Below are positions 1 through 64,000 of a DNA stretch of 64,000 nucleotides, piece by piece. Each line of letters starts with the position of its first letter. Positions within the stretch are counted from its first letter, which is position 1. The stretch is from Squalus acanthias. Taxonomy: Eukaryota. Made by a program: the position numbers and the translations under genes. Where the stretch lies: contig CM059431.1 in NCBI GenBank assembly GCA_030390025.1, positions 107,820,001-107,884,000 of the forward strand, in the 5' to 3' direction. The notes below the pieces were generated by a model, which saw only the letters and a program-made list of their open reading frames with translations, did not search any database and was not told the origin of the DNA.

Positions 1-637
1 CAACCTGGGTTCGTAGCCACCTGAAGTCAGGCTGCAGCTGGTTAGCATGGTGCGATGGAGAGTGAGAACAGACAGCACATCTGTGCTTTCACAGCGTTTA
101 TGGCAGAGCAGCAGTTAGGTTTATTCTCTGGATGGTAAAATGACTAATTAGTCAGCCCAAATCAATCCCTTCCAATAAGGCAATGCACAGTTTCACAGAG
201 CAGCACAATTGTCCACCGTGTACGGTATCTAGTTCAAAAATAGGCTCCAAATCCCAGAAACACCTGTTACAAAGTGCAGTGCTGTGCAGATGGTAAAGTC
301 TTCTGTGATCATGGAAAAGGCAGTTTTGAAGATGCTGATAAAGTTGAAGTGACTCAACTTTTCTTTTTGAAGTTTAAAGTTATGGGGGCAAATTTTGTGA
401 GGTCGTTCACTGCTGCCAGGATTTCTCATGCAGACAGTGCATATTGGAATGTCATCGTACTAGCTGCCCTGATAGCAGTGTAGGGCCTTGTAAAATGTAC
501 CCTGTCATCCTCAGCTTTTGTCAAAATAATAGTCAATGTAGGAGCACTGCAATGTTAATCCTAGAGTTAGTTCAAAGACCATATAAACAATAAATATGCA
601 GGTCATTTTATAATACAACCTTTTCCAGTTATAATTC

Positions 638-1070
638 AACAACAACAACTTGCATTTATATAGCACCTTTAACGTAGTAAAACGTCCCAAGGCGCTTCAC
701 TGGAGCGTTATCAGACAAAATTTGACACCGGGATACATAAGGAGATATTAGTACAGGTGACCAAAAAGCTCGGTCAAAGAGGTAGGCTTTAAGGAGCGTC
801 TTAAAGGAGGAGAGTGGTAGAGAGGCGGAGAGATTTAGAGAGGGAATTCCAGAGCTTAGGGCCTAGGCAACTGAAGGCACGGCCTCCAATGGTGGAGCGA
901 TTAAATTCGTGGATGCTCAGGAGGCCAGAATTGGAGGAGCGCAGAGATCACGGGGGGTTGTGGGGCTGGAGGAGATTACAGAGATAGGGAGGGACGACGC
1001 CATGGAGGGATTTGAAAACAAGGATGAGAATTTTAAAATCGAGGGGTTGTTTAAATCGGGAGCCAAAGTA
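638..1070 (-). mobile_element. L2 LINE 3' fragment
   Basis: Reverse complement ends in GTGAAGCGCCTTGGGACGTTTTACTACGTTAAAGGTGCTATATAAATGCAAG(TTG)n; the same tail occurs at 36680-36749 and 37195-37252. Confidence 0.8.
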
Positions 1071-1327
1071 GGTCATAAAGAAATGCAAGATCTCTTAATA
1101 AATCTGCTAACCATCAGCAGTTCATGCTGAAATAGTGCCAGTTTGAACTGGGGGTGGGGTGGAAGAGATGTGCTGTTAATAAATTGACACTTCATCTCAT
1201 TTGCTTTCTTTTGCTCTACATCTCACTCTCTTTTAAACATGATGTGGAGATGCCGGCGTTGGACTGGGGTGGACAAAAATGAGAAGTCGCACAACACCAG
1301 GTTATAGTCCAACAGATTTATTTAATT

Positions 1328-1365
1328 TTACAAGCTTTCGGAGCTATCGCTCCTTCGTCAGGTAA
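1328..1365 (-). ncRNA. Minimal hammerhead ribozyme of the PLE 3' end
   Basis: Minus strand UUAC CUGACGA A GGAGC-GAUA-GCUCC GAAA GCUU GUAA: CUGANGA and GAAA cores, 5-bp stem II, palindromic AAGCUU, 4-bp stem I. Confidence 0.88.
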
Positions 1366-1576
1366 GTTAGCAATGAGAGAATCTCCCAGAATTCACAATT
1401 TAAACCCAGACAAAATCTATTCACATTATTCGCTACAACAAAGAGCACAGCCAAGACAATGAGATGTGTCCCAGGGGGTCCAGCGTGTCAAACCACCTGC
1501 TGGCTGCATATCCTGTCAATTTGTGTTCTTGTGTTTTTAAAAAAAAACACCTGGGAAGACCGGCCATGATGTCAAG

Positions 1577-3985
1577 TCACGTTCTGTATCGTGACATGAA
1601 CCCGATATCGCGATTGAGGCCATCCTCATGAGTGCGGAACTTGGCTATCAGTTTCTGCTCTATGATTTTGCGCTGTCGTGTATCTCGAAGGCCGCCTTGG
1701 AGAACGCTTACCCGCAGATCCGAGGCTGAATGCCCCTGGCTGCTGAAGTGTTCCCCGACTGGGAGGCAACCCTCCTGCCTGGCGATTGTTGCGCGGTGTC
1801 CGTTCATACGTTGTCTCAGTGTCTGCATGGTCTCGCCGATGTACCATGCTCTGGAGCATCCTTTACTGTAACGTATCAGGTAGACAACGTTGGCCGAGTC
1901 ACATGAGTATGTACCGTGTACCTGGTGGGTAGTGTCCTCACGTGTAATGATGGTATCTGTGTCCATGATTTGGCATGTCTTGCAGAGGTTGCCGTGGCAG
2001 GGTTGTGTGGTGTCTTGGTTGCTGTTCTCCTGAAAGATGGGTAATCTGCTGCGAACGATGGTACTTTTGAGGTTAGGCGGCTGCTTGAAGGCGAGTAGTG
2101 GAGGCGTGGGGATGGCCTTAGCAAGGTGTTCGTCATCATCGATGACATGTTGAAGGCTGCGAAGAACATGGCGTAGTTTTTCCGCTCCGGGGAAGTACTG
2201 GACGACGTAGGGTACTCTGTTGGTTGTGTCCCGTGTTCGTCTTCTGAGGAGGTCTATGCGGTTTTTCGCTGTGGCCCGTCGGAACTGTCGATCGATGAGT
2301 CGAGCGTCATATCCCGTTCTTACGAGAGCGTCTTTCAGTGTCCGTAGGTGTCCATCGCGTTCCTCCTCGTCTGAGCAGATCCTGTGTATTCGCAGGGCTT
2401 GTCCATAGGGGATGGCTTCTTTAACGTGGTTAGGGTGGAAGCTGGAGAAGTGGAGCATCGTGAGGTTGTCCGTGGGCTTGCGGTAGAGTGAAGTGCTGAG
2501 GCGTCCGTCTTTGATGGAGATTCGTGTGTCCAAGAATGAAACCGATTCTGAGGAGTAGTCCATGGTGAGTTTGATGGTGGGATGGAACCTGTTGATGCTA
2601 TCGTGTAGTCCTTTCAGTGATCCTTCGCCGTGGGTCCAAAGGAAGAAGATGTCGTCGATGTATCTGGTGTACAGCGTTGGTTGGAGGTCCTGTGCAGCGA
2701 AGAAGTCTTGCTCGAACTTGTGCATGAAGATGTTGGCGTATTGGGGTGCGAATTTGGTCCCCATGGCTGTTCCGTGTGTTTGGGTGAAAAAATGGTTGTC
2801 GAAGGTGAAGACATTGTGGTCAAGGATGAAGCGGATGAGTTGTAAGATGGCGTCCGGAGATTGGCTGTTGTTGGTGTTGAGTACTGAGGCTGTCGCAGCG
2901 ATGCCGTCATTGTGGGGGATATTGGTGTAGAGTGCCGATACGTCCATTGTGACGAGGAGTGTTCCTGGTTCAACTGGTCCATGGGTGCTGAGTTTCTGCA
3001 AGAAGTCTGTAGTGTCGCGACAGAAGCTGGGGGTTCCCTGTACGATGGGTTTCAGGATGCCCTCGACGTACCCAGAGAGGTTCTCACACAGGGTTCCGTT
3101 GCCTGATACGATAGGACGTCCGGGTGTGTTGGCTTTGTGTATCTTTGGGAGGCAGTAAAAGTCTCCTACGCGGGGAGTACGTGGGATGAGAGCGCGTAGG
3201 ATGTTTTGAAGGTCTGGATCGAAGGTCTTGATCAGTCTATTGAGTTGGCGGGTGTGTTCTTTGGTCGGATCTGCGGGTAGCTGTCTGTAGTGTTCCTGGT
3301 TGTCCAGTTGTCGGTATGCTTCTTTGCAATAGTCCGTTCTGTTCTGTATGACGATGGCTCCTCCTTTGTCCGCTGGTTTGATGACGATGTTGCGGTTGGT
3401 CTTGAGTGCGTGGATGGCGTTGCGTTGTGCTCGGGTGACATTCTGGACTGTCTTGTGAGTACGGCTGATGAATCTGGCGTTGATGCATTTCCTGACAGCT
3501 TGAGCATACATGTCAAGCTTAGGGTTGCGACCCTCCGGAGGGGTCCAATTAGACTCTTTCTTCCTCGGTTGCAGCACTGCGGTTCCCTCTGTCTGCTGTT
3601 CCGGATCATTGATTGTCCCATTAGGAATGTTGCTGACATCTTGGGATTTGTGGTAGTATTCCCGGATCCTCATTCTCCTGATGAATTCCTCTGTGTCCGC
3701 CGCGAGACCGATGGGGTCCATTTTGGTGGTGGGGCAGAACTTGAGCCCTAGGGCGAGAACTTCGATTTCGTCTGGTTGAAGGGTGTGGTCCGACAGGTTG
3801 ACGATGGACTTCCCTGTGGTTGCAACCGTGGTACCGGGGGAGGCTTGGTTGTAGCTGGTGGTTACGCCGAGTTTCTCAAGCTTCCTGTTCTTGATGCGCA
3901 TGTAGGTAGCGTAGTTCCGTTGCCTCGTCTGTTTGGCGGTGTCTCGTAGCTGGTCTGCTGTGTCCTGAGCACAGGCTGAGAGCAT
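1577..3985 (-). CDS. Penelope-like reverse transcriptase + GIY-YIG endonuclease (802 aa, open frame)
   Basis: Motifs IKPADKG, LPKIHK..PGRPIVS, MDVSALYTNI, GTAMG, RYIDD, FLD, LYRKPT; Cys/His cluster CHGNLCKTC..H..C; VVYLI..WYIGET..R..H and C-terminal GLN of GIY-YIG. The true start may lie beyond the truncation. Confidence 0.93.
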   Translation of the reverse strand: MLSACAQDTADQLRDTAKQTRQRNYATYMRIKNRKLEKLGVTTSYNQASPGTTVATTGKSIVNLSDHTLQPDEIEVLALGLKFCPTTKMDPIGLAADTEEFIRRMRIREYYHKSQDVSNIPNGTINDPEQQTEGTAVLQPRKKESNWTPPEGRNPKLDMYAQAVRKCINARFISRTHKTVQNVTRAQRNAIHALKTNRNIVIKPADKGGAIVIQNRTDYCKEAYRQLDNQEHYRQLPADPTKEHTRQLNRLIKTFDPDLQNILRALIPRTPRVGDFYCLPKIHKANTPGRPIVSGNGTLCENLSGYVEGILKPIVQGTPSFCRDTTDFLQKLSTHGPVEPGTLLVTMDVSALYTNIPHNDGIAATASVLNTNNSQSPDAILQLIRFILDHNVFTFDNHFFTQTHGTAMGTKFAPQYANIFMHKFEQDFFAAQDLQPTLYTRYIDDIFFLWTHGEGSLKGLHDSINRFHPTIKLTMDYSSESVSFLDTRISIKDGRLSTSLYRKPTDNLTMLHFSSFHPNHVKEAIPYGQALRIHRICSDEEERDGHLRTLKDALVRTGYDARLIDRQFRRATAKNRIDLLRRRTRDTTNRVPYVVQYFPGAEKLRHVLRSLQHVIDDDEHLAKAIPTPPLLAFKQPPNLKSTIVRSRLPIFQENSNQDTTQPCHGNLCKTCQIMDTDTIITREDTTHQVHGTYSCDSANVVYLIRYSKGCSRAWYIGETMQTLRQRMNGHRATIARQEGCLPVGEHFSSQGHSASDLRVSVLQGGLRDTRQRKIIEQKLIAKFRTHEDGLNRDIGFMSRYRT

Positions 3986-4129
3986 GGACTCTACCTTTGC
4001 TTAACAAGATTAGGATTTTAACAAGCATTTCCTCATGACAAGGTGAGATTTTGTCAGTCAACAAAAAAATCCAAGTGAGATAGAGAGTGCAACTGTGAGG
4101 CGGGTGGTTTTTGCATATCACAGAGAAGT

Positions 4130-5215
4130 ACATAGACTATACAGCACAGAAACAGGCCATTCAGCCCAACCCGTCCATGCTGGCATTTATGCTCCACTCG
4201 AGCCTCTTCCTACCCTTCTTCATCTAACCCCATCAACATATCCTTCTATTCCTTTCTCCTTCACATGTTTATCTAGCTTCCCCTTAAATGCATCTATGCT
4301 ATTCATAGAAACATAGAAAAATAGGAGGAGTAGGCTATTCGGCCCTTCAAGCCTGCTCCGCCATTCAATATAATCATGGCTGATCCTCTGTCTCAATACC
4401 ATATTCCCACTCTCTCCCCATACCCCTTGATACCCCTTGGATCTAGAAATCTATCTGTCCCCTTCTTAAATATATTCAGTGACTTGGCCTCCACAGCCTT
4501 CTGTGGTTGAGAATTCCACAGGTTCACCACCCTCTGAGTGAAGAAATTTCTCCTCATCTCAGTCCTAAATGTCCTACCCAGTATCCTGAGACTGTGACCC
4601 CTCGTTTTAGACACCCTCAGCCAGGGGAAACATCCTCCCTGCATCCAGTCTGTCTAGCCCTGTCAGAATTTTATACGTTTCAATGAGATCCCCTCTCATT
4701 CTTCTAAACGCTAGTGAATACAGGCCTAGTCGACCCAATCTCTCCTCATACGACAGTCCTGCCATCCCAGGAATCAGTCTGGTGAACCTTCGCTGCACTC
4801 CCTCTATGGCAAGTATATCCCTTCTTAGGTAAGGAGACCAAAACTGCACACAGTACTCCAGGTGTGGTCTCACCAAGGCCCTGTATAACTGTAGTGAATA
4901 TTCGCCTCAACTACTTCTTGTGGTTCCACATTCGAACCACTATCTGGGTAAAGAAGTTTCTCCTGAATTTGCTATTGGATTACTGACTATCTTATAGTCA
5001 TGGCCCCTAGTTCTGGTCTCCCCCGCAAGTGGAAACATCTTCTCTACGTCTACCCTATCAAACCCTTTCAGAATCTTAAAGACCTCTATCAGATCATCCC
5101 GCAGCCTTCTCTTTTCTAGAGAAAAGAGCTCCAGCCTGTTCGATCTTTCCTCATGGGTATAATCTCTCAGTTCTGGTATCATTCTAGTACATCCTTTTTT
5201 GCAACTTCCCCAGTG
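4130..5215 (-). mobile_element. Two nested CR1 LINE 3' fragments (4305-4897 inside 4130-5215)
   Basis: RT C-terminal peptides VRPHLEYCVQFWSP and RRLRDDLIEVFKI; (CATAGAAA)n tail; TATTC on both sides of the inner copy. Confidence 0.88.
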
Positions 5216-5626
5216 CCTCGTGTGGCAGCATGTGATATATTTCTGTAACGAAACAAGGCTTCTCTATTCAGCCCATGGGACTCACGAGACTTACCTGGAT
5301 ATCGGGCAGATAATGTACCCACACTGGTTCATAGAAGGCACACTGGGGCTGATGACTTCAATGGAAATAATAATCGGGAGAGTTGTAAAGCGGGCTGCCG
5401 ATTTGCTATCACCTGTTTTGCACTATCGCACAAAGTCAAGACCTACCCCCATGTCTCATCACAGAAGTGGTCATTGAGGCTGTACTCAAGCAGAATATCT
5501 GGCATAAAACCCCAAAGTGTAACATGCAGTTCTACTGGCACTTTTGCATCACTGCACAGCAGCGTTAAACTAGCTTCAAAACGTGCACATTGGGCCTCTT
5601 TGACACTTGATAAAAAAAAGAAAAGA

Positions 5627-6041
5627 AAGACTTGCATTTCTATAGTGCCTTTCATGACTACTGGACATCCCAAGTATTTTTGGAGTGTAGTCACTGTTGT
5701 AATGTGGGAAATACGGCAGCCAATTTGCACACAGCAAGTCCCCACAAGCAGTAATGTGATAATGTAAAAAACAGATCTGTTTTTGTTATGTTGATTGAGG
5801 GATAAATATTGGCCAGGATACCAGGGATAACTCCCCTGCTCTTCTTCAAAATAGTACCATGGGATCTTTTACATCCACCTGAGAGAGCAGACGGGGCCTC
5901 GGTTTAACATCTACATCCGAAAGATGGATCCGCACTGGAGTGTCAGCCTAGATTTTTGTGCCCAAGTCTCTAGAGTGGGACTTGAACCCGCAACCTTCTA
6001 ACTCAGGAGACGAGAGTGCTACCCACTGAGCCACAGCTGAC
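5627..6041 (-). mobile_element. tRNA-derived Deu-domain SINE (SacSINE1/AmnSINE-like)
   Basis: Minus strand has A box TGGCTCAGTGGGTAG, B box GGTTCAAGTCC, central GGATGTAAAAGATCCCATGG..GAAGAAGAGCAGGGGAG..CCTGGCCAATATTTATCCCTCAA and an L2-like tail. Confidence 0.82.
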
Positions 6042-6532
6042 ACTAAACTGAAGCAAATAAACTGAAGCAGAGTTTTAAACAAAATGTTTTGAGTGAGACG
6101 ATCCTGCCTACAAGCTACAAATGCTCATCATTTGCCTGGGAGCAGAGCTCTGAGCATGCCTAGGAACACTCATGTGCAGAGCTCGCTCCTGGCCCTGAGT
6201 GCAATGCCAGCCACTCCGGCAACATAAGTCAGGGTGCGGCTGGCTGACAATTGCTTCTGTGGCTACCGATTTTAAACATGCAACACAGTAGAACTGCAGT
6301 CTTAAAGAGCACAGGTGATTATTGATGCTTGCACTAAATTTACAAATTGTGGGTGTGCATATGAACCAAGTATGAAATTCAAAATAATACGAGGTTTTCT
6401 GCATCCATTAAATACTGATGTAGATGAACACAAAGGCATATTTGTCATTTCCTTTGTCGACTCTGGACTAAGTGAAAGTAATTGAAGCTCAGCATATCAA
6501 CCCGATTGAAGTATTAACTGTGGTATTTCATC

Positions 6533-6832
6533 GCAAACCTGAAACCTCCACCACCTAGAAGGTCAAGGGCAGCAGGCTCATCGCCTGCCTCCAAGGGGAC
6601 ACCACCGCCTCCAAGTTGCCCTCCAAGTCACACTTCATCCTGACTTGGACATATATCGCCATTCCTTCATCGTCGCTGGGTCAAAATCCTGGGAGTCCCT
6701 ACTTAACCGCACCGTTCACCACACCACACGGACTGCAGCGGCTCAAGAAGGCGGCTCACCACCACCTTCTCAAGGGCAATTAGGGATGGGCAATAAATGC
6801 TGGCCTTGTTACTGATGCCCATATCCCAAGAT
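6533..6832 (+). mobile_element. 3' fragment of a CR1/Crack-group LINE
   Basis: Clear similarity to 23720-24015; ends CAAGGGCAATTAGGGATGGGCAATAAATGC. Clade assignment is tentative. Confidence 0.65.
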
Positions 6833-7359
6833 GTGTAAATCGTTTAATCATTATTTCATTCCACATGTAACATATAAGAAATGCTAATGTGGCTATGCTT
6901 TCATAAAGTAAATAAGACACAAGCTTTTACAAATTTTATGCTTACAAGGACTGATTTTACAACTGGGATGAATGCTTATTGGGACATCACAGGTTGTGCT
7001 CTGCTTAATCTTTTGGCCTTTTAACAGACAGAAATTCACGTGGAACGCACCTGCAATTTCCCGCTACGTGGTCCCGGCGAGCAATGCTCTCAATGGAGCT
7101 GAGTGTTGGCCGGGGAGTATAACGGGCGACTGATGTGATACCGGCCAAGGCGAGCTTCTACCCCTGTGTTTTTCCCCTTTCCAAGTGGAGTTTTTCTACT
7201 TGTGTTGTTCAAACATATCGCATAAAACCTGTCTGCAGATTTAACATTTTTGGCCCAATGACATTAGACCAAAAAAAGACGTCCAATCACAATGCAATAA
7301 AGAAAGCAATCTTCCGAGACACAACAGCCCCTCACCCACTCCACTGCAACCTGCCGAAG

Positions 7360-7960
7360 CATAGAATATAAGAGCAGGGAGGTTATGCTTGAACTGTATA
7401 AAACACTAGTTAGGCCGCAGCTAGAATACCGCATATAGTTCTGGTCATCACATTACAGGAAGGATGTGATTGCACTAGAGAGGGTGCAGAGGAGATTTAC
7501 GAGGATGTTCCCTGGGCTGGGGAATTTTAGCTATGAGGAAAGTTTGGATAGGCTGGGGTTGTTTTCTTTGGAACAGAGGAGGCTGAGAGGAGACCTAATT
7601 GAGGTGCATAAAATTATGAGGGGCCGAGATAGAGTGGATAGGAAGGACCTATTTCCCTCAGCAGAGGGGTCAATAACCAGGGGGCATAGATTTAAAGTAA
7701 TTGGTTGGAGGTTTAGAGGGGACTTGAAGGGAAATTTTTTCACCCAGAGGGTGGTGGGGGCCTGGAACTCACTGCCTGAAAGGGTGGTAGAGGCAGAGAC
7801 CCTCATGACATTTAAAAAGTACTTGGATATTCACTTGAGGTGCCATAACCTACAAGGCTACGGACCAAGTGGGATTAGGCTGGATAGCTCTTTGTCAGCC
7901 GGCACAGACAAGATAGGCCAAATGGCCTACTTCTGTGCTGTAGATTTCTATGATTCTATG
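7360..7960 (+). mobile_element. CR1 LINE 3' fragment
   Basis: LERVQRRFTRM..RRLRGDLIEVHKI..FFTQRVVGAWNSLP; (TTCTATGA)n tail. Confidence 0.9.
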
Positions 7961-8454
7961 AACAGCCCCTCTCCCACTCCACTGTATACCCTGAAAAATA
8001 ACAGTTCTGCTCTCTTTAAAGCATAAACGAGGTAATAATGCCCCTAATACAGGTTCACTGCACTTTGTACATTGGAAATAGGAAGATAAGCATTTTAATT
8101 CCAAGCCTCCAAAGTATCAAGACTGCCATCTGCTGGCCTCCACTCCTTGAACTCCTGTTCGCCTTCAATGTGACCACCAGTCGTCAGCTCCACACAGGGA
8201 GAGATTTTATATGGAAGGCAAGTCAGGTGGGCTCCGTTACAGTCTCTAGCTCACAACTGGATTTTCAAACCAATTCAATATCAAAACTATCAAGTAAGTC
8301 CCATGCCAAATTTCTCCACCATCAGGACCCCGGCCTCCCTCTACACTGTGCTCACCAGACTCTCACTGCTTTTCTCCAACTCGAGTATGAGGGATCATCT
8401 CTGCTCACACTTGTAGCCCATTGGCTCATTAGTGTAGTTTGAAAGCAGCTGGAA

Positions 8455-8498
8455 TTAAAACTTGCAGCATGCAGTGTGAAAATTCAACATGATATCCC
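8455..8498 (-). CDS. Candidate terminal coding exon of an unidentified host gene (..WDIMLNFHTACCKF*)
   Basis: Pyrimidine-rich acceptor TTTCTTTCTCTGCGCCTGTGCTGCTTTAG; phase-compatible with the exon at 20555-20611; followed by non-repeat sequence with ATTAAA near 8095. No homology evidence. Confidence 0.3.
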
Positions 8499-8551
8499 CT
8501 AAAGCAGCACAGGCGCAGAGAAAGAAACTTGATTCCGCACAAAAATGAAAA

Positions 8552-8782
8552 GGCAGGGAACGTGCAGGGGTCAGGGAGTGTGCAGGGAGAGCGTGGGGAA
8601 GGGGGAGTGTGCTGGGGGAGCGTGCAGGGGTCAGGGAGTGTGCAGGGAGAGCGTGGGGGGAGCGTGCGGGGGGGGGAGCGCGTGGGGGGGGAAGCACGCG
8701 GGGGGGAGCGCACGCGGGGGGAGCGCGCGGGAAGCGTGTGCAGGGAGAGCGTGTGCGGGGGGAGCGTGTGCAGGGGGTGGGG
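8552..8782 (+). repeat. G-rich degenerate tandem repeat (GAGCGTGTGCAGGG-like units)
   Basis: Repeated GGGAGCGTG/TGCAGGG units with G runs, including a 60-bp duplication (8561 vs 8621). Confidence 0.85.
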
Positions 8783-8786
8783 AGTC

Positions 8787-11337
8787 AGCAGGAGTAGGCC
8801 ATACGGCACCTCGAGCCTGCTGCACCATTCAATAAGATCATGGCTGATCTTCAACCGCAAATCCACTTTCTTGCCCGATCCCCATTACCCTTGATTCCCC
8901 TCGAGTCCAAAATGTATCTATCTCAGCCTTGAATATACTCAACGACTCAGCATTCACAGCCATTTCGGGTAGAGAATTCCAAAGATTTACAACCCTCTCA
9001 GTGAAGAAATTCTTCCTCATCTCAGTCTTAAATGGCCGGCCCCTTATCCTGACACTATGCCCCTAGTTCTAGACTCCCCAGCCAGGGGAAACAACCTCTC
9101 AGCATCTACCCTGTCAATCCCCCTCAGAATCTTATATGTTTCAATGAGATCACCTCTCATTCTTCTAAACTCCAGAGAGTATAAGCCCAATCTGATCAAT
9201 CTCTCATCATAGGACAACCCGGTCATCCCAGGGATCAATCTAGTGAACCTTTGTTGCACTGCCTCTAAGACAAGTATGTCCTTCCTCAGATAATGAGACC
9301 AAAACTGTACACAGTACTCCAGGTGTGGTCTCACCAAAGCCCTGTACAATTCTAGTAAGACTTCCTTACTCTTGTACTCCAACCCCCTTGCAATAATTTG
9401 GCGTTCGACAAAGTGCCACCTAATAGGCTTTCCAGAAAAATTGAAGCCCATGGAATAAAAGGGACAGTGGCAGCATGGATACAAAATTGGCTAAGTGACA
9501 GGAAACAGAGATTAGTGGTGAACAGTTGTTTTTCAGACTGGAGGAAGGTATACAGTGGTGTTCCCCAGGGGTCGCTTCTAGGACCACTGCTTTACCTGAT
9601 ATATATTAATGACTTTGATGTGGGTGTACAGAGTACAATTTCAAAATTTGTAGATGGCACAAAACTTGGAAGCATAGTGAACAGTGAGGAGGATAGTGAT
9701 AGACTTCAAGAGGACATGGACAGGCTGGTGGAATGGGCGGACACGTGGCAGATGAAATTTAACGCAGAAAAGTGCAAAGTGATACATTTTGGTAGAAAGA
9801 ATGAAGAGAGGAAATATAAACTAAATGGTACACTCCTAAAGGGGGTGCATGAACAGAGAGACCTAGGCGACATGAGGAAAAACTTTTTTACTCAGCGAGT
9901 GGTTAGGATCTGGAATGCACTGCCTGAAAGGGTGGTGGAGGCAGATTCAATCACGGCTTTCAAAAGGGAGTTGGATAAGTACCTGGAGGAAAAAAATCCG
10001 CAGGGCTACGGGGAAAGGGCGGGGGAGTGGAACTAGCTGAAGTGCAGAGAGCTGGCACAGGCTCGACGGGCCGAATGGCCTTCTTCCGTGCTGTAACCAT
10101 TCTATGATTCTATGAAGGCCAACATGCCATTTGCCTTCCTAATTGCTTGCTGCACCTGTATGCTAACTTTCTGTGTTTCCTGTACGAGGACACCTAAATC
10201 TCTCTGAACACCAACATTTAAAAGTTTCTCACTATTTAAAAAATATTCTGTTTTTCTATTCTTCCTACCAAAGTGAATAACCTCACATTTCCCCACATTA
10301 TACTCCATCTTCCACCTTATTGCCGACTCACTTAACCTGTCTATATCCCTTTGCAGGCTCTTTGTGTCCTCCTCACAGTTTACATTCCCACCTAGCTTTG
10401 TATCATCAACAAACATGGATACATTGCACTTGGTCCCTTCATCTAAGTCATTAATATAGAATGTAAATAGCTGAGGCCGAAGCACTGATCCTTACGGCAC
10501 CCCACTCATTACAGCCTGCCAATCGGAAAATGACCCGTTTATCCCTACTCTCTGTTTTCGGTCCATTAACCAATCCTCTATTCATGCTAATATATTACCC
10601 CCTAAGTCCTTATCTTGCTTAGCAACCTTTTGCGTGGCAACTTATCGAATGCCTTTTGGAAATCCAAATATACTACATCAACTGGTTCCCCTTTATCTAC
10701 CCTGCTAGTTACATCCTCAAAAACTCTAATAAATTTGTTAAACACGTTTTCCCTTTCGTAAAACCATGTTGACTCTGCCTAATCATATTATGATTTTCTA
10801 AATGCCGTCTTACCACTTCCTTAATAATGTATTCCAGCATTTTCCCAACGACTGATGTCAGGCTAGCTGGCCTGTAGTTCCCTGTTTTCTCTCTCCCTCC
10901 TTTCTTGAATAGCGGGATTACATTTGCTACCTTCCAATACACTGTAGAGAATTTTTGAAAGATCGCAATCAATGCATCCACTATCTCTGCAGCCACCTCT
11001 TTTAGAACCCTAGGATGTAGGCCATCAGGTCCAGAGGATTTGTCGGCTTTTAGTTGTATTAGTTTCTGAAGTAATTTTTCTCTACTGATATTAATTACTT
11101 TAAGTTCCTCACTCTTATTAGCCCCTTGGTTCCCCATTATTTTTGGTATGCTTTTTGTGTCTTTTAATGTGAAGACAGATACAAAATATTTTTTTTAATT
11201 TTCTGCCATTTCTTTATTCCCCATTATAATTTCACCTGTCTCAGCCTCTATGGGACTAATGTTCACTTTTGCTACTCTCTTCCCTCTTGCATATTTGTAG
11301 AAGGTTTTACAATCTGTTTTTATATATTTTGCTAATT
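8787..11337 (-). mobile_element. CR1 LINE ORF2 3' part, interrupted by an opposite-strand CR1
   Basis: KSSGPDGLHPRVLKE, GNYRPASLTS, FVDDTKL, RPHLEYCVQFW; sequence stops at CCCCTTGCAATA (9395) and resumes at AAGGCCAAC (10115). Confidence 0.9.
9398..10113 (+). mobile_element. Nested CR1 RT fragment with internal deletion
   Basis: AFDKVP..SGVPQGSLLGP..EQRDLG joined directly to MRKNFFTQRVV; (TTCTATGA)n tail. Confidence 0.9.
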
Positions 11338-11628
11338 TAATTTGGCAACCAATTTGCACACAATAAGGACCCACAGCTGACAGCTAGATGGAAAGTGCTA
11401 GAAAAGCAAGGAAGTGCTTCTGCAGTTACAGAGCGCAAGTCATACCTCATTTGGAGGTAGTCAGTTGTGGGCACCCCATCTTTGGAATGATATACTGACC
11501 TTGGAGAACACCCAGCAACAATTCCAGGACGATAACAGGACTGAAGCAATTGGGTAAACTTGGGTAATATTTCCTGGAGATAAGGGGTGATATGATTGAA
11601 GCGTTTCAAATAATTAAGGGAATAGACA

Positions 11629-11884
11629 GGGAGAATTCAAAAGCAGCGGGAGCAGAGTGAGAGCGCCAAAATCCGGGAGAGTTCAAAAGCAGCGGGAGCA
11701 GAGCGAGAGCGCCAAAACCCGGGAGAGTTCAAAAGCAGCGGGAGCAGAGCGAGAGCGCCAAAACCCAGGAGAGTTCAAAAGCAGCGGGAACAGAGCGAGA
11801 GTGCCAAAACCCAGGAGAGTTCAAAAGCAGCGGGAGCAGAGCGAGAGCGCCAAAACCCAGGGAGAGTTCAAAAGCAGCGGGAGA
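11629..11884 (+). repeat. 46-bp tandem repeat (about 5.5 copies) at the 5' end of the full-length CR1
   Basis: GTTCAAAAGCAGCGGGA recurs at 11681, 11727, 11773, 11819 and 11866. Confidence 0.95.
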
Positions 11885-12088
11885 CGCTGAGATACAAAGG
11901 ACCAGTGAGTGTAAAGAAGTAAAAAGTAATCGAAGTGTGACATCACCAGAAAGCAGGTAATTGATTGGTTGGTGAGTATTTCTCTATTTCTCGCTTTTGT
12001 TCCAAATTTGAGCATCTAAATTTAAGTGCCTTGGTGTAGATTAAAAGATATAAGTGTTCCAAATTTTAAAACTGATTAATTAATTGAG

Positions 12089-13019
12089 ATGGGAGACCAG
12101 GCAATGTGTTGTTGTTGTTGCATGTGGGAGCTCGTGGACACCATTGAGGTCCAGGGCGACCACATCTGCAGCAAATGTTGGCTGCTCGAGGAACTTCGGC
12201 TCAAAGTTGACGAGCTGGAGTCCGAGCTTCAGACACTGCGACACATTAGGGAGGGGAGCGTTACCTGGACACTATGTTCCAGGAGGCAGTCACACCCACT
12301 AGAATAATTACTTCCAATTTGGCCATGGTCTGGGACAGGAGGGTGTGACTACAAGTGAGTCAGGTATTGGGATCCAGGAGATAGTGGTGGAGGAGCCTCA
12401 GCCCTTGGCCTTGTCCAACAGGTATGAGATTCTTGCTCCCTGTGTGAACGATTCCAGGGACTGCAGGGAGGATGAGCAAACTGACCACAGCACCGTGGGG
12501 GAGCAAAAAGAAATGTTGTAGTGATTGGGGACAGTATAGTGAGGGGGATAGATACTGTTCTCTGCAGCCGAGAGCGTGAGTCCTGAAGGCTGTGTTGCCT
12601 GCCCGGTGCCAGGGTTAAGGACATCTCCTCTGGGCTGGAGAGAAACTTGGAGTGGGAGGGGGAAGATCCAGTTGTCATGGTCCACATAGGTACCAATGAC
12701 ATAGGTAGGACAAAGAAAGAGATTCTGCAGAGAATATGAGCAGCTAGGGGCTAAATTAAAAAGCAGAACCACAAAGGTAATAATCTCTGGATTACTACCT
12801 GAGCCACGAGTGAATTTGCATAGGGTAAATAAGATCAGAGAAATGTATGAGTGGCTCAAAGACTGGTGTGGGAGAAATGGGTTTCGATTGGTGGGGCACT
12901 GGCACCAGTACTGGGATAAGAGGGAGCAGTTCCATTTGGACGGGCTTCACTTGAACCATGCTGGGGCTAGAGTCCTGGCAAATCGAATAACTAGGGCTGT
13001 AGAGAGGGCTTTAAACTAA
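12089..13019 (+). pseudogene. CR1 ORF1: zinc finger/coiled coil + SGNH esterase-like domain, frameshifted
   Basis: CCCCMWE..HICSKC..LRLKVDELE; GDSIVRG; VHIGTND; DGLHLN, split over several frames. Confidence 0.88.
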
Positions 13020-13189
13020 ATAATGTGGGGGAGGATCCAGGTGAGCAGGAAAATAAAAAGTCAATGAGAAATGAGAAAGCAATAGAGCAGGCTAGAGATG
13101 GGGGAAATAATAACCAGAGTGTGACAGGAAGGGACAGAATGTTTAAAAATAAGAGCGTAACAGGAAAAAAGGCCAAAACAAGGAAAAAT

Positions 13190-15999
13190 GGTAAAAAGAC
13201 AAAGTTAAAAGCTCTATATCTAAATGCACGCAGCATTTGTAACAAGATAAATGAGTTGACGGCACAAATAGATACAAATGGGTATGATCTGATCGCCATT
13301 ACAGAGACGTGGTTGCAAGGCGACCAGGGCTGGGAACTGAATATTCCAAGGTATATGATAATTCGGAAGGATAGAAAGAAAGGAAAGGGAGGTGGGGTGG
13401 CTTTGTTGGTAAAAGATGGGATCAGTGCAGTGGTGAGAAGTGATATTGGCTCAGAAGATCAAGATGTAGAATCGGTTTGGGTGGAGATAAAAAATAATAA
13501 GGGGAAAAAGTCTCTGGTGGGCGTAGTCTACAGGCCCCCGAACACTAGCAATGCTGTTTGACAGAGTATAAATCAACAAATAATGGAGGCCTGTAAAAAA
13601 GGTACGGTAATAATCATGGGTGATTTTAATCTCCATATTGATTGGACAAATCAAATTGGCCATGGTAGCCAATGGAGGAGGAGTTCATAAAGTGCATCTG
13701 GGATGTTTTCCTAGAACAGTATGTAATGGAACCAAACAGGGAGCAGGCTATCTTGGATCTGGTACTATGTAATGAGACAGAATTAATAAATGATCTCATA
13801 GTAAAGGATCATAGCATGGTTGAATTTCAAATTCAGTTGGAGGGTGAGAAAATTGTATCCCAAACCAGTGTCCTGATCTTAAACAAAGGACAATTATAAT
13901 GGCATGAGGGCAGAACTGGCTAAAGTGGACTAGAAAAACAAATTAAAGGGTAAGAAAGTTGAAATGCAGTGGCGGACATTTGAGGAGATATTTCATAACG
14001 CTCAACAAGAATATATTCCAGTGAGAAAGAAAGATTTTAAGAGAAGGGAGCATCATCCGTGGCTAACTAAGGAAGTAAAGGATGGTATCAAATTGAAAGC
14101 AAAGGCATACAATGTTGCCAAGATTGGTGGGAGACCAGAGGATTGGGAAATTTTTAAAAACCAGCAAAGGATGACTAAAAAAATAATAAAGAGAGAGAAG
14201 ATGAATTATGAGAGTAAGCTGGCAAGAAACATTAAAACAGATAATAAGAGCTTCTACAGGTATATAAAAAGGAAGAGGGTAGCTAAAGTAAACGTTGGTC
14301 CCTTAGAGGATGAGACTGGGGAATTAATAATGCGGAATGGGGAAATGGCAGAGACTCTGAACAAATATTTTGCATCTGTTTTCACTTTAGAAGACACTAA
14401 CAACATCCAATAATGGATAATCAAGGGGCCACAGGGAGTGGGGAACTAAAGACAATCACTATCACTAAGGAAATAGTACTCGGTAAAATAATGGGACTAA
14501 AAGACGACAAGTCCCCTGGACCAGATGGCCTGCATCCCAGGGTCTTAAAAGAAGTGGCTGCAGAGATAGTGGATGCATTGGTTGCAATATACCAAAATTC
14601 CCTGGACTCTGGAGAGGTCCCAGCGGATTGGAAAACCGTTAATGTAACACTCCTATTTAAGAAAGGAGGGAGACAGAAAGCAGGAAACTATAGACCAGCT
14701 AGCCTAACACTTGTCATTGGGAAAATGCTGGAGTCCTTCTTAAGGAAGCAGTAGCAGGGCATTTAGAAAAACATACTGCAGTCAAACAGAGTCAGCATGG
14801 TTTCAGGAAAGGGAAATCATGTTTAACAAATTTGCTGGAGTTCTTTGAGGATGTAACAAGCAGGTTGGACAAAGGTGAACCAGTGGATGTGGTGTATTTG
14901 GATTTCCAGAAGGCATTCGATAAGGTGCCACATAAAAGGTTACTGCAAAAGATAAGAGCTCACGGAGTTGGGGGTAATATATTAGCATGGATAGAGAATT
15001 GGCTAACTAACAGAAAGCAGAGAGTCGGGATAAATGGGTCATTTTCTGGTTGGCAAACGGTAACTAGTGGGGTGCCACAAGGATCGGTGCTGGTGCCCCA
15101 ACTATTTACAATCTACATTAATGACTTGGATGAAGGGATCGAGTGTAATGTAGCCAAGTTTGCGGATGATACAAAGATGGGTGGGAAAGCAAGTTGTGCA
15201 GAGGACTCAAAGAACCTGCAAAGGGATATAGACAGTTTAAGTGAGTGGGCAAACATTTGGCAGATGGAGTATAATATGGGAAAGTGCGAGGTTATCCACT
15301 TTGGCAGGAAAAATAAAAAAGCAAACTATTATTTAAATGGAGAGAGATTACAAAATGCTACAGTTCAGAGGGACCTGGGGGTCCTTGTGCATGAAACACA
15401 AAAAGTTAGCATGCAGGTACAGCAAGTAATCAAAAAGGCAAATGGAATGTTGGCCTTCATTTCAAGGGGGTTGGAGTATAAAAGCAGGGAAGTCCTGCTA
15501 CAACTGTACAAGGTATTGGTGAGACCACTCCTTGAGTACTGCGTACAGTTTTGGTCTCCTTATTTAAGGAAAGATATACTTGCATTGGAGGCAGTTCAGA
15601 GACGATTCACTAGGTTAATTCCAGAGATGAGGGGGTTTGACTTTTGAGGAAAGGTTGAGCAGGCTGGGCCTATACTCATTGGAACTTAGAAGAATGAGAG
15701 GTGATCTTATCGAAACATATAAGATACTGAGGGGGCTCGACAGGGTAGATGCAGAGAGGATGTTTCCCCTCATGGGGAAATCTAGAACTCGGGGGCACAG
15801 TCTCAGAATAAAGGGTCACCCTTTTAGAACTGAGATGAGGAGGAACTTCTTCTCTCAGAGGGTCGTAAATTTGTGGAATTCTCTGCCCCAGAGAGCAGTG
15901 GAGGATGGGTCATTAAATACATTTAAAGTAGAGATAGACACATTTTTGCAAGATAAGGGAGTGAAGGGTTATGGGGAGTGGGCTGGGAAGTGCCTTTGA
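13190..15999 (+). pseudogene. CR1 ORF2: AP endonuclease + reverse transcriptase, with stops and frameshifts
   Basis: YLNARSI, ITETW, VYRPP, GDFN, ILDLV, KSPGPDG, LDFQKAFDKV, GVPQGSVL, FADD. Confidence 0.93.
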
Positions 16000-16631
16000 G
16001 CCCAAGATCAGCCATGATCTTATTGAATGGCGGAGCAGGCTCGAGGGGCCAAGTGGCCTATTCCTGCTCCTATTTCTTATGTTCTTATAGGGAATGACTG
16101 TCTCCGGCTGGGGAATCTAGAATAAGGGGACAATTTTAGAATTAAAGCCAAGCAAAAGCAGATCCTTCTGATAAGTCCTGGATACTCTGAATGCACCAAT
16201 CTTTCATCAGAAGCACGGTAGGGAAGGACCTCTGCCCGTCGCTGTGACTCAGCACTGACCCCGTTGCTATTTCCAGTATCAGCCTCAATTGTTTAATTTG
16301 GGTTAGCGCCTGACAGTAGTACCGCCCGCCATTGGAAGCTGTCTGTCGGTGGGGGAGGGGAAGGGGGAGGAATCTAAGCTGCCGCAGCAGTTAGGGTGCT
16401 GCAGTGGTTTAACAGGGGCAAGCCACAAAGTGTTAAAAGTGGACTTATTCCTGAAGGTTTCCTGCAAGCATTTCAGCGAGTGGATCTTGGAGCGTCATGG
16501 AATATCTGGCTCCAGCTCAGGAGTATCAGGACTCAGATCTCAGGGGTCTAGCTTTTAAAAAAAGGATGATATCTGGGCATCAAACATCTGTTAAGGCATT
16601 GGGGAAGGTTTTCAGGAATCTCTGTTAGATA

Positions 16632-17195
16632 ATATAGAATTTACAGCACAGAAACAGGCAATTTGGACCAACAGGCCCACCTTAATTCATCTCACCCGAT
16701 CAACATAACCTTCTATTCCTTTCTCCCACATGTACTTCTCCAGCTTCCCCTTAAATGCATCTATGCTATTCGCCTCAACTTCTCCATGTGGTAGCGAGTT
16801 CCACATTCTCAACACTCTCTGAGTGAAGAAGTTTCTCCTGAATTCCTCATTGGATTTATTAATGACTATCTTATATTTATGGTCCTTTGTTTTGGACTCC
16901 CCACAAGTGGAAACATCTGCTCTCGGCCTACCCTATCAAACCCTTTCATAAGTTTAAAGACCTCTATCAGATCACCCCTCAGCCTTCCCTTTTCTCGAGA
17001 AAAGAGCCCCAGCTTGTTCCGTTTTTCCTGATTGTTATAACTTTTCAGTTCTGGTATCATCCTTGTAAATCTTTTTTTTGCACCTTCCCCAGTGCTTCTA
17101 TATTCTTTTTTACAATATGGAGAGCTGAACTGTGCACAGTACTCTAAGTGTGGTCTACCCAAGGTTCTATATAAGTTTAACATAACACCTCTACT
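16632..17195 (-). mobile_element. CR1 LINE 3' fragment
   Basis: LYRTLGRPHLEYC..RLRGDLIEVFKLMKG and CR1 tail. Confidence 0.85.
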
Positions 17196-17924
17196 TTTGA
17201 ATTCTGTAACGGGTAAATTGGAGGAGTCTGCTAGTCATATTTGCATTAGCCTGATGGGTACAAGTCCACTCTGGAACATGTGGCAGCTCCAGACCTATCT
17301 GCTATGAGTGTCCTCAACACAACGGCCCAAAGCCATAGCCGCTGGCATGGATGTTCAGTCTGCTGCCATTGAGATTAGGTGACAGATTAGAGAGGTCTTT
17401 CTCAAATGGCTTTGGAACCTTGCAGACAACCAACTCTCAGGCTTTCAACAACCTGAAAGGTACTGTTCATTCTGCTCTCCATCAGTGGCCAAGCAGCGCC
17501 GCTGCCCAGTACTAATGACTTGGCAGAAATGAAATCGCATGATGCTGCTCTTCAAGATAGCAGCGTATACATCCACTTCTGCCGGTTCCCTCAGATGCCT
17601 CCAAAAGGGGGCTTGGTGAGGTTGACTTTGTGCTGGTACAAGAGATGCAGCTTGCATCAAGTCCCTCTTAGGATTTGGCTACCCTGAGATAAGTTCCGTT
17701 CCAATAGGTTTTTATTGAAGTAGAGCAGCTAGCAATCATCTCACAAACTTCTGCCACTCAGGTCCACTCAGACTGGGTCATGAGGTTGAAAAGCACAAAC
17801 TGACATGAAGAAGCAGGGTGGTAAGAAAAAGTAGACAAATGTTGTATTTTTGCAATAAAAAATTTGCAACAGTGAAGCCCGTTGAGGGATACTTTCTTCA
17901 GGGCAGCATATTGGTGGGGCAAGA

Positions 17925-18250
17925 CTTTCAAATTTATGAAGGGTTTTGATAGATTAAATAAAAAGAAACTATTTCCAGTGGCAGAAGGGTCGATAACCAG
18001 AGGACACAGATTTAAGGTATTTGGCAAAAAATCCAGGAGGGAGATGAGGAGAAATATTTTTACGCAGCAAGTTGTTGTGATCTGGAAAACACTGCCTGAA
18101 AGGGTGATGGAATTGGATAAATACTTAAAAACGAGATCATAGCAGGGCTATGGGCAAAGAGCAGGGCAGTGGGACTAATTGGATAGCTCTTTGAAAGAGC
18201 TAGTACATACAGGATGGACCGAATGGCCTCCTTCTGCACTGTATGATTCT
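17925..18250 (+). mobile_element. CR1 LINE 3' fragment
   Basis: FKFMKGFDR..TRGHRFKV..IFTQQVV..W; tail GAATGGCCTCCTTCTGCACTGTATGATTCTA. Confidence 0.85.
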
Positions 18251-19167
18251 ACGACTTCGACCCATCCCTCCAGATTTTCCACAAACCCAACCCACTTTCC
18301 TGGGTTGGGGTTCAGTCCATATGTACGGTGGGCTCCTGGCAAGATTTCCTCCATCAAAATGGGGCTTGCCAGTGTGAGGGCAAAAAATCCTGCTGGTGTG
18401 GCAGTGGGGATGTCGTTGAGCACCGAAAGAGGCAGTGAGGGACCTTAAAGGGGCAGAAAGAGGGCAGCAACGCTCCCACTGAAGTCCTAGGCCAAGACCG
18501 ACGCCTTCAGCTGGCAAGAGCTAGGTCCAACCTCGAGGGAGAGGAGGCCATGACAAGGCCCTCTCCCTCCGCTGTGGGACCTTAGATCATTTGCTGCTGT
18601 TTGCCGGGGCCTACATCTACCACCCGCACGTCTACCCTGGGAAGCAACGGTAAGTAGGACGGACGGGAGGGAAATCCACCAGAGACACGACCACTCCTCC
18701 TCCGTTTGCATGTGGTCCGTGTGGGAGGAGCAGCCATTGGCGGTTCCTGCGGATACGGGGTAAGAAAACCCTATCCAGGCAGTGAGGCAGTACGAGGACC
18801 TCACCGTATGAATATTCCATCAGTGCTGCCTGACCACCCTTGCCTCCCTGCATTCCTCGTCCCACTCCTCCTCCAAGCATAGATAGAGGAGTATTGTCAC
18901 TTTCTGTTGACTATCTCATGGCTCAAAAAACAAAGCAACAGACACAAACTCTAATGTTGAAGCAGCGAAAATGATTCAGTGATGCGCATTTTGCAACGTT
19001 TTCCCCAGTGAACTTAGAATGATCCTTTAAATGACTTCCACCTTGATGTGGTCGACTCAATTATCAATGGTAGATGCATGCTATATAGTGGATGATTCAG
19101 CGTTGGGTATTAAATAAGCATTCAACTTGCTAAACCGGACGTCAGCATCTCGTTAACATTTCATTAT

Positions 19168-19690
19168 TGTGTACAGTATTGGTCTCCTTATTTAAGGAAG
19201 GATGTAAATGTGTTGGAAGCAGTTCAGAGAAGGTTTACTAGACTAATACCTGGAATGGGTGAGTTGTCTTATGAGGAAAGGTTGGACAGGCTAGGCTTGT
19301 ATCCACTGGAGTTTAGAAGAGTAAGAGGTGACTTGATTGAAACATAGAAGATCCTGAGGGGTCTGGACAGGGTGGATGTGGAGAGGATGTTTCCTCTTGT
19401 GGGAGAATCTAGAACTAGGGGTCACAGTTTAAAAATAAGGGGTCGCCCATTTAAGACAGAGATGAGGAGAGGGTCGTGAGTCTTTGGGACTCTCTTCCTC
19501 AGAGGGCGGTGGAAGCAGAGTCTTTGAATATTTTTTAGGGAGAGGTAGATAGATTCTTGATAGGCAAGGGGGTGAAAGGTTATCGGGAATGTGGAGTAAT
19601 CAGATCTGCTATGATCTTATTGAGTGGCGGAGCAGGCTCAAGGGGCCGAGTGGCCTACTCCTGCTCCTAATTCGTATCTTCGTATGTTCA
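19168..19690 (+). mobile_element. CR1 LINE 3' fragment
   Basis: High nucleotide similarity to 15540-16088. Confidence 0.88.
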
Positions 19691-20077
19691 TTCAAATTTC
19701 ACCACCCATATTTGGAGAGGAAGAGGCATTTCCTCTCCCTGAGGTCATTTCCAGTAGAACCTTGCATACACCGTTCCCGGAGGCAGGTATCTGGTGTTAA
19801 CCCTCCCCACTCCGCTCTGTGTTCTTGCCCACCCCAAAACTGCAAAAATATCAGGCACAAAAATCTCAAAAAATTCAAAAGGATCGTTAGAACGTGCTCC
19901 CGCAGGCTATGGATGCAAAGTCAAATGAGATGTTTGAAAGCGTGATAGACACTTGGGAAGCAAGAGTATTAAGGGATTTGGAGAAAAAAGCAGGGGAATA
20001 GGATTAAGTAGATGGACTTGCCATTCCCCCAGAGTAAACGCAATGGACCTATATTCCGAAAAGGTCTTCATTACGTC

Positions 20078-20310
20078 AAAAGCAAAATACCTCGGATGCT
20101 GGGAATCTGAAATAAAACCAGAAAATGGTGGAAGCACTCAGCAGGTCAGGCAGTATCTGTGGCGCGAGAAACAGAGTTGGGTCAGGGGGAAGGGGAGCGA
20201 GTGTTGGGGGTGATGGAAGAGTAGACCAGGGTGTCGCGGAGGGAACCCCAGAACTCTGTTTCTCTCTCCACAGATGCTGCGTGTTCCCAGCATTTTCTGG
20301 TTCTATTTCA
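20078..20310. repeat. Inverted-repeat relic, probably the termini of a second PLE family
   Basis: TGAAATAAAACCAGAAAATG..GCAGTATCTGTGGCGCGAGAAACAGAGTT is mirrored by AACTCTGTTTCTCTCTCCACAGATGCTGC..CATTTTCTGGTTCTATTTCA. The PLE assignment is from recollection of shark repeats. Confidence 0.55.
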
Positions 20311-20554
20311 CGATGTCAGAATATATAAAAATCTATTTGGTGTATGAGTTCAGCATTTGTAATAGGAATATATAAAATCGATTTTCTAATTACTTGTTAT
20401 CAAGCTATACCGGACACTGTGCTGCAACAGTTGCTATTTCAATCGGTGCTCAACTTAGGTCAGTTCTGTGTAACGGGCCAAATAATACTCGGATGTATCA
20501 GCAGAGGGTGCCGTTCCCAACTCAGTGAGTTCAGGAGCAGGAATCACCACTTAC

Positions 20555-20611
20555 ATTTCACTCTGCAGCATAGTGGAACAGCTCTGTCGTTGTCATACAG
20601 TCCAAAGCCAT
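20555..20611 (-). CDS. Candidate 57-nt symmetric (phase 1-1) host exon, (D)GFGLYDNDRAVPLCCRVK
   Basis: Acceptor TTTTGCTTTTGTTGCTTTTAG and donor GTAAGT, both near consensus; length divisible by 3; one open frame; lies in non-repeat sequence. Confidence 0.55.
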
Positions 20612-20648
20612 CTAAAAGCAACAAAAGCAAAACTATGCACACAAATTT

Positions 20649-21050
20649 CAACAACAACAACAACAAGAATTTGCATTTATATAGCGCCTTTAACATAGTA
20701 AAACGTCCCAAGGCGCTGCACTGGAGCGAGTATCAAACAAAAATTGACACCGAGCCTCACTTGGAACAGGCTTGGTTAAAGAGGTAGGTTTTAAGGAGCA
20801 TCTTAAAAGGAGGAAAGAGAGGTAGAGAGGCCGAGAGGATTAAAGATAGAAAGACTTGACTTTATACAGCGCCTTTCACGACCACCGCACGGCCCAAAGT
20901 GCTTTACAGTCAACAAAGTGCTTTTTGAAGTGTAGTCACTGTTGTAATGTAGGAGGGAATTGCAGAGCTTAGGGCCAAGGCAGCTGAAGGCATGGCTGCC
21001 AATGGTGGAGCGATTAAAATCAGGGATGCTCAAGAGGCCAGAATTGGAGG
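20649..21050 (-). mobile_element. L2 3' fragment with a nested SINE tail piece
   Basis: Same tail as 638-1070; 20850-20950 matches the tail of the SINE at 5627. Confidence 0.75.
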
Positions 21051-21052
21051 AG

Positions 21053-21927
21053 AACATAAGAAATCGGAGCAGGAGTAGGCCATTCGGCCGCTCGAGCCTG
21101 CCTCGCCATTCAATAAGATCATGGCTGATCTGATCTTGGCCTCAACGCCACTTTCCTGCCGCTCCCATAACCCTTGACTCCCCTGTAGCTGAAATATCTG
21201 TCTATCTCCGCCTTGAATATATTCAATGATTCAGTCTCCACAGCTCTCTGGGGTAGAGAATTCCAAAGATTCATGACCCTCTGAGAGAAGAAATTCCTCC
21301 TCATCTCCGTTTTAAATGGGCGACCACTATTCTGAAACTATGCCCCCTAGTTCTAGATTCCCCCACGAGGGGAAACATCCTCCCTGCATCTACCCTGTCC
21401 AGCCCCCTCAGAATCTTATATGTTTCAATAAGATCACCTCTCATTCTTCTAAACTCCAATGAGTATAGGCTCAACTTGCTCAACCTTTCTTCATAAGACA
21501 ACCCCCTCATCTCCAGAATCAACCTTGTGAACCTTCTCTGAACTGCCTCCAATGCAAGTATATCCTTCCTTAAATAAGGAGACCAAAACTGTACACAGTA
21601 CTCCAGGTGTGGTCTCACCAATGCCCTGTACAGTTGTAATAGGACTTCCCTACTTTTATACTCCATCCCCCTTGCAATAAAGGCAAACATTCCATTTGCC
21701 TTCCTAATTAATTGCTGTACCTGCATGTTAACTTTTTGTGTTTCATGTACGAGGACCTCCAGATCCCTCTGTACCACAGCATTATGTAGTCTCCATCCAT
21801 TTAAATAATAATTTGCTTTTTTATTTTTCCTACCAAAGTGGATAACTTCACATTTTCCCACATTATACTCCATCTGCCAAATTTCTGCCCACACACTTAA
21901 CCTAACTTCATCCCTTTGCAGACTCTT
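21053..21927 (-). mobile_element. CR1 LINE 3' fragment
   Basis: ORF 21301-21894: WQMEYNVGKCEVIHFG..RPHLEYCVQFWSP. Confidence 0.9.
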
Positions 21928-21928
21928 T

Positions 21929-22758
21929 GGGCTGGTGTTTTACCTGCCGAGATGAGTTGGGGGCGGGACTGCTGCCTTCTGGCGCTATTTTCCCCTGATT
22001 GGCCTTGTTAAGCCTGCCCTACGGGCGTGCCGGCCAATTAAGGGAAAGCCGGTGTCAGATTACGTCAGTTGATGACGCTTCATCTGCCTGTTTTCTTAAA
22101 GGGACATGTACCATTTATTTTTGACAGATGATCTGTCAGTGTTTGACAGCATTGAGGTGCTGTCAAACACTGACAATCACTGTACAAAGGTGAGCCCTTT
22201 CACCCAGGCTCTCCAATGAATTGTTCCTTAGGATAAAACAGATGGCAGCTGCAGGTGAAGTTACAGAGGTGATCTGTCACATCTCCCAATGACGTGAGGC
22301 CACACAAACACTTCAAAGCTTGTCACCTACAGAAAAATCTAAACACATTAAAAATGACTTTCCAACATTTCCTTACCTCTGATACTCACCAGTGTCTCAT
22401 TGCATCCTTCACACCACTTCTGCAGCTGTCATCTATACACAAACATAACAACAGACCCACAGCACGCCTCACTTACCCTGGCGGGGTTCCCCGACGTTGG
22501 AAAGCCTGCAGCAGAAGTCTCAAAATGGAAAAAAGCCTCTTAACTGCCTGTTAACTATGTGTTAACAGGTAGTTAAGTGGCTATAATCCTCTTCCCGCCG
22601 GTAGGAGTCGGGTCCCTGCGCAAATCGGGGACCTGACTCCCGGGAAGATTGTTTGGAGGCCGGTTGGAAGCGGGTTCGGGACCCGCTCCCTTTCTTTTTG
22701 ATTTTGCCAGGAGTCCCGCCTCCAAACCCACCTCCTCAGGGCTGATAAAATCCAGCCC
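21929..22758. mobile_element. Harbinger-type MITE (GGGCTGG termini)
   Basis: Ends GGGCTGGTGTTT and AAAATCCAGCCC; related in reverse orientation to 53077-53929. Confidence 0.72.
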
Positions 22759-22769
22759 TATGTGTCCTC

Positions 22770-23145
22770 CTCAAGAGCGCAGAGTTCTTGGAGGGTTATC
22801 TTCTGGAAGAGGTTATAGAGATAGGGAGGGGTGAGGCCATGGAGGGACTTGAAAACAAGGATGTGAATTTTAAAAATGAGGCGTTGCCAGACCTGGAGCT
22901 GATGTAGGTTAGCCAGCACAGGGATGATGGGTGAACGGGACTTGGTGTGAGTTAGGATACGGGCAGCAGAGTTTTGGATGAGTTCAAGTTTATGGAGGCT
23001 GGAAGATGGGACGCCGGCCAGGAGAGCGATGGAATAGTTGAGTTCTAGAGGCAACAAAGGCATGAATGAGGGTTTCAGCAACAGGTGTTACGGAGGTGGA
23101 ATTGGTGGTCTTGCTGATGGAGCGAATGTGTGATTGGAAACTCAG
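22770..23145 (-). mobile_element. L2 RT C-terminal fragment
   Basis: LHKLELIQNSAARILT..IIPVLANLH..FKIHILVFKSLHGLTPPYL. Confidence 0.85.
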
Positions 23146-23519
23146 AACCGCCTTTCATATTGTGCCTGGAAGGATGGTTTAGAGGGGAAGGATTCAGATT
23201 TCTGGGACTCTCACGTTCAAGAGAGTGGGAGGGGAAAATTCACACTGTGTAAATAAGTGTGAGCAAATGTCCAGCAGGACATAGGGACAGCATGGGGACA
23301 GTTACCCAAATAAGAGGGTTGCACAAAAGTGCATGTAGCAAAAGAAAGTTATGTTAGAAGCAAAATTCAGCTTGAAGGGTATGATGTATTAGCCATAATG
23401 GAGACCTGGCTGCAAGCTGGGCATTACCGGGAGCTAAATATTCCAGGCTATAGGATCTTTAGAAAAGACAGGAAAATTGAGAAGGTGGGGTAGCAATATT
23501 GATAAAAGCACAACTACCA

Positions 23520-24015
23520 CAGTACCACTTGCCTGGATGAGTGCAGCTCCAACAACACTCAAGAAGCTTGACACCATCCAGGACAAAGCAGCCCGCTTGA
23601 TTGGCACCCCATCCATCACCTTAAACATTCACTCCCTCCACCACCGGCATACCGTGGCTGCAGTGTGTACCATCTACAAGATGCACTGCAGCAACTCACC
23701 AAGGCTTCTTCGGCAGCGCCTCCCAAACCCGCGACCTCTTCTTCCTAGAAGGACAAGGGCAGCAGGCTCATGGGAACACCACCAGCTCCAAGTTCCCCTC
23801 CAATTCACACACCATCCTGACTTAGAAATATATCGCCGATCCTTCATCGTTGCTGGGTCAAAATCCTGGAACTCCCTCCCTAACAGCACTGTGGGAGTAC
23901 CTTCACCACACGGACTGCTGCGGTTCAAGAAGGCGGCTCACCACCACCTTCTCAAGGGCAATTAGGAATGGGCAATAAATGCTGTCCTTGCCAGCGACGC
24001 CCACATCCCATGAAA
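23520..24015 (+). mobile_element. CR1/Crack-group LINE 3' fragment nested in an old CR1 endonuclease segment (23150-24306)
   Basis: PLAWMSAAPTTLKKLDTIQDKAARLIG..WNSLP; flanks encode METW..VYRPP..MGD. Confidence 0.75.
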
Positions 24016-24812
24016 GAATTTTTAAAAAGTAAAAGGAAGGTTTTCAGTAAGGGTGAGCTGGCAGTGGAAACACTATGGGTAGCTTTAAGGAACAGCAAAG
24101 GATGCAGGATTCTAGTACGAGTTGTCTACAGACCTCCTGATGTGGTTGGAGGATGTTTAGATACGAAGATCAGGCAAGCATGTAGGAAAGACAACGTGGT
24201 TATAATGGGAGATGTTCATTTTCACATAGACTGGGAGAAGCAGAACAGCTCAAGTAGTAAAGGTAGTGAATTTCTAGAATGTATTCATAGCAGTTTTCTA
24301 GAACAATGGGCTAAAAATTTGTGTCTTCTGCGCCACACGTTAGTGCCACGAGATGGCGCTAAAACACCGGCTGGCGCTCTACCGGCAGCTGGTGGTGGTT
24401 CCAGTGGCGGGCGCCATTTTTGTGTTGCTGGTATCGATGCCGGTAAACTCCATCGCCGGGGACATTTAAATCACGGAGATCATGATGTCAGTGAGTGTGC
24501 AACGCTCACTTGATGCCTGATCTCCTAATTTGGTATTGGCCATTGCAGTTACTGGCTGGAGAAAGCAACAACAGGTTAAGCTGGTGTGCAGCAGCAGGAA
24601 GCCGGCTCCAGCGACAATATTTAAAGGGATCCTCACCAATTACTCGCACTCGACAGGGTTTTGCAGTTTGAGTGGCTGGATGCTACTTCTTGCTACTGGA
24701 AGAGTTTTCTTTAGTTATTTCAAGGTTCTTTGGTATCAGGGAGTGTTCTGGCAAGTACAAAACTCTCTCATTATTTTTGAAACGCTTCAAAGTACAACAC
24801 TTGCTAAAAGTC

Positions 24813-25240
24813 ATGGGGCTGTACTGGCAGTCGACCTCACTCTCCAGGATTTACGGCGGAGGGAGCGAAGGCAGCGAGAATCACGGGAACATGTGTGCAG
24901 AGGGAGGAGGAGGGCCACCAGGGCTCTCAACGAGAGGCCTTACCCACCTAGGGTCTTCCGACAGCACTTCTCCTACCTCCAATTAAGTGAAGAGCAGTGT
25001 ATGAGGAGGCTCCGCTTCACCAAGGAGGTGGTCACAGAACTCTGCCACCTCCTGCGACCAGTCCTCCAGCCTCAGACCAGGGCGACTACAGCTCTCCCAG
25101 TGGCAGTCAAGGTCATCGTGGCTCTCAATTACTTTGCCAGCAGATCCTTCCAGTCTGCAGCAGGAGACATAGCTAACATCTCTCAGTTCACCATCCATCG
25201 CTGCATCTGGGAGGTCACTAAGGCTCTCCACACCAGGAGA
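24813..25240 (+). pseudogene. Harbinger transposase N-terminal fragment
   Basis: RPYPPRVFRQHFSYLQLSEEQCMRRLRFTKE..VALNYFA; frameshift just after the ATG; truncated before the DDE core. Confidence 0.9.
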
Positions 25241-25242
25241 TT

Positions 25243-26005
25243 GGCCCAGAAATTAAACATCGATGGTTCCCGCGGGGGTAAGGATTCCTCGCGATATCGC
25301 ACTCCGCGCCTACCTTTTTGTTTCGGGCCCACACGAACTTCAGTTTCAGGGCCTCTCCCTGTTGCCAGCGTGCAGTGCTTGCGTGTCCCAGAGGCGCAAT
25401 TAGTTTGTGCGAGCTCTGGGATCACGTGATTAAGTTAGAGCCAATGGCAGCACACCATCTTTCATTCATAGTTTTGACAGCAAAGGCTGTCAAAGCTATG
25501 AATACTACAAGCCCCCAAAAGAACAGCTAAACCTCAATTAAATTTAAAAAAAGCCATCACATTAATAAAATAACTATAGTTAAATAAATTAACCACTTTA
25601 AACAAAAAATTAAATTTTTGAAAAAGTTTAAAATCTTTTTAAAAGTTATAAAAATAAACTTACCTTTCTTTAAAGTCTCTAAAAAAGATAAACCTGTTGA
25701 AAAAAATTTAAAATAACACTTAATTAACTACTTACCTTGTTAAAAGTGGGTCCTACGCCTGCTTTCTTTATGTGTAAAATCTTCACCACTTACCTGCGCG
25801 TTCAAACCTGAAAAAAAAACTAAGTGCACTGCGTGCGCGCAGCCTGTAGCACGCACGCGGTTCACTTAGGAACCGCCCCCTTTGCAATACACGATGTGCC
25901 GGTTTCCCGCGCATGTGCAGTGCATGCAGGAAACCGGCAATTCGGGAACTAATACGTGAGAGTACACAGTGCGTACTCTCGCGTATTAGGTCTAATTTTC
26001 GGGCC
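25243..26005. mobile_element. Harbinger MITE with AT-rich core
   Basis: TIRs GGCCCAGAAATT / AATTTTCGGGCC, ATT on both flanks; same family as 60034-60776. Confidence 0.85.
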
Positions 26006-26007
26006 AT

Positions 26008-26810
26008 TATCTGAAAGCAGAAAGGCACAAGAGTCGGGTTATGGCGAGGGCCGGGTCAGGGTGGGGGGGGGGGGGGGGGGGCGAGAGAGAAATGCATGCA
26101 TATAGCCTGAGTAGCTTGAAAGTGAGAAAAGATTGTGGGCTGAGGGGGAAGTAGCGAGTGAGAAGAAGATTAGGAATGAACATACCGTTGTTGTCCCCAA
26201 GGGGGGCAACGTCACCGGTGACCACGGCGACGACAATGCGGCGCCCAATTATACCAGCTCTCGATTTTCTAGCTGGCTCAGCTCTTCAATGTCGGCCTGG
26301 CCCCCGCCCGTCCGTTCCTGCTCCCGGCGATTCTGTGCCAGTTTGGCCTGCAAGAGAAGTGTTGAGTGAGTTCAGTGCAATGTGACTGGGTGATGTGCCT
26401 GCCATAGTTGAATAGCTGTCATTGTGTGCAAGGTGTGAAATATGGGTGTGAGTGTGGATAGGTAGAGATTGTTGGTAGGTGAGTGCTGGGGGTGTGGTGC
26501 ACTGAGCAGTGTGTGAAGCTTGTGGTACAGATGGTGGTATGTGGCATTTGCTGAAGCCGTCATTCACCCTGACCACCCATGCGAGTTTGTTAAACTACTT
26601 CCTGCACTGGGTGTGGATCCTGGGGACCACAGTGCTGCCTGTGACATAGAGTGCCATCTCCCTCCACATAGTCCGGGATATTTGTGGCGAGGGCCTCCTG
26701 CCAGTTTGCGGGTATAGGACTACCCGCCTCCTCTCCACCGCGAACACCAATGCCTCAAGAGCTTCATCTTAGAACCTACGGGCTCTCTCCCTCCGTCTCC
26801 GGTCTGCCAT
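26008..26810 (-). pseudogene. Harbinger Myb/SANT gene relic (exons 1-2)
   Basis: MADRRRRERARRF*DEALEALVFAVERRR..QCRK; exon 2 AKLAQNRREQERTGGG. Confidence 0.8.
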
Positions 26811-27312
26811 GGCTGCAATTGATCTCTTCTTAATGTCGGTTGCTTTGCTGTTAGGGCAGCTGCAGATCTAACAAATCTGACAATGATGTGCTGCAGCATC
26901 AATTATCCTCCCCTTTAAGTAAGGGAAAAAGCCTGTGGCAATCATGAGTTGCAATTAGACTGCCCCCGATACTGATCCAGCTGTTCAGTGTCACGGCAAT
27001 GAGCTTGAGTTTTAAGACTAAAATCATGAGTAAAATCATGTTAATGAGGAGCGAGCATGAATTTTGCGTGCTACCTAGACCATCTCCAGGTGGCGCAGCT
27101 TAAACATTTCTTGGCTATAACAAATTTCTGGAATTGACAAGAAAACAATCAATTCTAGATTTAGAGATGAGAAACAAACTGGAACAGTCACCATAATATG
27201 ATTGACCCATTCGGCTTAAGCTCCATTTGAGCTTCCTCCCACTTACTTAATCGCACCCTATCTGTGGGGAGTCCAAAATTGGAGGCCATAAATATAAGAT
27301 AGTCACTAATAA

Positions 27313-27639
27313 GGGCAACACGGTGGCATAGTGGTTAGCACTGTTGCCTCACAGCGCCAGGGACCCGGGTTCGAATCCGGCCACGGGTGACTGTCTGTGT
27401 GGAGTTTGCACATTCTCCCCGTGTCTGTGTGGGTTTCCTCCGGGTGCTCCGGTTTCCTCCCACAGTCCAAAGATGTGCGGGTTAGGTTGATTTGGCTATG
27501 ATAAATTGACCCTTAGTGTTAGGGGGATTAAATACGTGGGGTTACGGGGATAGGGTGGGATATGTGTCGGTGCAGGCTCGATGGGCCGAAATGGCCTCTA
27601 TCTGCACTGTGGGGATTCTGTGATTCTGTGATTCTGTGA
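27313..27639 (+). mobile_element. HE1-type V-SINE nested in a CR1 3' fragment (27262-27897)
   Basis: A box TGGCATAGTGGTTAG, B box GGTTCGAATCC, V domain GTGGAGTTTGCACATTCTCCCCGTGTCTG..GGGTTTCCTCCGGGTGCTCCGGTTTCCTCCCAC, CR1-like tail (GATTCTGT)n. Confidence 0.9.
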
Positions 27640-27897
27640 AATCCAATAAGGAATTCAGGAGAAACTTCTTTACCCAGAGAGTGGTGAGAATGTGGAACTC
27701 GCCACTAGATGGAGAAGTTGAGGCGAATAGTATAGATGCATTTAAGGGGAAGCTAGCTAAGCACATGCAGGAGAAAGGAATAGAAGGATATGCAGATAGT
27801 GTTAGAGTAAGTAGGGTGGGAGGAAAGTTGTGCGGAGCACGAACACCAGCATAGACCAGTTGGGCTGAATGGCCTGTTTCTGTGCTGTAAATTCTAT

Positions 27898-28609
27898 GGA
27901 CCTGAGTTTGTGGTCGGAGGCTTCCCGCGGGCGGATGCCTCTGAATCGCAATAAATTTAAGCACCTACCCCACGGAGACTCGCGCTCCTGGGCCTCTCTG
28001 CATAGACATGCGTAATGGCCCACATATCCCAGAGGCGCAGGCGGTTCACAAGTGTTCCTGGGATCACGTGAGCCGGCCCAATCAATGAGAAAGGGGGATT
28101 CCCATTATGCCGTTTACGTACGGAATTCCCATAAGCATGAATAGGAATCACATAAAAAGCACATTTTTACAGCACTGAAATAAAAAATTGCTTAAAATTA
28201 ATTAAAATACAATTTAATTAAACATTTAAAACAAAAAATTAAATTTTTGAAAATAAATTTAAACATTTTTCAAGGGGCCAAAAATAACACCAACTTATTT
28301 TACAGGTTTTTGAATGTTAGAATGATTTAAAAAATTTATTTTAATATTTATTTTCATCCTTACGCTGCCAAACGAAGGCCTTCCGACTGCTTTTACCAGG
28401 CGTAAAAGAGTTTCATGGGCATTCACTGGGCAAATAGCCCAACTCTCCACCCACGAATGTCCATTCCCTGCGCACGCGGAGGATCTGTCAAACCTGACAG
28501 ACCGCAAGTTCCAGGTTTTCGCGCCTGCGCAGCCCATGTGTAATCCTGGAACTTGCGAGGCACTTACGGCCGCCACGTACGTGGTAATAGGCCAGGGAAA
28601 ATCCAGACC
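27898..28609. mobile_element. Harbinger MITE with AT-rich core
   Basis: Degenerate TIRs GGACCTGAGTTT / AAATCCAGACC, TAT on both flanks; similar to 34020-34776 and 63518 onward. Confidence 0.75.
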
Positions 28610-29996
28610 TATGTAATGATGCCCTGAGACCAAGGTAAGAAATGGGTCCTGGATTTCCAGTGAGCAATGCTACATGAGACCTACGATCACATCAAGCATT
28701 TTTGCTTTTAGACAATAGAACAAGCTGAAATAAATATTTCAGTCACTCTATTAAATGCTGATTTTACTTCTGTTGCCATATTCAGCCACAAGATGACAGC
28801 AGTGCTCCTGCATTACCCGCCTATCACCAACCGGAGCCACAAATAAATTGAGCCGAGGCAAATAACAAGGCTTTATTTTGCGTGCGGTGGTGAGTTTGTT
28901 GCCCCATTAGCACCAGGGCGTAAGTAGCTGCTATTCACCTACTATGCGCTCACAGACTTAACTTTTCTGTGGACTATCCTGTGTAAAAGGGGCAGGTCAA
29001 AAGTATCTTACATCAGCTCCCAATTTTCCCTGGTTCTGTAGCACAGTTCTAGACCACATTGAATCACCAAAACCACGTTAAAATCCCGATATTCCGAGGC
29101 CCCACTTATCACGCCGAATCTTACAACTTGTGGGCGAGGTTCTGCTCACAGCGTATTGCTTGGTCATTTATATTCCGCAAATGGCCGGGTCAATTTTCCT
29201 CCCCTCCTCTCCCCACCCCAAGTGCAATTTGTCTGGCCTACAGTTCCTGGTGGTAACCATTTTGATGGGCCACCGTACCCTGGCGCCGGTCTGCTCTTTA
29301 ACTTGGCTTTGCACCTGGAAATAGGAGGTGAAAGTCAACTGTTGCTACAGGCCTGAGACCTGCAGCAGGAGTAATAGCTAACTATTTTGGGAGGTGCTTC
29401 TGGTTGCTGTCCATAAAACGCTGCCAGAAGGTCTCTAGCCCTGATTGTCTTCCTACTGGACTTGGAAGGAAAAAAAGGTACTTAGGGGTAAAAATTCAGT
29501 TGGTTGCACCTCCCGTTAGCGCCTTAAATGGGCGCTAATGGGGCGTTAAGGCGCTAACGCCCGGGCGCAGCGCTGTTTGCGCCGCTCGAGAACTTAACTT
29601 GAGATTGTGCGGCGGCGCTAAAACTTACCGCTGCGACCACCTGCGCGCGCAGATTGTGACGTCAGTCCGTGGTGCAACGCCCTTGGGGCGCCCCGGAGCG
29701 GAAATTGAGTGGCGCCCCCTGCCTTACCGCCTGGCGCTTCCAACGACCGGAAGACTGGAACGTTATCAATCGGTCTGGGGCTGGGGGGGGCGCTATTTAA
29801 AGGGGGCCTCTTCCTGTCTTTTTCTGTGGTCGACATTTATGCACCACTCGTTCTGAGAGAGAGAGAGAGATTCGGAGAGAGAGAGAGAGAGACTTCTACA
29901 TTGACTCAACGCTTTGTGAGGTAGTTTTGCCTAGTTCATCCTAACTTTGCTGCTACTTTCGTTGCTGTACCTCATTACTTTTCTGGCAAAGAGAAG

Positions 29997-31157
29997 ATGG
30001 GGGCTGCAATGATTGGGGGCGTCGTCCTGCTCCAGCTCAATCGGAGCAGAGTGAGACGCAGACAGAGAGTGGCAATGATGGCCAGACGGAGGAGGCCCAT
30101 CAGGCGCATGTACAGGAGAGCTTACCCTCCCAGGGTATATCGTGAACAGCTCTCCTACATCCACATGTCCGAGGAGCTGTGTTTGCGAAGGCTGCGATTC
30201 AGCAAGGAGGTGGTCACTGAGCTCTGCCACCTGCTGCAGCCAGATCTGCAGCCTCAGCTGAGGTCCAGGACGTCTCTGTCGGTGGCAGTGAAGGTCACAG
30301 TGGCCTTGAACTTCTACGCCACTGGCTCATTCCAAGCTGCTGTTGGGGACCTCGCCAATATCTCCCAGTTTGCGGTGCATCGCTGCATCCGGCAGGTCAC
30401 CAATGCCCTCTTCACAAGGAGACGAGACTTCATCTCCTTGCCTATGACCCCAGACAAGCAGCATGACCGTGCTATGGGCTTTGCGAGGGTAGCGGGCTTC
30501 CCCATGGTGCAGGGCGCCATTGACTGCACGCATGTGGCTTTGCGTGCTCCGCGAGAGAATGCAGAGGAGTTCCGGAACAGAAAGGGGTTCCATTCCTTGA
30601 ATGTGCAGTTGGTCTGTGACCACAGACAGGTGATTCTCGCTGTCAATGCCCACTATCCGGGCAGCTGCCACGATGCTTTCATCCTGCGCCAGAGTACTGT
30701 GGCAGAAATTTTCGAGGCACCGCATCAGCCAGTCGGTTGGCTTCTGGGGGACAAGGGGTACGCATTGAGCACCTGGCTGATGACACCGCTCCGTGCGCCA
30801 AACACCCCTGCTGAGCTGCGGTACCAGGAAAGCCAACAAGCAACGAGGAACATTATTGAGCGCACAATCGGCGTGCTCAAACAACGATTCCGCTGTCTGG
30901 ACCATTCCGGAGGAGCCCTGCAGTACTCGCCTGAGCAAGTTTCCAAATTCGTAGTGGTGTGCTGCATGTTGCACAACATGGCAATCCTCAGGACGCAGCC
31001 AATGCCACCAGGCCTTGCAGCACCACAAGAGGAGGAGGAGGAAGAGGAGGAACAGGCCGAGGACGATGATCAGCAGCAGCACCAAGGCAGGAGGGCGGCC
31101 CACAATGGTCAAACTGCAATGGCCGTCCGTCAACGACTAATAGCAAGCCGCTTCTAG
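29997..31157 (+). CDS. Harbinger (HARBI1-like) DDE transposase, intact, 386 aa
   Basis: HTH region ALNFYATGSFQ..ISQFAV; GAIDCTH, NRKGFHSLNVQLVCD, YPGSCHD, LLGDKGY, IERTIGVLKQRF, CCMLHN; acidic tail; no stops. Confidence 0.96.
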   Translation: MGAAMIGGVVLLQLNRSRVRRRQRVAMMARRRRPIRRMYRRAYPPRVYREQLSYIHMSEELCLRRLRFSKEVVTELCHLLQPDLQPQLRSRTSLSVAVKVTVALNFYATGSFQAAVGDLANISQFAVHRCIRQVTNALFTRRRDFISLPMTPDKQHDRAMGFARVAGFPMVQGAIDCTHVALRAPRENAEEFRNRKGFHSLNVQLVCDHRQVILAVNAHYPGSCHDAFILRQSTVAEIFEAPHQPVGWLLGDKGYALSTWLMTPLRAPNTPAELRYQESQQATRNIIERTIGVLKQRFRCLDHSGGALQYSPEQVSKFVVVCCMLHNMAILRTQPMPPGLAAPQEEEEEEEEQAEDDDQQQHQGRRAAHNGQTAMAVRQRLIASRF

Positions 31158-31451
31158 GGCCCCTGCCAGTGCTACAAACACGAATCAACCCAGCACGCAA
31201 CCCCTAAGCCGGCCAAGGCACCAATAATTCCAACCACCAGCCATGTATATTTTGAATACAGAAACTTATTTATTGTACAAACTCTGTGTGTGTCAATTCC
31301 TCATGACAAACTCATAGAAATAAACACAAAAAAACAGTCAATAACATAACTGGTTCTCACAACCTGGAGATAATGTCCAAAACACTAAACAAAAGTTGGG
31401 CCATGAACCTCGGCCTTTAATAAAAAAATGACCAGCATTTTGGCACACCTC

Positions 31452-32518
31452 CTACTTTTTGCCCTTCGAGGGTGATCTCCTTCCCTTGCGCACTTCCCCC
31501 CTTCTAACCCTACTGCTCCTCCGTAATGGGACCTCAGTGGCTGCAGCAAGGCTGGTGGAAGGCTGCTGCTTGTCAGACCCTGACACTGCAGATGCCCCTG
31601 AAGGACGGCCTCGACCACTTCTGGGCCTGGAGGGCCCGGCTGCAGACTGCACCAACTCTGCATGGGCGGCAGCAGTCTGTCCTACAGGCGGTGGCAAGTG
31701 CAGTGGAGAAGTGACAGTGTTGGCAGCAGGAATGCTGTCATCGTGAGAGAGGACAGCAACTCCCTGCTCGCCCGACACACTGGCACTCCCACGGGGCAGC
31801 ACTTCAGCATCCGGAGCAATTTGCCTGAGAACAGATTGCTGGCCTGCTGCGGCGCGGTGACAGCCCCGGGGACATGTGCACGAACCATCGAGGATGGCAG
31901 CAGTCAGTGCTCGCGTGGCCTCAATCTGAGTCTGCATGAGAGCAGGCTCAGATGGGTTCCTGGCAGCCAGTGACTGAATTGCAGCAGTAAGCTTTAGTGT
32001 GGCATCCGCCTGTGCTACAGCGAAGTGCTCCACACTCCTTGCCAGTGCCTCAATGCATTCGGGCACCCTTCCCACTGCACCCATGAGCTCAGTGTGCATG
32101 ACCACCGCCTGGCTGTTCATTTCTGCAATCATCCGCTCCTCCTCTGCGTCCATTGCATTAGGAGTGTCTGGCATACTCTCCCTCTGGGGAGAAGGCTCCC
32201 GTTCTTCCCTCCCCCCCCCATGGCGTTGCTGCAGCCCGCTGGGTCCTGGAACTTCACCATCATCAGCCCCTTCCCCCCTGCTCCCCCGTTCTTCCCTCCC
32301 CCCCCCATGGCGTTGCTGCAGCCCGCTGGGTCCTGGAACTTCACCATCATCAGCCCCTTCCCCCCTGCTCCCCTCCGGGGAAGGCGTGTTCCCAGTGTGG
32401 CCATGGGCTTCCTCGGGAGAGGGTGGCACTGATGCTCCGGCTTCCTCTTCCTCCTCAGCTGCAGCATCACTCCCAGTGGCAGCTTCAGGGACCATCTCCT
32501 CAGCTGGTGAATCACCAT
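31452..32518 (-). CDS. Harbinger Myb/SANT partner gene, exon 3
   Basis: Acceptor CCCTGCTTTCAG at 32520-32519; phase-1 join reads into ORF 31452-32495; basic C-terminus; 87-bp in-frame duplication. Confidence 0.82.
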
Positions 32519-32677
32519 CTGAAAGCAGGGAGGTACAAGAGTGGCTTTAGCGTGAGGACAGGGTGGCAGTAAGGGAGGAATAAGTGCAGCGAGTTAGCAA
32601 GTTGGATTGAAAGTGTCAAAGGCTGGTATTGTGAGGGACAAGTGGAAGGACAGAGGACAAAAAGGTGATGACCTTAC

Positions 32678-32840
32678 CATTGCTGTCCACAACGGGGTCG
32701 GCGTCTCCAGTGGCGACGGGACCGATCACCCGGCTTGCCACAATCCTGTGGACGCGCTCCTCCAGATCGCTGAGGGGTTGCAGCTGAAGCCGCCCTCCAC
32801 CCGTCCATTGCTGCTGTCTCCGATTATGAGCCAGCTTAGC
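32678..32840 (-). CDS. Harbinger Myb/SANT partner gene, exon 2 (163 nt)
   Basis: TTTTTCTTGCAG acceptor, GTAAG donor; AKLAHNRRQQQWTGGG..LSDLEERV; same length as the homologous exon at 40600-40762. Confidence 0.85.
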
Positions 32841-32868
32841 CTGCAAGAAAAAGGACAGCATCTGAGTC

Positions 32869-33192
32869 AATATACAGCCATGGTCTTGCCTGATGTGCCT
32901 CCCATAGGTGAATAGCCCTTACAATATGCAGCCATGGTCTTGCCTGATGTGCCTCCCATAGGTGAATAGCCCTTACAATATGCAGCCATGGTCTTGCCTG
33001 ATGTGCCTCCCATAGGTGAATAGCCCTTACAATATGCAGCCATGGTCTTGCCTGATGTGCCTCCCATAGGTGAATAGCCCTTACAATATGCAGCCATGGT
33101 CTTGCCTGATGTGCCTCCCATAGGTGAATAGCCCTTACAATATGCAGCCATGGTCTTGCCTGATGTGCCTCCCATAGGTGAATAGCCCTTAC
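32869..33192. repeat. 54-bp minisatellite, 6 copies, in Myb intron 1
   Basis: AATATGCAGCCATGGTCTTGCCTGATGTGCCTCCCATAGGTGAATAGCCCTTAC repeated almost perfectly. Confidence 0.97.
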
Positions 33193-33340
33193 TGTATGCA
33201 AAGTGTGGAATGTGTGTGTGTGTTTGATGAAAGGGCCATAGGTGTTGGATGAGTGTTGTGCATTGGGGTTTTAAGACCCTCTGGCCATAGAGTGAGGTTG
33301 AGATGGAGGGATGGAGAGGTATTGAGAAAAAGCCACTCAC

Positions 33341-33545
33341 CCTGACGACCCGAGTGAGGTCGTTGAACTTTTTGCGGCACTGGACATGGGTCCTGGGCAC
33401 CATGCTCCTGGAGGAGACGCTCTGAGCCACCTCCCTCCACACTCTTCTGAACTCGCGTGGCAAAGGCCTCCTGCCACTCTCTGGGAACAGCATGCATCGT
33501 CTGCGCTCCACTGCGTCAACCAGAGCATCCAAGGCCCGCTCGGCA
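33341..33545 (-). CDS. Harbinger Myb/SANT partner gene, exon 1 (start codon apparently missing)
   Basis: ALDALVDAVERRR..LF..WREVAQSVS..RTHVQCRKKFNDL trihelix pattern; donor GTGAGT at 33340, phase 0. Confidence 0.8.
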
Positions 33546-34019
33546 GCAAAATGGATTACAGGTCTCTCCAGGCTGAGATTCAAGGCTGCAATGAGCAGGG
33601 TGTGGCTGGGGAGCAAGTGGCCCCCCCCGCTTTAAGAAGTGTCCGGCGCCAGTGTGTCTGTGTTACCGCGCTAACTGGCAGCAGCTGCGCTGCGCTCGTG
33701 CGCTGAGTTAGCGCCTCACTCCTAGGCCTTTGTGCCTTAAGAGAGGTGTGCAGCGCCTAATTTAGCGCTCCACTCACCTCCCGGGGCGGTAAAAGTGAAG
33801 TTTCCTGTCAGTGCCGATAATTAGCGCCAGGCGCTAATATTTGCGCGCGGACGATATTTGCGCCCCAAATGGGGCGCGACCTAATTTCTACCCCTTAACT
33901 TTTTGGACCTTCCACGTGTTATGTCCAAATAAGCACTCGTGGGCTTTTACTTCCAGAAATTCTTGTCAAAGAATAACAAAAACAATACAAGGTACACCTT
34001 GGAGTGAAAATGCTATAAT

Positions 34020-34776
34020 GGTCCGTAATTTCTGATAGGAGGCTTCCTGCGTGCGGAGGCCTCCTATCGGGAAAAAATCTACGCCCTTACCTGAGGGCTC
34101 CCGAGGTCTGGCCATTTCCGATCCTGGGCCTCTCCACAGTCGAAATGCGCAGGGCCCACGTATCCCAGGGGCGCAGGCGGTTCGCAAGCGCCCCTGGGAT
34201 CACGTGGGCCAGGCAAGCCAATGGGAGAAGGGAATCTCCCTTCATGCTTTTGACAGATAGACCCGTCAATAGTATGAATAGGGATCACTGAAAAAAGACA
34301 CTACAACATTAAATAATTTTTTTTTTAAATCACGTTTTTAAAATGAGTCAAAATTACATTAAATTAAATATTTTAAACAAAAACTTAATTTTTTGAAAAA
34401 AATAATTAAAGTTTTTTACGGGGCTAAAAATAAACTTACCTTTTTTAAAGGTATTTTTAAATTATAAATGAGTGAAAAAATATATATTTACTTTTTTAAA
34501 CTCTTATGCTGGTAAAAGCAGGCCTTACGCAGGCTTTTACCAGGCGTAAGATTTCTAAGGGTTTTCTGCGGGCGGAGGTTCTGCAGAAAGCGGAACTCTC
34601 CACCCGCAGAGGCCCTTCTCCAGGGCAGGCGTCCGATCTGTCAAGAGGATTCTTGACAGATCGGAAGTGCCGGTTTTCAGCGCATGCGCTTTGCATGCCT
34701 GAAACCGGCACTTGCGAGGTCCCTACGGGTGGGTACACAGCTCGTACCCACCCGTAGGAATCGGAAAATACGGGCC
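34020..34776. mobile_element. Harbinger MITE with AT-rich core
   Basis: TIRs GGTCCGTAATTT / AAAATACGGGCC; arms near-identical to 47050-47418. Confidence 0.85.
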
Positions 34777-35841
34777 CATGTGTCTCCTCCCATCAGGGGG
34801 CCATCAACAACACAACTACCAGTATGACTGCTTGGCTGACATCAAGTCATGGATGAGGCAATGATTTCTCCAACTCCAGTATGGGTAAGACTGAAGCTGT
34901 GCTCTTTGGCTTGCGCTAAAAATTCTGCAACCAAACCTTTCATCCTATTCCCTTCTCCAGCTTTTCACTTGGACTGAACTTGGCCCTGCCAAACCTGTTT
35001 GACATGACCAAAAAATCGCATCGCCCACCTCTCCTTGTCCCACCCCCACCACAGCTGAAACCGTTGGTCATGCCTTCATCATCTCCAGGCTCAACTTCTC
35101 CAACAAGCCTGCAACACCAAGTACCACCCAGTTATAACCTGGTCCTTGTTGACCTCCATTGGCTCCCTGTCGCCCAATACATTGAATTCAAAATTCCTGT
35201 CTACAAATCCAAACCATGTCTCACCTTTTCCTAACTTTGCGACCCCTTCTAGTTGTACATTCCAGCGCATGCCCTCTGCTCTTTGAACTCTATTTGGGAT
35301 GCATGGAGAAATTCAACTTGTCTGCAGCCACAGTTCCTTGTACTGATGGTTTTAGCAGCTACAGCAATGGGCACCAGGCCAGAAACCCAGTCAGGCCACG
35401 AGCTCCTGGTAGCAAGTCTAACAAGATAGGATTAATTTCTTTAGATGGTATTGACATCACAAGGCCGGATTGTGCTCCAACTGTGCTGACTACAAAGACA
35501 GTAATAAAGAGTCAAACCAAAAGGGGATTCTTTCAGTGAAGGATTCATTGTCAGTAGTAAACATTTCAGAGCACTTAAGGGGTAATTTTCTAACTTTGTG
35601 TACTTGGTAGGGAAGGGAGCCTAGTCTGCTGGGGGTACGTATTGGAAATTTGGGTATCTGCAGTGGTGGCTCCTGATCCCTATAAGAGTATGCTCTTATA
35701 CTGTTATATGGCATCTTAAATCTGAACAAACTTAAATCCATTAACAACAGTTCACAACTAAAGGCTTACTTCAGGCAATCTGATCAATTACTCTCCATCA
35801 AGATTGAAATTCCAATTAAAAACACACAAGCACATCTTTAC

Positions 35842-35886
35842 CTCTTATCTGTGTGACTAACTTTATCTCTGCAAGATGTTCGACAT
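35842..35886 (-). CDS. Candidate 45-nt symmetric (phase 1-1) host exon, (D)VEHLAEIKLVTQIR
   Basis: TTCTAATTAAATGCAG acceptor (weak), AG|GTAAAG donor, open frame compatible with 20555-20611, non-repeat context. Confidence 0.35.
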
Positions 35887-36139
35887 CTGCATTTAATTAG
35901 AAGATAGCAAGTTACACGTTATTATTGATAAAACTGCCTCAAGGGGTAATTTCTTTTTCCACGCTCCAGGCAGAAAGCCTCACCTGCCAGGCTCGCATAT
36001 TGGAAATTCAAGGCATAGGCCAATCGTGATTTTCTAATCCTCTAAATTGATGGGTATGAAGTCTGAAAATTATCCCTCATAGCAATATGCATTATAACAG
36101 TGAAAGTCGAAGAGCAGTGTTGAATAAGTAAGTATAAGT

Positions 36140-36749
36140 GTGTCTCAGACACTGCCTCAGCTCATCTGCTGCTGAAACCTTCATCCATGCCTCCGTTACC
36201 TCTAGATTTGACTATTCCAGTGTTCTCCTGGCCGGGCTCACATGTTCCACCCTCCATAAACTAAAGCTCATCCAAAACTCTGCTGCCCGTATCCTAACTC
36301 GCACCAAGTCCCGTTCACCCATCACCCCCTGTGCACGCTGACCTACCTTGGCTCCCGGATCCGGCAACGCTTCAATTTTAAAATTGTCATCCTTGTTTTC
36401 AATTCCCTCCCTGGCCTCGCCCCTCCCTATCTCTGTAACCTCGTCCAGCCGTACAACCCTCCGAGATCTCTGCGATCCTCCAATTCTGGCCTCTTGCGCA
36501 TTACTCCACCATTGGCGGCCGTGCTTTCAGCTGCCTAAGCCCTAAGCTCTGGAATTCCTTCCCTAAATCTCTCCCCTTCTCTACCTCTCTCTCCTCCTTT
36601 AAGATGCTCCTTAAACCCTACCTCTTTGACCAAGCTTTTGGCCTTATGTGGTTCAGTGTCAAATTTTGTTTGCTAATGCTCCTGTGAAGCGCTTGGGAGT
36701 TTTTACTATATTAATGGCGCTATGTAAATGCAAGTTGTTGTTGTTGTTG
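36140..36749 (+). mobile_element. L2 LINE 3' end (second short copy at 37060-37252; older piece at 34790-35230)
   Basis: AETFIHASVTSRFDYS..LHKLKLIQNSAARILT and (TTG)n tail. Confidence 0.88.
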
Positions 36750-38017
36750 GCTAAGAGAAATGAAAGGATAAATGTTCATCTTCACTGCCTGATTGGTAAT
36801 CTGGTGGAGTAGATCATTTGCCCATTATGGAACACCCGGCCCGTACCCGACTTATATTCCATTGAAATCAAAGGAATGATAATCAGGTGAGGTCTATAAT
36901 GGGTGGGAGATCTGCTCCACCAAATTACCAACCAGGGGATGAAGAAAAACATTTTGCCCAGTAGTATTTTCACGTTGTAAATGCAAAATGTTACATAAAC
37001 TATTAAAAAGGAATAAATAAATATTACTAGGGAACCAGGAAGACAGAGAAAAAGCTGTGGAATTCCCTCCATAAGCCTCTGCCTCTCTCTCCTTCATTAA
37101 GACGCTTCTTCAAACCTACCTCTTTGACCAAGCTTGTGGACACCTGTTCTCATATCTCTGTGTGTGGCTTGGTGTCAAATTTTGTTTGATAACGCTCCTG
37201 TGAAACACCTTGGAACATTTTACTATGTTAAAGGCACAAGTTGTTGTTGTTGATGCTGACACATGTCTTACTTAGGTTCCTTTTTCTGTCACCATATGTT
37301 GATTATCTTTTTCTAATTGACCTGTTGTTGGGTATGATATTGTCCCCATTACTACTGGGGACCAGCATTTTAGAACCTCTAACCTATATAACTAAATCTA
37401 CATGGATCACAGTTCCTAGCGGGAAAAATTTGGTACTTTAGCGCCTCCCGTCGGGGCGCGAGAGCATTATTGCCGGGGCAAGGCGAATCCAACGCCGCAC
37501 GCCAAATCCCACACCCTAGAATAGAATCATAGAAAGTTACAGCACGGAAGGAGGCCATTTCGACCCATCGTCTCCACGCCGGCCGACAAAGAGCTATCCA
37601 GCCTAATCCCACTTCCCAGCTCTTGGCTCGTACACCCTGCAGTGCCGCCACTAACAGTTATCGCCGGGAGCCTCAACGCCAGGTGGATCATGACGTCAGT
37701 TACTGTGCAACGCTCACTGGCCACCCAATCTGCAAAATTGATTATCGCCACCTACCTTAGCGCCTGGAGTAAACGGCGACAGGGAGAGCTGATGTGAAGC
37801 AGCAGGAAGCTGGCTCCAGGGTTGTTATTTAAAGGGATCATCAGTAATGAGTCACAGCTGTAGGTTAGTGGAGTTTTGTGCTTTCTTGTCAGATTCACAT
37901 AGTGCAACAGTCTCATTCCGTAATTACAACGTTATTTTATATGCGGAGTGTTGTGGCAACTAAAAAGTAGCTACATTTATTCTTCAAAAAATCAATCTGC
38001 TACATTTGGTTACATTA

Positions 38018-39077
38018 ATGGACACTGTACTGGCAGTCGACCTGGCCCTCCAGGATCTACAGCGGAGGGAGCAGAGGCAGCGAGAAAGATGGGAACATGT
38101 GGTCAGAGGGAGGAGGAGGGCCATCAGGGTGGCCTTACCCTCTGAGGGTATTCTGAGAGCACTTCTTTTATTTCCAATTGAGCGAGGAGCAGTGTATTAG
38201 AAGGCTCTGCTTCACCAAGGAGGTGGTCACAGAACTCTGCCACCTCCTGCAACTAGACCTCCAGCCTCAGACCAGGGCGACGACGGCTCTCTCAGTGGGA
38301 GTCAAGGTCACCGTTGTCCTCAATTTCTTCACCAGCAGATCCTTCCAGTCTGCAACAGGAGACATATCTAACATCTCACAGTTTGCCATCCATCGCTGCA
38401 TCTGGGAGGTTACAGAGGCTCTCGACAGTAGGAGAAGGGATTATATTTCCTTCCCCATCACCAGAGAGAAGCAGGACGAGCGTGCATGTGGCTTTGCCAG
38501 GATAGCGGAATTCTCCATGGTGCAGGGCGCCATTGACTGCACCCATGTGGCTTTACGGGCACTGCATAACAATCCTGAGATCTTCCATAACCGCAAAGGC
38601 TACCACTCACTTAATGTGCAGTTGGTGTGTGACCGCAGACAGCAAATCCTTAATGTCAATACCCGCTATCCTGGCAGCAGCCATGATGCCTTCATCCTGT
38701 GCCAGACCGGTGTGTCAGCAATCTTCCAGCCACCATGTCAAGCTCGCGGCTGGCTGCTCGGAGACAAGGGCTATACGCTCTCCACCTGGCTCATGACTCC
38801 CCTCCGCAACCCCAACACTCCTGCCCAGCACTCATATAATGACAGCAATGCTGCCACCAGGAACATCATCGAGCAGACCATCAGCCTGCTGAAGCAACAG
38901 TTCTGCTGCCTTGACTGCTCGGGAGGAGCCGTCCATAGCTCGGCTGAGCGGGTGTCCCATTTTGTTATGGTCTGCTGCATGCTCCACAACTTGACCATCT
39001 TGAGGGCCCAACCTTTTCCACCAGGGATTGCGGGACCACCTCAGGAGGAGGACGAGGAAGAGGAGGAACAGGAGTAA
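38018..39077 (+). pseudogene. Harbinger transposase pseudogene
   Basis: MDTVLAVDL start, frameshifting deletion near 38130, then GAIDCTH, GDKGY, IEQTI; early stop in the acidic tail. Confidence 0.92.
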
Positions 39078-39317
39078 GGGAGGAGGCAGCCACTGAATCG
39101 GCCTTCCGGAAGGGCAGTCCATGACCACCTCATCAGACTGCGGTGTCAATGAATTAAACCCCAGATTCCCGTTGCTCACCACATCCCCATTATTCCATCC
39201 CTGTCGCAGGCCATATCACAGCGGAAAGTTGAAATGAGACACACCACAAAAGAGTCCAAACTGAATTAATAAATTTATCAAATATCAGTGAACACATATT
39301 TACAACAAAAATATTAA

Positions 39318-41233
39318 CTATTCACCCTTGTGCAATCCCTTAGTGCCCCTTGTTACAGTGGCTTTGCCTACTCTAGTGCTCCTACGAAGTGTTGGCCCAA
39401 GTGGCTGCAGCAGGGCTGGTGAAAGGCTGCTGAGTGTCCATGCGGGAGACTTCAGATGGCCTTGCAGGACACCCTCGACCAGCTCTGGGCCTGGAAGGCC
39501 CGGCTGTAGACTGCACCACCTCAGCATGGGCGGCAGCAGTCTGGGCTGGCTGGATGACAGGCAGTGACAAGGGCAATGGCGGAGTGGCAGTGGTGGGAGC
39601 AGGAATGCTGTCATCCTGAGAGAGGACACCAGGTTCCTGCTCCACTGACCCACTGCCACTCCCCCGGGGCAGCATCTCAGCATCCCTAGCAATCTGTTGG
39701 AGCACAGATTGCTGGCCTACTGCGACACTGTGAAAGCCTCGGTCGATGGTGGTAGACCCAGCCATGATGGCAGCAGTCAGAACTTGTGCAGCATCAAGTT
39801 GAGGCTGCATGAGAGTAGTCCGAGATTGTATACCATCAAGCATAGGCTGTATTACATCACTAAGATGTTGCGTCGCTTCCGCCTGTACTGCAGTGGAGAC
39901 TGCCAGATCTTTCATCACATGCGGCATCAGGTCTGGGTTGCCACGGTCTCTCTGGGAGTCTACCATCCTGTGCAGACTGCTAATGATGGGCTACATCGTG
40001 TGCACAGAGCCTTGTGCAATGTTGGAGTTGAACTCTTCCACGCTCCTTATCATTGCCGAGTGGCTCTCGGTCACCCTTGCCATTGCACCTATCATCTCCG
40101 TGTGCATGCCCATCACCCTTCTTCTAAAGGCCTCCCCATCGAGTTCCTCATCTGAGTCCTGTGCAGCAGAGCTCGCACACGAACTCGCCCTCCGGGGTGC
40201 TGACTCCCGAGCTACCCTTTCCCCCTGGTCTTGCTGCAGCCCCCTCATCCCCAGTGCATCACGCTGTGCAGTTCCTGCTACTGTACTAGCTACTAGCCTC
40301 TAAAGAACGCGTAGTGCCAGTATCTGAGCTGGTTCCTGCGGGTGAGACATGCAGTGACGCGATGCGTTCTTCGTTCTCCTCTTCTTCCGCCTCGCTCTCT
40401 ATGGTACCTTCAGGGAAAGGCTGCTCAGCTGCTTGCTCATTATCTGAAAGCATAAAGGCACAAGAGTCGGGTTAAGGTGAGGGGAGAGGGACAGGAAGGG
40501 AGAAATGTATGCATACCGCATGATTAGCTAGAAAGTACGAAACGCTTGTGGGGTGAGCGGGAAGTGGGATGTGAGAAGAAAGAGTAGGGATGAACATACC
40601 GCTGTTGTCCCCAAGGGGGTCAATGTCGCCAGTGGCCACAGCGCTCAGCACCTGGCGCCCAATAATCTCCAGCACTCGATTTTCCAGCGCAGACAGCGGT
40701 TGGGTTTCGACTTGTCCCCCACCTGTGCGCTCCTGCTCCCTCCTGTTGTGAGCCACCTTAGCCTACAAGAGAAAGGAAAGTTTATAAGTGAGTGTGGAGC
40801 AATGTGTTTGGGTGATGTGCCTGCCATAGTTGAATAGCTGTCATTGTGTGCAAGATGTGAGATGTGGGGTGTGAGTGTTGGTTGGTAGAGATTGTTGGTG
40901 GGTGAGTGCTGGGGGTGTGGTGCTTTGGGCTATGTGTGAAGACTATGGTTCAGATGGTGGCATGTAGCATTTGTTGAAGCATTCACTCACCCTGAACATC
41001 TGAGTAAGATCGTTAAATTTCTTCCTGCACGGTGTGTGGGTCCTGGGGACCACAGTGCTGCCCGAGACATGCTGTACTACCTCCCTCCACGTGCTGTGGA
41101 AGCCTTGCGGCGAGGGCCTCCTGCCACTTGCCGGGTGGAACATTGCCCTCCGTCTCTCCACAGCGAATACCAATGTCTCCAATGCTTGATCGCGGAATCT
41201 GTGGGCTCTCTCCCTGGGGCATGGATCTGCCAT
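39318..41233 (-). pseudogene. Harbinger Myb/SANT gene (exons 41233-40991, 40762-40600, 40443-~39318), exon 3 disrupted
   Basis: MADPCPRERAHRFRDQALETLV..WREV..CRKKFNDL; canonical GT-AG sites at positions homologous to the 29485 copy. Confidence 0.85.
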
Positions 41234-41569
41234 GAGTACAGCTGCTTCAGTCCTTCTGCTCCTTCTCCTTGACTTGCTGCTGCTTGCTGAGGCTGCTGCA
41301 CAGTCAGCAATGCTGAGAATGAGGTTCTGCAGCATCAATGAACTTCCCCTTTAAGAACTGAATAAAGCCTGTGGCAATCATGACTTGCAATTAGACTTCA
41401 CCTGATATTGGTCCACCCTTTGAGTGAAATGCCAATGAGCTTGGGTTTAAAGACTTGAATTAGCGCGCCAATAATTTCTTTGAGCAGTGAGCACGAATTT
41501 TGCGTGCAGTCTAAAGCATTTGTGCTTGGCGCTAATTCTACAACTTTTCTAATTTTACCTCCCTCTCCT

Positions 41570-42800
41570 GGGCTCTCTTATAACCTTGGCTACTAGAAGC
41601 TCCGTCGTGGGCATGTGACCCGTAATTTAAATTCTCATTGATGTAACAATCTGGTTAATCTCACTGATGTTTCTTTGTGAAACAGCGATCTCATCTTTCT
41701 CTGTCTTCGATGATCTAGGTACCCTTTCAATGGCATTTTCACCCATGCGAAGGTTGCGACATTCTAATCTAATATCCTCATGTGCTATCTCCATGAAGGA
41801 ATAAGTTGAGGCATCTCAATTGATTTGAATATCTTCCTCAGGTCTCACTACACCCCTGCCTGCAAAGTGAATGTAATGTATTTGCCAGTGAAAGGTTTTT
41901 GGGTCCGCATTTCTTTGTTGTTTTGTATGGGATGCTGTTATAATGGCTTCGTTTACACTATTAAATCTACTGTATTCCCCTTTTAGTAACTCACACAGCT
42001 CTGCATTTTCCTGCCATCTATCTCAACTTGGATCTATCCATCTTCATACATCAGGGCTCACAGTGAGAGATATAAATCAATCACTCTTTTCTCTGGGTAT
42101 ATCACATCACTTCTCTTCATGGGAGTTAACCATTGTTAAATACTCCAATAGAAATATGGAAAGCCTGTGGGTCAAATTTACTCATGCAAGGTACTGGCTG
42201 GCAGTATTTGTCTTGTTTTTCCTTTCTGAGCTTTAAGGTCAGTACATTGTCCTTTATATTGTTAAAGTTCTTGGGCTGTCTCCCTCAATTTGTATTTTCC
42301 TCGGCCTCTGTGATTTGTCAGTGCATGCACTGCTCACTCTGCAGCTAGATACACTCATCACCTCAGTGAGCTGCTAGTTAACTGGTGATATTGAACTTCC
42401 TGCCTGATCGATGTCTGCCAACACCATTTAAGTTCCAGAGATTTCTTTTCAACATCACATTCTGTGCAGTGGGGTTTTCCGTCTAACCTGTTGCTCTCCT
42501 TTTTTTTTACGTTTAAGATCCTTAATTTCCTCCTAACTTGTGCAGTTATATTCTTCAAATATTTTACCTCACCATGCTCTGACTACTTTTCGCGGGTGCC
42601 AACTCTAGTTGTTATACATGCTTGTCTTTGCAGACCAGCTTTATTGATATCTCCTTGATTTTTGCTTTGGCCTTTTTGATCTGTCATTTTAAACAGGGAA
42701 TGATTGTTTCTCGCAACCTTGCAGCATCAATCCTGTATTTACTATCAACTGACCCCACTGTTTGGCATAGCCCTTTTAATTCTTCCTCTTTACATTCAAG
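41570..42800 (-). pseudogene. Decayed LTR-retroelement gag-like relic
   Basis: Manual translation across stops and frameshifts: KFDP..LEYL..PREK..VSPDV*RWID..ELCELLKGEY..EAIITASHTKQQRNADPKTF..HFAGRG..PEEDIQ..LFLHG..ATFAW, matching the motif order I recall for fish Gypsy-type Gag. Confidence 0.5.
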
Positions 42801-43804
42801 ATCTTTTGGGTTATGTTCTTAACAGATAGAGCAGTGTCTTTACTGTTTCCCATGCCTGACTGCAGACTGCTTCTAGTCCTACTAACTCTACCCTGTTTCC
42901 TGGGAGTTTTTATTCTTACTCTACTGAAAGAGATCTGGTTATTTATCACATTGTGAGATCTTGCTGTGTGTAAATTGGCTGCCATGTTTCCTTCATTGCA
43001 ACAGTAAATACACTTCAAAAGTACTTCCATCAGGTGCACATTAATTTAAAAACTGACCATTGCTCATCGGATAGTCCAGATACTAATCCTGCTCTATTAC
43101 CTGCAACGGAACTGCTTCTGGCTTTCCCGTGAAGCTTTAACGTTGCCTGCTCCTTTAATGGAGCTGATGCCTTTAAGGCCCAGGATGTGCCCCTCTTCTG
43201 TCATCGTGGCTGCGATCAAAAATCTGCCCAAAGTGTGTTTATGTGGCACCTCCTTTTTTTAACTACGGCCGGAGAGCAAGTTTGAACGCTCAGCTCTTGG
43301 TCCCAACGCAGCACCCTATTAGAGTGCTCTGCACGAATTGGTCCTGGACAGAGCCAGGAGAGGAAGATCAGCCCTGATATTTTAGCATTCATTGGGTTTT
43401 ACTTAATAACTGTATAACAGAGCAACATTTAAAATCCAAGATTACAGTACAGTCTTGGCAAGATCAAAATTCACCACATTCAAAGTGGATGTTTTCCAGT
43501 GTTATTTCTGTTCCTTTGGCTGATATTAGCATAAAAGTATACCACCATTTCTAGTTGTGGATTTACACAATTCATTCTCCTGTGATTCTCCAGTTTCACC
43601 AGTTAGGGTTTATCTGTGGTGAATCATTTGTGGTTGTCTTTCCTTGTTCTTCCATTGTTTTGCTTTCTTGAACTTCAACTAATTTGCACATACTATTGCA
43701 GTGTACTGTGTCTGTTGGCTATTAGACTCTCATTTCTTTATGTGCTTCAAAACTTACATTAACTGTTGGAATGTACTTAATGTTCTCCACTTCTGCTTTG
43801 ATCT

Positions 43805-45000
43805 TAATTAGGAAGGCAAATGGTATGTTGACCTTTATTGCAAGGGGATACACTTGCCTTGGAGGCGGTGTAACAAAGGTTCACTAGATTGATTCCTGGG
43901 AAGAGAGGGTTGTCCTATGAGGAGAGTAGGTTGGGCCTATACTCTCTGGAGTTTAGAAGAATGAGAGGTGATTCCATTGAAATGTATAAGATTCTGAGGG
44001 GGCTTGACAAGGTAGATGTTGAGAGGTTGTTTCCCCTGGCTGGAAAGTCTAGAACTAGGGGCATAGTCTCAGGATAAGGGGTCGGCCATCTAAGACTGAG
44101 ATGAGGAGGAATTTCTTCACTCAGAGGGTTGTGAACCTTTGGAATTCTCTACCCCAGAGGGCTGTGGATGCTGAGTCATTGAGTATATTCAAGGCTGATA
44201 TAGATAGATTTTTGGATTCTAGGAGAGAATCAAGGGATATGGGGATCGGGCAGGAAAGTGGAGTTGAGGTCGAAGATCAGCCATGATCTTATTGAATGGT
44301 GGAGCAGGCTCGAGGGGCCGTATGGCCGACTCCTGCTCTTACTTCTTATGTTCTTATGTTTTAACAAATTCATCCTTCTGAAACTTGCCCTTAACTTCCT
44401 AAGCCTTTCTCATCTTTACTTTCTTAAATCTTCTTCCTAACATTCCTAAGCCTTTGAACCCCTTTGTAAAACTTGCTTTAACCATGATCTCTGTCCCAAA
44501 CACATTCCATGATCTAACAACTCTCTGCAGAAAGAAACTTCTCCCATCCTCTCTGTTCAACTCTGAGTGATAGTTCTGATTGATCACCTTGATCACTGAC
44601 TCCCCAGCAGTCATTCACTATTCACTCTATCAAAACCTTCTTAAGTTTAAACACCTTTATTAAATCTCCTTTTGGCTTCCTCTGCTCCAGTGGAAGTAGT
44701 CCCTGTATTTCAGGTCTCTCTTCGCAACTACATAGTGCACCCTTTATGATTTTAACACCCTTTCTATATTGGGGTGCCCAAAACTACGCACAGTACTCGA
44801 ACTGTGGCCTAAACCTTGCTTTGTACAAATTTATCATAACCTTTTTGCGATTGAAATGCATGCCACTATTTATAGATACCAAAATGTTATTGGCCTTTTT
44901 TATGGCTTTACCTACCTGCACTCGCACTTTCAAGGAATTATGTATTGCACCCCTAGGCTTCTCTGTTCATCGACATTCTTCAGCATCTTTCCATTGAGTT
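43805..45000. mobile_element. CR1 3' fragment (+, 43805-44360) and older CR1 fragment (-, 44400-45000)
   Basis: LGLYSLEFRRMRGD, MRRNFFTQRVVNLWNSLP; minus strand FFLQRVVRSWN. Confidence 0.82.
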
Positions 45001-45035
45001 TACACTCTCACAGAGTTCGAGAAGAAAACATTAAT

Positions 45036-45537
45036 GGGGTAGAAATTCAGTATCGCCCCGTTTGGGACGCAATTATCGGCCGGGCGCAAAGTTTAGCACC
45101 TGCCGCTAATTATCGCCTCCGACTGCAAACTTGGCTTCTATCGCCCCTGGAGGTGATTGGAGCGCTAAATCAGGCGCTACACACCTCTCTTAAGGCGCTG
45201 ACGCCGAGGAGCGAGGCGCTAACTCAGAGCGCTGGCGAAGCTCAGGTGATGTCAGTTATCAATTGAATGCAGACATACTGGCGCCGGCCAGTTCTTAAAG
45301 GGGAGGGTCGATCTTGCTCTCCAGCCACACCCTGCTCATTGGAGCCTTGAATCTCGACCTGGACAGACCTGAACTTCAAATCTGCTACAAAGAACAATGG
45401 AGAGTCCCAAGGAAAGAGCTCAGAGTGCAGCCCCCAAAGTCTCTTCCAAATCAATGCAAGGAAGGTCAAATCAAAAAGAACCTGCAAAATGCTGCTCAGT
45501 ACCCAAAACTCCTTCACACAGTGTTGAATCTCTCCAG

Positions 45538-45574
<37 letters not shown>

Positions 45575-45964
45575 AACCTCTCTTTCTCTCTCAGAATGCG
45601 TGGTGCAGAAATGTCTCCGACAAAAACAGGCAAGAAGAGGCAGCCTTTAAATAGCGCTCCCCCAGCCCCTTCCCAACTGTAAAATGTCCCCCTCTACCTG
45701 TCATTGCTAGCGGCAGGCGGAAAGGAAGGGGGCGCCACTCAATATCTGGTCTGGGGCACTACCAGGGCGTTGCACGCTCGACTGACATCACGATCTGCGG
45801 GCGCAGGAGATCGTGGTGGTAGTGTTTAGCGCCGCCGCAAAAAACTCTGGGCAATTTCGCGAGCGGCGCAAACATCGCCGTGCCCAGGCGCTAGTTGCTT
45901 TGCGCCCCGTTAGCACCCTCTTAGGGCGCAAACGGGAGGCGCTAATCAATTGAATTTTTCCCCC
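45036..45964 (-). mobile_element. Internal-deletion derivative (MITE) related to the 29485 Harbinger
   Basis: TIRs GGGGTAGAAATT / AATTTTTCCCCC; arms align with both ends of 29485-33894 in reverse, including the (GA)n tract. Confidence 0.9.
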
Positions 45965-47049
45965 TAAAAGCCTAGCATTTAAATGTGATGCCTTTGCACC
46001 TTTGACTGGGACCAAACTTTCCTTGTAAAGTTAAGAATTTTGCAACAGGATAGGCATCAGTTCAGGCCTGGTCTTTGCAGGCACAGAAGGAGCAATTACT
46101 GAACAACCTGAAGCCACAAACAGGACACTGCTATAAATAATATAAATAATGTGAAGCCGTTATTTGAAATGGCAGCTTCAGGACAACGGATTATTATCCA
46201 GGTGCCTCACGACTGAAAACATTTTTTTTTTAAACCCAGAAAGGTGTAATAAGATTTAATTTTCCATCTCTATGGTAACATACATAATGAAACTACGTAA
46301 TTAAGATTAAAAATACCTATGAGCAGATTGTGGTAATCAAGTGAGACAAAATTCAAGGGTAGCGCTAAAAACGAAATACGATATTTGTATCATACAGTTT
46401 GCTACAGAGATATCAACGAATGAAACTATGCATGATTCAGATGTATTTTGTCAAGATTGAGATGAAAATGACTTATTTTCTATTTGAATATGGGCAAATC
46501 AAGGGTATGATGGATTTCTGAGGACAAGTGACTAGGTTTAAGGAAGCTCTGAGCTAGTGTGCAAAGGTTGATAGGCTGTCAGTTGAGGTTCATGAGCTAG
46601 TCTGTCACATAGTAGCTAACTGCTTCAGAGGGACCATACTTTCCTTCGTTCAATAATTTTATCAATGACACAGACAGCAGTAAAAGGGGCGAAATGCCAG
46701 TAGAAAACATGCGTGGACTGTCCATGTTCCAGCCCTGCTCACAGGTTTTGTACCCCTCTAATAATTAATAAATGATTACGAGTTAAAGTGCGAGAAAACA
46801 CCTGATTCTTTTACTTGTTAAGACATTTTCAAAAGTCATTAATGATGAACTTGTTGAGCATTTTCACAGTCCAATCAAAAGTGAATATATTACTACAGCT
46901 CGGATCCGGCATTAAAGAACTTAATGAACAAGAAACTTTTAGAGCATTGCAACATCTATAATAGAAGTGAATAATGCACTGGAGCATTTTTTTTTAAAAG
47001 GGTATGGGGAAAAGGCAGGGGAATGGGACTAAGTGAATAGAATTACAAT

Positions 47050-47418
47050 GGCCTGTAATTTCCGATAGGAGGTTTCCTGCATGCAGATGCCTCCTATTGG
47101 AAAAAAATCTACGCCCTTACCTGAGGGCTCCTGAGGTCCGGACACTTCCGCTCCTGGGCCTCTCCACAGTCGAAATGCGCAGGGCCCACGTATCCCAGGG
47201 GCGCAGGCGGTTCGCAAACGTCCTGCAGAAAGCGGAACTATCTGCCTGCAGAGGCCCTTCTCCAGGGCAGGCGTCCGATCTGTCAAGAGGATTCTTGACA
47301 GATCGTAAATGCCGGTTTTCAGCGCATGCGCTTCGCATGCATGAAACCAGCATTTCCGATGCCCCTACGGGTGTGTACACAGCCCGTACACACCCGTTTG
47401 TATCGGAAAATATGGGCC
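47050..47418. mobile_element. Harbinger MITE lacking the AT-rich core
   Basis: TIRs GGCCTGTAATTT / AAAATATGGGCC; equals 34020-34190 joined to 34580-34776. Confidence 0.85.
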
Positions 47419-47769
47419 ATAGAATTTACATCACAGGAACAGGCCATTCGGCCCAACTGGTCCGTGCCGGTGTTTATGCTCACACAAGCCTCCTCCCATC
47501 CCTACTTCATCTCACCCTATCAGCATATCCTTCTGTTGCTTTCTCCCTCATGTACTTATCTAGCTTCTCCTTAAATGCATTTATGCTATTCGCCTCAACT
47601 ACTCCTTGTGGTAGCTAGTTCCACATTCTCACCACTTTTTGATTAAAGAAGTTTCTCCTGACTTCCTTATTGCATGTATTAGTGAATGTCTTATAGCTCT
47701 TTCAGAGAGCTAGCTCGGCATAATGGGTTGAATGGCCTTCTGTGTTGTGAAATTCCATGATTCCATCAA

Positions 47770-49200
47770 CGTCCAAATGGTCAGGACCAGCGGCGTAAAG
47801 TCATATGGCAAAGTGTCCACTTTCCAGGGAGCGGGAATGATTAATACCGGCTGGTTTACTTGAAGAAAAAGGACACAATTGAAGGGTGGCTTCTGGAAGG
47901 TGAAGGCTACCGTATGCAGTCTTGGCTGTCCGTCAGAAAGTGAGCACAAATACAATGGAGCCCATGCAGTCACCAGGGTTATTCACAGATCTATTGGCAT
48001 CTTGAAGCAGGGTGTCCAAAATAAATTTTTATCCGCAGTATGCTCCACAATTTTGCTATCCAAGGAGGCCTAACCATGGAGAATTGGGACGAGGAGAAAG
48101 CCTATCTGCAGCTAAGACTAGAGGATGACACTGACTATAATCCACAGGATGTTGCTTTAGAAAAACCTTTTTAGCCAGAGGAATAGTACGCCAGGCTGTC
48201 ATAGAGGAATCACTTAGCTAAGTGTTTGAGCTGCCTATTTCAATCAGACTTTTATCTATATGTGCACTATGCAGTGGCTCAGCATTGTCCTCTACGCCAT
48301 CTAACTACACTGGAAGCCCTTATTGTGATTTTCTGATATCTGAGCAGAAAAGTTTGTGAAGCCCTGCATAATGCCTGCCTTGCTCTGATCTTCCAGCATG
48401 CTAACGCCATATGAGAATGCCTACTATACATTTAGAGTTCAAGGCCTTCATACTTGCAACATGAGCTTTCATGAGAGATACTCCAACTCTATGAACTAAC
48501 CACCATCACTGTGGTCTTCACTCCAGATGTCCCTGGATTTGTCATGTTTTCCACGGTGAAAGTCACTCCAATAAGCCATGATACGCCTCACAGTCGCTGC
48601 TAGATCTCGCGAGGTGCTCTGAAAAGTCTCAAAATGACTTCATAAGATGACCGTGCTCAGCTAGCAACCTTCGTTTATAAGCAGGTCCCGTGAGGTTTGA
48701 ATCCCTGGGCTTCGCAGCTGAGGAAGGACATGAGTTGGTCTTCCGACCTGCAGGTTCCTGGTCTGTCATTTGCAGCTTCTCATTCATGGTCATTGCTTTA
48801 CCTAGGTCCTCTAAATTCCCAGGGATGGATGTACTGTGCTGATGCTTGCAATAGGTGGAGTGAGTAATGCAGAGGGCTGTAAGCTGCTGGCTTCTTCTGT
48901 GGTTTTGGGAACTGAGAATGGTTCTTAAGAGAGACACCCATAGAAACAGAAGAGGAACATATATTAAAATGTTAGCCTCACGACGCCTTCAAATATTATG
49001 TACATAGCTCTATACAGTGGGCCATAGTGTTGTGCTCGACTATATGCCTGTGTGATAGTGAAAGTGAGTAAGGAAGCAGAGAACAAAGAATATAAGGATG
49101 AAGGTATAGCCCCGAGCTGGTGGAAGACCACTGAGTTCACTATGCTCCAGTCCTTCCATGCTCTTAATCTCAAGGATTTCCAAGCACTCAAGAGCTTATA
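47770..49200 (+). pseudogene. Old Harbinger relic (transposase 3' part on +, partner gene on -)
   Basis: SEHKYNGAHAVTRVIHRSIGILKQ on +; AYKRRLLAEHGHLM on - resembles AFRRRVMGMHTEM at about 40100. Confidence 0.62.
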
Positions 49201-49339
49201 ATTGTGGGGTCATCCTACATTTTGGGTTTCCTCTTTTCTGATATGTTCCACCTTGTCCTGCAAACGGAATTAGTGTTGAGGTGATGAGACCTGGACAGGA
49301 GAATGGCAGAGGGGCTGCCCTCCCACTGGCTGGGAACAC

Positions 49340-50345
49340 ATGGAAAATATACTCCATCTCCAACCATCCTTTCCTCTCCAAAGTCCTTGAACATGCTGTT
49401 GACTCCCAAATCCAAGCCCATCTTTCCCACAACTTCTTTTTTGAATCCCTCCACTGTACCGAAACGGCTCTCATCAAAGTCACAAATGACATCCTATGTG
49501 ACTGGGACAAAGGTAAACAATCCCTTCTCATCCTTCTCAGCCTGTCTGCAGCCTTTGACATGGTTCACCACATGATCCTCCTCCAACGCCTCGCCACCAT
49601 CGTCCAGCTGGGTGGGACTTGCACTCGCCTGGTTCCATTCTTAGCTATCTAATCGTAGCCAAAGAATGGCTTCTCATCCCTCTCCCGCACCGTTACTTCT
49701 GGAGTTCCCCAAGGATCTATCCTTGGCCCCCTCCTATTTCTCATCTACATGCTGACCCATGGCGACATCATCCAAAAACACAGCATCAGTTTCCACACGT
49801 ACACTGATGACACCCAGCTCTACCTCACCACCACCTCTCTCGAATCCTCCACTGTCTCTCAATTGTCAGACTGATTGTCCGACATTCAGTACTGGATGAG
49901 CAGAAATTTTCTCCAACTAAATATTGGGAAGTCTGAAGCCATTGTCTTCAGTCCCCGCCACGAACTCCATTCCCTAGCCACCGGCTCTATCCATCTACTT
50001 GGTATCTGTCTGAGGCAGAACCAGACTGCTTGCAACCTTGGTGTTATGTTTGACCCCAAGATGAGCTTCCGACCACATATCTGCGCTATTAATTAGACCG
50101 CCTATTTCCACTTCTGTAACACCGCCCAACTCTCAGCCATGCCTTTGTTACCTCTAGACTTGACTATTCCAATGCACTCCTGGCCGGCCTTCCACGTTCT
50201 ACCCTCTGTAAACTTGAGGTCATCCAAAACTCTGCTGCCCATGTCCTAACTCGCACCAAGTCCCGCTTACCCATCACCCCTGTGCTCGCTGATCTACATT
50301 GGCTCCTGGTTAAACAATGCCTCGATTTTAAAATTCTCATCCTTC
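49340..50345 (+). mobile_element. L2 LINE RT fragment
   Basis: [55 protein letters not shown]. Confidence 0.9.
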
Positions 50346-50609
50346 TCAACCAGCCTACTAAGCCCTCAATATGATGGGCAAGAATCGCGTGCCAATTTCC
50401 GGCCGGAGGTGCGCCGTATTGGTGAAGTGAAATAATTGTCGTACTGTAACAAATTTCTACTCCGTGCACACAAGTGCACAAACGTGTGGAAAAAGTTGTC
50501 CTGCATATGTTAAATGAACTGATCCAAATTTTATACTCACTTTTTTCATCGACTCTGAGTTTCGGCTGTTACGTTGGAACCCTCTAAAGTAAAGTGATTA
50601 GAAAGTATA

Positions 50610-51117
50610 GGATCATAGGAACATAGGAACAGGAGTAGTCCATTCTGCCCCTCGAGCCTGTTCTGCCATTCAATGATATCATGGCTGATCTGCGACCTCA
50701 CTCCAGATACCCGCTTTTGGTCCCATATCCCTTAATACCTTTGGTTAACAAAAACCTATCAATCTCAGATTTAAAATTAACAATTGATCTAGCATTAATG
50801 GCCGTTTACGGAAGAGAGTTCTAAACTTCTACCACCCTTTGTGTGTAGAAGTGCTTCCTAATTTTCACTCCTGAAAGGTCTGGCTCTAATTTTTAGACTA
50901 TGCCTCCGTCCTAGACTCCCCAACCAGCAGAAATAGTTTCTCTCTATCGACCTTATCTGTTCCCCTTAATATCTTGAAAACTTCGCTCAGATCACCCCTT
51001 AACCTTCTAAATGCATAGGAATACCACCCAAATTTGTGTAATCGCTCCTCGTAACTTAACCCTTGGAGTCCGGGTATCATTCTGGTAAACCTGCGCTGCA
51101 CTCCCTCCAAGGCCAAT
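50610..51117 (-). mobile_element. CR1 LINE 3' fragment
   Basis: LEGVQRRFTRMIPG..RRLRGDL; (CATAGGAA)n tail. Confidence 0.88.
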
Positions 51118-52587
51118 AGTATCAAGTTTAAACACTATAGAGATGGAGAGCAGGGTCTTATATTTTCAGTCATGCCAATAAGCTTGGTGCACCACAATGT
51201 CTAGTACAAATGCTTATTATCATGATAGAAAATAATTCTAGTTCGTTTTTTTTGTTGCCGCAGCACTGATGCGTGATGGCCGGATGGTTTGGAAGGCAAA
51301 CTAATCGATGAAAATTTACCACAAGTAGCGCAATGCTAATTTGATATGCAGTTTTAAAAGTGACGGCGCTGGCACATCAGATTCCAGACATGCACACAAA
51401 CGGCAAAAAAGCAGCTACTAAAACGGTGCTGTTGATTAATGAGGTGCTGCACCATGTAAAATACAACATTTGCGCTCGCATGCAAGGAGCCAATGCGAAT
51501 AACAACTAGGAAGTCACGGCCGTAATGTTTGTAATAAGCGAATGTGTTATCTGCAAGTAAAGTAAGAAGTATAGCGAAGGCAGCTGTAATTCTCCGCAAA
51601 TTTATTAGGATGAGTAATTGTTCTCTTCTCCTTTTATGAATAGGCATGATGAAGCTTATAATGAGAGGACTGATTGGAATTTTAAAGAATCCATTCCATA
51701 CAGTAAAGGTGTCTAGACCACACTGCTGTAACAAAAACCATAATTTATGTCTAAAACTCATTTTAGTGCTCTCCACCATTCAGCTCAAATAAACTTGCAC
51801 TCTCCTGTGTCAAAGCCATTCTTCAGGAAACTATATGAAAATGTTAAATCTTTCAAACTTGATGTAAAATAAATTGCATTATGATTTAAATGTCAGTGTG
51901 TTACAGGGCTGGGCTAAAACAGATGAAGGCATGAATCATTCAGGAGACCAGTTTAACCCTAGATTGTAGAAAATTGAAAACATCATTAAGGGAAACATTG
52001 CCGCCGCGAAAACCGCACTTAAACCCTTTAATCAAAAGGTTTCTTGATTGAACCTAGAGTCTGAAGGCAAAGCAAAGTCTAGAGGCTGCACTTTTTGTTC
52101 AAACTGCATTCTCATTCTAGACAGAAAAATTATGGATTCGCCAGTGCTGATTTTCCAGCCCCCCCACCCGCCCAATTTTGGAGTGGCTCGCATGTCGGTT
52201 TGAGGTCACAGTCCCTGCTGTTTCCAATGAATCCACTTCAAAATACATGGCGAGTCACAGCGACATCACCGCAGTGGCACAGCAGTAAACGAGACCCATC
52301 TCCATGGAGATTAAGTGTGTTTTAGTTCGTTTGGCTACAAAACGTTGCTCTTTTCTTTTCGTTAGCTGCTAAATGGTCAATCTAACCAGGTCCTCAGCAG
52401 AGTCATTCATCATTTCCAACTAGATAGGTTGTGAGGGGACTAGGGGACATCAAGGAGGAATAAGGGCCCCAGTCAAGACTGAATGTAGAGCAGACCATAG
52501 TCAGCAGGTGTAGTATGGACGCAGAGAATCAGAGATACACACGTGAACTAAAGACCAGGAAAAGGCACAAACTCGGGGCCATGAAAG

Positions 52588-53076
52588 GAGAGGGTGCAGA
52601 GGAGATTCACCAGGATGTTACCTGGGCTGGAGCGCTTCAACTATGAAGAGAGACTGGACAGGCTGGGGTTGTTTTCCTTAGAGCAGAGAAGGCTGAGGGG
52701 GGACCTGATTGAGGTGTACAAAATTATGAGGGGCATAGATAGGGTAGATAGAAAGGAACTTTCCCCCTTAGTAGAGGGGTCAATAACCAGGGGCCATAGT
52801 TTCAAGGTAAGGGGCAGGAGGTTTAGAGGGGATTTGAGGAAAAACTTTTTCACCCAAAGGGTGGTTGGAATCTGGAACTCACTGCTTGAAAGGGTGGTAG
52901 AGGCAGGAACCCTCAACATTCAAGAAGCATTTAGATGAGCACTTGAAACGCCATAGCATACAAGGCTACGGACCAAGTGCTGGAAAATGGGATTAGAATA
53001 GACAGGGCTTGATGGCCGGTGCGGACACGATGGGCCGAAGGGCCTCTTTCTGTGCTGTATAACTCTATGACTCTAT
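52588..53076 (+). mobile_element. CR1 LINE 3' fragment
   Basis: QRRFTRMLPGL..FFTQRVVGIWNSL; (CTCTATGA)n tail split by a MITE. Confidence 0.9.
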
Positions 53077-53929
53077 GGGCTGGATTTTCAATGACCCGTG
53101 GAGTCGGGTTTGGAGGCAGGGGGGGGGGGGGGGCGGTTAAAGTTGCAGATTCGGGTGTCCTGATCCCATCCCGCCTCCAACCCGCCTCCATGCCAGTTTC
53201 TCTGGCGGCAGGTACCCGACCTGTGCTGAGACCCGACTCCCCGAGGCGGGAAGGGATTAGTGACAATTAACTGCCTGTTAACAGGTAGTTAACAGGCAGT
53301 TTTTTGCCTAATCCCTATTTTAAAAGGTGAAATGTGGGCTTCCCGACAGGTGGCAACCACGCCAAGTTATCGGGGCAGACTGTGGGTCTGCAGGGGTTGG
53401 AGGGGTCGATATGTCCGGTGGGCAGGTGAGTGATGAGTGCATGTGTGCAGAGGTAAGTGTGTAAGGTAAGTGCTAAGTGTGGGAAAAAGTTTTACTTACC
53501 TTAACTTCCTCCTGCAGGTGTCAGCCCTTCAGTTCTCGGGAATCAGAAATCTCATCGGCACAGAAAGCAGAAAAGCCGTGGTTCTGTCAAAAACTGCAGC
53601 CTTCTGTTTTCTGTGGTGGAATGATTTCTAACTCAGCCTGAGAGGAAGGACTCAAGTTAGAAATCATATTGTCAGTGTTTGACAGCTTCACAGAGCTGTC
53701 AAATGCTGATATTTCATCTGTCAAAAGCTTTTGACAGATGAAATGTCAATCTGTGACATCACCTGTTGCCGGGTGGCCCTTAATTGGCCTGCTGAGCCCA
53801 CTGGGCGGGCTCAACAAGGTCAATCAAGGGAAAATACAGTCGGTTGGCCACATCTCGATGGAGGCGGGTCTACAACCCAAAAAGTGGGATTCACGACACC
53901 AACCCGACCCCAGTATCAAAATCCAGCCC
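53077..53929. mobile_element. Harbinger-type MITE
   Basis: Perfect 12-bp TIR GGGCTGGATTTT / AAAATCCAGCCC with TAT on both flanks. Confidence 0.9.
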
Positions 53930-54080
53930 TATGACTCTATGAGGCAGATCTACATTAAGGTGCATAATTATGAATGCTAGAAGCAGTGGAAACAGATTGC
54001 TGGATCTGGAGACTGTCATGGTAGCAGGGAACTATGATGTAGTAGGGATTTCAGAAATGTGGTTAACTCCAGAAGATTAT

Positions 54081-55864
54081 GGGGGGAATTTTTCGGGGGT
54101 CAGCGGGAGCATTTGGTGGCGGGTTGCCTGGGATAAAAACATTTTTGACAGTGGGTAGGGAACCCGCTGTCAACCGCCTCCACGCTAGTCTCCAGATGTC
54201 GGGTCAGTCATCGCTGAACAGACCTGACACCAAGCGGCGGGGGAGGCAATTTAGATCATTAGAGGGATTGTTAAGAGGCAATTAAATCATATTTTAAGCT
54301 CACCTTTAGATTTTTAGAGTTCGCCAACTGCTTCCCCGCTGCTCGGGGATCACGTCAGGTAAGGAGGTCGGGAGTTGTGTCAGCATGTGATGGTTTCTTT
54401 ACTTGACAGCTGCAAATGGCCTATAAAAGCACCCATTTCATAGGTCTTCACTTTCCAAGGTTAGAAGCTGTTGCTTACTGCATTTGGAAGACAGAATGAG
54501 CTTTATGCAGCTTGCAAGTGTTTGGAGCAAACTTTCTATCCAGTGTCAACTCATTGGAAAAACCTCTCTCACCATTGACAGATCGCTTCTGTCATCTCAA
54601 TTTCAGCTACCATCTATTCCATCAGCATCGGTGCCCTTGAAAAAATCTCACCTTGGTGCTCAGAATCCCACCACGATCAGCCCCAACACCAGCAGCACCA
54701 GGCACACCAGCAGCACCAACAACAACACCAACATTCTCCGCAATCAACTGATTCTGCACAGGAAACAGGGCATCAGCAGCCGAGCACATTGCTGCCCGGG
54801 ACACCAGGGTTCGCCTCACCATGGCCAGATTTACTTCACTTGATGCTGTACACCCTGGCTGCCACATGATGCGCCAGTTGGCACCACCCCACACCAACAC
54901 CATAAAGCATCCCTACAATGCCCAAGCCATTCCTTTCACACTCATCGCCATTGCGGGGGGTACCGTTATGTCTCACCATTCACTGCAACTCACTAAGCCA
55001 CTTCCAAAGGTGCACACAAATCTGTCCAAGTACGCAAAGTGTTGAAAATAAAAGTTTCAATGTTTAACAGCACTGTAACAGAAACTTTACATGAACATTG
55101 GCTAAAACACCCAAGTGCCCACCCTTGTGTGTTGTTAGTTGGTATGATTGCACTAGGATGAGGGTGAGTGTGAGGGCTGGCTAGTGAGATGAGGAAGTGA
55201 TAATGTAGATAGAGAGGGATGGGTGGAGGTGCAAGGTTAGTTGGTGTGAGTAAGGATGTGCAGGAGTAGGGTAGGGACGGCAGAGTGATGGGGATGTGAT
55301 GAGTGGCACAGCAGGATGAGGTTGAGTGTGGCTTTGCAGTAACATTTTGTGATCTACTAAGATCATTGAAAGGTTTGCGCCACTGCAGCCTGGCCCTCCT
55401 GATGACATCCCTGCTTGTGTCCTCCTGTGCGATGTGCAACCAGGCTGCGTTGATCTCCTGGGGAGGTCTCATCCGCCCATGGGAAGGGAAGAGAACCTCC
55501 CTGCGTGCTGTGACTCCCTCCATAAGCACATGGAGGGAGTTATGGGAGAGCCTGGGTGCAGCCTTGCACCTCTGTGCAGTGCTTGTCAGTGTTTGCAGCA
55601 CCTCACTGCTTTAGAACACTGACAGCTCAAATGTCAAAATAAATTTGGACATGGCCCCTTTAAAGAAACCGGCTGATGATGTGTCATCAAGTAACGTCAT
55701 CAGACCCGCTTCATTCAATTGGCCGGGAAACGCGCTGGGCGGGCTTAACAAGCCCAATCAGCGTAAAATTCATTTCACAGATTGGGATAGAGCCAGCAGC
55801 ATGGTTGCACCCCGCCACCGACCCCGGCCACACCAGATCCGCCTCGGTAGGTGAAATCGCGGCC
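54081..55864 (+). mobile_element. Degenerate Harbinger derivative with Myb/SANT relic on the minus strand
   Basis: APRLS..LMEGVTARREVLFP..AWLHIAQ..QWRKPFNDL at about 55350-55560; TAT on both flanks. Confidence 0.75.
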
Positions 55865-57078
55865 TATAGCTCTTTGTTTAGCACCAGCAGCTTCACTTGT
55901 GCTTCAGCAAAGTATCTCGTTAATATCCTTCCCCTGCTGTGGTGGGCACCCCAGTTGTATCAAAAAGGGATTGGGCTCCTGCCCAAAGTATGACAATGAT
56001 CTTGACACAAGAATTTGTACAGGGTCAGGGATGTATCCATGGGGTAGGTGAAAAGTCCACTCCGCCCCAATCTGCTCCCAGTGCGTTGCCCCCTGGAATC
56101 TCCAGGTTAAGAGCCCTCATCTCTGCTAGCCTGAATTTCCTTTGTTCTTTCCTATATTGTACTGTTTAAGCAATATAACCTACTTGAGCTTTTCATTACC
56201 TTTGTCTAGATCTAACTGTCTCCTTTAGAAGTGAGAGCAACATTAACACATTGATGTTAGATTGGCTGACGATCAGCTCCATAAAAACAGTTTTTTTTTA
56301 GCCAAACAAGGCACAGAAAAGATTAAACACAGTCATGTCGTACATTATTAGCTCCAGTTGTTTGGGCCACTTAGGTCATCTTATTTCACTGGGAGCACTC
56401 TTGCTTTTGAGTCATAGGTTCAAGTCCTATGCTAGATGTTGATGCAGTCCTGAGGGAATTCTGCGTCGTTACAATCTTTTGGATCAGATGTTAAGCTGAG
56501 GCCCCATTTGTCTGTTCCATTGTGTTTGGAGATGTTTCTGACAGTTGTGATGGAGCACCATGTAACTAGTCTCTCTCTAGATAATGGGGGAGAAATTCGG
56601 TTGGTTAGCGCCTCCCGTTAGTGCCTGGCGGGGGCGCTAATGGGGAACTAATGAAGCAGCGCCGGGGTGAGGCAAATCCAGTGGTGCACGCCAAATCCAG
56701 TCGCCCCTTAGCGCCGCCACTAACAGTTAGCACCTGAGGCTTTAGCGCCAGGCAGATCATGATGTCAGTGAGCGTGCAACGCTCACTCAGCGCCCGATCT
56801 GCCAAATTGATTATCGCCCCCTGCCTTAGCGCCTCGCCCCGACAACAACAGGGGGAGGAGGCGTGAAGCAGGCGGATGACAACTCCAGGGGCAATATTTA
56901 AAGGGATCAGTCGCAGTGTCAGGTTAGTGCCGTTTCACTGCTTCCTTGTCAGTTTGCGATTGTGCAAGAGTTTAATGCAGTCATTTAAAGGTTCTTTAGT
57001 AACAGGAGTGTTGTGGCTACTAAAAATGTGTTACAATTATTCTGACAAAATTTCAAAGTGCTACACATCGTTACATTA

Positions 57079-58255
57079 ATGGGGGCTGTACTGGCGGTCA
57101 ACCTTGCCCTCCAGAATCTATGGTGGAGGGAGCGGAGGCAACGAGAAAGATTGGAACATGAGCCCAGAGGGAGAAGGAGGGCCATCAGGGCTCTTAACAG
57201 GAGGCCTTACCCTCCGAGGGTCTTCCGAGAGCACTTCTCCTACCTCAAATTAAGTGAGGAGCCGTGCATTAGAAGGCGCTGCTTCACCAAGGATGTGGTC
57301 ACTGAACTCTGCCACCTCCTGCAACCAGACCTCCAGCCTCAGATCAGGTCGACCACGACTCTCTCAGTGGCATTCAAGATCACCGTCGCCCTCAATTTCT
57401 TCGCCAGAGGTTCCTTCCAGTCTGCAACAGAAGATATAGCTAATATCTCACAGTTCGCCGTCCATTGCTGCATCCGGGAGGTCACAGAGGCTCTCTACAG
57501 TAGGATAAGGGATTACAGTTCCTTCCCCATCACCAACAAGAAGCAGGACAAACGTGCATGTGGCTTTGCCAGGATAGCGGACTTCCCCATGGTGCAGGGA
57601 GCCACTGACTGCACCCACGTGGCTTTGCAGGCACCGCATAACAATCCTGAGGTCTTCCATAACCGCAAAGGCAACCACTCACTTAATGTGCAGTTGGTGT
57701 GCGACCACAGACAGCGAATCCTCAATGTGAATGCCCGCTATCCTGGCAGCAGCCACGATGCCTTCACCCTGCACCAGACTGGTGTGACAGCTGTGTTCCA
57801 GCCACCACATCAAGCTCACGGCTGGCTGCTCAGAGAAAATGGCTATCCGCTCTCCACTGGCTCATGACGCCTCTCCGCAACCCCAGTACTCTGGCTCCGC
57901 AATCATATAATGAGAGCCATGCTGCCACCAGGAACATCATTGAGCAGACCACCAGGGTGTTCAAGCAATATTTCCGCTGCCTTGACCGCTCAGGAGGAGC
58001 CCTCCAGTACTCACTGGAGCGGGTGTCCCATTTTGTCGTGGTCTGCTGTATGCTCAACAGCATGGCTATCATGAGGGCCCAGCCCTTGCCACTAGGCATT
58101 GCGGACCATCACAGGAGGAGGAAGAGGGAGAGGAGGAGGAGGACGAGGATAAGGAGGAAGACGAGGAGGAGGAGGAGGAGGAGGAACAGGAGCGAGGGAG
58201 GAGGCAGCCACTTAATCGGCCTTCTGGAAGGGCGGTCCGTGACTACCTCATCAGA
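57079..58255 (+). pseudogene. Harbinger transposase pseudogene
   Basis: MGAVLAVNL..GATDCTH..; second catalytic motif reads RENGY; frameshift near 57850. Confidence 0.9.
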
Positions 58256-58475
58256 CATAGAAACATAGAAACATAGAATCTAGGAGCAGGAGTAGGCCAT
58301 TCGGCCCATCGAGCCTGCTCCGCCATTCAATACGATCATGGCTGATCATCCAAATCCAGTACCCTGTCCCTGCTTTAATCCCCACAGTACACATATCCCA
58401 CCCTACCCCCGTAACCCCACGTATTTAATTCCCCCTAACATATCCCATCCTATCCCCATAACCCCACATATTTAA
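58255..58475 (-). mobile_element. Truncated HE1-like SINE piece with CR1 tail
   Basis: 58390-58440 matches 27517-27567 in reverse; the tail is of the GGCGGAGCAGGCTCGA..(TTTCTATG)n type. Confidence 0.7.
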
Positions 58476-58964
58476 CTGCGGTTCCAATAAATTAAACCCC
58501 AGATCCCCATTGTTCACCACATCCCTATCATTCCATCCCTGTCGCAGGCCATATCACAGTGCAAAGCTTAAATGAGAGACACCACAAAATCTTCCAAAGC
58601 CAATTAATAAATTTATCAATAATCAGTGAACACATATTTACAACAACAATATTAGCTGTTTAGACTTGTGCAATCCTTTAGTGCCCCTCCTTACAGTGCC
58701 TTTGCCTACTCTAGTGCTCCTACGAGGCGTTGGCCCAGTGGCTACAGCATGACGGGTGGAAGGCTGATGAATGTCCATGCGGGAGGCTTCAGATGGCCTT
58801 GCAGGACGCCCTCGACCAGCTCTGGGCCTGGAAGGCCCAGCTGTAGACTGCACCACCTCAGCATGGGCGACAGCAGTCTGGGCTGGCTGGATGACAGGCA
58901 TTGACAAGGGCAATGGCGGAGTGGCAGTGGTGGGAGCAGGAATGCTGTCATCCTGAGAGAGGAG

Positions 58965-61740
58965 CCATCATATTATGATCACTGCTCCCCAGAGGCTCCT
59001 TTACTACAAGATTATTAATTAACCCTGTCTCATTGCACAATACTGGATCTAAAATAACAAATTCCCTAGTAGGTTCCTCGACATACTGATCCAGAAAACT
59101 ATCTTGAATGCATTCCATGAACTCTTCCTCTGCACTATTACTGCAAGTTTGGTTTGCCCAGTCTATATGAAAGTTAAAGTCCCCCATGATTACTGTATTG
59201 CACCTATTACATGCATCTCTAATTTCCTGATTTATACACTGCCCGACACAACAACTATTGTTAGGGGCCCTATAAACTACTCCCACTAATGTTTTCTGCC
59301 CCTTGTTGTTTCTTAGCTCCACCCAAACTAATTCTACATTTTGTTTTTCTGAGCCAAGATCCTTTCTCTCTATTGTCTTTATCCCCTCCTTTATTATCAG
59401 GGCTACCCGCCTCCCTCCTTTTCCATTCTGCCTGTCTCTTCTAAAAGTCAAATATCCTGGAATATTTAGTTCCCAACCTTGGTCACTCTGCAACTATGTC
59501 TCTGTAATGGCTATTAAATCAAACCCATTTATTTCTATCTGCGCCATTCATTCATCCATTTTGTTGTGAATGCTGCGTGCATTCAGATATAGTACTTTTA
59601 GCTTTAACTTTTTTCTATTTTTCCCTGTTGTCACTTTAGTCACTGGTGCACTATTACCTTTATTAATCTCTCTGTCCCTTCCTGACCCACTCTGCTTATC
59701 TTTACCCAGATCACTACTCTGCTCTACAGCCTTGACATTTTTCTTACTGCTTTTGAATTTACCCTTTCCTGAATCTTCCCACCCCCCCTTCATTAGTTTA
59801 AAACTTTATCTACCACCCTAGTTATTCAATTCTCCAGGACACTGGTCCCAGCCTGGTTTAAGTGGAGCCCATCCTAACAGAACAGCTCCCTCTTTCCCCA
59901 GTACTGATGCCAGTGTCCCATGAATCGAAACCCCTTTGTTCCACACCACTCTTTGAGCCACGCATTTAACTCTCTGATCTGTCTGTCCCTATGCCAATTT
60001 GCATGTGGCTCAGGTTACAATCCAGAGATTAATGGGCCGAAAATTGATCCCGGGACGCGAGAGTACGCACTGCGTACTCTCGCGTATTCCCACTCCAATT
60101 GCCGGTTTTCTGCATGCCCTGCGCATGCGCTGAAAACCGGCAATTGCTCTTCTGAAAAGGGGGCGGGTCCTCGGTGCATCGCGTGCGCGCTACAGGCTGC
60201 GCGCACGCTGTGCACTTCATGCTTTGGACGCGCAGGTAAGTACGGAAGATTTTGGAAATGTAAAAAGGAGCAGTAAGACCCACTTTTAAGAAGGTAAGTA
60301 GTGAATTAAGTATTTTTTTGAATTTTTTTTAACAGGTATATCTTTTTTAGAGACTTTAAAGACAGGTAAGTTTATTTTTATAACTTTTTAAAAGATTTTA
60401 AATTTTTTCAAAAATTTAATTTTTTATTTAAAATGGTTAATTTAATTAACTATACTTATTTTATTAATGTGATGGGTTTTTTTTAAATTTAATTGAGGTT
60501 TAGCTGTTATTTTGGGGGGGTGTAAGATTCATAGATTTCACAGCCGTGCTGTGAAACTTATGAATGGAAGATGGTGTGCTGCCATTGGCTCTAACTGAGT
60601 CACGTGATCCCACAGCTCGCACGAATTCACTATGCCGCTGGGATACGCAAGCACTGCCCAGCTGATCTCTAGAACATGAAGTTCGTGCGAGCTGGATTTG
60701 AAAAAGCACAAGCGAGGTGAGAGATCGCGGGAAAGCCTTACCCCCGCGGGAACAGAGCGAGATCAATTTCTGGGCCATTACCTTTGAGGTTCTGCTTTTT
60801 AATTTGGATGCTAGCTGCTCAAACTCCCTCAGCAGAACCTCATTCCTAGTTCTACCTATGTCGTTGGTTCCTACATGGACAACGACCACTGGATCCTCCC
60901 CCTCCCACTCCAAGTTCTGTTCCAGCCATGACGAGATTTCCTTAACCCTGGCACCGGGGCAGGCAACACAACCTTCGGAACTCCTGGTCACGGCTGCAGA
61001 GAACAGTATCTATTCCCCTGACTGTACTGTCCCCTACCACAGCTACATTCCTTTTCACTCCTCCCACTTGAATGGCCTCCTGCACCATGGTCAGTTTGCT
61101 CATCCACCCTGCAGTCCTTGTTCTCATCCACACAGGTAGCAAGTACTTCATACCTATTGGTCCAAGACAAGGGCTGAGGCTCCTCCATCACCACATCCTG
61201 GGTCCCCATACCTTCCTGACTCGCGGTCACAAGCTCCTGTCCCTGACCATTGACAAACTCTAAAGTACTACGTAACCTAAGGGGTGTGACTGCCTCCTGG
61301 AACAAAGTGTCCAGGTAACTCTCCCCCCTCCCTGATGCCCCGCAATGTCTGCACCTCGTACTCCAGCTCAACAACTCTGAGCCGAAGTTCCTCGAGCTGC
61401 AGACACTTACCGCAGATGTGGTTGCTCGGGATCGCGATGCTCCCCACAAACTCCCACATGCTGCAGTGATGGCACACCGCCTGCCCTGCCTATCTAACCT
61501 TCTTTATTTTTTTGATTGGTTAATCAATAATTTTTTTCTCAATTATTTTAGTTATTTTACTTAATTGGTTTATCTAGTTTTAATTACTAATGTGATAAAG
61601 TAAAGTTATAGCAATTTACAGTTTCTTAGCTAGCTTAGAGACTAAAAAAACTGTAATACTCAGCAACCAATCACCTACATGCTGTCCTGTGATGTCACTC
61701 CTTGATTTTTCTGTTCTCGCGCTCTTTATTGCGTTGATCC
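58965..61740 (-). mobile_element. CR1 LINE 5' half (5' UTR, ORF1, endonuclease)
   Basis: CHHCSMWE..HICGKC; GDSTVRG; VHVGTND; YLNARSI; VYRAP; GDFN; SDH; homologous to 11937-13830. Confidence 0.92.
60034..60776. mobile_element. Harbinger MITE inserted in CR1 ORF1
   Basis: TIRs GGGCCGAAAATT / AATTTCTGGGCC; flanks AAT/ATT; inverse copy of the 25243-26005 family. Confidence 0.88.
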
Positions 61741-61742
61741 AG

Positions 61743-63365
61743 CCCCTCTCGCTGCCCCTCTCGCTGTTCCTCTCGCTGCCCCTCTCACGCTCCTCTCGTC
61801 CCTCCTCTCGCTGCCCCTCTCGCTGCCCCTCTCGCTGTTCCTCTCGCTGCCCCTCTCACGCTCCTCTCGTCCCTCCTCTCGCTGCCCCTCTCGCTGTTCC
61901 TCTCGCTGCCCCTCTCGCTGTTCCTCTCGCTGCCCCTCTCGCTGCCCCTCTCGCGCTCCTCTCGCGCTCCTCTCGCGCTCCTCTCGCGCTCCTCTGGCTG
62001 CCCCTCTCGCTGCCCCTCTCGCTGCTCCTCTCGCGCTCCTCTCGCGCTCCTCTTGCTGCCCCTCTCGCTGCTCCTCTCGCTGCCCCTCTCGCTGCTCCTC
62101 TCGCTGCCCCTCTCGCTGCTCCTCTCGCTGCCCCTCTCGCGCTCCTCTCGCTGCCCCTCTCGCTGCCCCTCTCGCTGCCCCTCTCGCTGCCCCCTCTCGC
62201 TGCCCCTCTCGCTGCCCCTCTCGCTGCCCCCTCGCTGCTCCTCTCGCTGCCCCCTCTCGCTGCCCCTCTCGCTGCCCCCTCGCTGCTCCTCTCGCTGCCC
62301 CTCTCGCTGCCCCTCTCGCTGCCCCTCTCGCTGCCCCTCTCGCTGCCCCCTCTCGCTGCTCCTCTCGCTGCCCCTCTCGCCGCTCCTCTCGCTGCTCCTC
62401 TCGCTGCCCCTCTCGCTGCTCCTCTCGCTGCCCCTCTCGCTGCCCCTCTCGCTGCCCCTCTCGCTGCCCCTCTCGCTGCCCCCTCGCTGCTCCTCTCGCT
62501 GCCCCCTCTCGCTGCCCCTCTCGCTGCCCCCTCGCTGCTCCTCTCGCTGCCCCTCTCGCTGCCCCTCTCGCTGCCCCTCTCGCTGCCCCTCTCGCTGCCC
62601 CCTCTCGCTGCTCCTCTCGCTGCCCCTCTCGCCGCTCCTCTCGCTGCTCCTCTCGCTGCCCCTCTCGCTGCTCCTCTCGCTGCCCCTCTCGCTGCTCCTC
62701 TCGCTGCTCCTCTCGCTGCCCCTCTCGCTGCTCCTCTCGCTGCTCCTCTCGCTGCCCCTCTCGCTGCTCCTCTCGCTGCCCCTCTCGCTGCTCCTCTCGC
62801 TGCTCCTCTCGCTGCCCCTCTCGCTGCTCCTCTCGCTGCTCCTCTCGCGCTCCTCTCGCTGCCCCTCTCGCTGCTCCTCTCGCTGCTCCTCTCGCTGCCC
62901 CTCTCGCTGCTCCTCTCGCTGCCCCTCTCGCTGCCCCTCTCGCTGCCCCCTCTCGCTGCCCCTCTCGCTGCCCCCTCGCTGCTCCTCTCGCTGCCCCTCT
63001 CGCTGCCCCTCTCGCTGCTCCTCTCGCTGCCCCTCTCGCTGCCCCCTCTCGCTGCCCCTCTCGCTGCCCCTCTCGCTGCTCCTCTCGCTGCCCCTCTCGC
63101 TGCCCCTCTCGCTGCTCCTCTCGCTGCCCCTCTCGCCGCCCCTCTCGCCGCCCCTCTCGCCGCTCCTCTCGCCACTGCTCTCACTGCCCCTCTCGCTGCC
63201 CCTCTCGCTGCTCCTCTCGCTGCCCCTCTCGCTGCCCCTCTCGCTGCTCCTCTCGCTGCCCCTCTCGCTGCCCCTCTCGCTGCCCCTCTCGCTGCCCCCT
63301 CTCGCTGCCCCTCTCGCTGCTCCTCTCGCTGCTCCTCTCGCTGCTCCTCTCGCTGCTCCTCTTGC
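61743..63365. repeat. 12-bp minisatellite (CYCCTCTCGCTG)n, about 1.6 kb
   Basis: Directly visible unit with 10- and 13-bp variants. Confidence 0.97.
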
Positions 63366-63517
63366 CACTGCTCTCACGCTCATTATAGCGCCGCTGATCC
63401 TGCTCCACTCACTGTTCCTCTCGCCACTGCTCTCGCGCTCTCCACCTCTCTCTCCTCCTTTAAGACGCTCCTTAAAACCTACCTCTTTGACCAATCTTTT
63501 AGTCACCTGTCTTAATT

Positions 63518-64000
63518 GGCCCAGAAATTCAGGTCGGAGGCTTCCCGCGGGTGCAAGCCCCCGACCTGCACTTACATAGCGTGCCTGCCGTTGTGCTGTG
63601 GGCCCGCGTGGGATTCCGATCCTGGGCCTCCTCCAGCTGCCGGTGTGCAGTGCTCGCATATCCCAGCGGCGCAGTTAGTTCGAAGCGTCCCCTGTGATCA
63701 CGTGGGCCATGGGGAGCCAATCGGAGCAGGGAATCGCCATTCATAGATTTGACAAAAGTGAGAAGTCGCACAACACCAGGTTATAGTCCAACAGTTTTAT
63801 TTGAAATCACAAGCTTTCGGAGCGGCTGCTCCTTCGTCAGGTGAAGTGAAGAAATATTGGTAAAGTAAAATAATAAACCTGTGGAAAAAATGTTTTAATT
63901 TTACTTAATTCACCACTTACCTTGTTAAAAGCAGGCCTTGCGCCTGCTTTTTCCCCCGCGCAGCTGCTAGGGACTTACCCGCACGGAGAAACCTGTAAAA
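63518..64000. mobile_element. Harbinger MITE running off the window, containing a PLE 3'-end insert
   Basis: Starts GGCCCAGAAATT; similar to the 27898 and 34020 families. Confidence 0.8.
63807..63844 (-). ncRNA. Solo PLE-type minimal hammerhead ribozyme
   Basis: Minus strand UCAC CUGACGA A GGAGC-AGCC-GCUCC GAAA GCUU GUGA, followed by AATAAA and the same 3' sequence as 1282-1322. Confidence 0.86.

Follow-up and report, generated by a model that had tools for sequence, protein, structure and literature searches.

A candidate minimal hammerhead ribozyme kept across subfamilies of a high-copy Neptune-type retroelement in Squalus acanthias

Minimal hammerhead ribozymes (min-HHRs) reside in the terminal repeats of metazoan Penelope-like elements (PLEs), including the fish elements Xena, Poseidon and Neptune (Cervera and de la Pena 2014, PMC4209133; this source and the three cited below were available in part, and what is said of them refers to those parts). 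Published min-HHRs do not cleave as monomers and cleave poorly even as dimers (PMC4209133), and similarly eight of nine frog retrozyme dimers did not cut (bioRxiv 10.64898/2026.07.22.740005). For the Poseidon element PAc of Anolis carolinensis, uncut RNA is described as the main template, with cleavage needing protein (Frangieh et al. 2024, PMC11167929), and Naiads proliferate although they lack hammerheads (Craig et al. 2021, PMC8557442); what Penelope hammerheads do for their elements is considered still open (PMC8557442, PMC11167929). No cartilaginous fish is named in the passages of PMC4209133 consulted, and the preprint on non-LTR retrozymes sampled one cartilaginous fish. Literature searches on Penelope hammerheads of sharks and other cartilaginous fish returned no description of the present family.

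Here we analysed 64,000 nt of the S. acanthias genome (GCA_030390025.1, contig CM059431.1, positions 107,820,001 to 107,884,000; hereafter the window). Scanning both strands of the window for the core plus stem II returned only two motifs, copies 1 and 2, both on the minus strand and at the positions given in a preliminary description of this DNA, which had also listed CUGACGA, GAAA, stem II and the differences in loop II and stem I correctly (Table 1). Its layout of core and stems stands; the unpaired A between A9 and G10.1 had been overlooked. Copy 2 carries stem I UCAC/GUGA and loop AGCC and is identical to copy 1 in the remainder of its layout. By hammerhead numbering, we take the cut of copy 1 to fall between 1332 and 1331. 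The motif shares with PLE minimal hammerheads the CUGANGA...GAAA...UH core, a helix I of 4-5 bp, a helix II with G10.1-C11.1, pair-keeping changes, the unpaired base between 9 and 10.1, a palindromic 15.1-16.1 with no helix III, and a position in terminal repeats flanking a PLE ORF. Rfam gave no hammerhead match at E<=1 for the whole window or at E<=10 for 1270-1430, and a canonical Rfam hammerhead family was rejected as there was no model match. A non-LTR retrozyme was also rejected: a head-to-tail non-coding array is absent, and both window copies are lone.

Table 1 Features of the two hammerhead copies and their host elements in the window.
Feature	Position	Strand	Basis or remark
5'-truncated Neptune-type Penelope-like element (subfamily A), single unit, upstream terminal repeat absent	1238..3997	minus	
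RT + GIY-YIG ORF, about 806/892 codons	1577..3997	minus	Pfam RVT_1; nuclease from motif only
CX4CxxC linker CHGNLCKTC	1973..1999	minus	compared with the description in PMC8557442 (text available in part)
Private Tyr at Cys of nuclease CCHH motif	1868..1870	minus	Cys in 4/4 compared copies
Putative decayed remnant just after stop codon, aligning with the subfamily B relic	1550..1576	minus	weak alignment
Minimal type I hammerhead, copy 1	1328..1365	minus	core-plus-stem-II scan
Copy 1 stem I	1365-1362/1331-1328	minus	UUAC/GUAA
Copy 1 core CUGACGA	1361-1355	minus	
Copy 1 extra A	1354	minus	
Copy 1 stem II GGAGC/GCUCC, loop GAUA	1353-1349/1344-1340	minus	
Copy 1 GAAA	1339-1336	minus	
Copy 1 AGCU	1336-1333	minus	
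Copy 1 H17	1332	minus	
94-nt stretch 3' of predicted cut: 91-nt leader + next tandem unit's ATG (1240-1238)	1238..1331	minus	
Insertion ends in that stretch	short about 1272-1279; long about 1238	minus	
Minimal hammerhead, copy 2, subfamily B	63807..63844	minus	core-plus-stem-II scan
About 105-nt 5'-truncated independent stub, subfamily B, from just 5' of hammerhead to short 3' end	63751..63856	minus	

The element carrying copy 1 begins at about 3997, without the first ~86 of 892 codons, and terminates at the ATG 1240-1238. Its open frame (1577-4000, minus strand) encodes 807 residues and matches Pfam RVT_1 (E 2e-8); a Pfam search of this ORF did not detect the C-terminal nuclease domain, whose GIY-YIG and CCHH motifs are visible by inspection. 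The element thus has the single ORF of Neptune, with RT followed by a C-terminal GIY-YIG with CCHH, the nuclease being recognised by its visible motifs only. A CX2-5CxxC linker before the nuclease marks Neptune and Nematis (PMC8557442). Judged by this RT/GIY-YIG layout and the linker, which is common to Nematis, the element is of Neptune type. The last 385 nt, from the ORF end through the motif, match at 98-100% over nearly their whole length in all 40 scored candidates (of 1,155), so that motif and ORF form one young element. No clear target duplication was seen around the window element. Upstream of it, at 4100-5300, lie high-copy repeat fragments with many relatives in the window. Lone, truncated and partnerless in cis, the two window copies are probably inert.

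Genome-wide, an exact core pattern, tighter than that of the window scan, has 47,357 matches (23,776 + 23,581) in 3.71 Gb as opposed to none for the reversed control, and its occurrence is therefore not a matter of chance. A tail anchor has at least 76,231 matches (control 0). Motif density is about one per 78 kb, and two motifs in a 64-kb window are thus what this density predicts. On its sequence and abundance, the motif is an ordinary member of the known Penelope-element minimal hammerhead class, one of tens of thousands in this genome.

In four of five fetched tandem loci, two motifs occur on the same strand at a spacing of 3,019-3,050 nt. Among 20 loci selected for the 5' part of the ORF, the distance from the predicted cut to the following ATG is 91 nt in 11 and 90 nt in one more. 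In partial-tandem source copies, two motifs ~3.0 kb apart bracket one ORF. The motif had been described as marking the element's 3' end, which holds for the window copy but is incomplete, as tandem copies carry it as the 5' leader of the next ORF. The 3' ends of 172 copies are bimodal relative to the cut, with 91 at +53 to +60 and 69 at +88 to +100. An inverted partner with its own motif is present in 14 of 30 loci, typically with one long and one short end and a target duplication. Also, 35 of the 100 first-listed junctions at +1 are, by eye, inverted insertions joined through the 4-nt complementarity of stem I (for example at loci L347, L352, L353, L359, L370 and L372). The bimodal 3'-end structure of the copies corresponds to the known 30-40 nt tail (PMC8557442), which in the anole element is explained by two internal RT start sites (PMC11167929). 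The first 100 matches of the tail anchor gave 97 distinct copies, of which 95 extend across the cut site and 80 retain the core in full; the RNA that was copied was therefore mostly uncut or rejoined.

Variation among genomic copies was tallied by locus after parsing 149 of 172 copies, some of them wrongly at inversion junctions. The third stem I pair is C-G in 67 tallies, U-A in 25, U-G in 9, C-A in 1, G-G in 5 and A-G in 4, and many of the nine G-G and A-G cases sit at inversion junctions. Similarly, the closing pair of stem II is C-G in 93, U-A in 7, U-G in 4 and something else in 5. The unpaired base between A9 and G10.1 is A in 101 of 104 tallies, and N7 occurs as all four bases. A core lineage with U4C (nine locus tallies) has U-A as its stem II closing pair (L194, L227, L208). 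AGCU is kept in 106 of 106 tallies, while position 17 is U in 87, C in 19 and G in none of 106; because position 17 varies between U and C, a dimer helix can rest only on AGCU. The AGCU part of the previously proposed AAGCUU palindrome therefore survives and its outer bases do not, and the triplet preceding the cut, given earlier as CUU, may be CUU or CUC.

Compared over 96 nt, the two window copies show 13 differences, four of them in loop II and only two in the 18 stem positions. These two are pairing partners, the third stem I pair being U-A in copy 1 and C-G in copy 2. The covariation claimed earlier from the copy 62 kb away is thus a real change, but thin by itself, since two differing stem positions would be partners by chance about 1 time in 17. 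A broader set comprised 20 haplotypes, namely those of the two window copies and 18 others, each seen at more than one locus. Here, 178 of 180 stem cells are paired, two pairs are changed on both sides with the U-G intermediate present, and the terminal stem I pair is broken in two haplotypes. C3, G5, A6, G8, A9, G12, A13, A14, A15.1, G15.2, C16.2 and U16.1 are invariant, and changes are confined to N7, H17, loop II, the one U4C lineage and pair-keeping stem positions. In shuffle tests on these haplotypes, which are related to one another, none of 500 shuffles reached the covariation score, but 86 of 500 had as many double-changed pairs and 497 of 500 as many pair types.

Core invariance by itself proves little, because conservation is equally high in the flanking tail. 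In a second Penelope family, at 30-45% protein identity, stem I is a different one and the palindrome is swapped to ACGU. When run on 384 kb, a covariance model built from the 20 haplotypes found the same lineage only, with seven strong matches, two of them by construction, and recovered no motif of the ACGU family in these 384 kb. The pair-keeping changes, the second family and the decay of the relic described below suggest that a catalytic core has been under selection in the source elements. The earlier proposal that the fold is under selection is supported between subfamilies, the evidence coming from many subfamilies and not from the two window copies alone.

Copy 2 belongs to subfamily B, a sister subfamily with a diverged 3' UTR. 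We rejected the reading of copy 2 as a fixed-length mini-element, as its relatives continue into the full 3' UTR and the ORF end. Near copy 2, the window also contains a low-complexity, C/T-rich tandem array of ~1.7 kb with units of roughly 12 nt (61700-63440). In all 15 listed subfamily B loci (L032:1185-1250, L152, L042, L085 and 11 more), the stop codon is immediately followed by a relic hammerhead and tail, which lie 275-369 nt upstream of the intact motif. The relic aligns with the motif and tail of the ACGU family (score 74, compared with a shuffled maximum of 35). It has lost A9, A14 and A15.1, which the downstream motif retains, and in some subfamilies core C3 as well. This arrangement suggests that the lineage replaced its terminal repeat.

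As for activity, the monomer motif cannot form helix III, and the computed energy of the AGCU duplex is only -2.5 kcal/mol. When copy 1 is folded together with 60 nt of flanking sequence on either side, the pairing probability of stem I is 0.01-0.02, so that it is mostly open, and firm folding is confined to stem II. On the combined sequence evidence, the motif is probably the min-HHR of a high-copy Neptune-type retroelement, kept across subfamilies, and is predicted to be a slow, conditional self-cutter. For cutting, dimer formation and their purpose, we infer the following route. Tandem transcripts would be trimmed 91 nt before the ORF start only upon pairing of two motifs through AGCU or with the help of a protein, giving units with a 91-nt leader. 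Reverse transcription would start at two internal positions, about 55 and 93 nt 3' of the cut site, as the two insertion ends suggest, and would cross that site on uncut or rejoined RNA, copying the motif into each new insertion. The two copies in the window would be by-products of such read-through insertion.

Several of these observations also bear on an unlikely alternative, in which the fold is selected as a structural signal (for protein binding, as a translation leader or for RT positioning) and cleavage is vestigial. Read-through in 95 of 97 copies and the firm folding of stem II alone are consistent with it, as are reports on the anole element that core mutants had no effect on insertion in vitro and that RNA-seq ends at the site were not found (PMC11167929, in the text available). 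A mere hairpin, however, would not need variation to avoid the catalytic positions together with G at 17 (0/106), and the anole motif does cut, with C3/G8 rescue (PMC11167929).

A search for genomic traces of cutting bears on a second alternative, which we regard as improbable, namely that the RNA is cut efficiently and then ligated into circles or bridged by a template jump, so that cDNA crosses the site despite the cut. Such rejoining has been proposed (PMC4209133) and explains both read-through and partial tandems. If cut RNA served as template, insertions should accumulate with their 5' ends at +1. Between -4 and +9 we found 99 junctions, and after dropping eight indels, 11 of 91 lie at +1 where 5.3 are expected (P 0.016, for one position), a small excess of the kind that rejoining predicts. 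Genome-wide counts at -1, +1, +2 and +3 are 108, 272, 222 and 197, giving observed shares of 0.14, 0.34, 0.28 and 0.25 compared with 0.18, 0.31, 0.26 and 0.26 under a microhomology-aware null. Most of the +1 excess is thus explained, because complementarity within stem I also gives rise to junctions at this base, which argues against rejoining. The RNA motif in this way shapes DNA insertion structure through the complementarity of stem I. Junctions without exact microhomology seemed enriched at +1, with 17 of 30 there and six of 30 rows at +2, but the split was made post hoc and several rows were misclassified. The cleanest class, junctions to unrelated flank, also speaks against rejoining, with 8-10 of 62 at +1 against 4.7 expected (12 of the 62 classed by eye), none of 30 rows at +2 and six of 30 at +3 (23/100 by eye); for this class P is 0.02-0.09 against 7.5%, and enrichment is at most 2-fold.

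The second family likewise counts against rejoining, as it showed no +1 peak by eye in the about 24 rows left, the test having been swamped by MITE insertions. Exactly at this family's GTT/ATT cleavage triplet, we observed elements of about 750-860 bp that have terminal inverted repeats and 3-bp duplications and are presumably PIF/Harbinger-like. Among the first 30 loci of a pattern with 2,074 matches, 17 carry such an element (L404-L432, e.g. L408, L416, L421 and L426), with both sides confirmed in six. These elements have a strong DNA-level target preference for the cleavage triplet of the second family.

A third alternative, very improbable, casts the motif as a passenger, neutral or parasitic, that is copied for its position next to the start of reverse transcription. 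PMC8557442 suggests this as a possibility, and it would fit every insertion carrying this end regardless of use, but changes across subfamilies keep the pairs, and the upstream relic decayed while this motif did not.

The preferred reading, a slow and conditional self-cutter, could be extended to a rather unlikely but testable statement: some 0.1-0.5% of the ~100,000 copies may begin at +1 from RNA cut in the germline, and the lineage may have replaced an older, now relic hammerhead. If true, this would be genomic evidence that Penelope hammerheads cut in vivo and are required, which we did not find in the text consulted of the sources cited here. The window copy itself leaves the role of Penelope hammerheads unchanged. 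The family is useful as material, being young, with intact 892-codon tandem copies and natural variants at N7, U4, H17 and both stems; it also offers an internal control, the dead relic carried by the same element, and its insertions are numerous enough to test for cutting in vivo across the whole genome.

Compared with the min-HHRs of PMC4209133, the motif is likewise of type I, with no helix III and a short helix I (4 bp here), and shares the extra base between 9 and 10.1, G10.1-C11.1, the palindromic 15.2-16.2, thousands of lone copies, and sequence families with compensatory changes. It differs in its stem II of 5 bp, as opposed to 7-8 bp in the Schistosoma families, and in its at least 47,357 copies, compared with about 4,000 in coelacanth and 9,000 in Xenopus. 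Non-LTR retrozymes (bioRxiv 10.64898/2026.07.22.740005) also have a type I hammerhead derived from Penelope terminal repeats, but are tandem non-coding arrays, whereas the window copies are lone ends of coding elements. With the EN+ Penelope-like insertions of PMC8557442, the family shares partial tandems, inverted 5'-truncated copies and a 30-40 bp tail, and no differences were seen from the text available. Finally, as in PAc (PMC11167929), the hammerhead lies where repeat and ORF meet, the 30-40 nt tail is here probably delimited by two internal start sites, and the template is mostly uncut or rejoined; whereas PAc is a Poseidon element cut 26 nt inside the ORF, the element here is of Neptune type, with its predicted cut 91 nt before the ATG and its long end at the ATG.

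Follow-up and report, generated by a model that had tools for sequence, protein, structure and literature searches.

The window analysed here is a stretch of 64,000 nucleotides of the Squalus acanthias contig CM059431.1 (assembly GCA_030390025.1, positions 107,820,001 to 107,884,000, forward strand), and it contains a 4.4-kb transposon that raises a simple question: can this copy still move by itself? The original prediction described it as a complete, near-active Harbinger with an intact transposase and a fully spliceable Myb partner. In our analysis it is very probably a full-length PIF/Harbinger copy with an open transposase frame, whose Myb gene has lost the start codon along with the first 11 residues; because of this loss the copy is likely non-autonomous.

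Ends, target site and class

The coordinates of the features are collected in Table 1. Both proposed ends proved right: the terminal inverted repeats (TIRs) match each other at 11 of 12 positions (13 of 16 over a longer span) and TTA stands on both sides; the insertion site reads C/TTA/A. The 8-mer GGCGCTAA occurs seven times in the left subterminal region and the right end together, and its copies are candidate Myb-binding sites.

Table 1. Features of the element and of a related derivative in the window (positions are those of the window).
Feature	Position	Strand	Remarks
Element	29485..33894		Full-length PIF/Harbinger-type DNA transposon, 4.4 kb
Left target-site duplication TTA	29482..29484		Single TTA in empty-site contig
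Left TIR	29485..29496	+	12 bp, 11/12 matched to right TIR
Left subterminal region	29497..29800		
TATA-like box upstream of transposase	29794..29801	+	Identified by motif; kept in 45-kb derivative
Transposase ORF	29997 (ATG)..31157 (stop)	+	386 aa, DDE_Tnp_4
AATAAA for Myb transcript	31269..31274	-	Identified by motif
AATAAA for transposase transcript	31319..31324	+	Identified by motif; second at 31419
Myb exon 3, coding part to stop	31452..32518	-	Low-complexity, basic C-terminus; acceptor used
Exact 87-bp tandem duplication	32198..32373		29 codons, in frame, within Myb exon 3
Myb intron 2	32519..32677	-	159 bp, GT-AG, phase 1; spliced in RNA-like runs
Myb exon 2	32678..32840	-	163 bp
Myb intron 1	32841..33340	-	500 bp, GT-AG, phase 0; homology support
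54-bp x 6.2 array	32868-33200		Within Myb intron 1
Myb exon 1, remaining coding part	33341..33543	-	Myb/SANT-like domain; no ATG until 33493
Breakpoint of 43-44-bp deletion	33543..33544	-	Start of Myb gene
TATA-like box upstream of Myb gene	33631..33638	-	Identified by motif; common to four aligned copies
Right TIR	33883..33894	-	
Right target-site duplication TTA	33895..33897		
Internal-deletion derivative, related subfamily	45036..45964	-	78-82% identical to element's ends

PIF/Harbinger transposons are recognized by a 3-bp TWA target-site duplication, TIRs (here 12 bp), a DDE transposase ORF and a second gene with a Myb/SANT domain (PMC4482050), all of which are found in the element; autonomous members have both ORFs intact, and here the deletion of the Myb start and 11 codons sets the copy apart from them. 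The insertion site does not fit the C/TNA/G target of NuwaII (PMC4482050), although this is one site and the family preference may differ, and TTA does not fit the CWG duplication of NuwaI (PMC4482050). The GGG-starting TIRs and the size of the element do agree with NuwaI in the accessible part of that paper.

Two convergent genes

The transposase matches PF13359 over the full profile (E 5e-38, Pfam profile search), and the acidic residues D176, D226, D252 and E288 are all present, the DDE triad being D176/D226/E288. In calling the protein intact, the original prediction was right about the frame and the DDE residues but not about four otherwise conserved positions, where the element has L148, A236, Q277 and Q280 and its homologues have F (106 of the 116 with a residue there), P, N (103 of 115) and H (96 of 117), respectively. 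The top homologues all come from sharks and rays, among them Pristiophorus japonicus and other elasmobranchs; these gene models, annotated as 'putative nuclease HARBI1', belong to the same superfamily, with a best protein identity of 65%. The group as defined in PMC4482050 also has a helix-turn-helix (HTH) motif in its transposase, but no HTH family was detected here (Pfam profile search, E 0.01); no solved structure was matched, the lone structure hit (E 0.024) being rejected as a chance match via an acidic stretch. The transposase may still be functional, and the copy could thus serve as helper for the transposase half of the reaction. The AATAAA signals noted on both strands between the genes are present at 31319 (+) and 31269-31274 (-), and since the former lies beyond the latter, the 3' ends of both transcripts would overlap.

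The three Myb exons (33341/32840-32678/32518-31452) join in frame over GT-AG sites in phases 0 and 1 as proposed, and the same splice sites recur in the two diverged copies, which lie around 26.0-26.8 kb and around 40.4-41.2 kb. The Myb-like gene scores 29.4 bits against PF13873 (cut-off 21.7), with profile positions 11-73 of 78 represented in what remains of exon 1; a full HMMER search returned 43 homologous proteins, and a word-index search with the 67-aa exon 1 remnant gave no match. Of the junctions, for which RNA-seq was the suggested check, that of intron 2 is borne out: the intron is spliced out in both RNA-like runs (X17 and X19) and in neither of the two other runs compared. No run carries RNA on record, and X17 and X19 are taken as RNA because the GT-AG joint occurs in these runs alone. 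No intron 1 joint is present among the 15 joints listed out of 29, and one X17 contig continues unspliced across the intron 1 donor (33171-33543); homology supports the predicted splicing of this intron. Many family contigs skip the 87-bp duplication of exon 3.

The missing start of the Myb gene

From the in-frame stop at 33632-33634 down to 33493 there is no in-frame ATG, and the ATG at 33493 lies inside the Myb domain. The original prediction had given no start for exon 1, because exon 1 has none, and its 'complete' element with a 'fully spliceable' partner founders on this point. With the deletion went the ATG, 11 codons, among them those of the basic R..RF motif at the head of the domain, and some 9 bases of the leader. 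Opposite the gap, an ATG and a basic stretch are found in the 45-kb derivative and in the copies at 26.7 and 41.2 kb. Contigs of X17 and X19 have 34 extra letters after 33543, the reverse complement of which starts with an ATG in frame, and the adjoining leader letters form the loose end at 33557 in 40 X2 contigs (among those listed). The matches of the homologues likewise start at residues 27-36 of the query in 39 out of 43 cases, the breakpoint being at codon 30, and in all 10 members of a hand-picked set a Met start lies 9-13 residues earlier. The deletion evidence from the runs comprises 32 of 40572 aligned pieces and 12 of the 20 inserted-letter entries listed.

Two out-of-frame ATGs (33528 and 33497) precede the one at 33493, and the Myb gene is predicted to yield no working helper, since a ribosome would meet these two and then an ATG inside the domain. 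In Harbinger-type transposition, as far as it is described in the accessible part of PMC2836001, the ends are bound by the Myb protein, which also carries the transposase into the nucleus; excision and insertion, with duplication of 3 bp, are the work of the transposase. Both proteins are required (PMC2836001), as the original prediction had said, and with its Myb gene so truncated the copy can hardly be called near-active. The element would have inserted into TTA while its subfamily was mobile and would then have undergone neutral decay, in which the Myb deletion was accompanied by at least four private amino-acid changes: at least L148 and M375 in the transposase and two in Myb, beside one silent change (40 of 184 differences listed). 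As its ends are intact, helpers from intact family copies could still mobilise it in trans.

It is unlikely that the deletion is older than the insertion, the deleted form being a mobile, transposase-only subfamily of its own that was amplified in trans. Solo-ORF variants of Harbinger-Snek are multi-copy in sea kraits, according to the accessible text of PMC8437027, and the shark family also has deletion derivatives (45036-45964, and a joint of 29933 to 33618 in X17). Against this, the match of the closest sister copy, in run X6, breaks off precisely at 33543, where different letters follow (101 unaligned letters in its contig), and its Myb start is probably intact; moreover, the long form occurs in X2, X17 and X19 (among the matches listed).

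We consider it very improbable that the copy is, after all, a complete and near-active autonomous element with a Myb protein made from the in-frame CTG at 33571-33569 or from the ATG at 33493. The Myb frame is uninterrupted between 33631 and the donor as well as across the three exons, the CTG has a good context (A at -3, G at +4) and could in principle start a near-full-length protein, and the termini and DDE residues are intact. The product, however, would lack the basic motif found at the start of homologous domains and, if begun at 33493, the first helix region too, while the two out-of-frame ATGs come earlier. Mutation of the Myb fold abolished mPing excision (PMC2836001, accessible part), and L148, Q277 and Q280 of the transposase also depart from most homologues.

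We give scarcely any credence to the deletion being an assembly error in an intact genomic copy. The element is highly repeated and contains tandem arrays, which are difficult to assemble, and none among the contigs listed crosses the breakpoint in deleted form; but the break is clean, in non-repetitive sequence more than 300 bp from the array, and is found alongside other private substitutions that are also decay-like.

An apparently young family and its relatives

A contig of the DNA run X2 joins 29201-29480 to 33894-34012 over a single TTA (depth 10.7) and so presents the empty site. The X6 sister copy, in other flanks, is about 99.5-99.7% identical to the element, with 11 differences in 3508 bp (0.31%) over six internal pieces and 21 in 3859 bp (0.54%) when two terminal pieces are included. 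Its flanks, read from two loose ends, are TTG-like, so TWA is not strict in the family. Summed contig depth in X2 is roughly 1e5 to 1e6 across the element against 11 across the flank, which we read as 'many copies' and not as a copy number. A host gene pair domesticated in the manner of HARBI1/NAIF1, which as a rule is a fixed single-copy locus without termini, is next to untenable despite the 'putative nuclease HARBI1' names of the database relatives, for TIRs, target-site duplication, many copies (one a sister elsewhere) and a depth exceeding that of the flank by four to five orders mark a mobile repeat, and the empty site refutes it, provided that the contig does not come from a paralogous locus.

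From these sequences the family looks young and abundant, and the empty site, the near-identical copy and the spliced helper sequence suggest that it was mobile fairly recently; to this extent the original picture of a two-gene Harbinger whose Myb exon structure is conserved was right, and the element is a young one. At shark mutation rates, a divergence of 0.3% corresponds to about 1-11 million generations and therefore does not establish present activity. That the subfamily keeps autonomous members, transposing now or within living shark populations, with segregating insertions and clonable intact copies, is possible but on balance doubtful. Of the 24 listed runs, which bear coded organism labels, 20 contain the element or part of it, and six such labels are represented among them; we do not take this spread as evidence of horizontal transfer, as the labels are coded, four runs were compared and sharks evolve slowly.

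Earlier publications already report vertebrate Harbingers, one of which has been reconstructed, and PIF-Harbinger repeats of sharks. The rebuilt zebrafish Harbinger3_DR jumps in human cells (Sinzelle et al. 2008, as cited in the accessible parts of PMC2836001 and PMC3016246). With Harbinger3N_DR, and as far as these sources describe it, it resembles the shark element as a vertebrate two-protein system with a DDE transposase, a Myb-like helper, short TIRs, a 3-bp duplication and a family consensus usable for reconstruction. It differs, by description, in its target (a palindrome with a CWG core, against TTA in the shark element and a TTG-like sequence in the sister copy) and in that it jumps, whereas the shark copy appears to be helper-defective. 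Harbinger-Snek, too, is a vertebrate Harbinger present in many copies, with intact, solo-ORF and short forms, and RNA covers its coding regions; for it, however, horizontal transfer is argued (PMC8437027, accessible text), while the top homologues of the shark element are all chondrichthyan. Rice Ping/Pong and mPing share the need for two proteins, the TWA-type duplication and MITEs mobilised in trans (PMC2836001, accessible part), but they are plant elements, naturally active and assayed, whereas activity of the shark family is deduced from the empty site and low divergence. The PIF-Harbinger repeats of whale shark (PMC8455134) and grey reef shark (PMC12498223) belong to the same superfamily and animal group, yet the accessible text of these papers gives presence or rank and says nothing of gene structure, empty sites, splicing or the age of a family.

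A 2022 survey did not find Harbinger in elephant shark, suggested that cartilaginous fish had lost it and called for further species to be tested (PMC9179366, accessible part), and shark genome papers, in their accessible parts, go no further than naming PIF-Harbinger among the classes of repeats and attribute recent activity to LINEs. Our literature search, with Repbase, Dfam and most subscription papers outside its range, found no paper on how a shark Harbinger family is built or how old it is. The element itself is an ordinary decaying transposon and the family-level evidence is of modest value: empty site, near-identical sister and spliced helper point to a shark DNA transposon family that was mobile on roughly the time scale of allelic variation. 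Any autonomous copies that persist would be native vertebrate Harbingers of the two-component kind, the one assayed vertebrate element in the accessible sources being the reconstructed zebrafish one; if the subfamily is still transposing, intact copies could be cloned instead of rebuilt, giving a TWA-targeting two-component vertebrate tool. As a candidate for reconstruction the family retains its merit (intact-start Myb, spliced intron 2, empty site, sister copy), although a vertebrate tool already exists in Harbinger3_DR. The derivative at 45036-45964, once proposed as the source of donor ends, retains the Myb ATG plus some 9 codons, together with the opening codons of the transposase region, but at 78-82% identity to the element's ends and with unmatched flanks (TTA and ATT) it is a poor choice.

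Extent and target site of the element

The Harbinger copy analyzed here is a real, young, helper-defective member of a large shark Harbinger family. Its TIRs and TTA duplication are present, as originally predicted, and were checked against coded sequencing runs whose contigs were aligned to the window. One contig of the DNA run X2 (record 17; 1131 bp, depth 10.7) matches 29201-29480 and continues, without intervening letters, at 33894-34012; as a C stands at both 29481 and 33894, the contig represents the target site lacking the element and with one TTA. This one contig, in which a never-inserted and a precisely excised site would read alike, confirms the ends and the duplication. Its flanks show two differences and one gap from the window in about 400 bases, and X2 may represent another individual or a close species. 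Run X6 holds a near-identical sister copy with flanks unlike the window's and TTG at each side. The 8-mer GGCGCTAA, present in seven copies across the element's two ends, is a candidate helper-binding site. The copy shows the TWA duplication, DDE gene and Myb gene of PIF/Harbinger elements as set out in the available text of PMC4482050; the NuwaI and NuwaII targets described there were not matched at this single site.

Features in the window (homologue counts refer to the residue at that position)
Feature	Position	Strand	Remarks
Harbinger element	29485-33894		TIRs pair at 11/12 positions; TTA duplicated at both flanks
Transposase ORF	ATG 29997 to stop 31157	plus	386 aa; DDE_Tnp_4 over whole profile, E 5e-38
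Transposase L148			F in 106/116
Transposase A236			P in 86/113
Transposase Q277			N in 103/115
Transposase Q280			H in 96/117
AATAAA	31319 and 31419	plus	
AATAAA	31269-31274	minus	
ATG	33528	minus	out of frame
ATG	33497	minus	out of frame
ATGs	33493 and 33403	minus	in frame, but within Myb domain
ATG	33387	minus	out of frame
Further Harbinger copies (at least three) and two remnants	24308-27100, 37420-41560, 56586-58963, 55353-55547, 47785-48010		
Short TIR family	25242-26009, 60030-60777, 34020-34776, 47044-47418		GGCCC..AATT-type ends; related: 27896-28569, 63515-63950
12-bp x 136 tandem array	61742-63362		
46-bp x 5.5 array	11629-11883		
807-codon open frame	1577-4000		reverse-transcriptase match

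Splicing and start of the Myb helper gene

The three predicted Myb exons (minus strand) join in frame, in phases 0 and 1, at GT-AG sites, and two diverged copies, one near 26 kb and one near 41 kb, retain these sites. A joint from 32518 to 32678, which leaves out a 159-base stretch bounded by CT..AC, occurs in X17 and X19, presumed RNA-like runs, and is absent from X2 and X6. Family sequence covering two studies and as many coded organisms thus shows intron 2 spliced. No joint for junction 1 was found among 15 of the 29 joints, and one X17 contig runs unspliced over its donor; homology supports this junction, 37 of the 39 alignment rows that span it (of 46) having no gap adjoining it. The AATAAA signals expected on both strands between the convergent genes were found. 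At 31269-31324 the plus-strand signal sits past the minus-strand one, so that the 3' ends of the two convergent transcripts would overlap, with double-stranded RNA as a possible product.

The prediction of a complete element with a fully spliceable Myb partner fails at the 5' end, where the helper gene appears to have no start. Five ATGs lie between the in-frame minus-strand stop (33632-33634) and the donor, and the Pfam Myb-domain match spans profile positions 11-73 of 78. A four-copy alignment has a gap here where the 26- and 41-kb copies and the internal-deletion derivative at 45036-45964 carry an ATG and a basic stretch. Contigs of X17 and X19 share 34 identical letters past 33543, and their reverse complement starts with ATG and, translated by hand, yields 11 codons that continue in the remnant's frame; the adjoining leader appears as a loose end at 33557 in 40 X2, 2 X17 and 4 X19 contigs. 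The breakpoint region counts 57 letters in the long form versus 13 in the window, and therefore 43-44 bp, with the ATG and 11 codons, were deleted from this copy. Homologues agree: 39 of 43 matches have their first aligned query residue at 27-36, near where the break falls in codon 30. Ten homologues, selected for their short N-termini, all start with Met, placed 9-13 residues earlier, and have a basic stretch with RF, or something close to it, at its end. An in-frame CTG at 33571, whose context is good, could act as alternative start and is the one escape left; its product would be without the basic RF-type motif, and loss of the start stays the preferred reading. The deletion and the five private coding changes in both genes, four of them residue-altering (from 40 of 184 difference rows), fit neutral decay, albeit on small numbers.

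An 87-bp duplication (32198-32373) and a 54-bp array (32868-33200) are absent from most family contigs. Sister-copy contigs break at both repeats, with depth raised at 32212; the two seem to be sub-lineage markers common to this copy and its sister.

Transposase, mobility and age

The transposase, predicted as an intact DDE ORF, is open but not pristine: D176, D226, D252 and E288 are all present, whereas four positions conserved among 120 homologues are changed (see table). L148, together with M375, is private to this copy, the other letter standing in all four runs aligned (X2, X6, X17, X19). The sister copy also carries A236, Q277 and Q280 (its piece at 30500-31014 differs once, silently), so these may be subfamily traits. 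The best relatives, among 120 of 372 matches, are shark and ray 'putative nuclease HARBI1' models, led by Pristiophorus japonicus (65% identity), so an elasmobranch host is likely. A possible short leader intron (29922-29991) has a GT donor-like site, a pyrimidine tract and an AG right before the ATG; X6 and X17 contigs span it unspliced.

According to the available text of PMC2836001, Harbinger3N_DR moved in human cells, for which it needed both proteins; the Myb-like protein binds the ends and the transposase and is required for nuclear location of the latter, mutation of the Myb fold abolished mPing excision, and excision is usually precise. Intact family copies may thus have supplied both proteins and inserted this copy into TTA, after which it would have lost its helper start. 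It would now be possible cargo, perhaps a transposase source, and is unlikely to be self-sufficient. The expectation of a near-active element does not hold for this copy, which lacks the two intact ORFs of the 'potentially active' class (PMC4482050, available text).

This copy and its sister differ, gaps ignored, at 11 of 3508 bp summed across six internal pieces (0.31%), or at 21 of 3859 bp (0.54%) when two terminal pieces of higher depth, excluded from the first figure, are counted. At the shark rate of 7e-10 per base per generation (95% interval 1.4-14.1e-10; PMC10587355, available text), 0.31% corresponds to about 2.2 million generations (range 1.1-11 million). It lies near the allelic diversity of 0.002 in that shark, which is young for a shark but no proof of current activity; that the family is a native Harbinger still active today we consider rather doubtful. 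The 39075 X2 contigs aligned (8932 at >=99%, 13624 at 95-99% and 16519 at 90-95% identity) point to a large family with a wide age range. An X17 joint from 29933 to 33618 marks a further internal-deletion derivative, with breakpoints unlike those of 45036-45964.

In the portions of the sources available, Harbinger3_DR was earlier reconstructed and is named among tools (PMC3016246); in Harbinger-Snek, by comparison, both intact and solo-ORF copies occur and RNA is present (PMC8437027); no Harbinger was found in elephant shark, and other cartilaginous fish were called for (PMC9179366); and PIF-Harbinger is given as a class only for whale shark (PMC8455134) and grey reef shark (PMC12498223). 'Harbinger' is absent from the main text of PMC11979771. 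In the paper texts searched, no work on how a shark Harbinger family is built or how old it is was listed.

Neighbouring repeats and homologues

The further two-gene copies (at least three, one truncated, one with a stop and one frameshifted) belong to another subfamily at 66-69% protein identity; with the two remnants they make Harbinger DNA unusually dense in these 64 kb. For the GGCCC..AATT-type family, three of four flank pairs have AAT at one end and, at the opposite end, AT followed by a variable base, a pattern that may reflect either a 3-bp or an AT duplication; one copy lies where Myb exon 3 of the 26-kb Harbinger copy begins. Some Myb-like homologues (P0121, P0122, P0134, P0141) have 2 to 10 tandem domains, and may be gene models fusing neighbouring copies or true multi-domain proteins.
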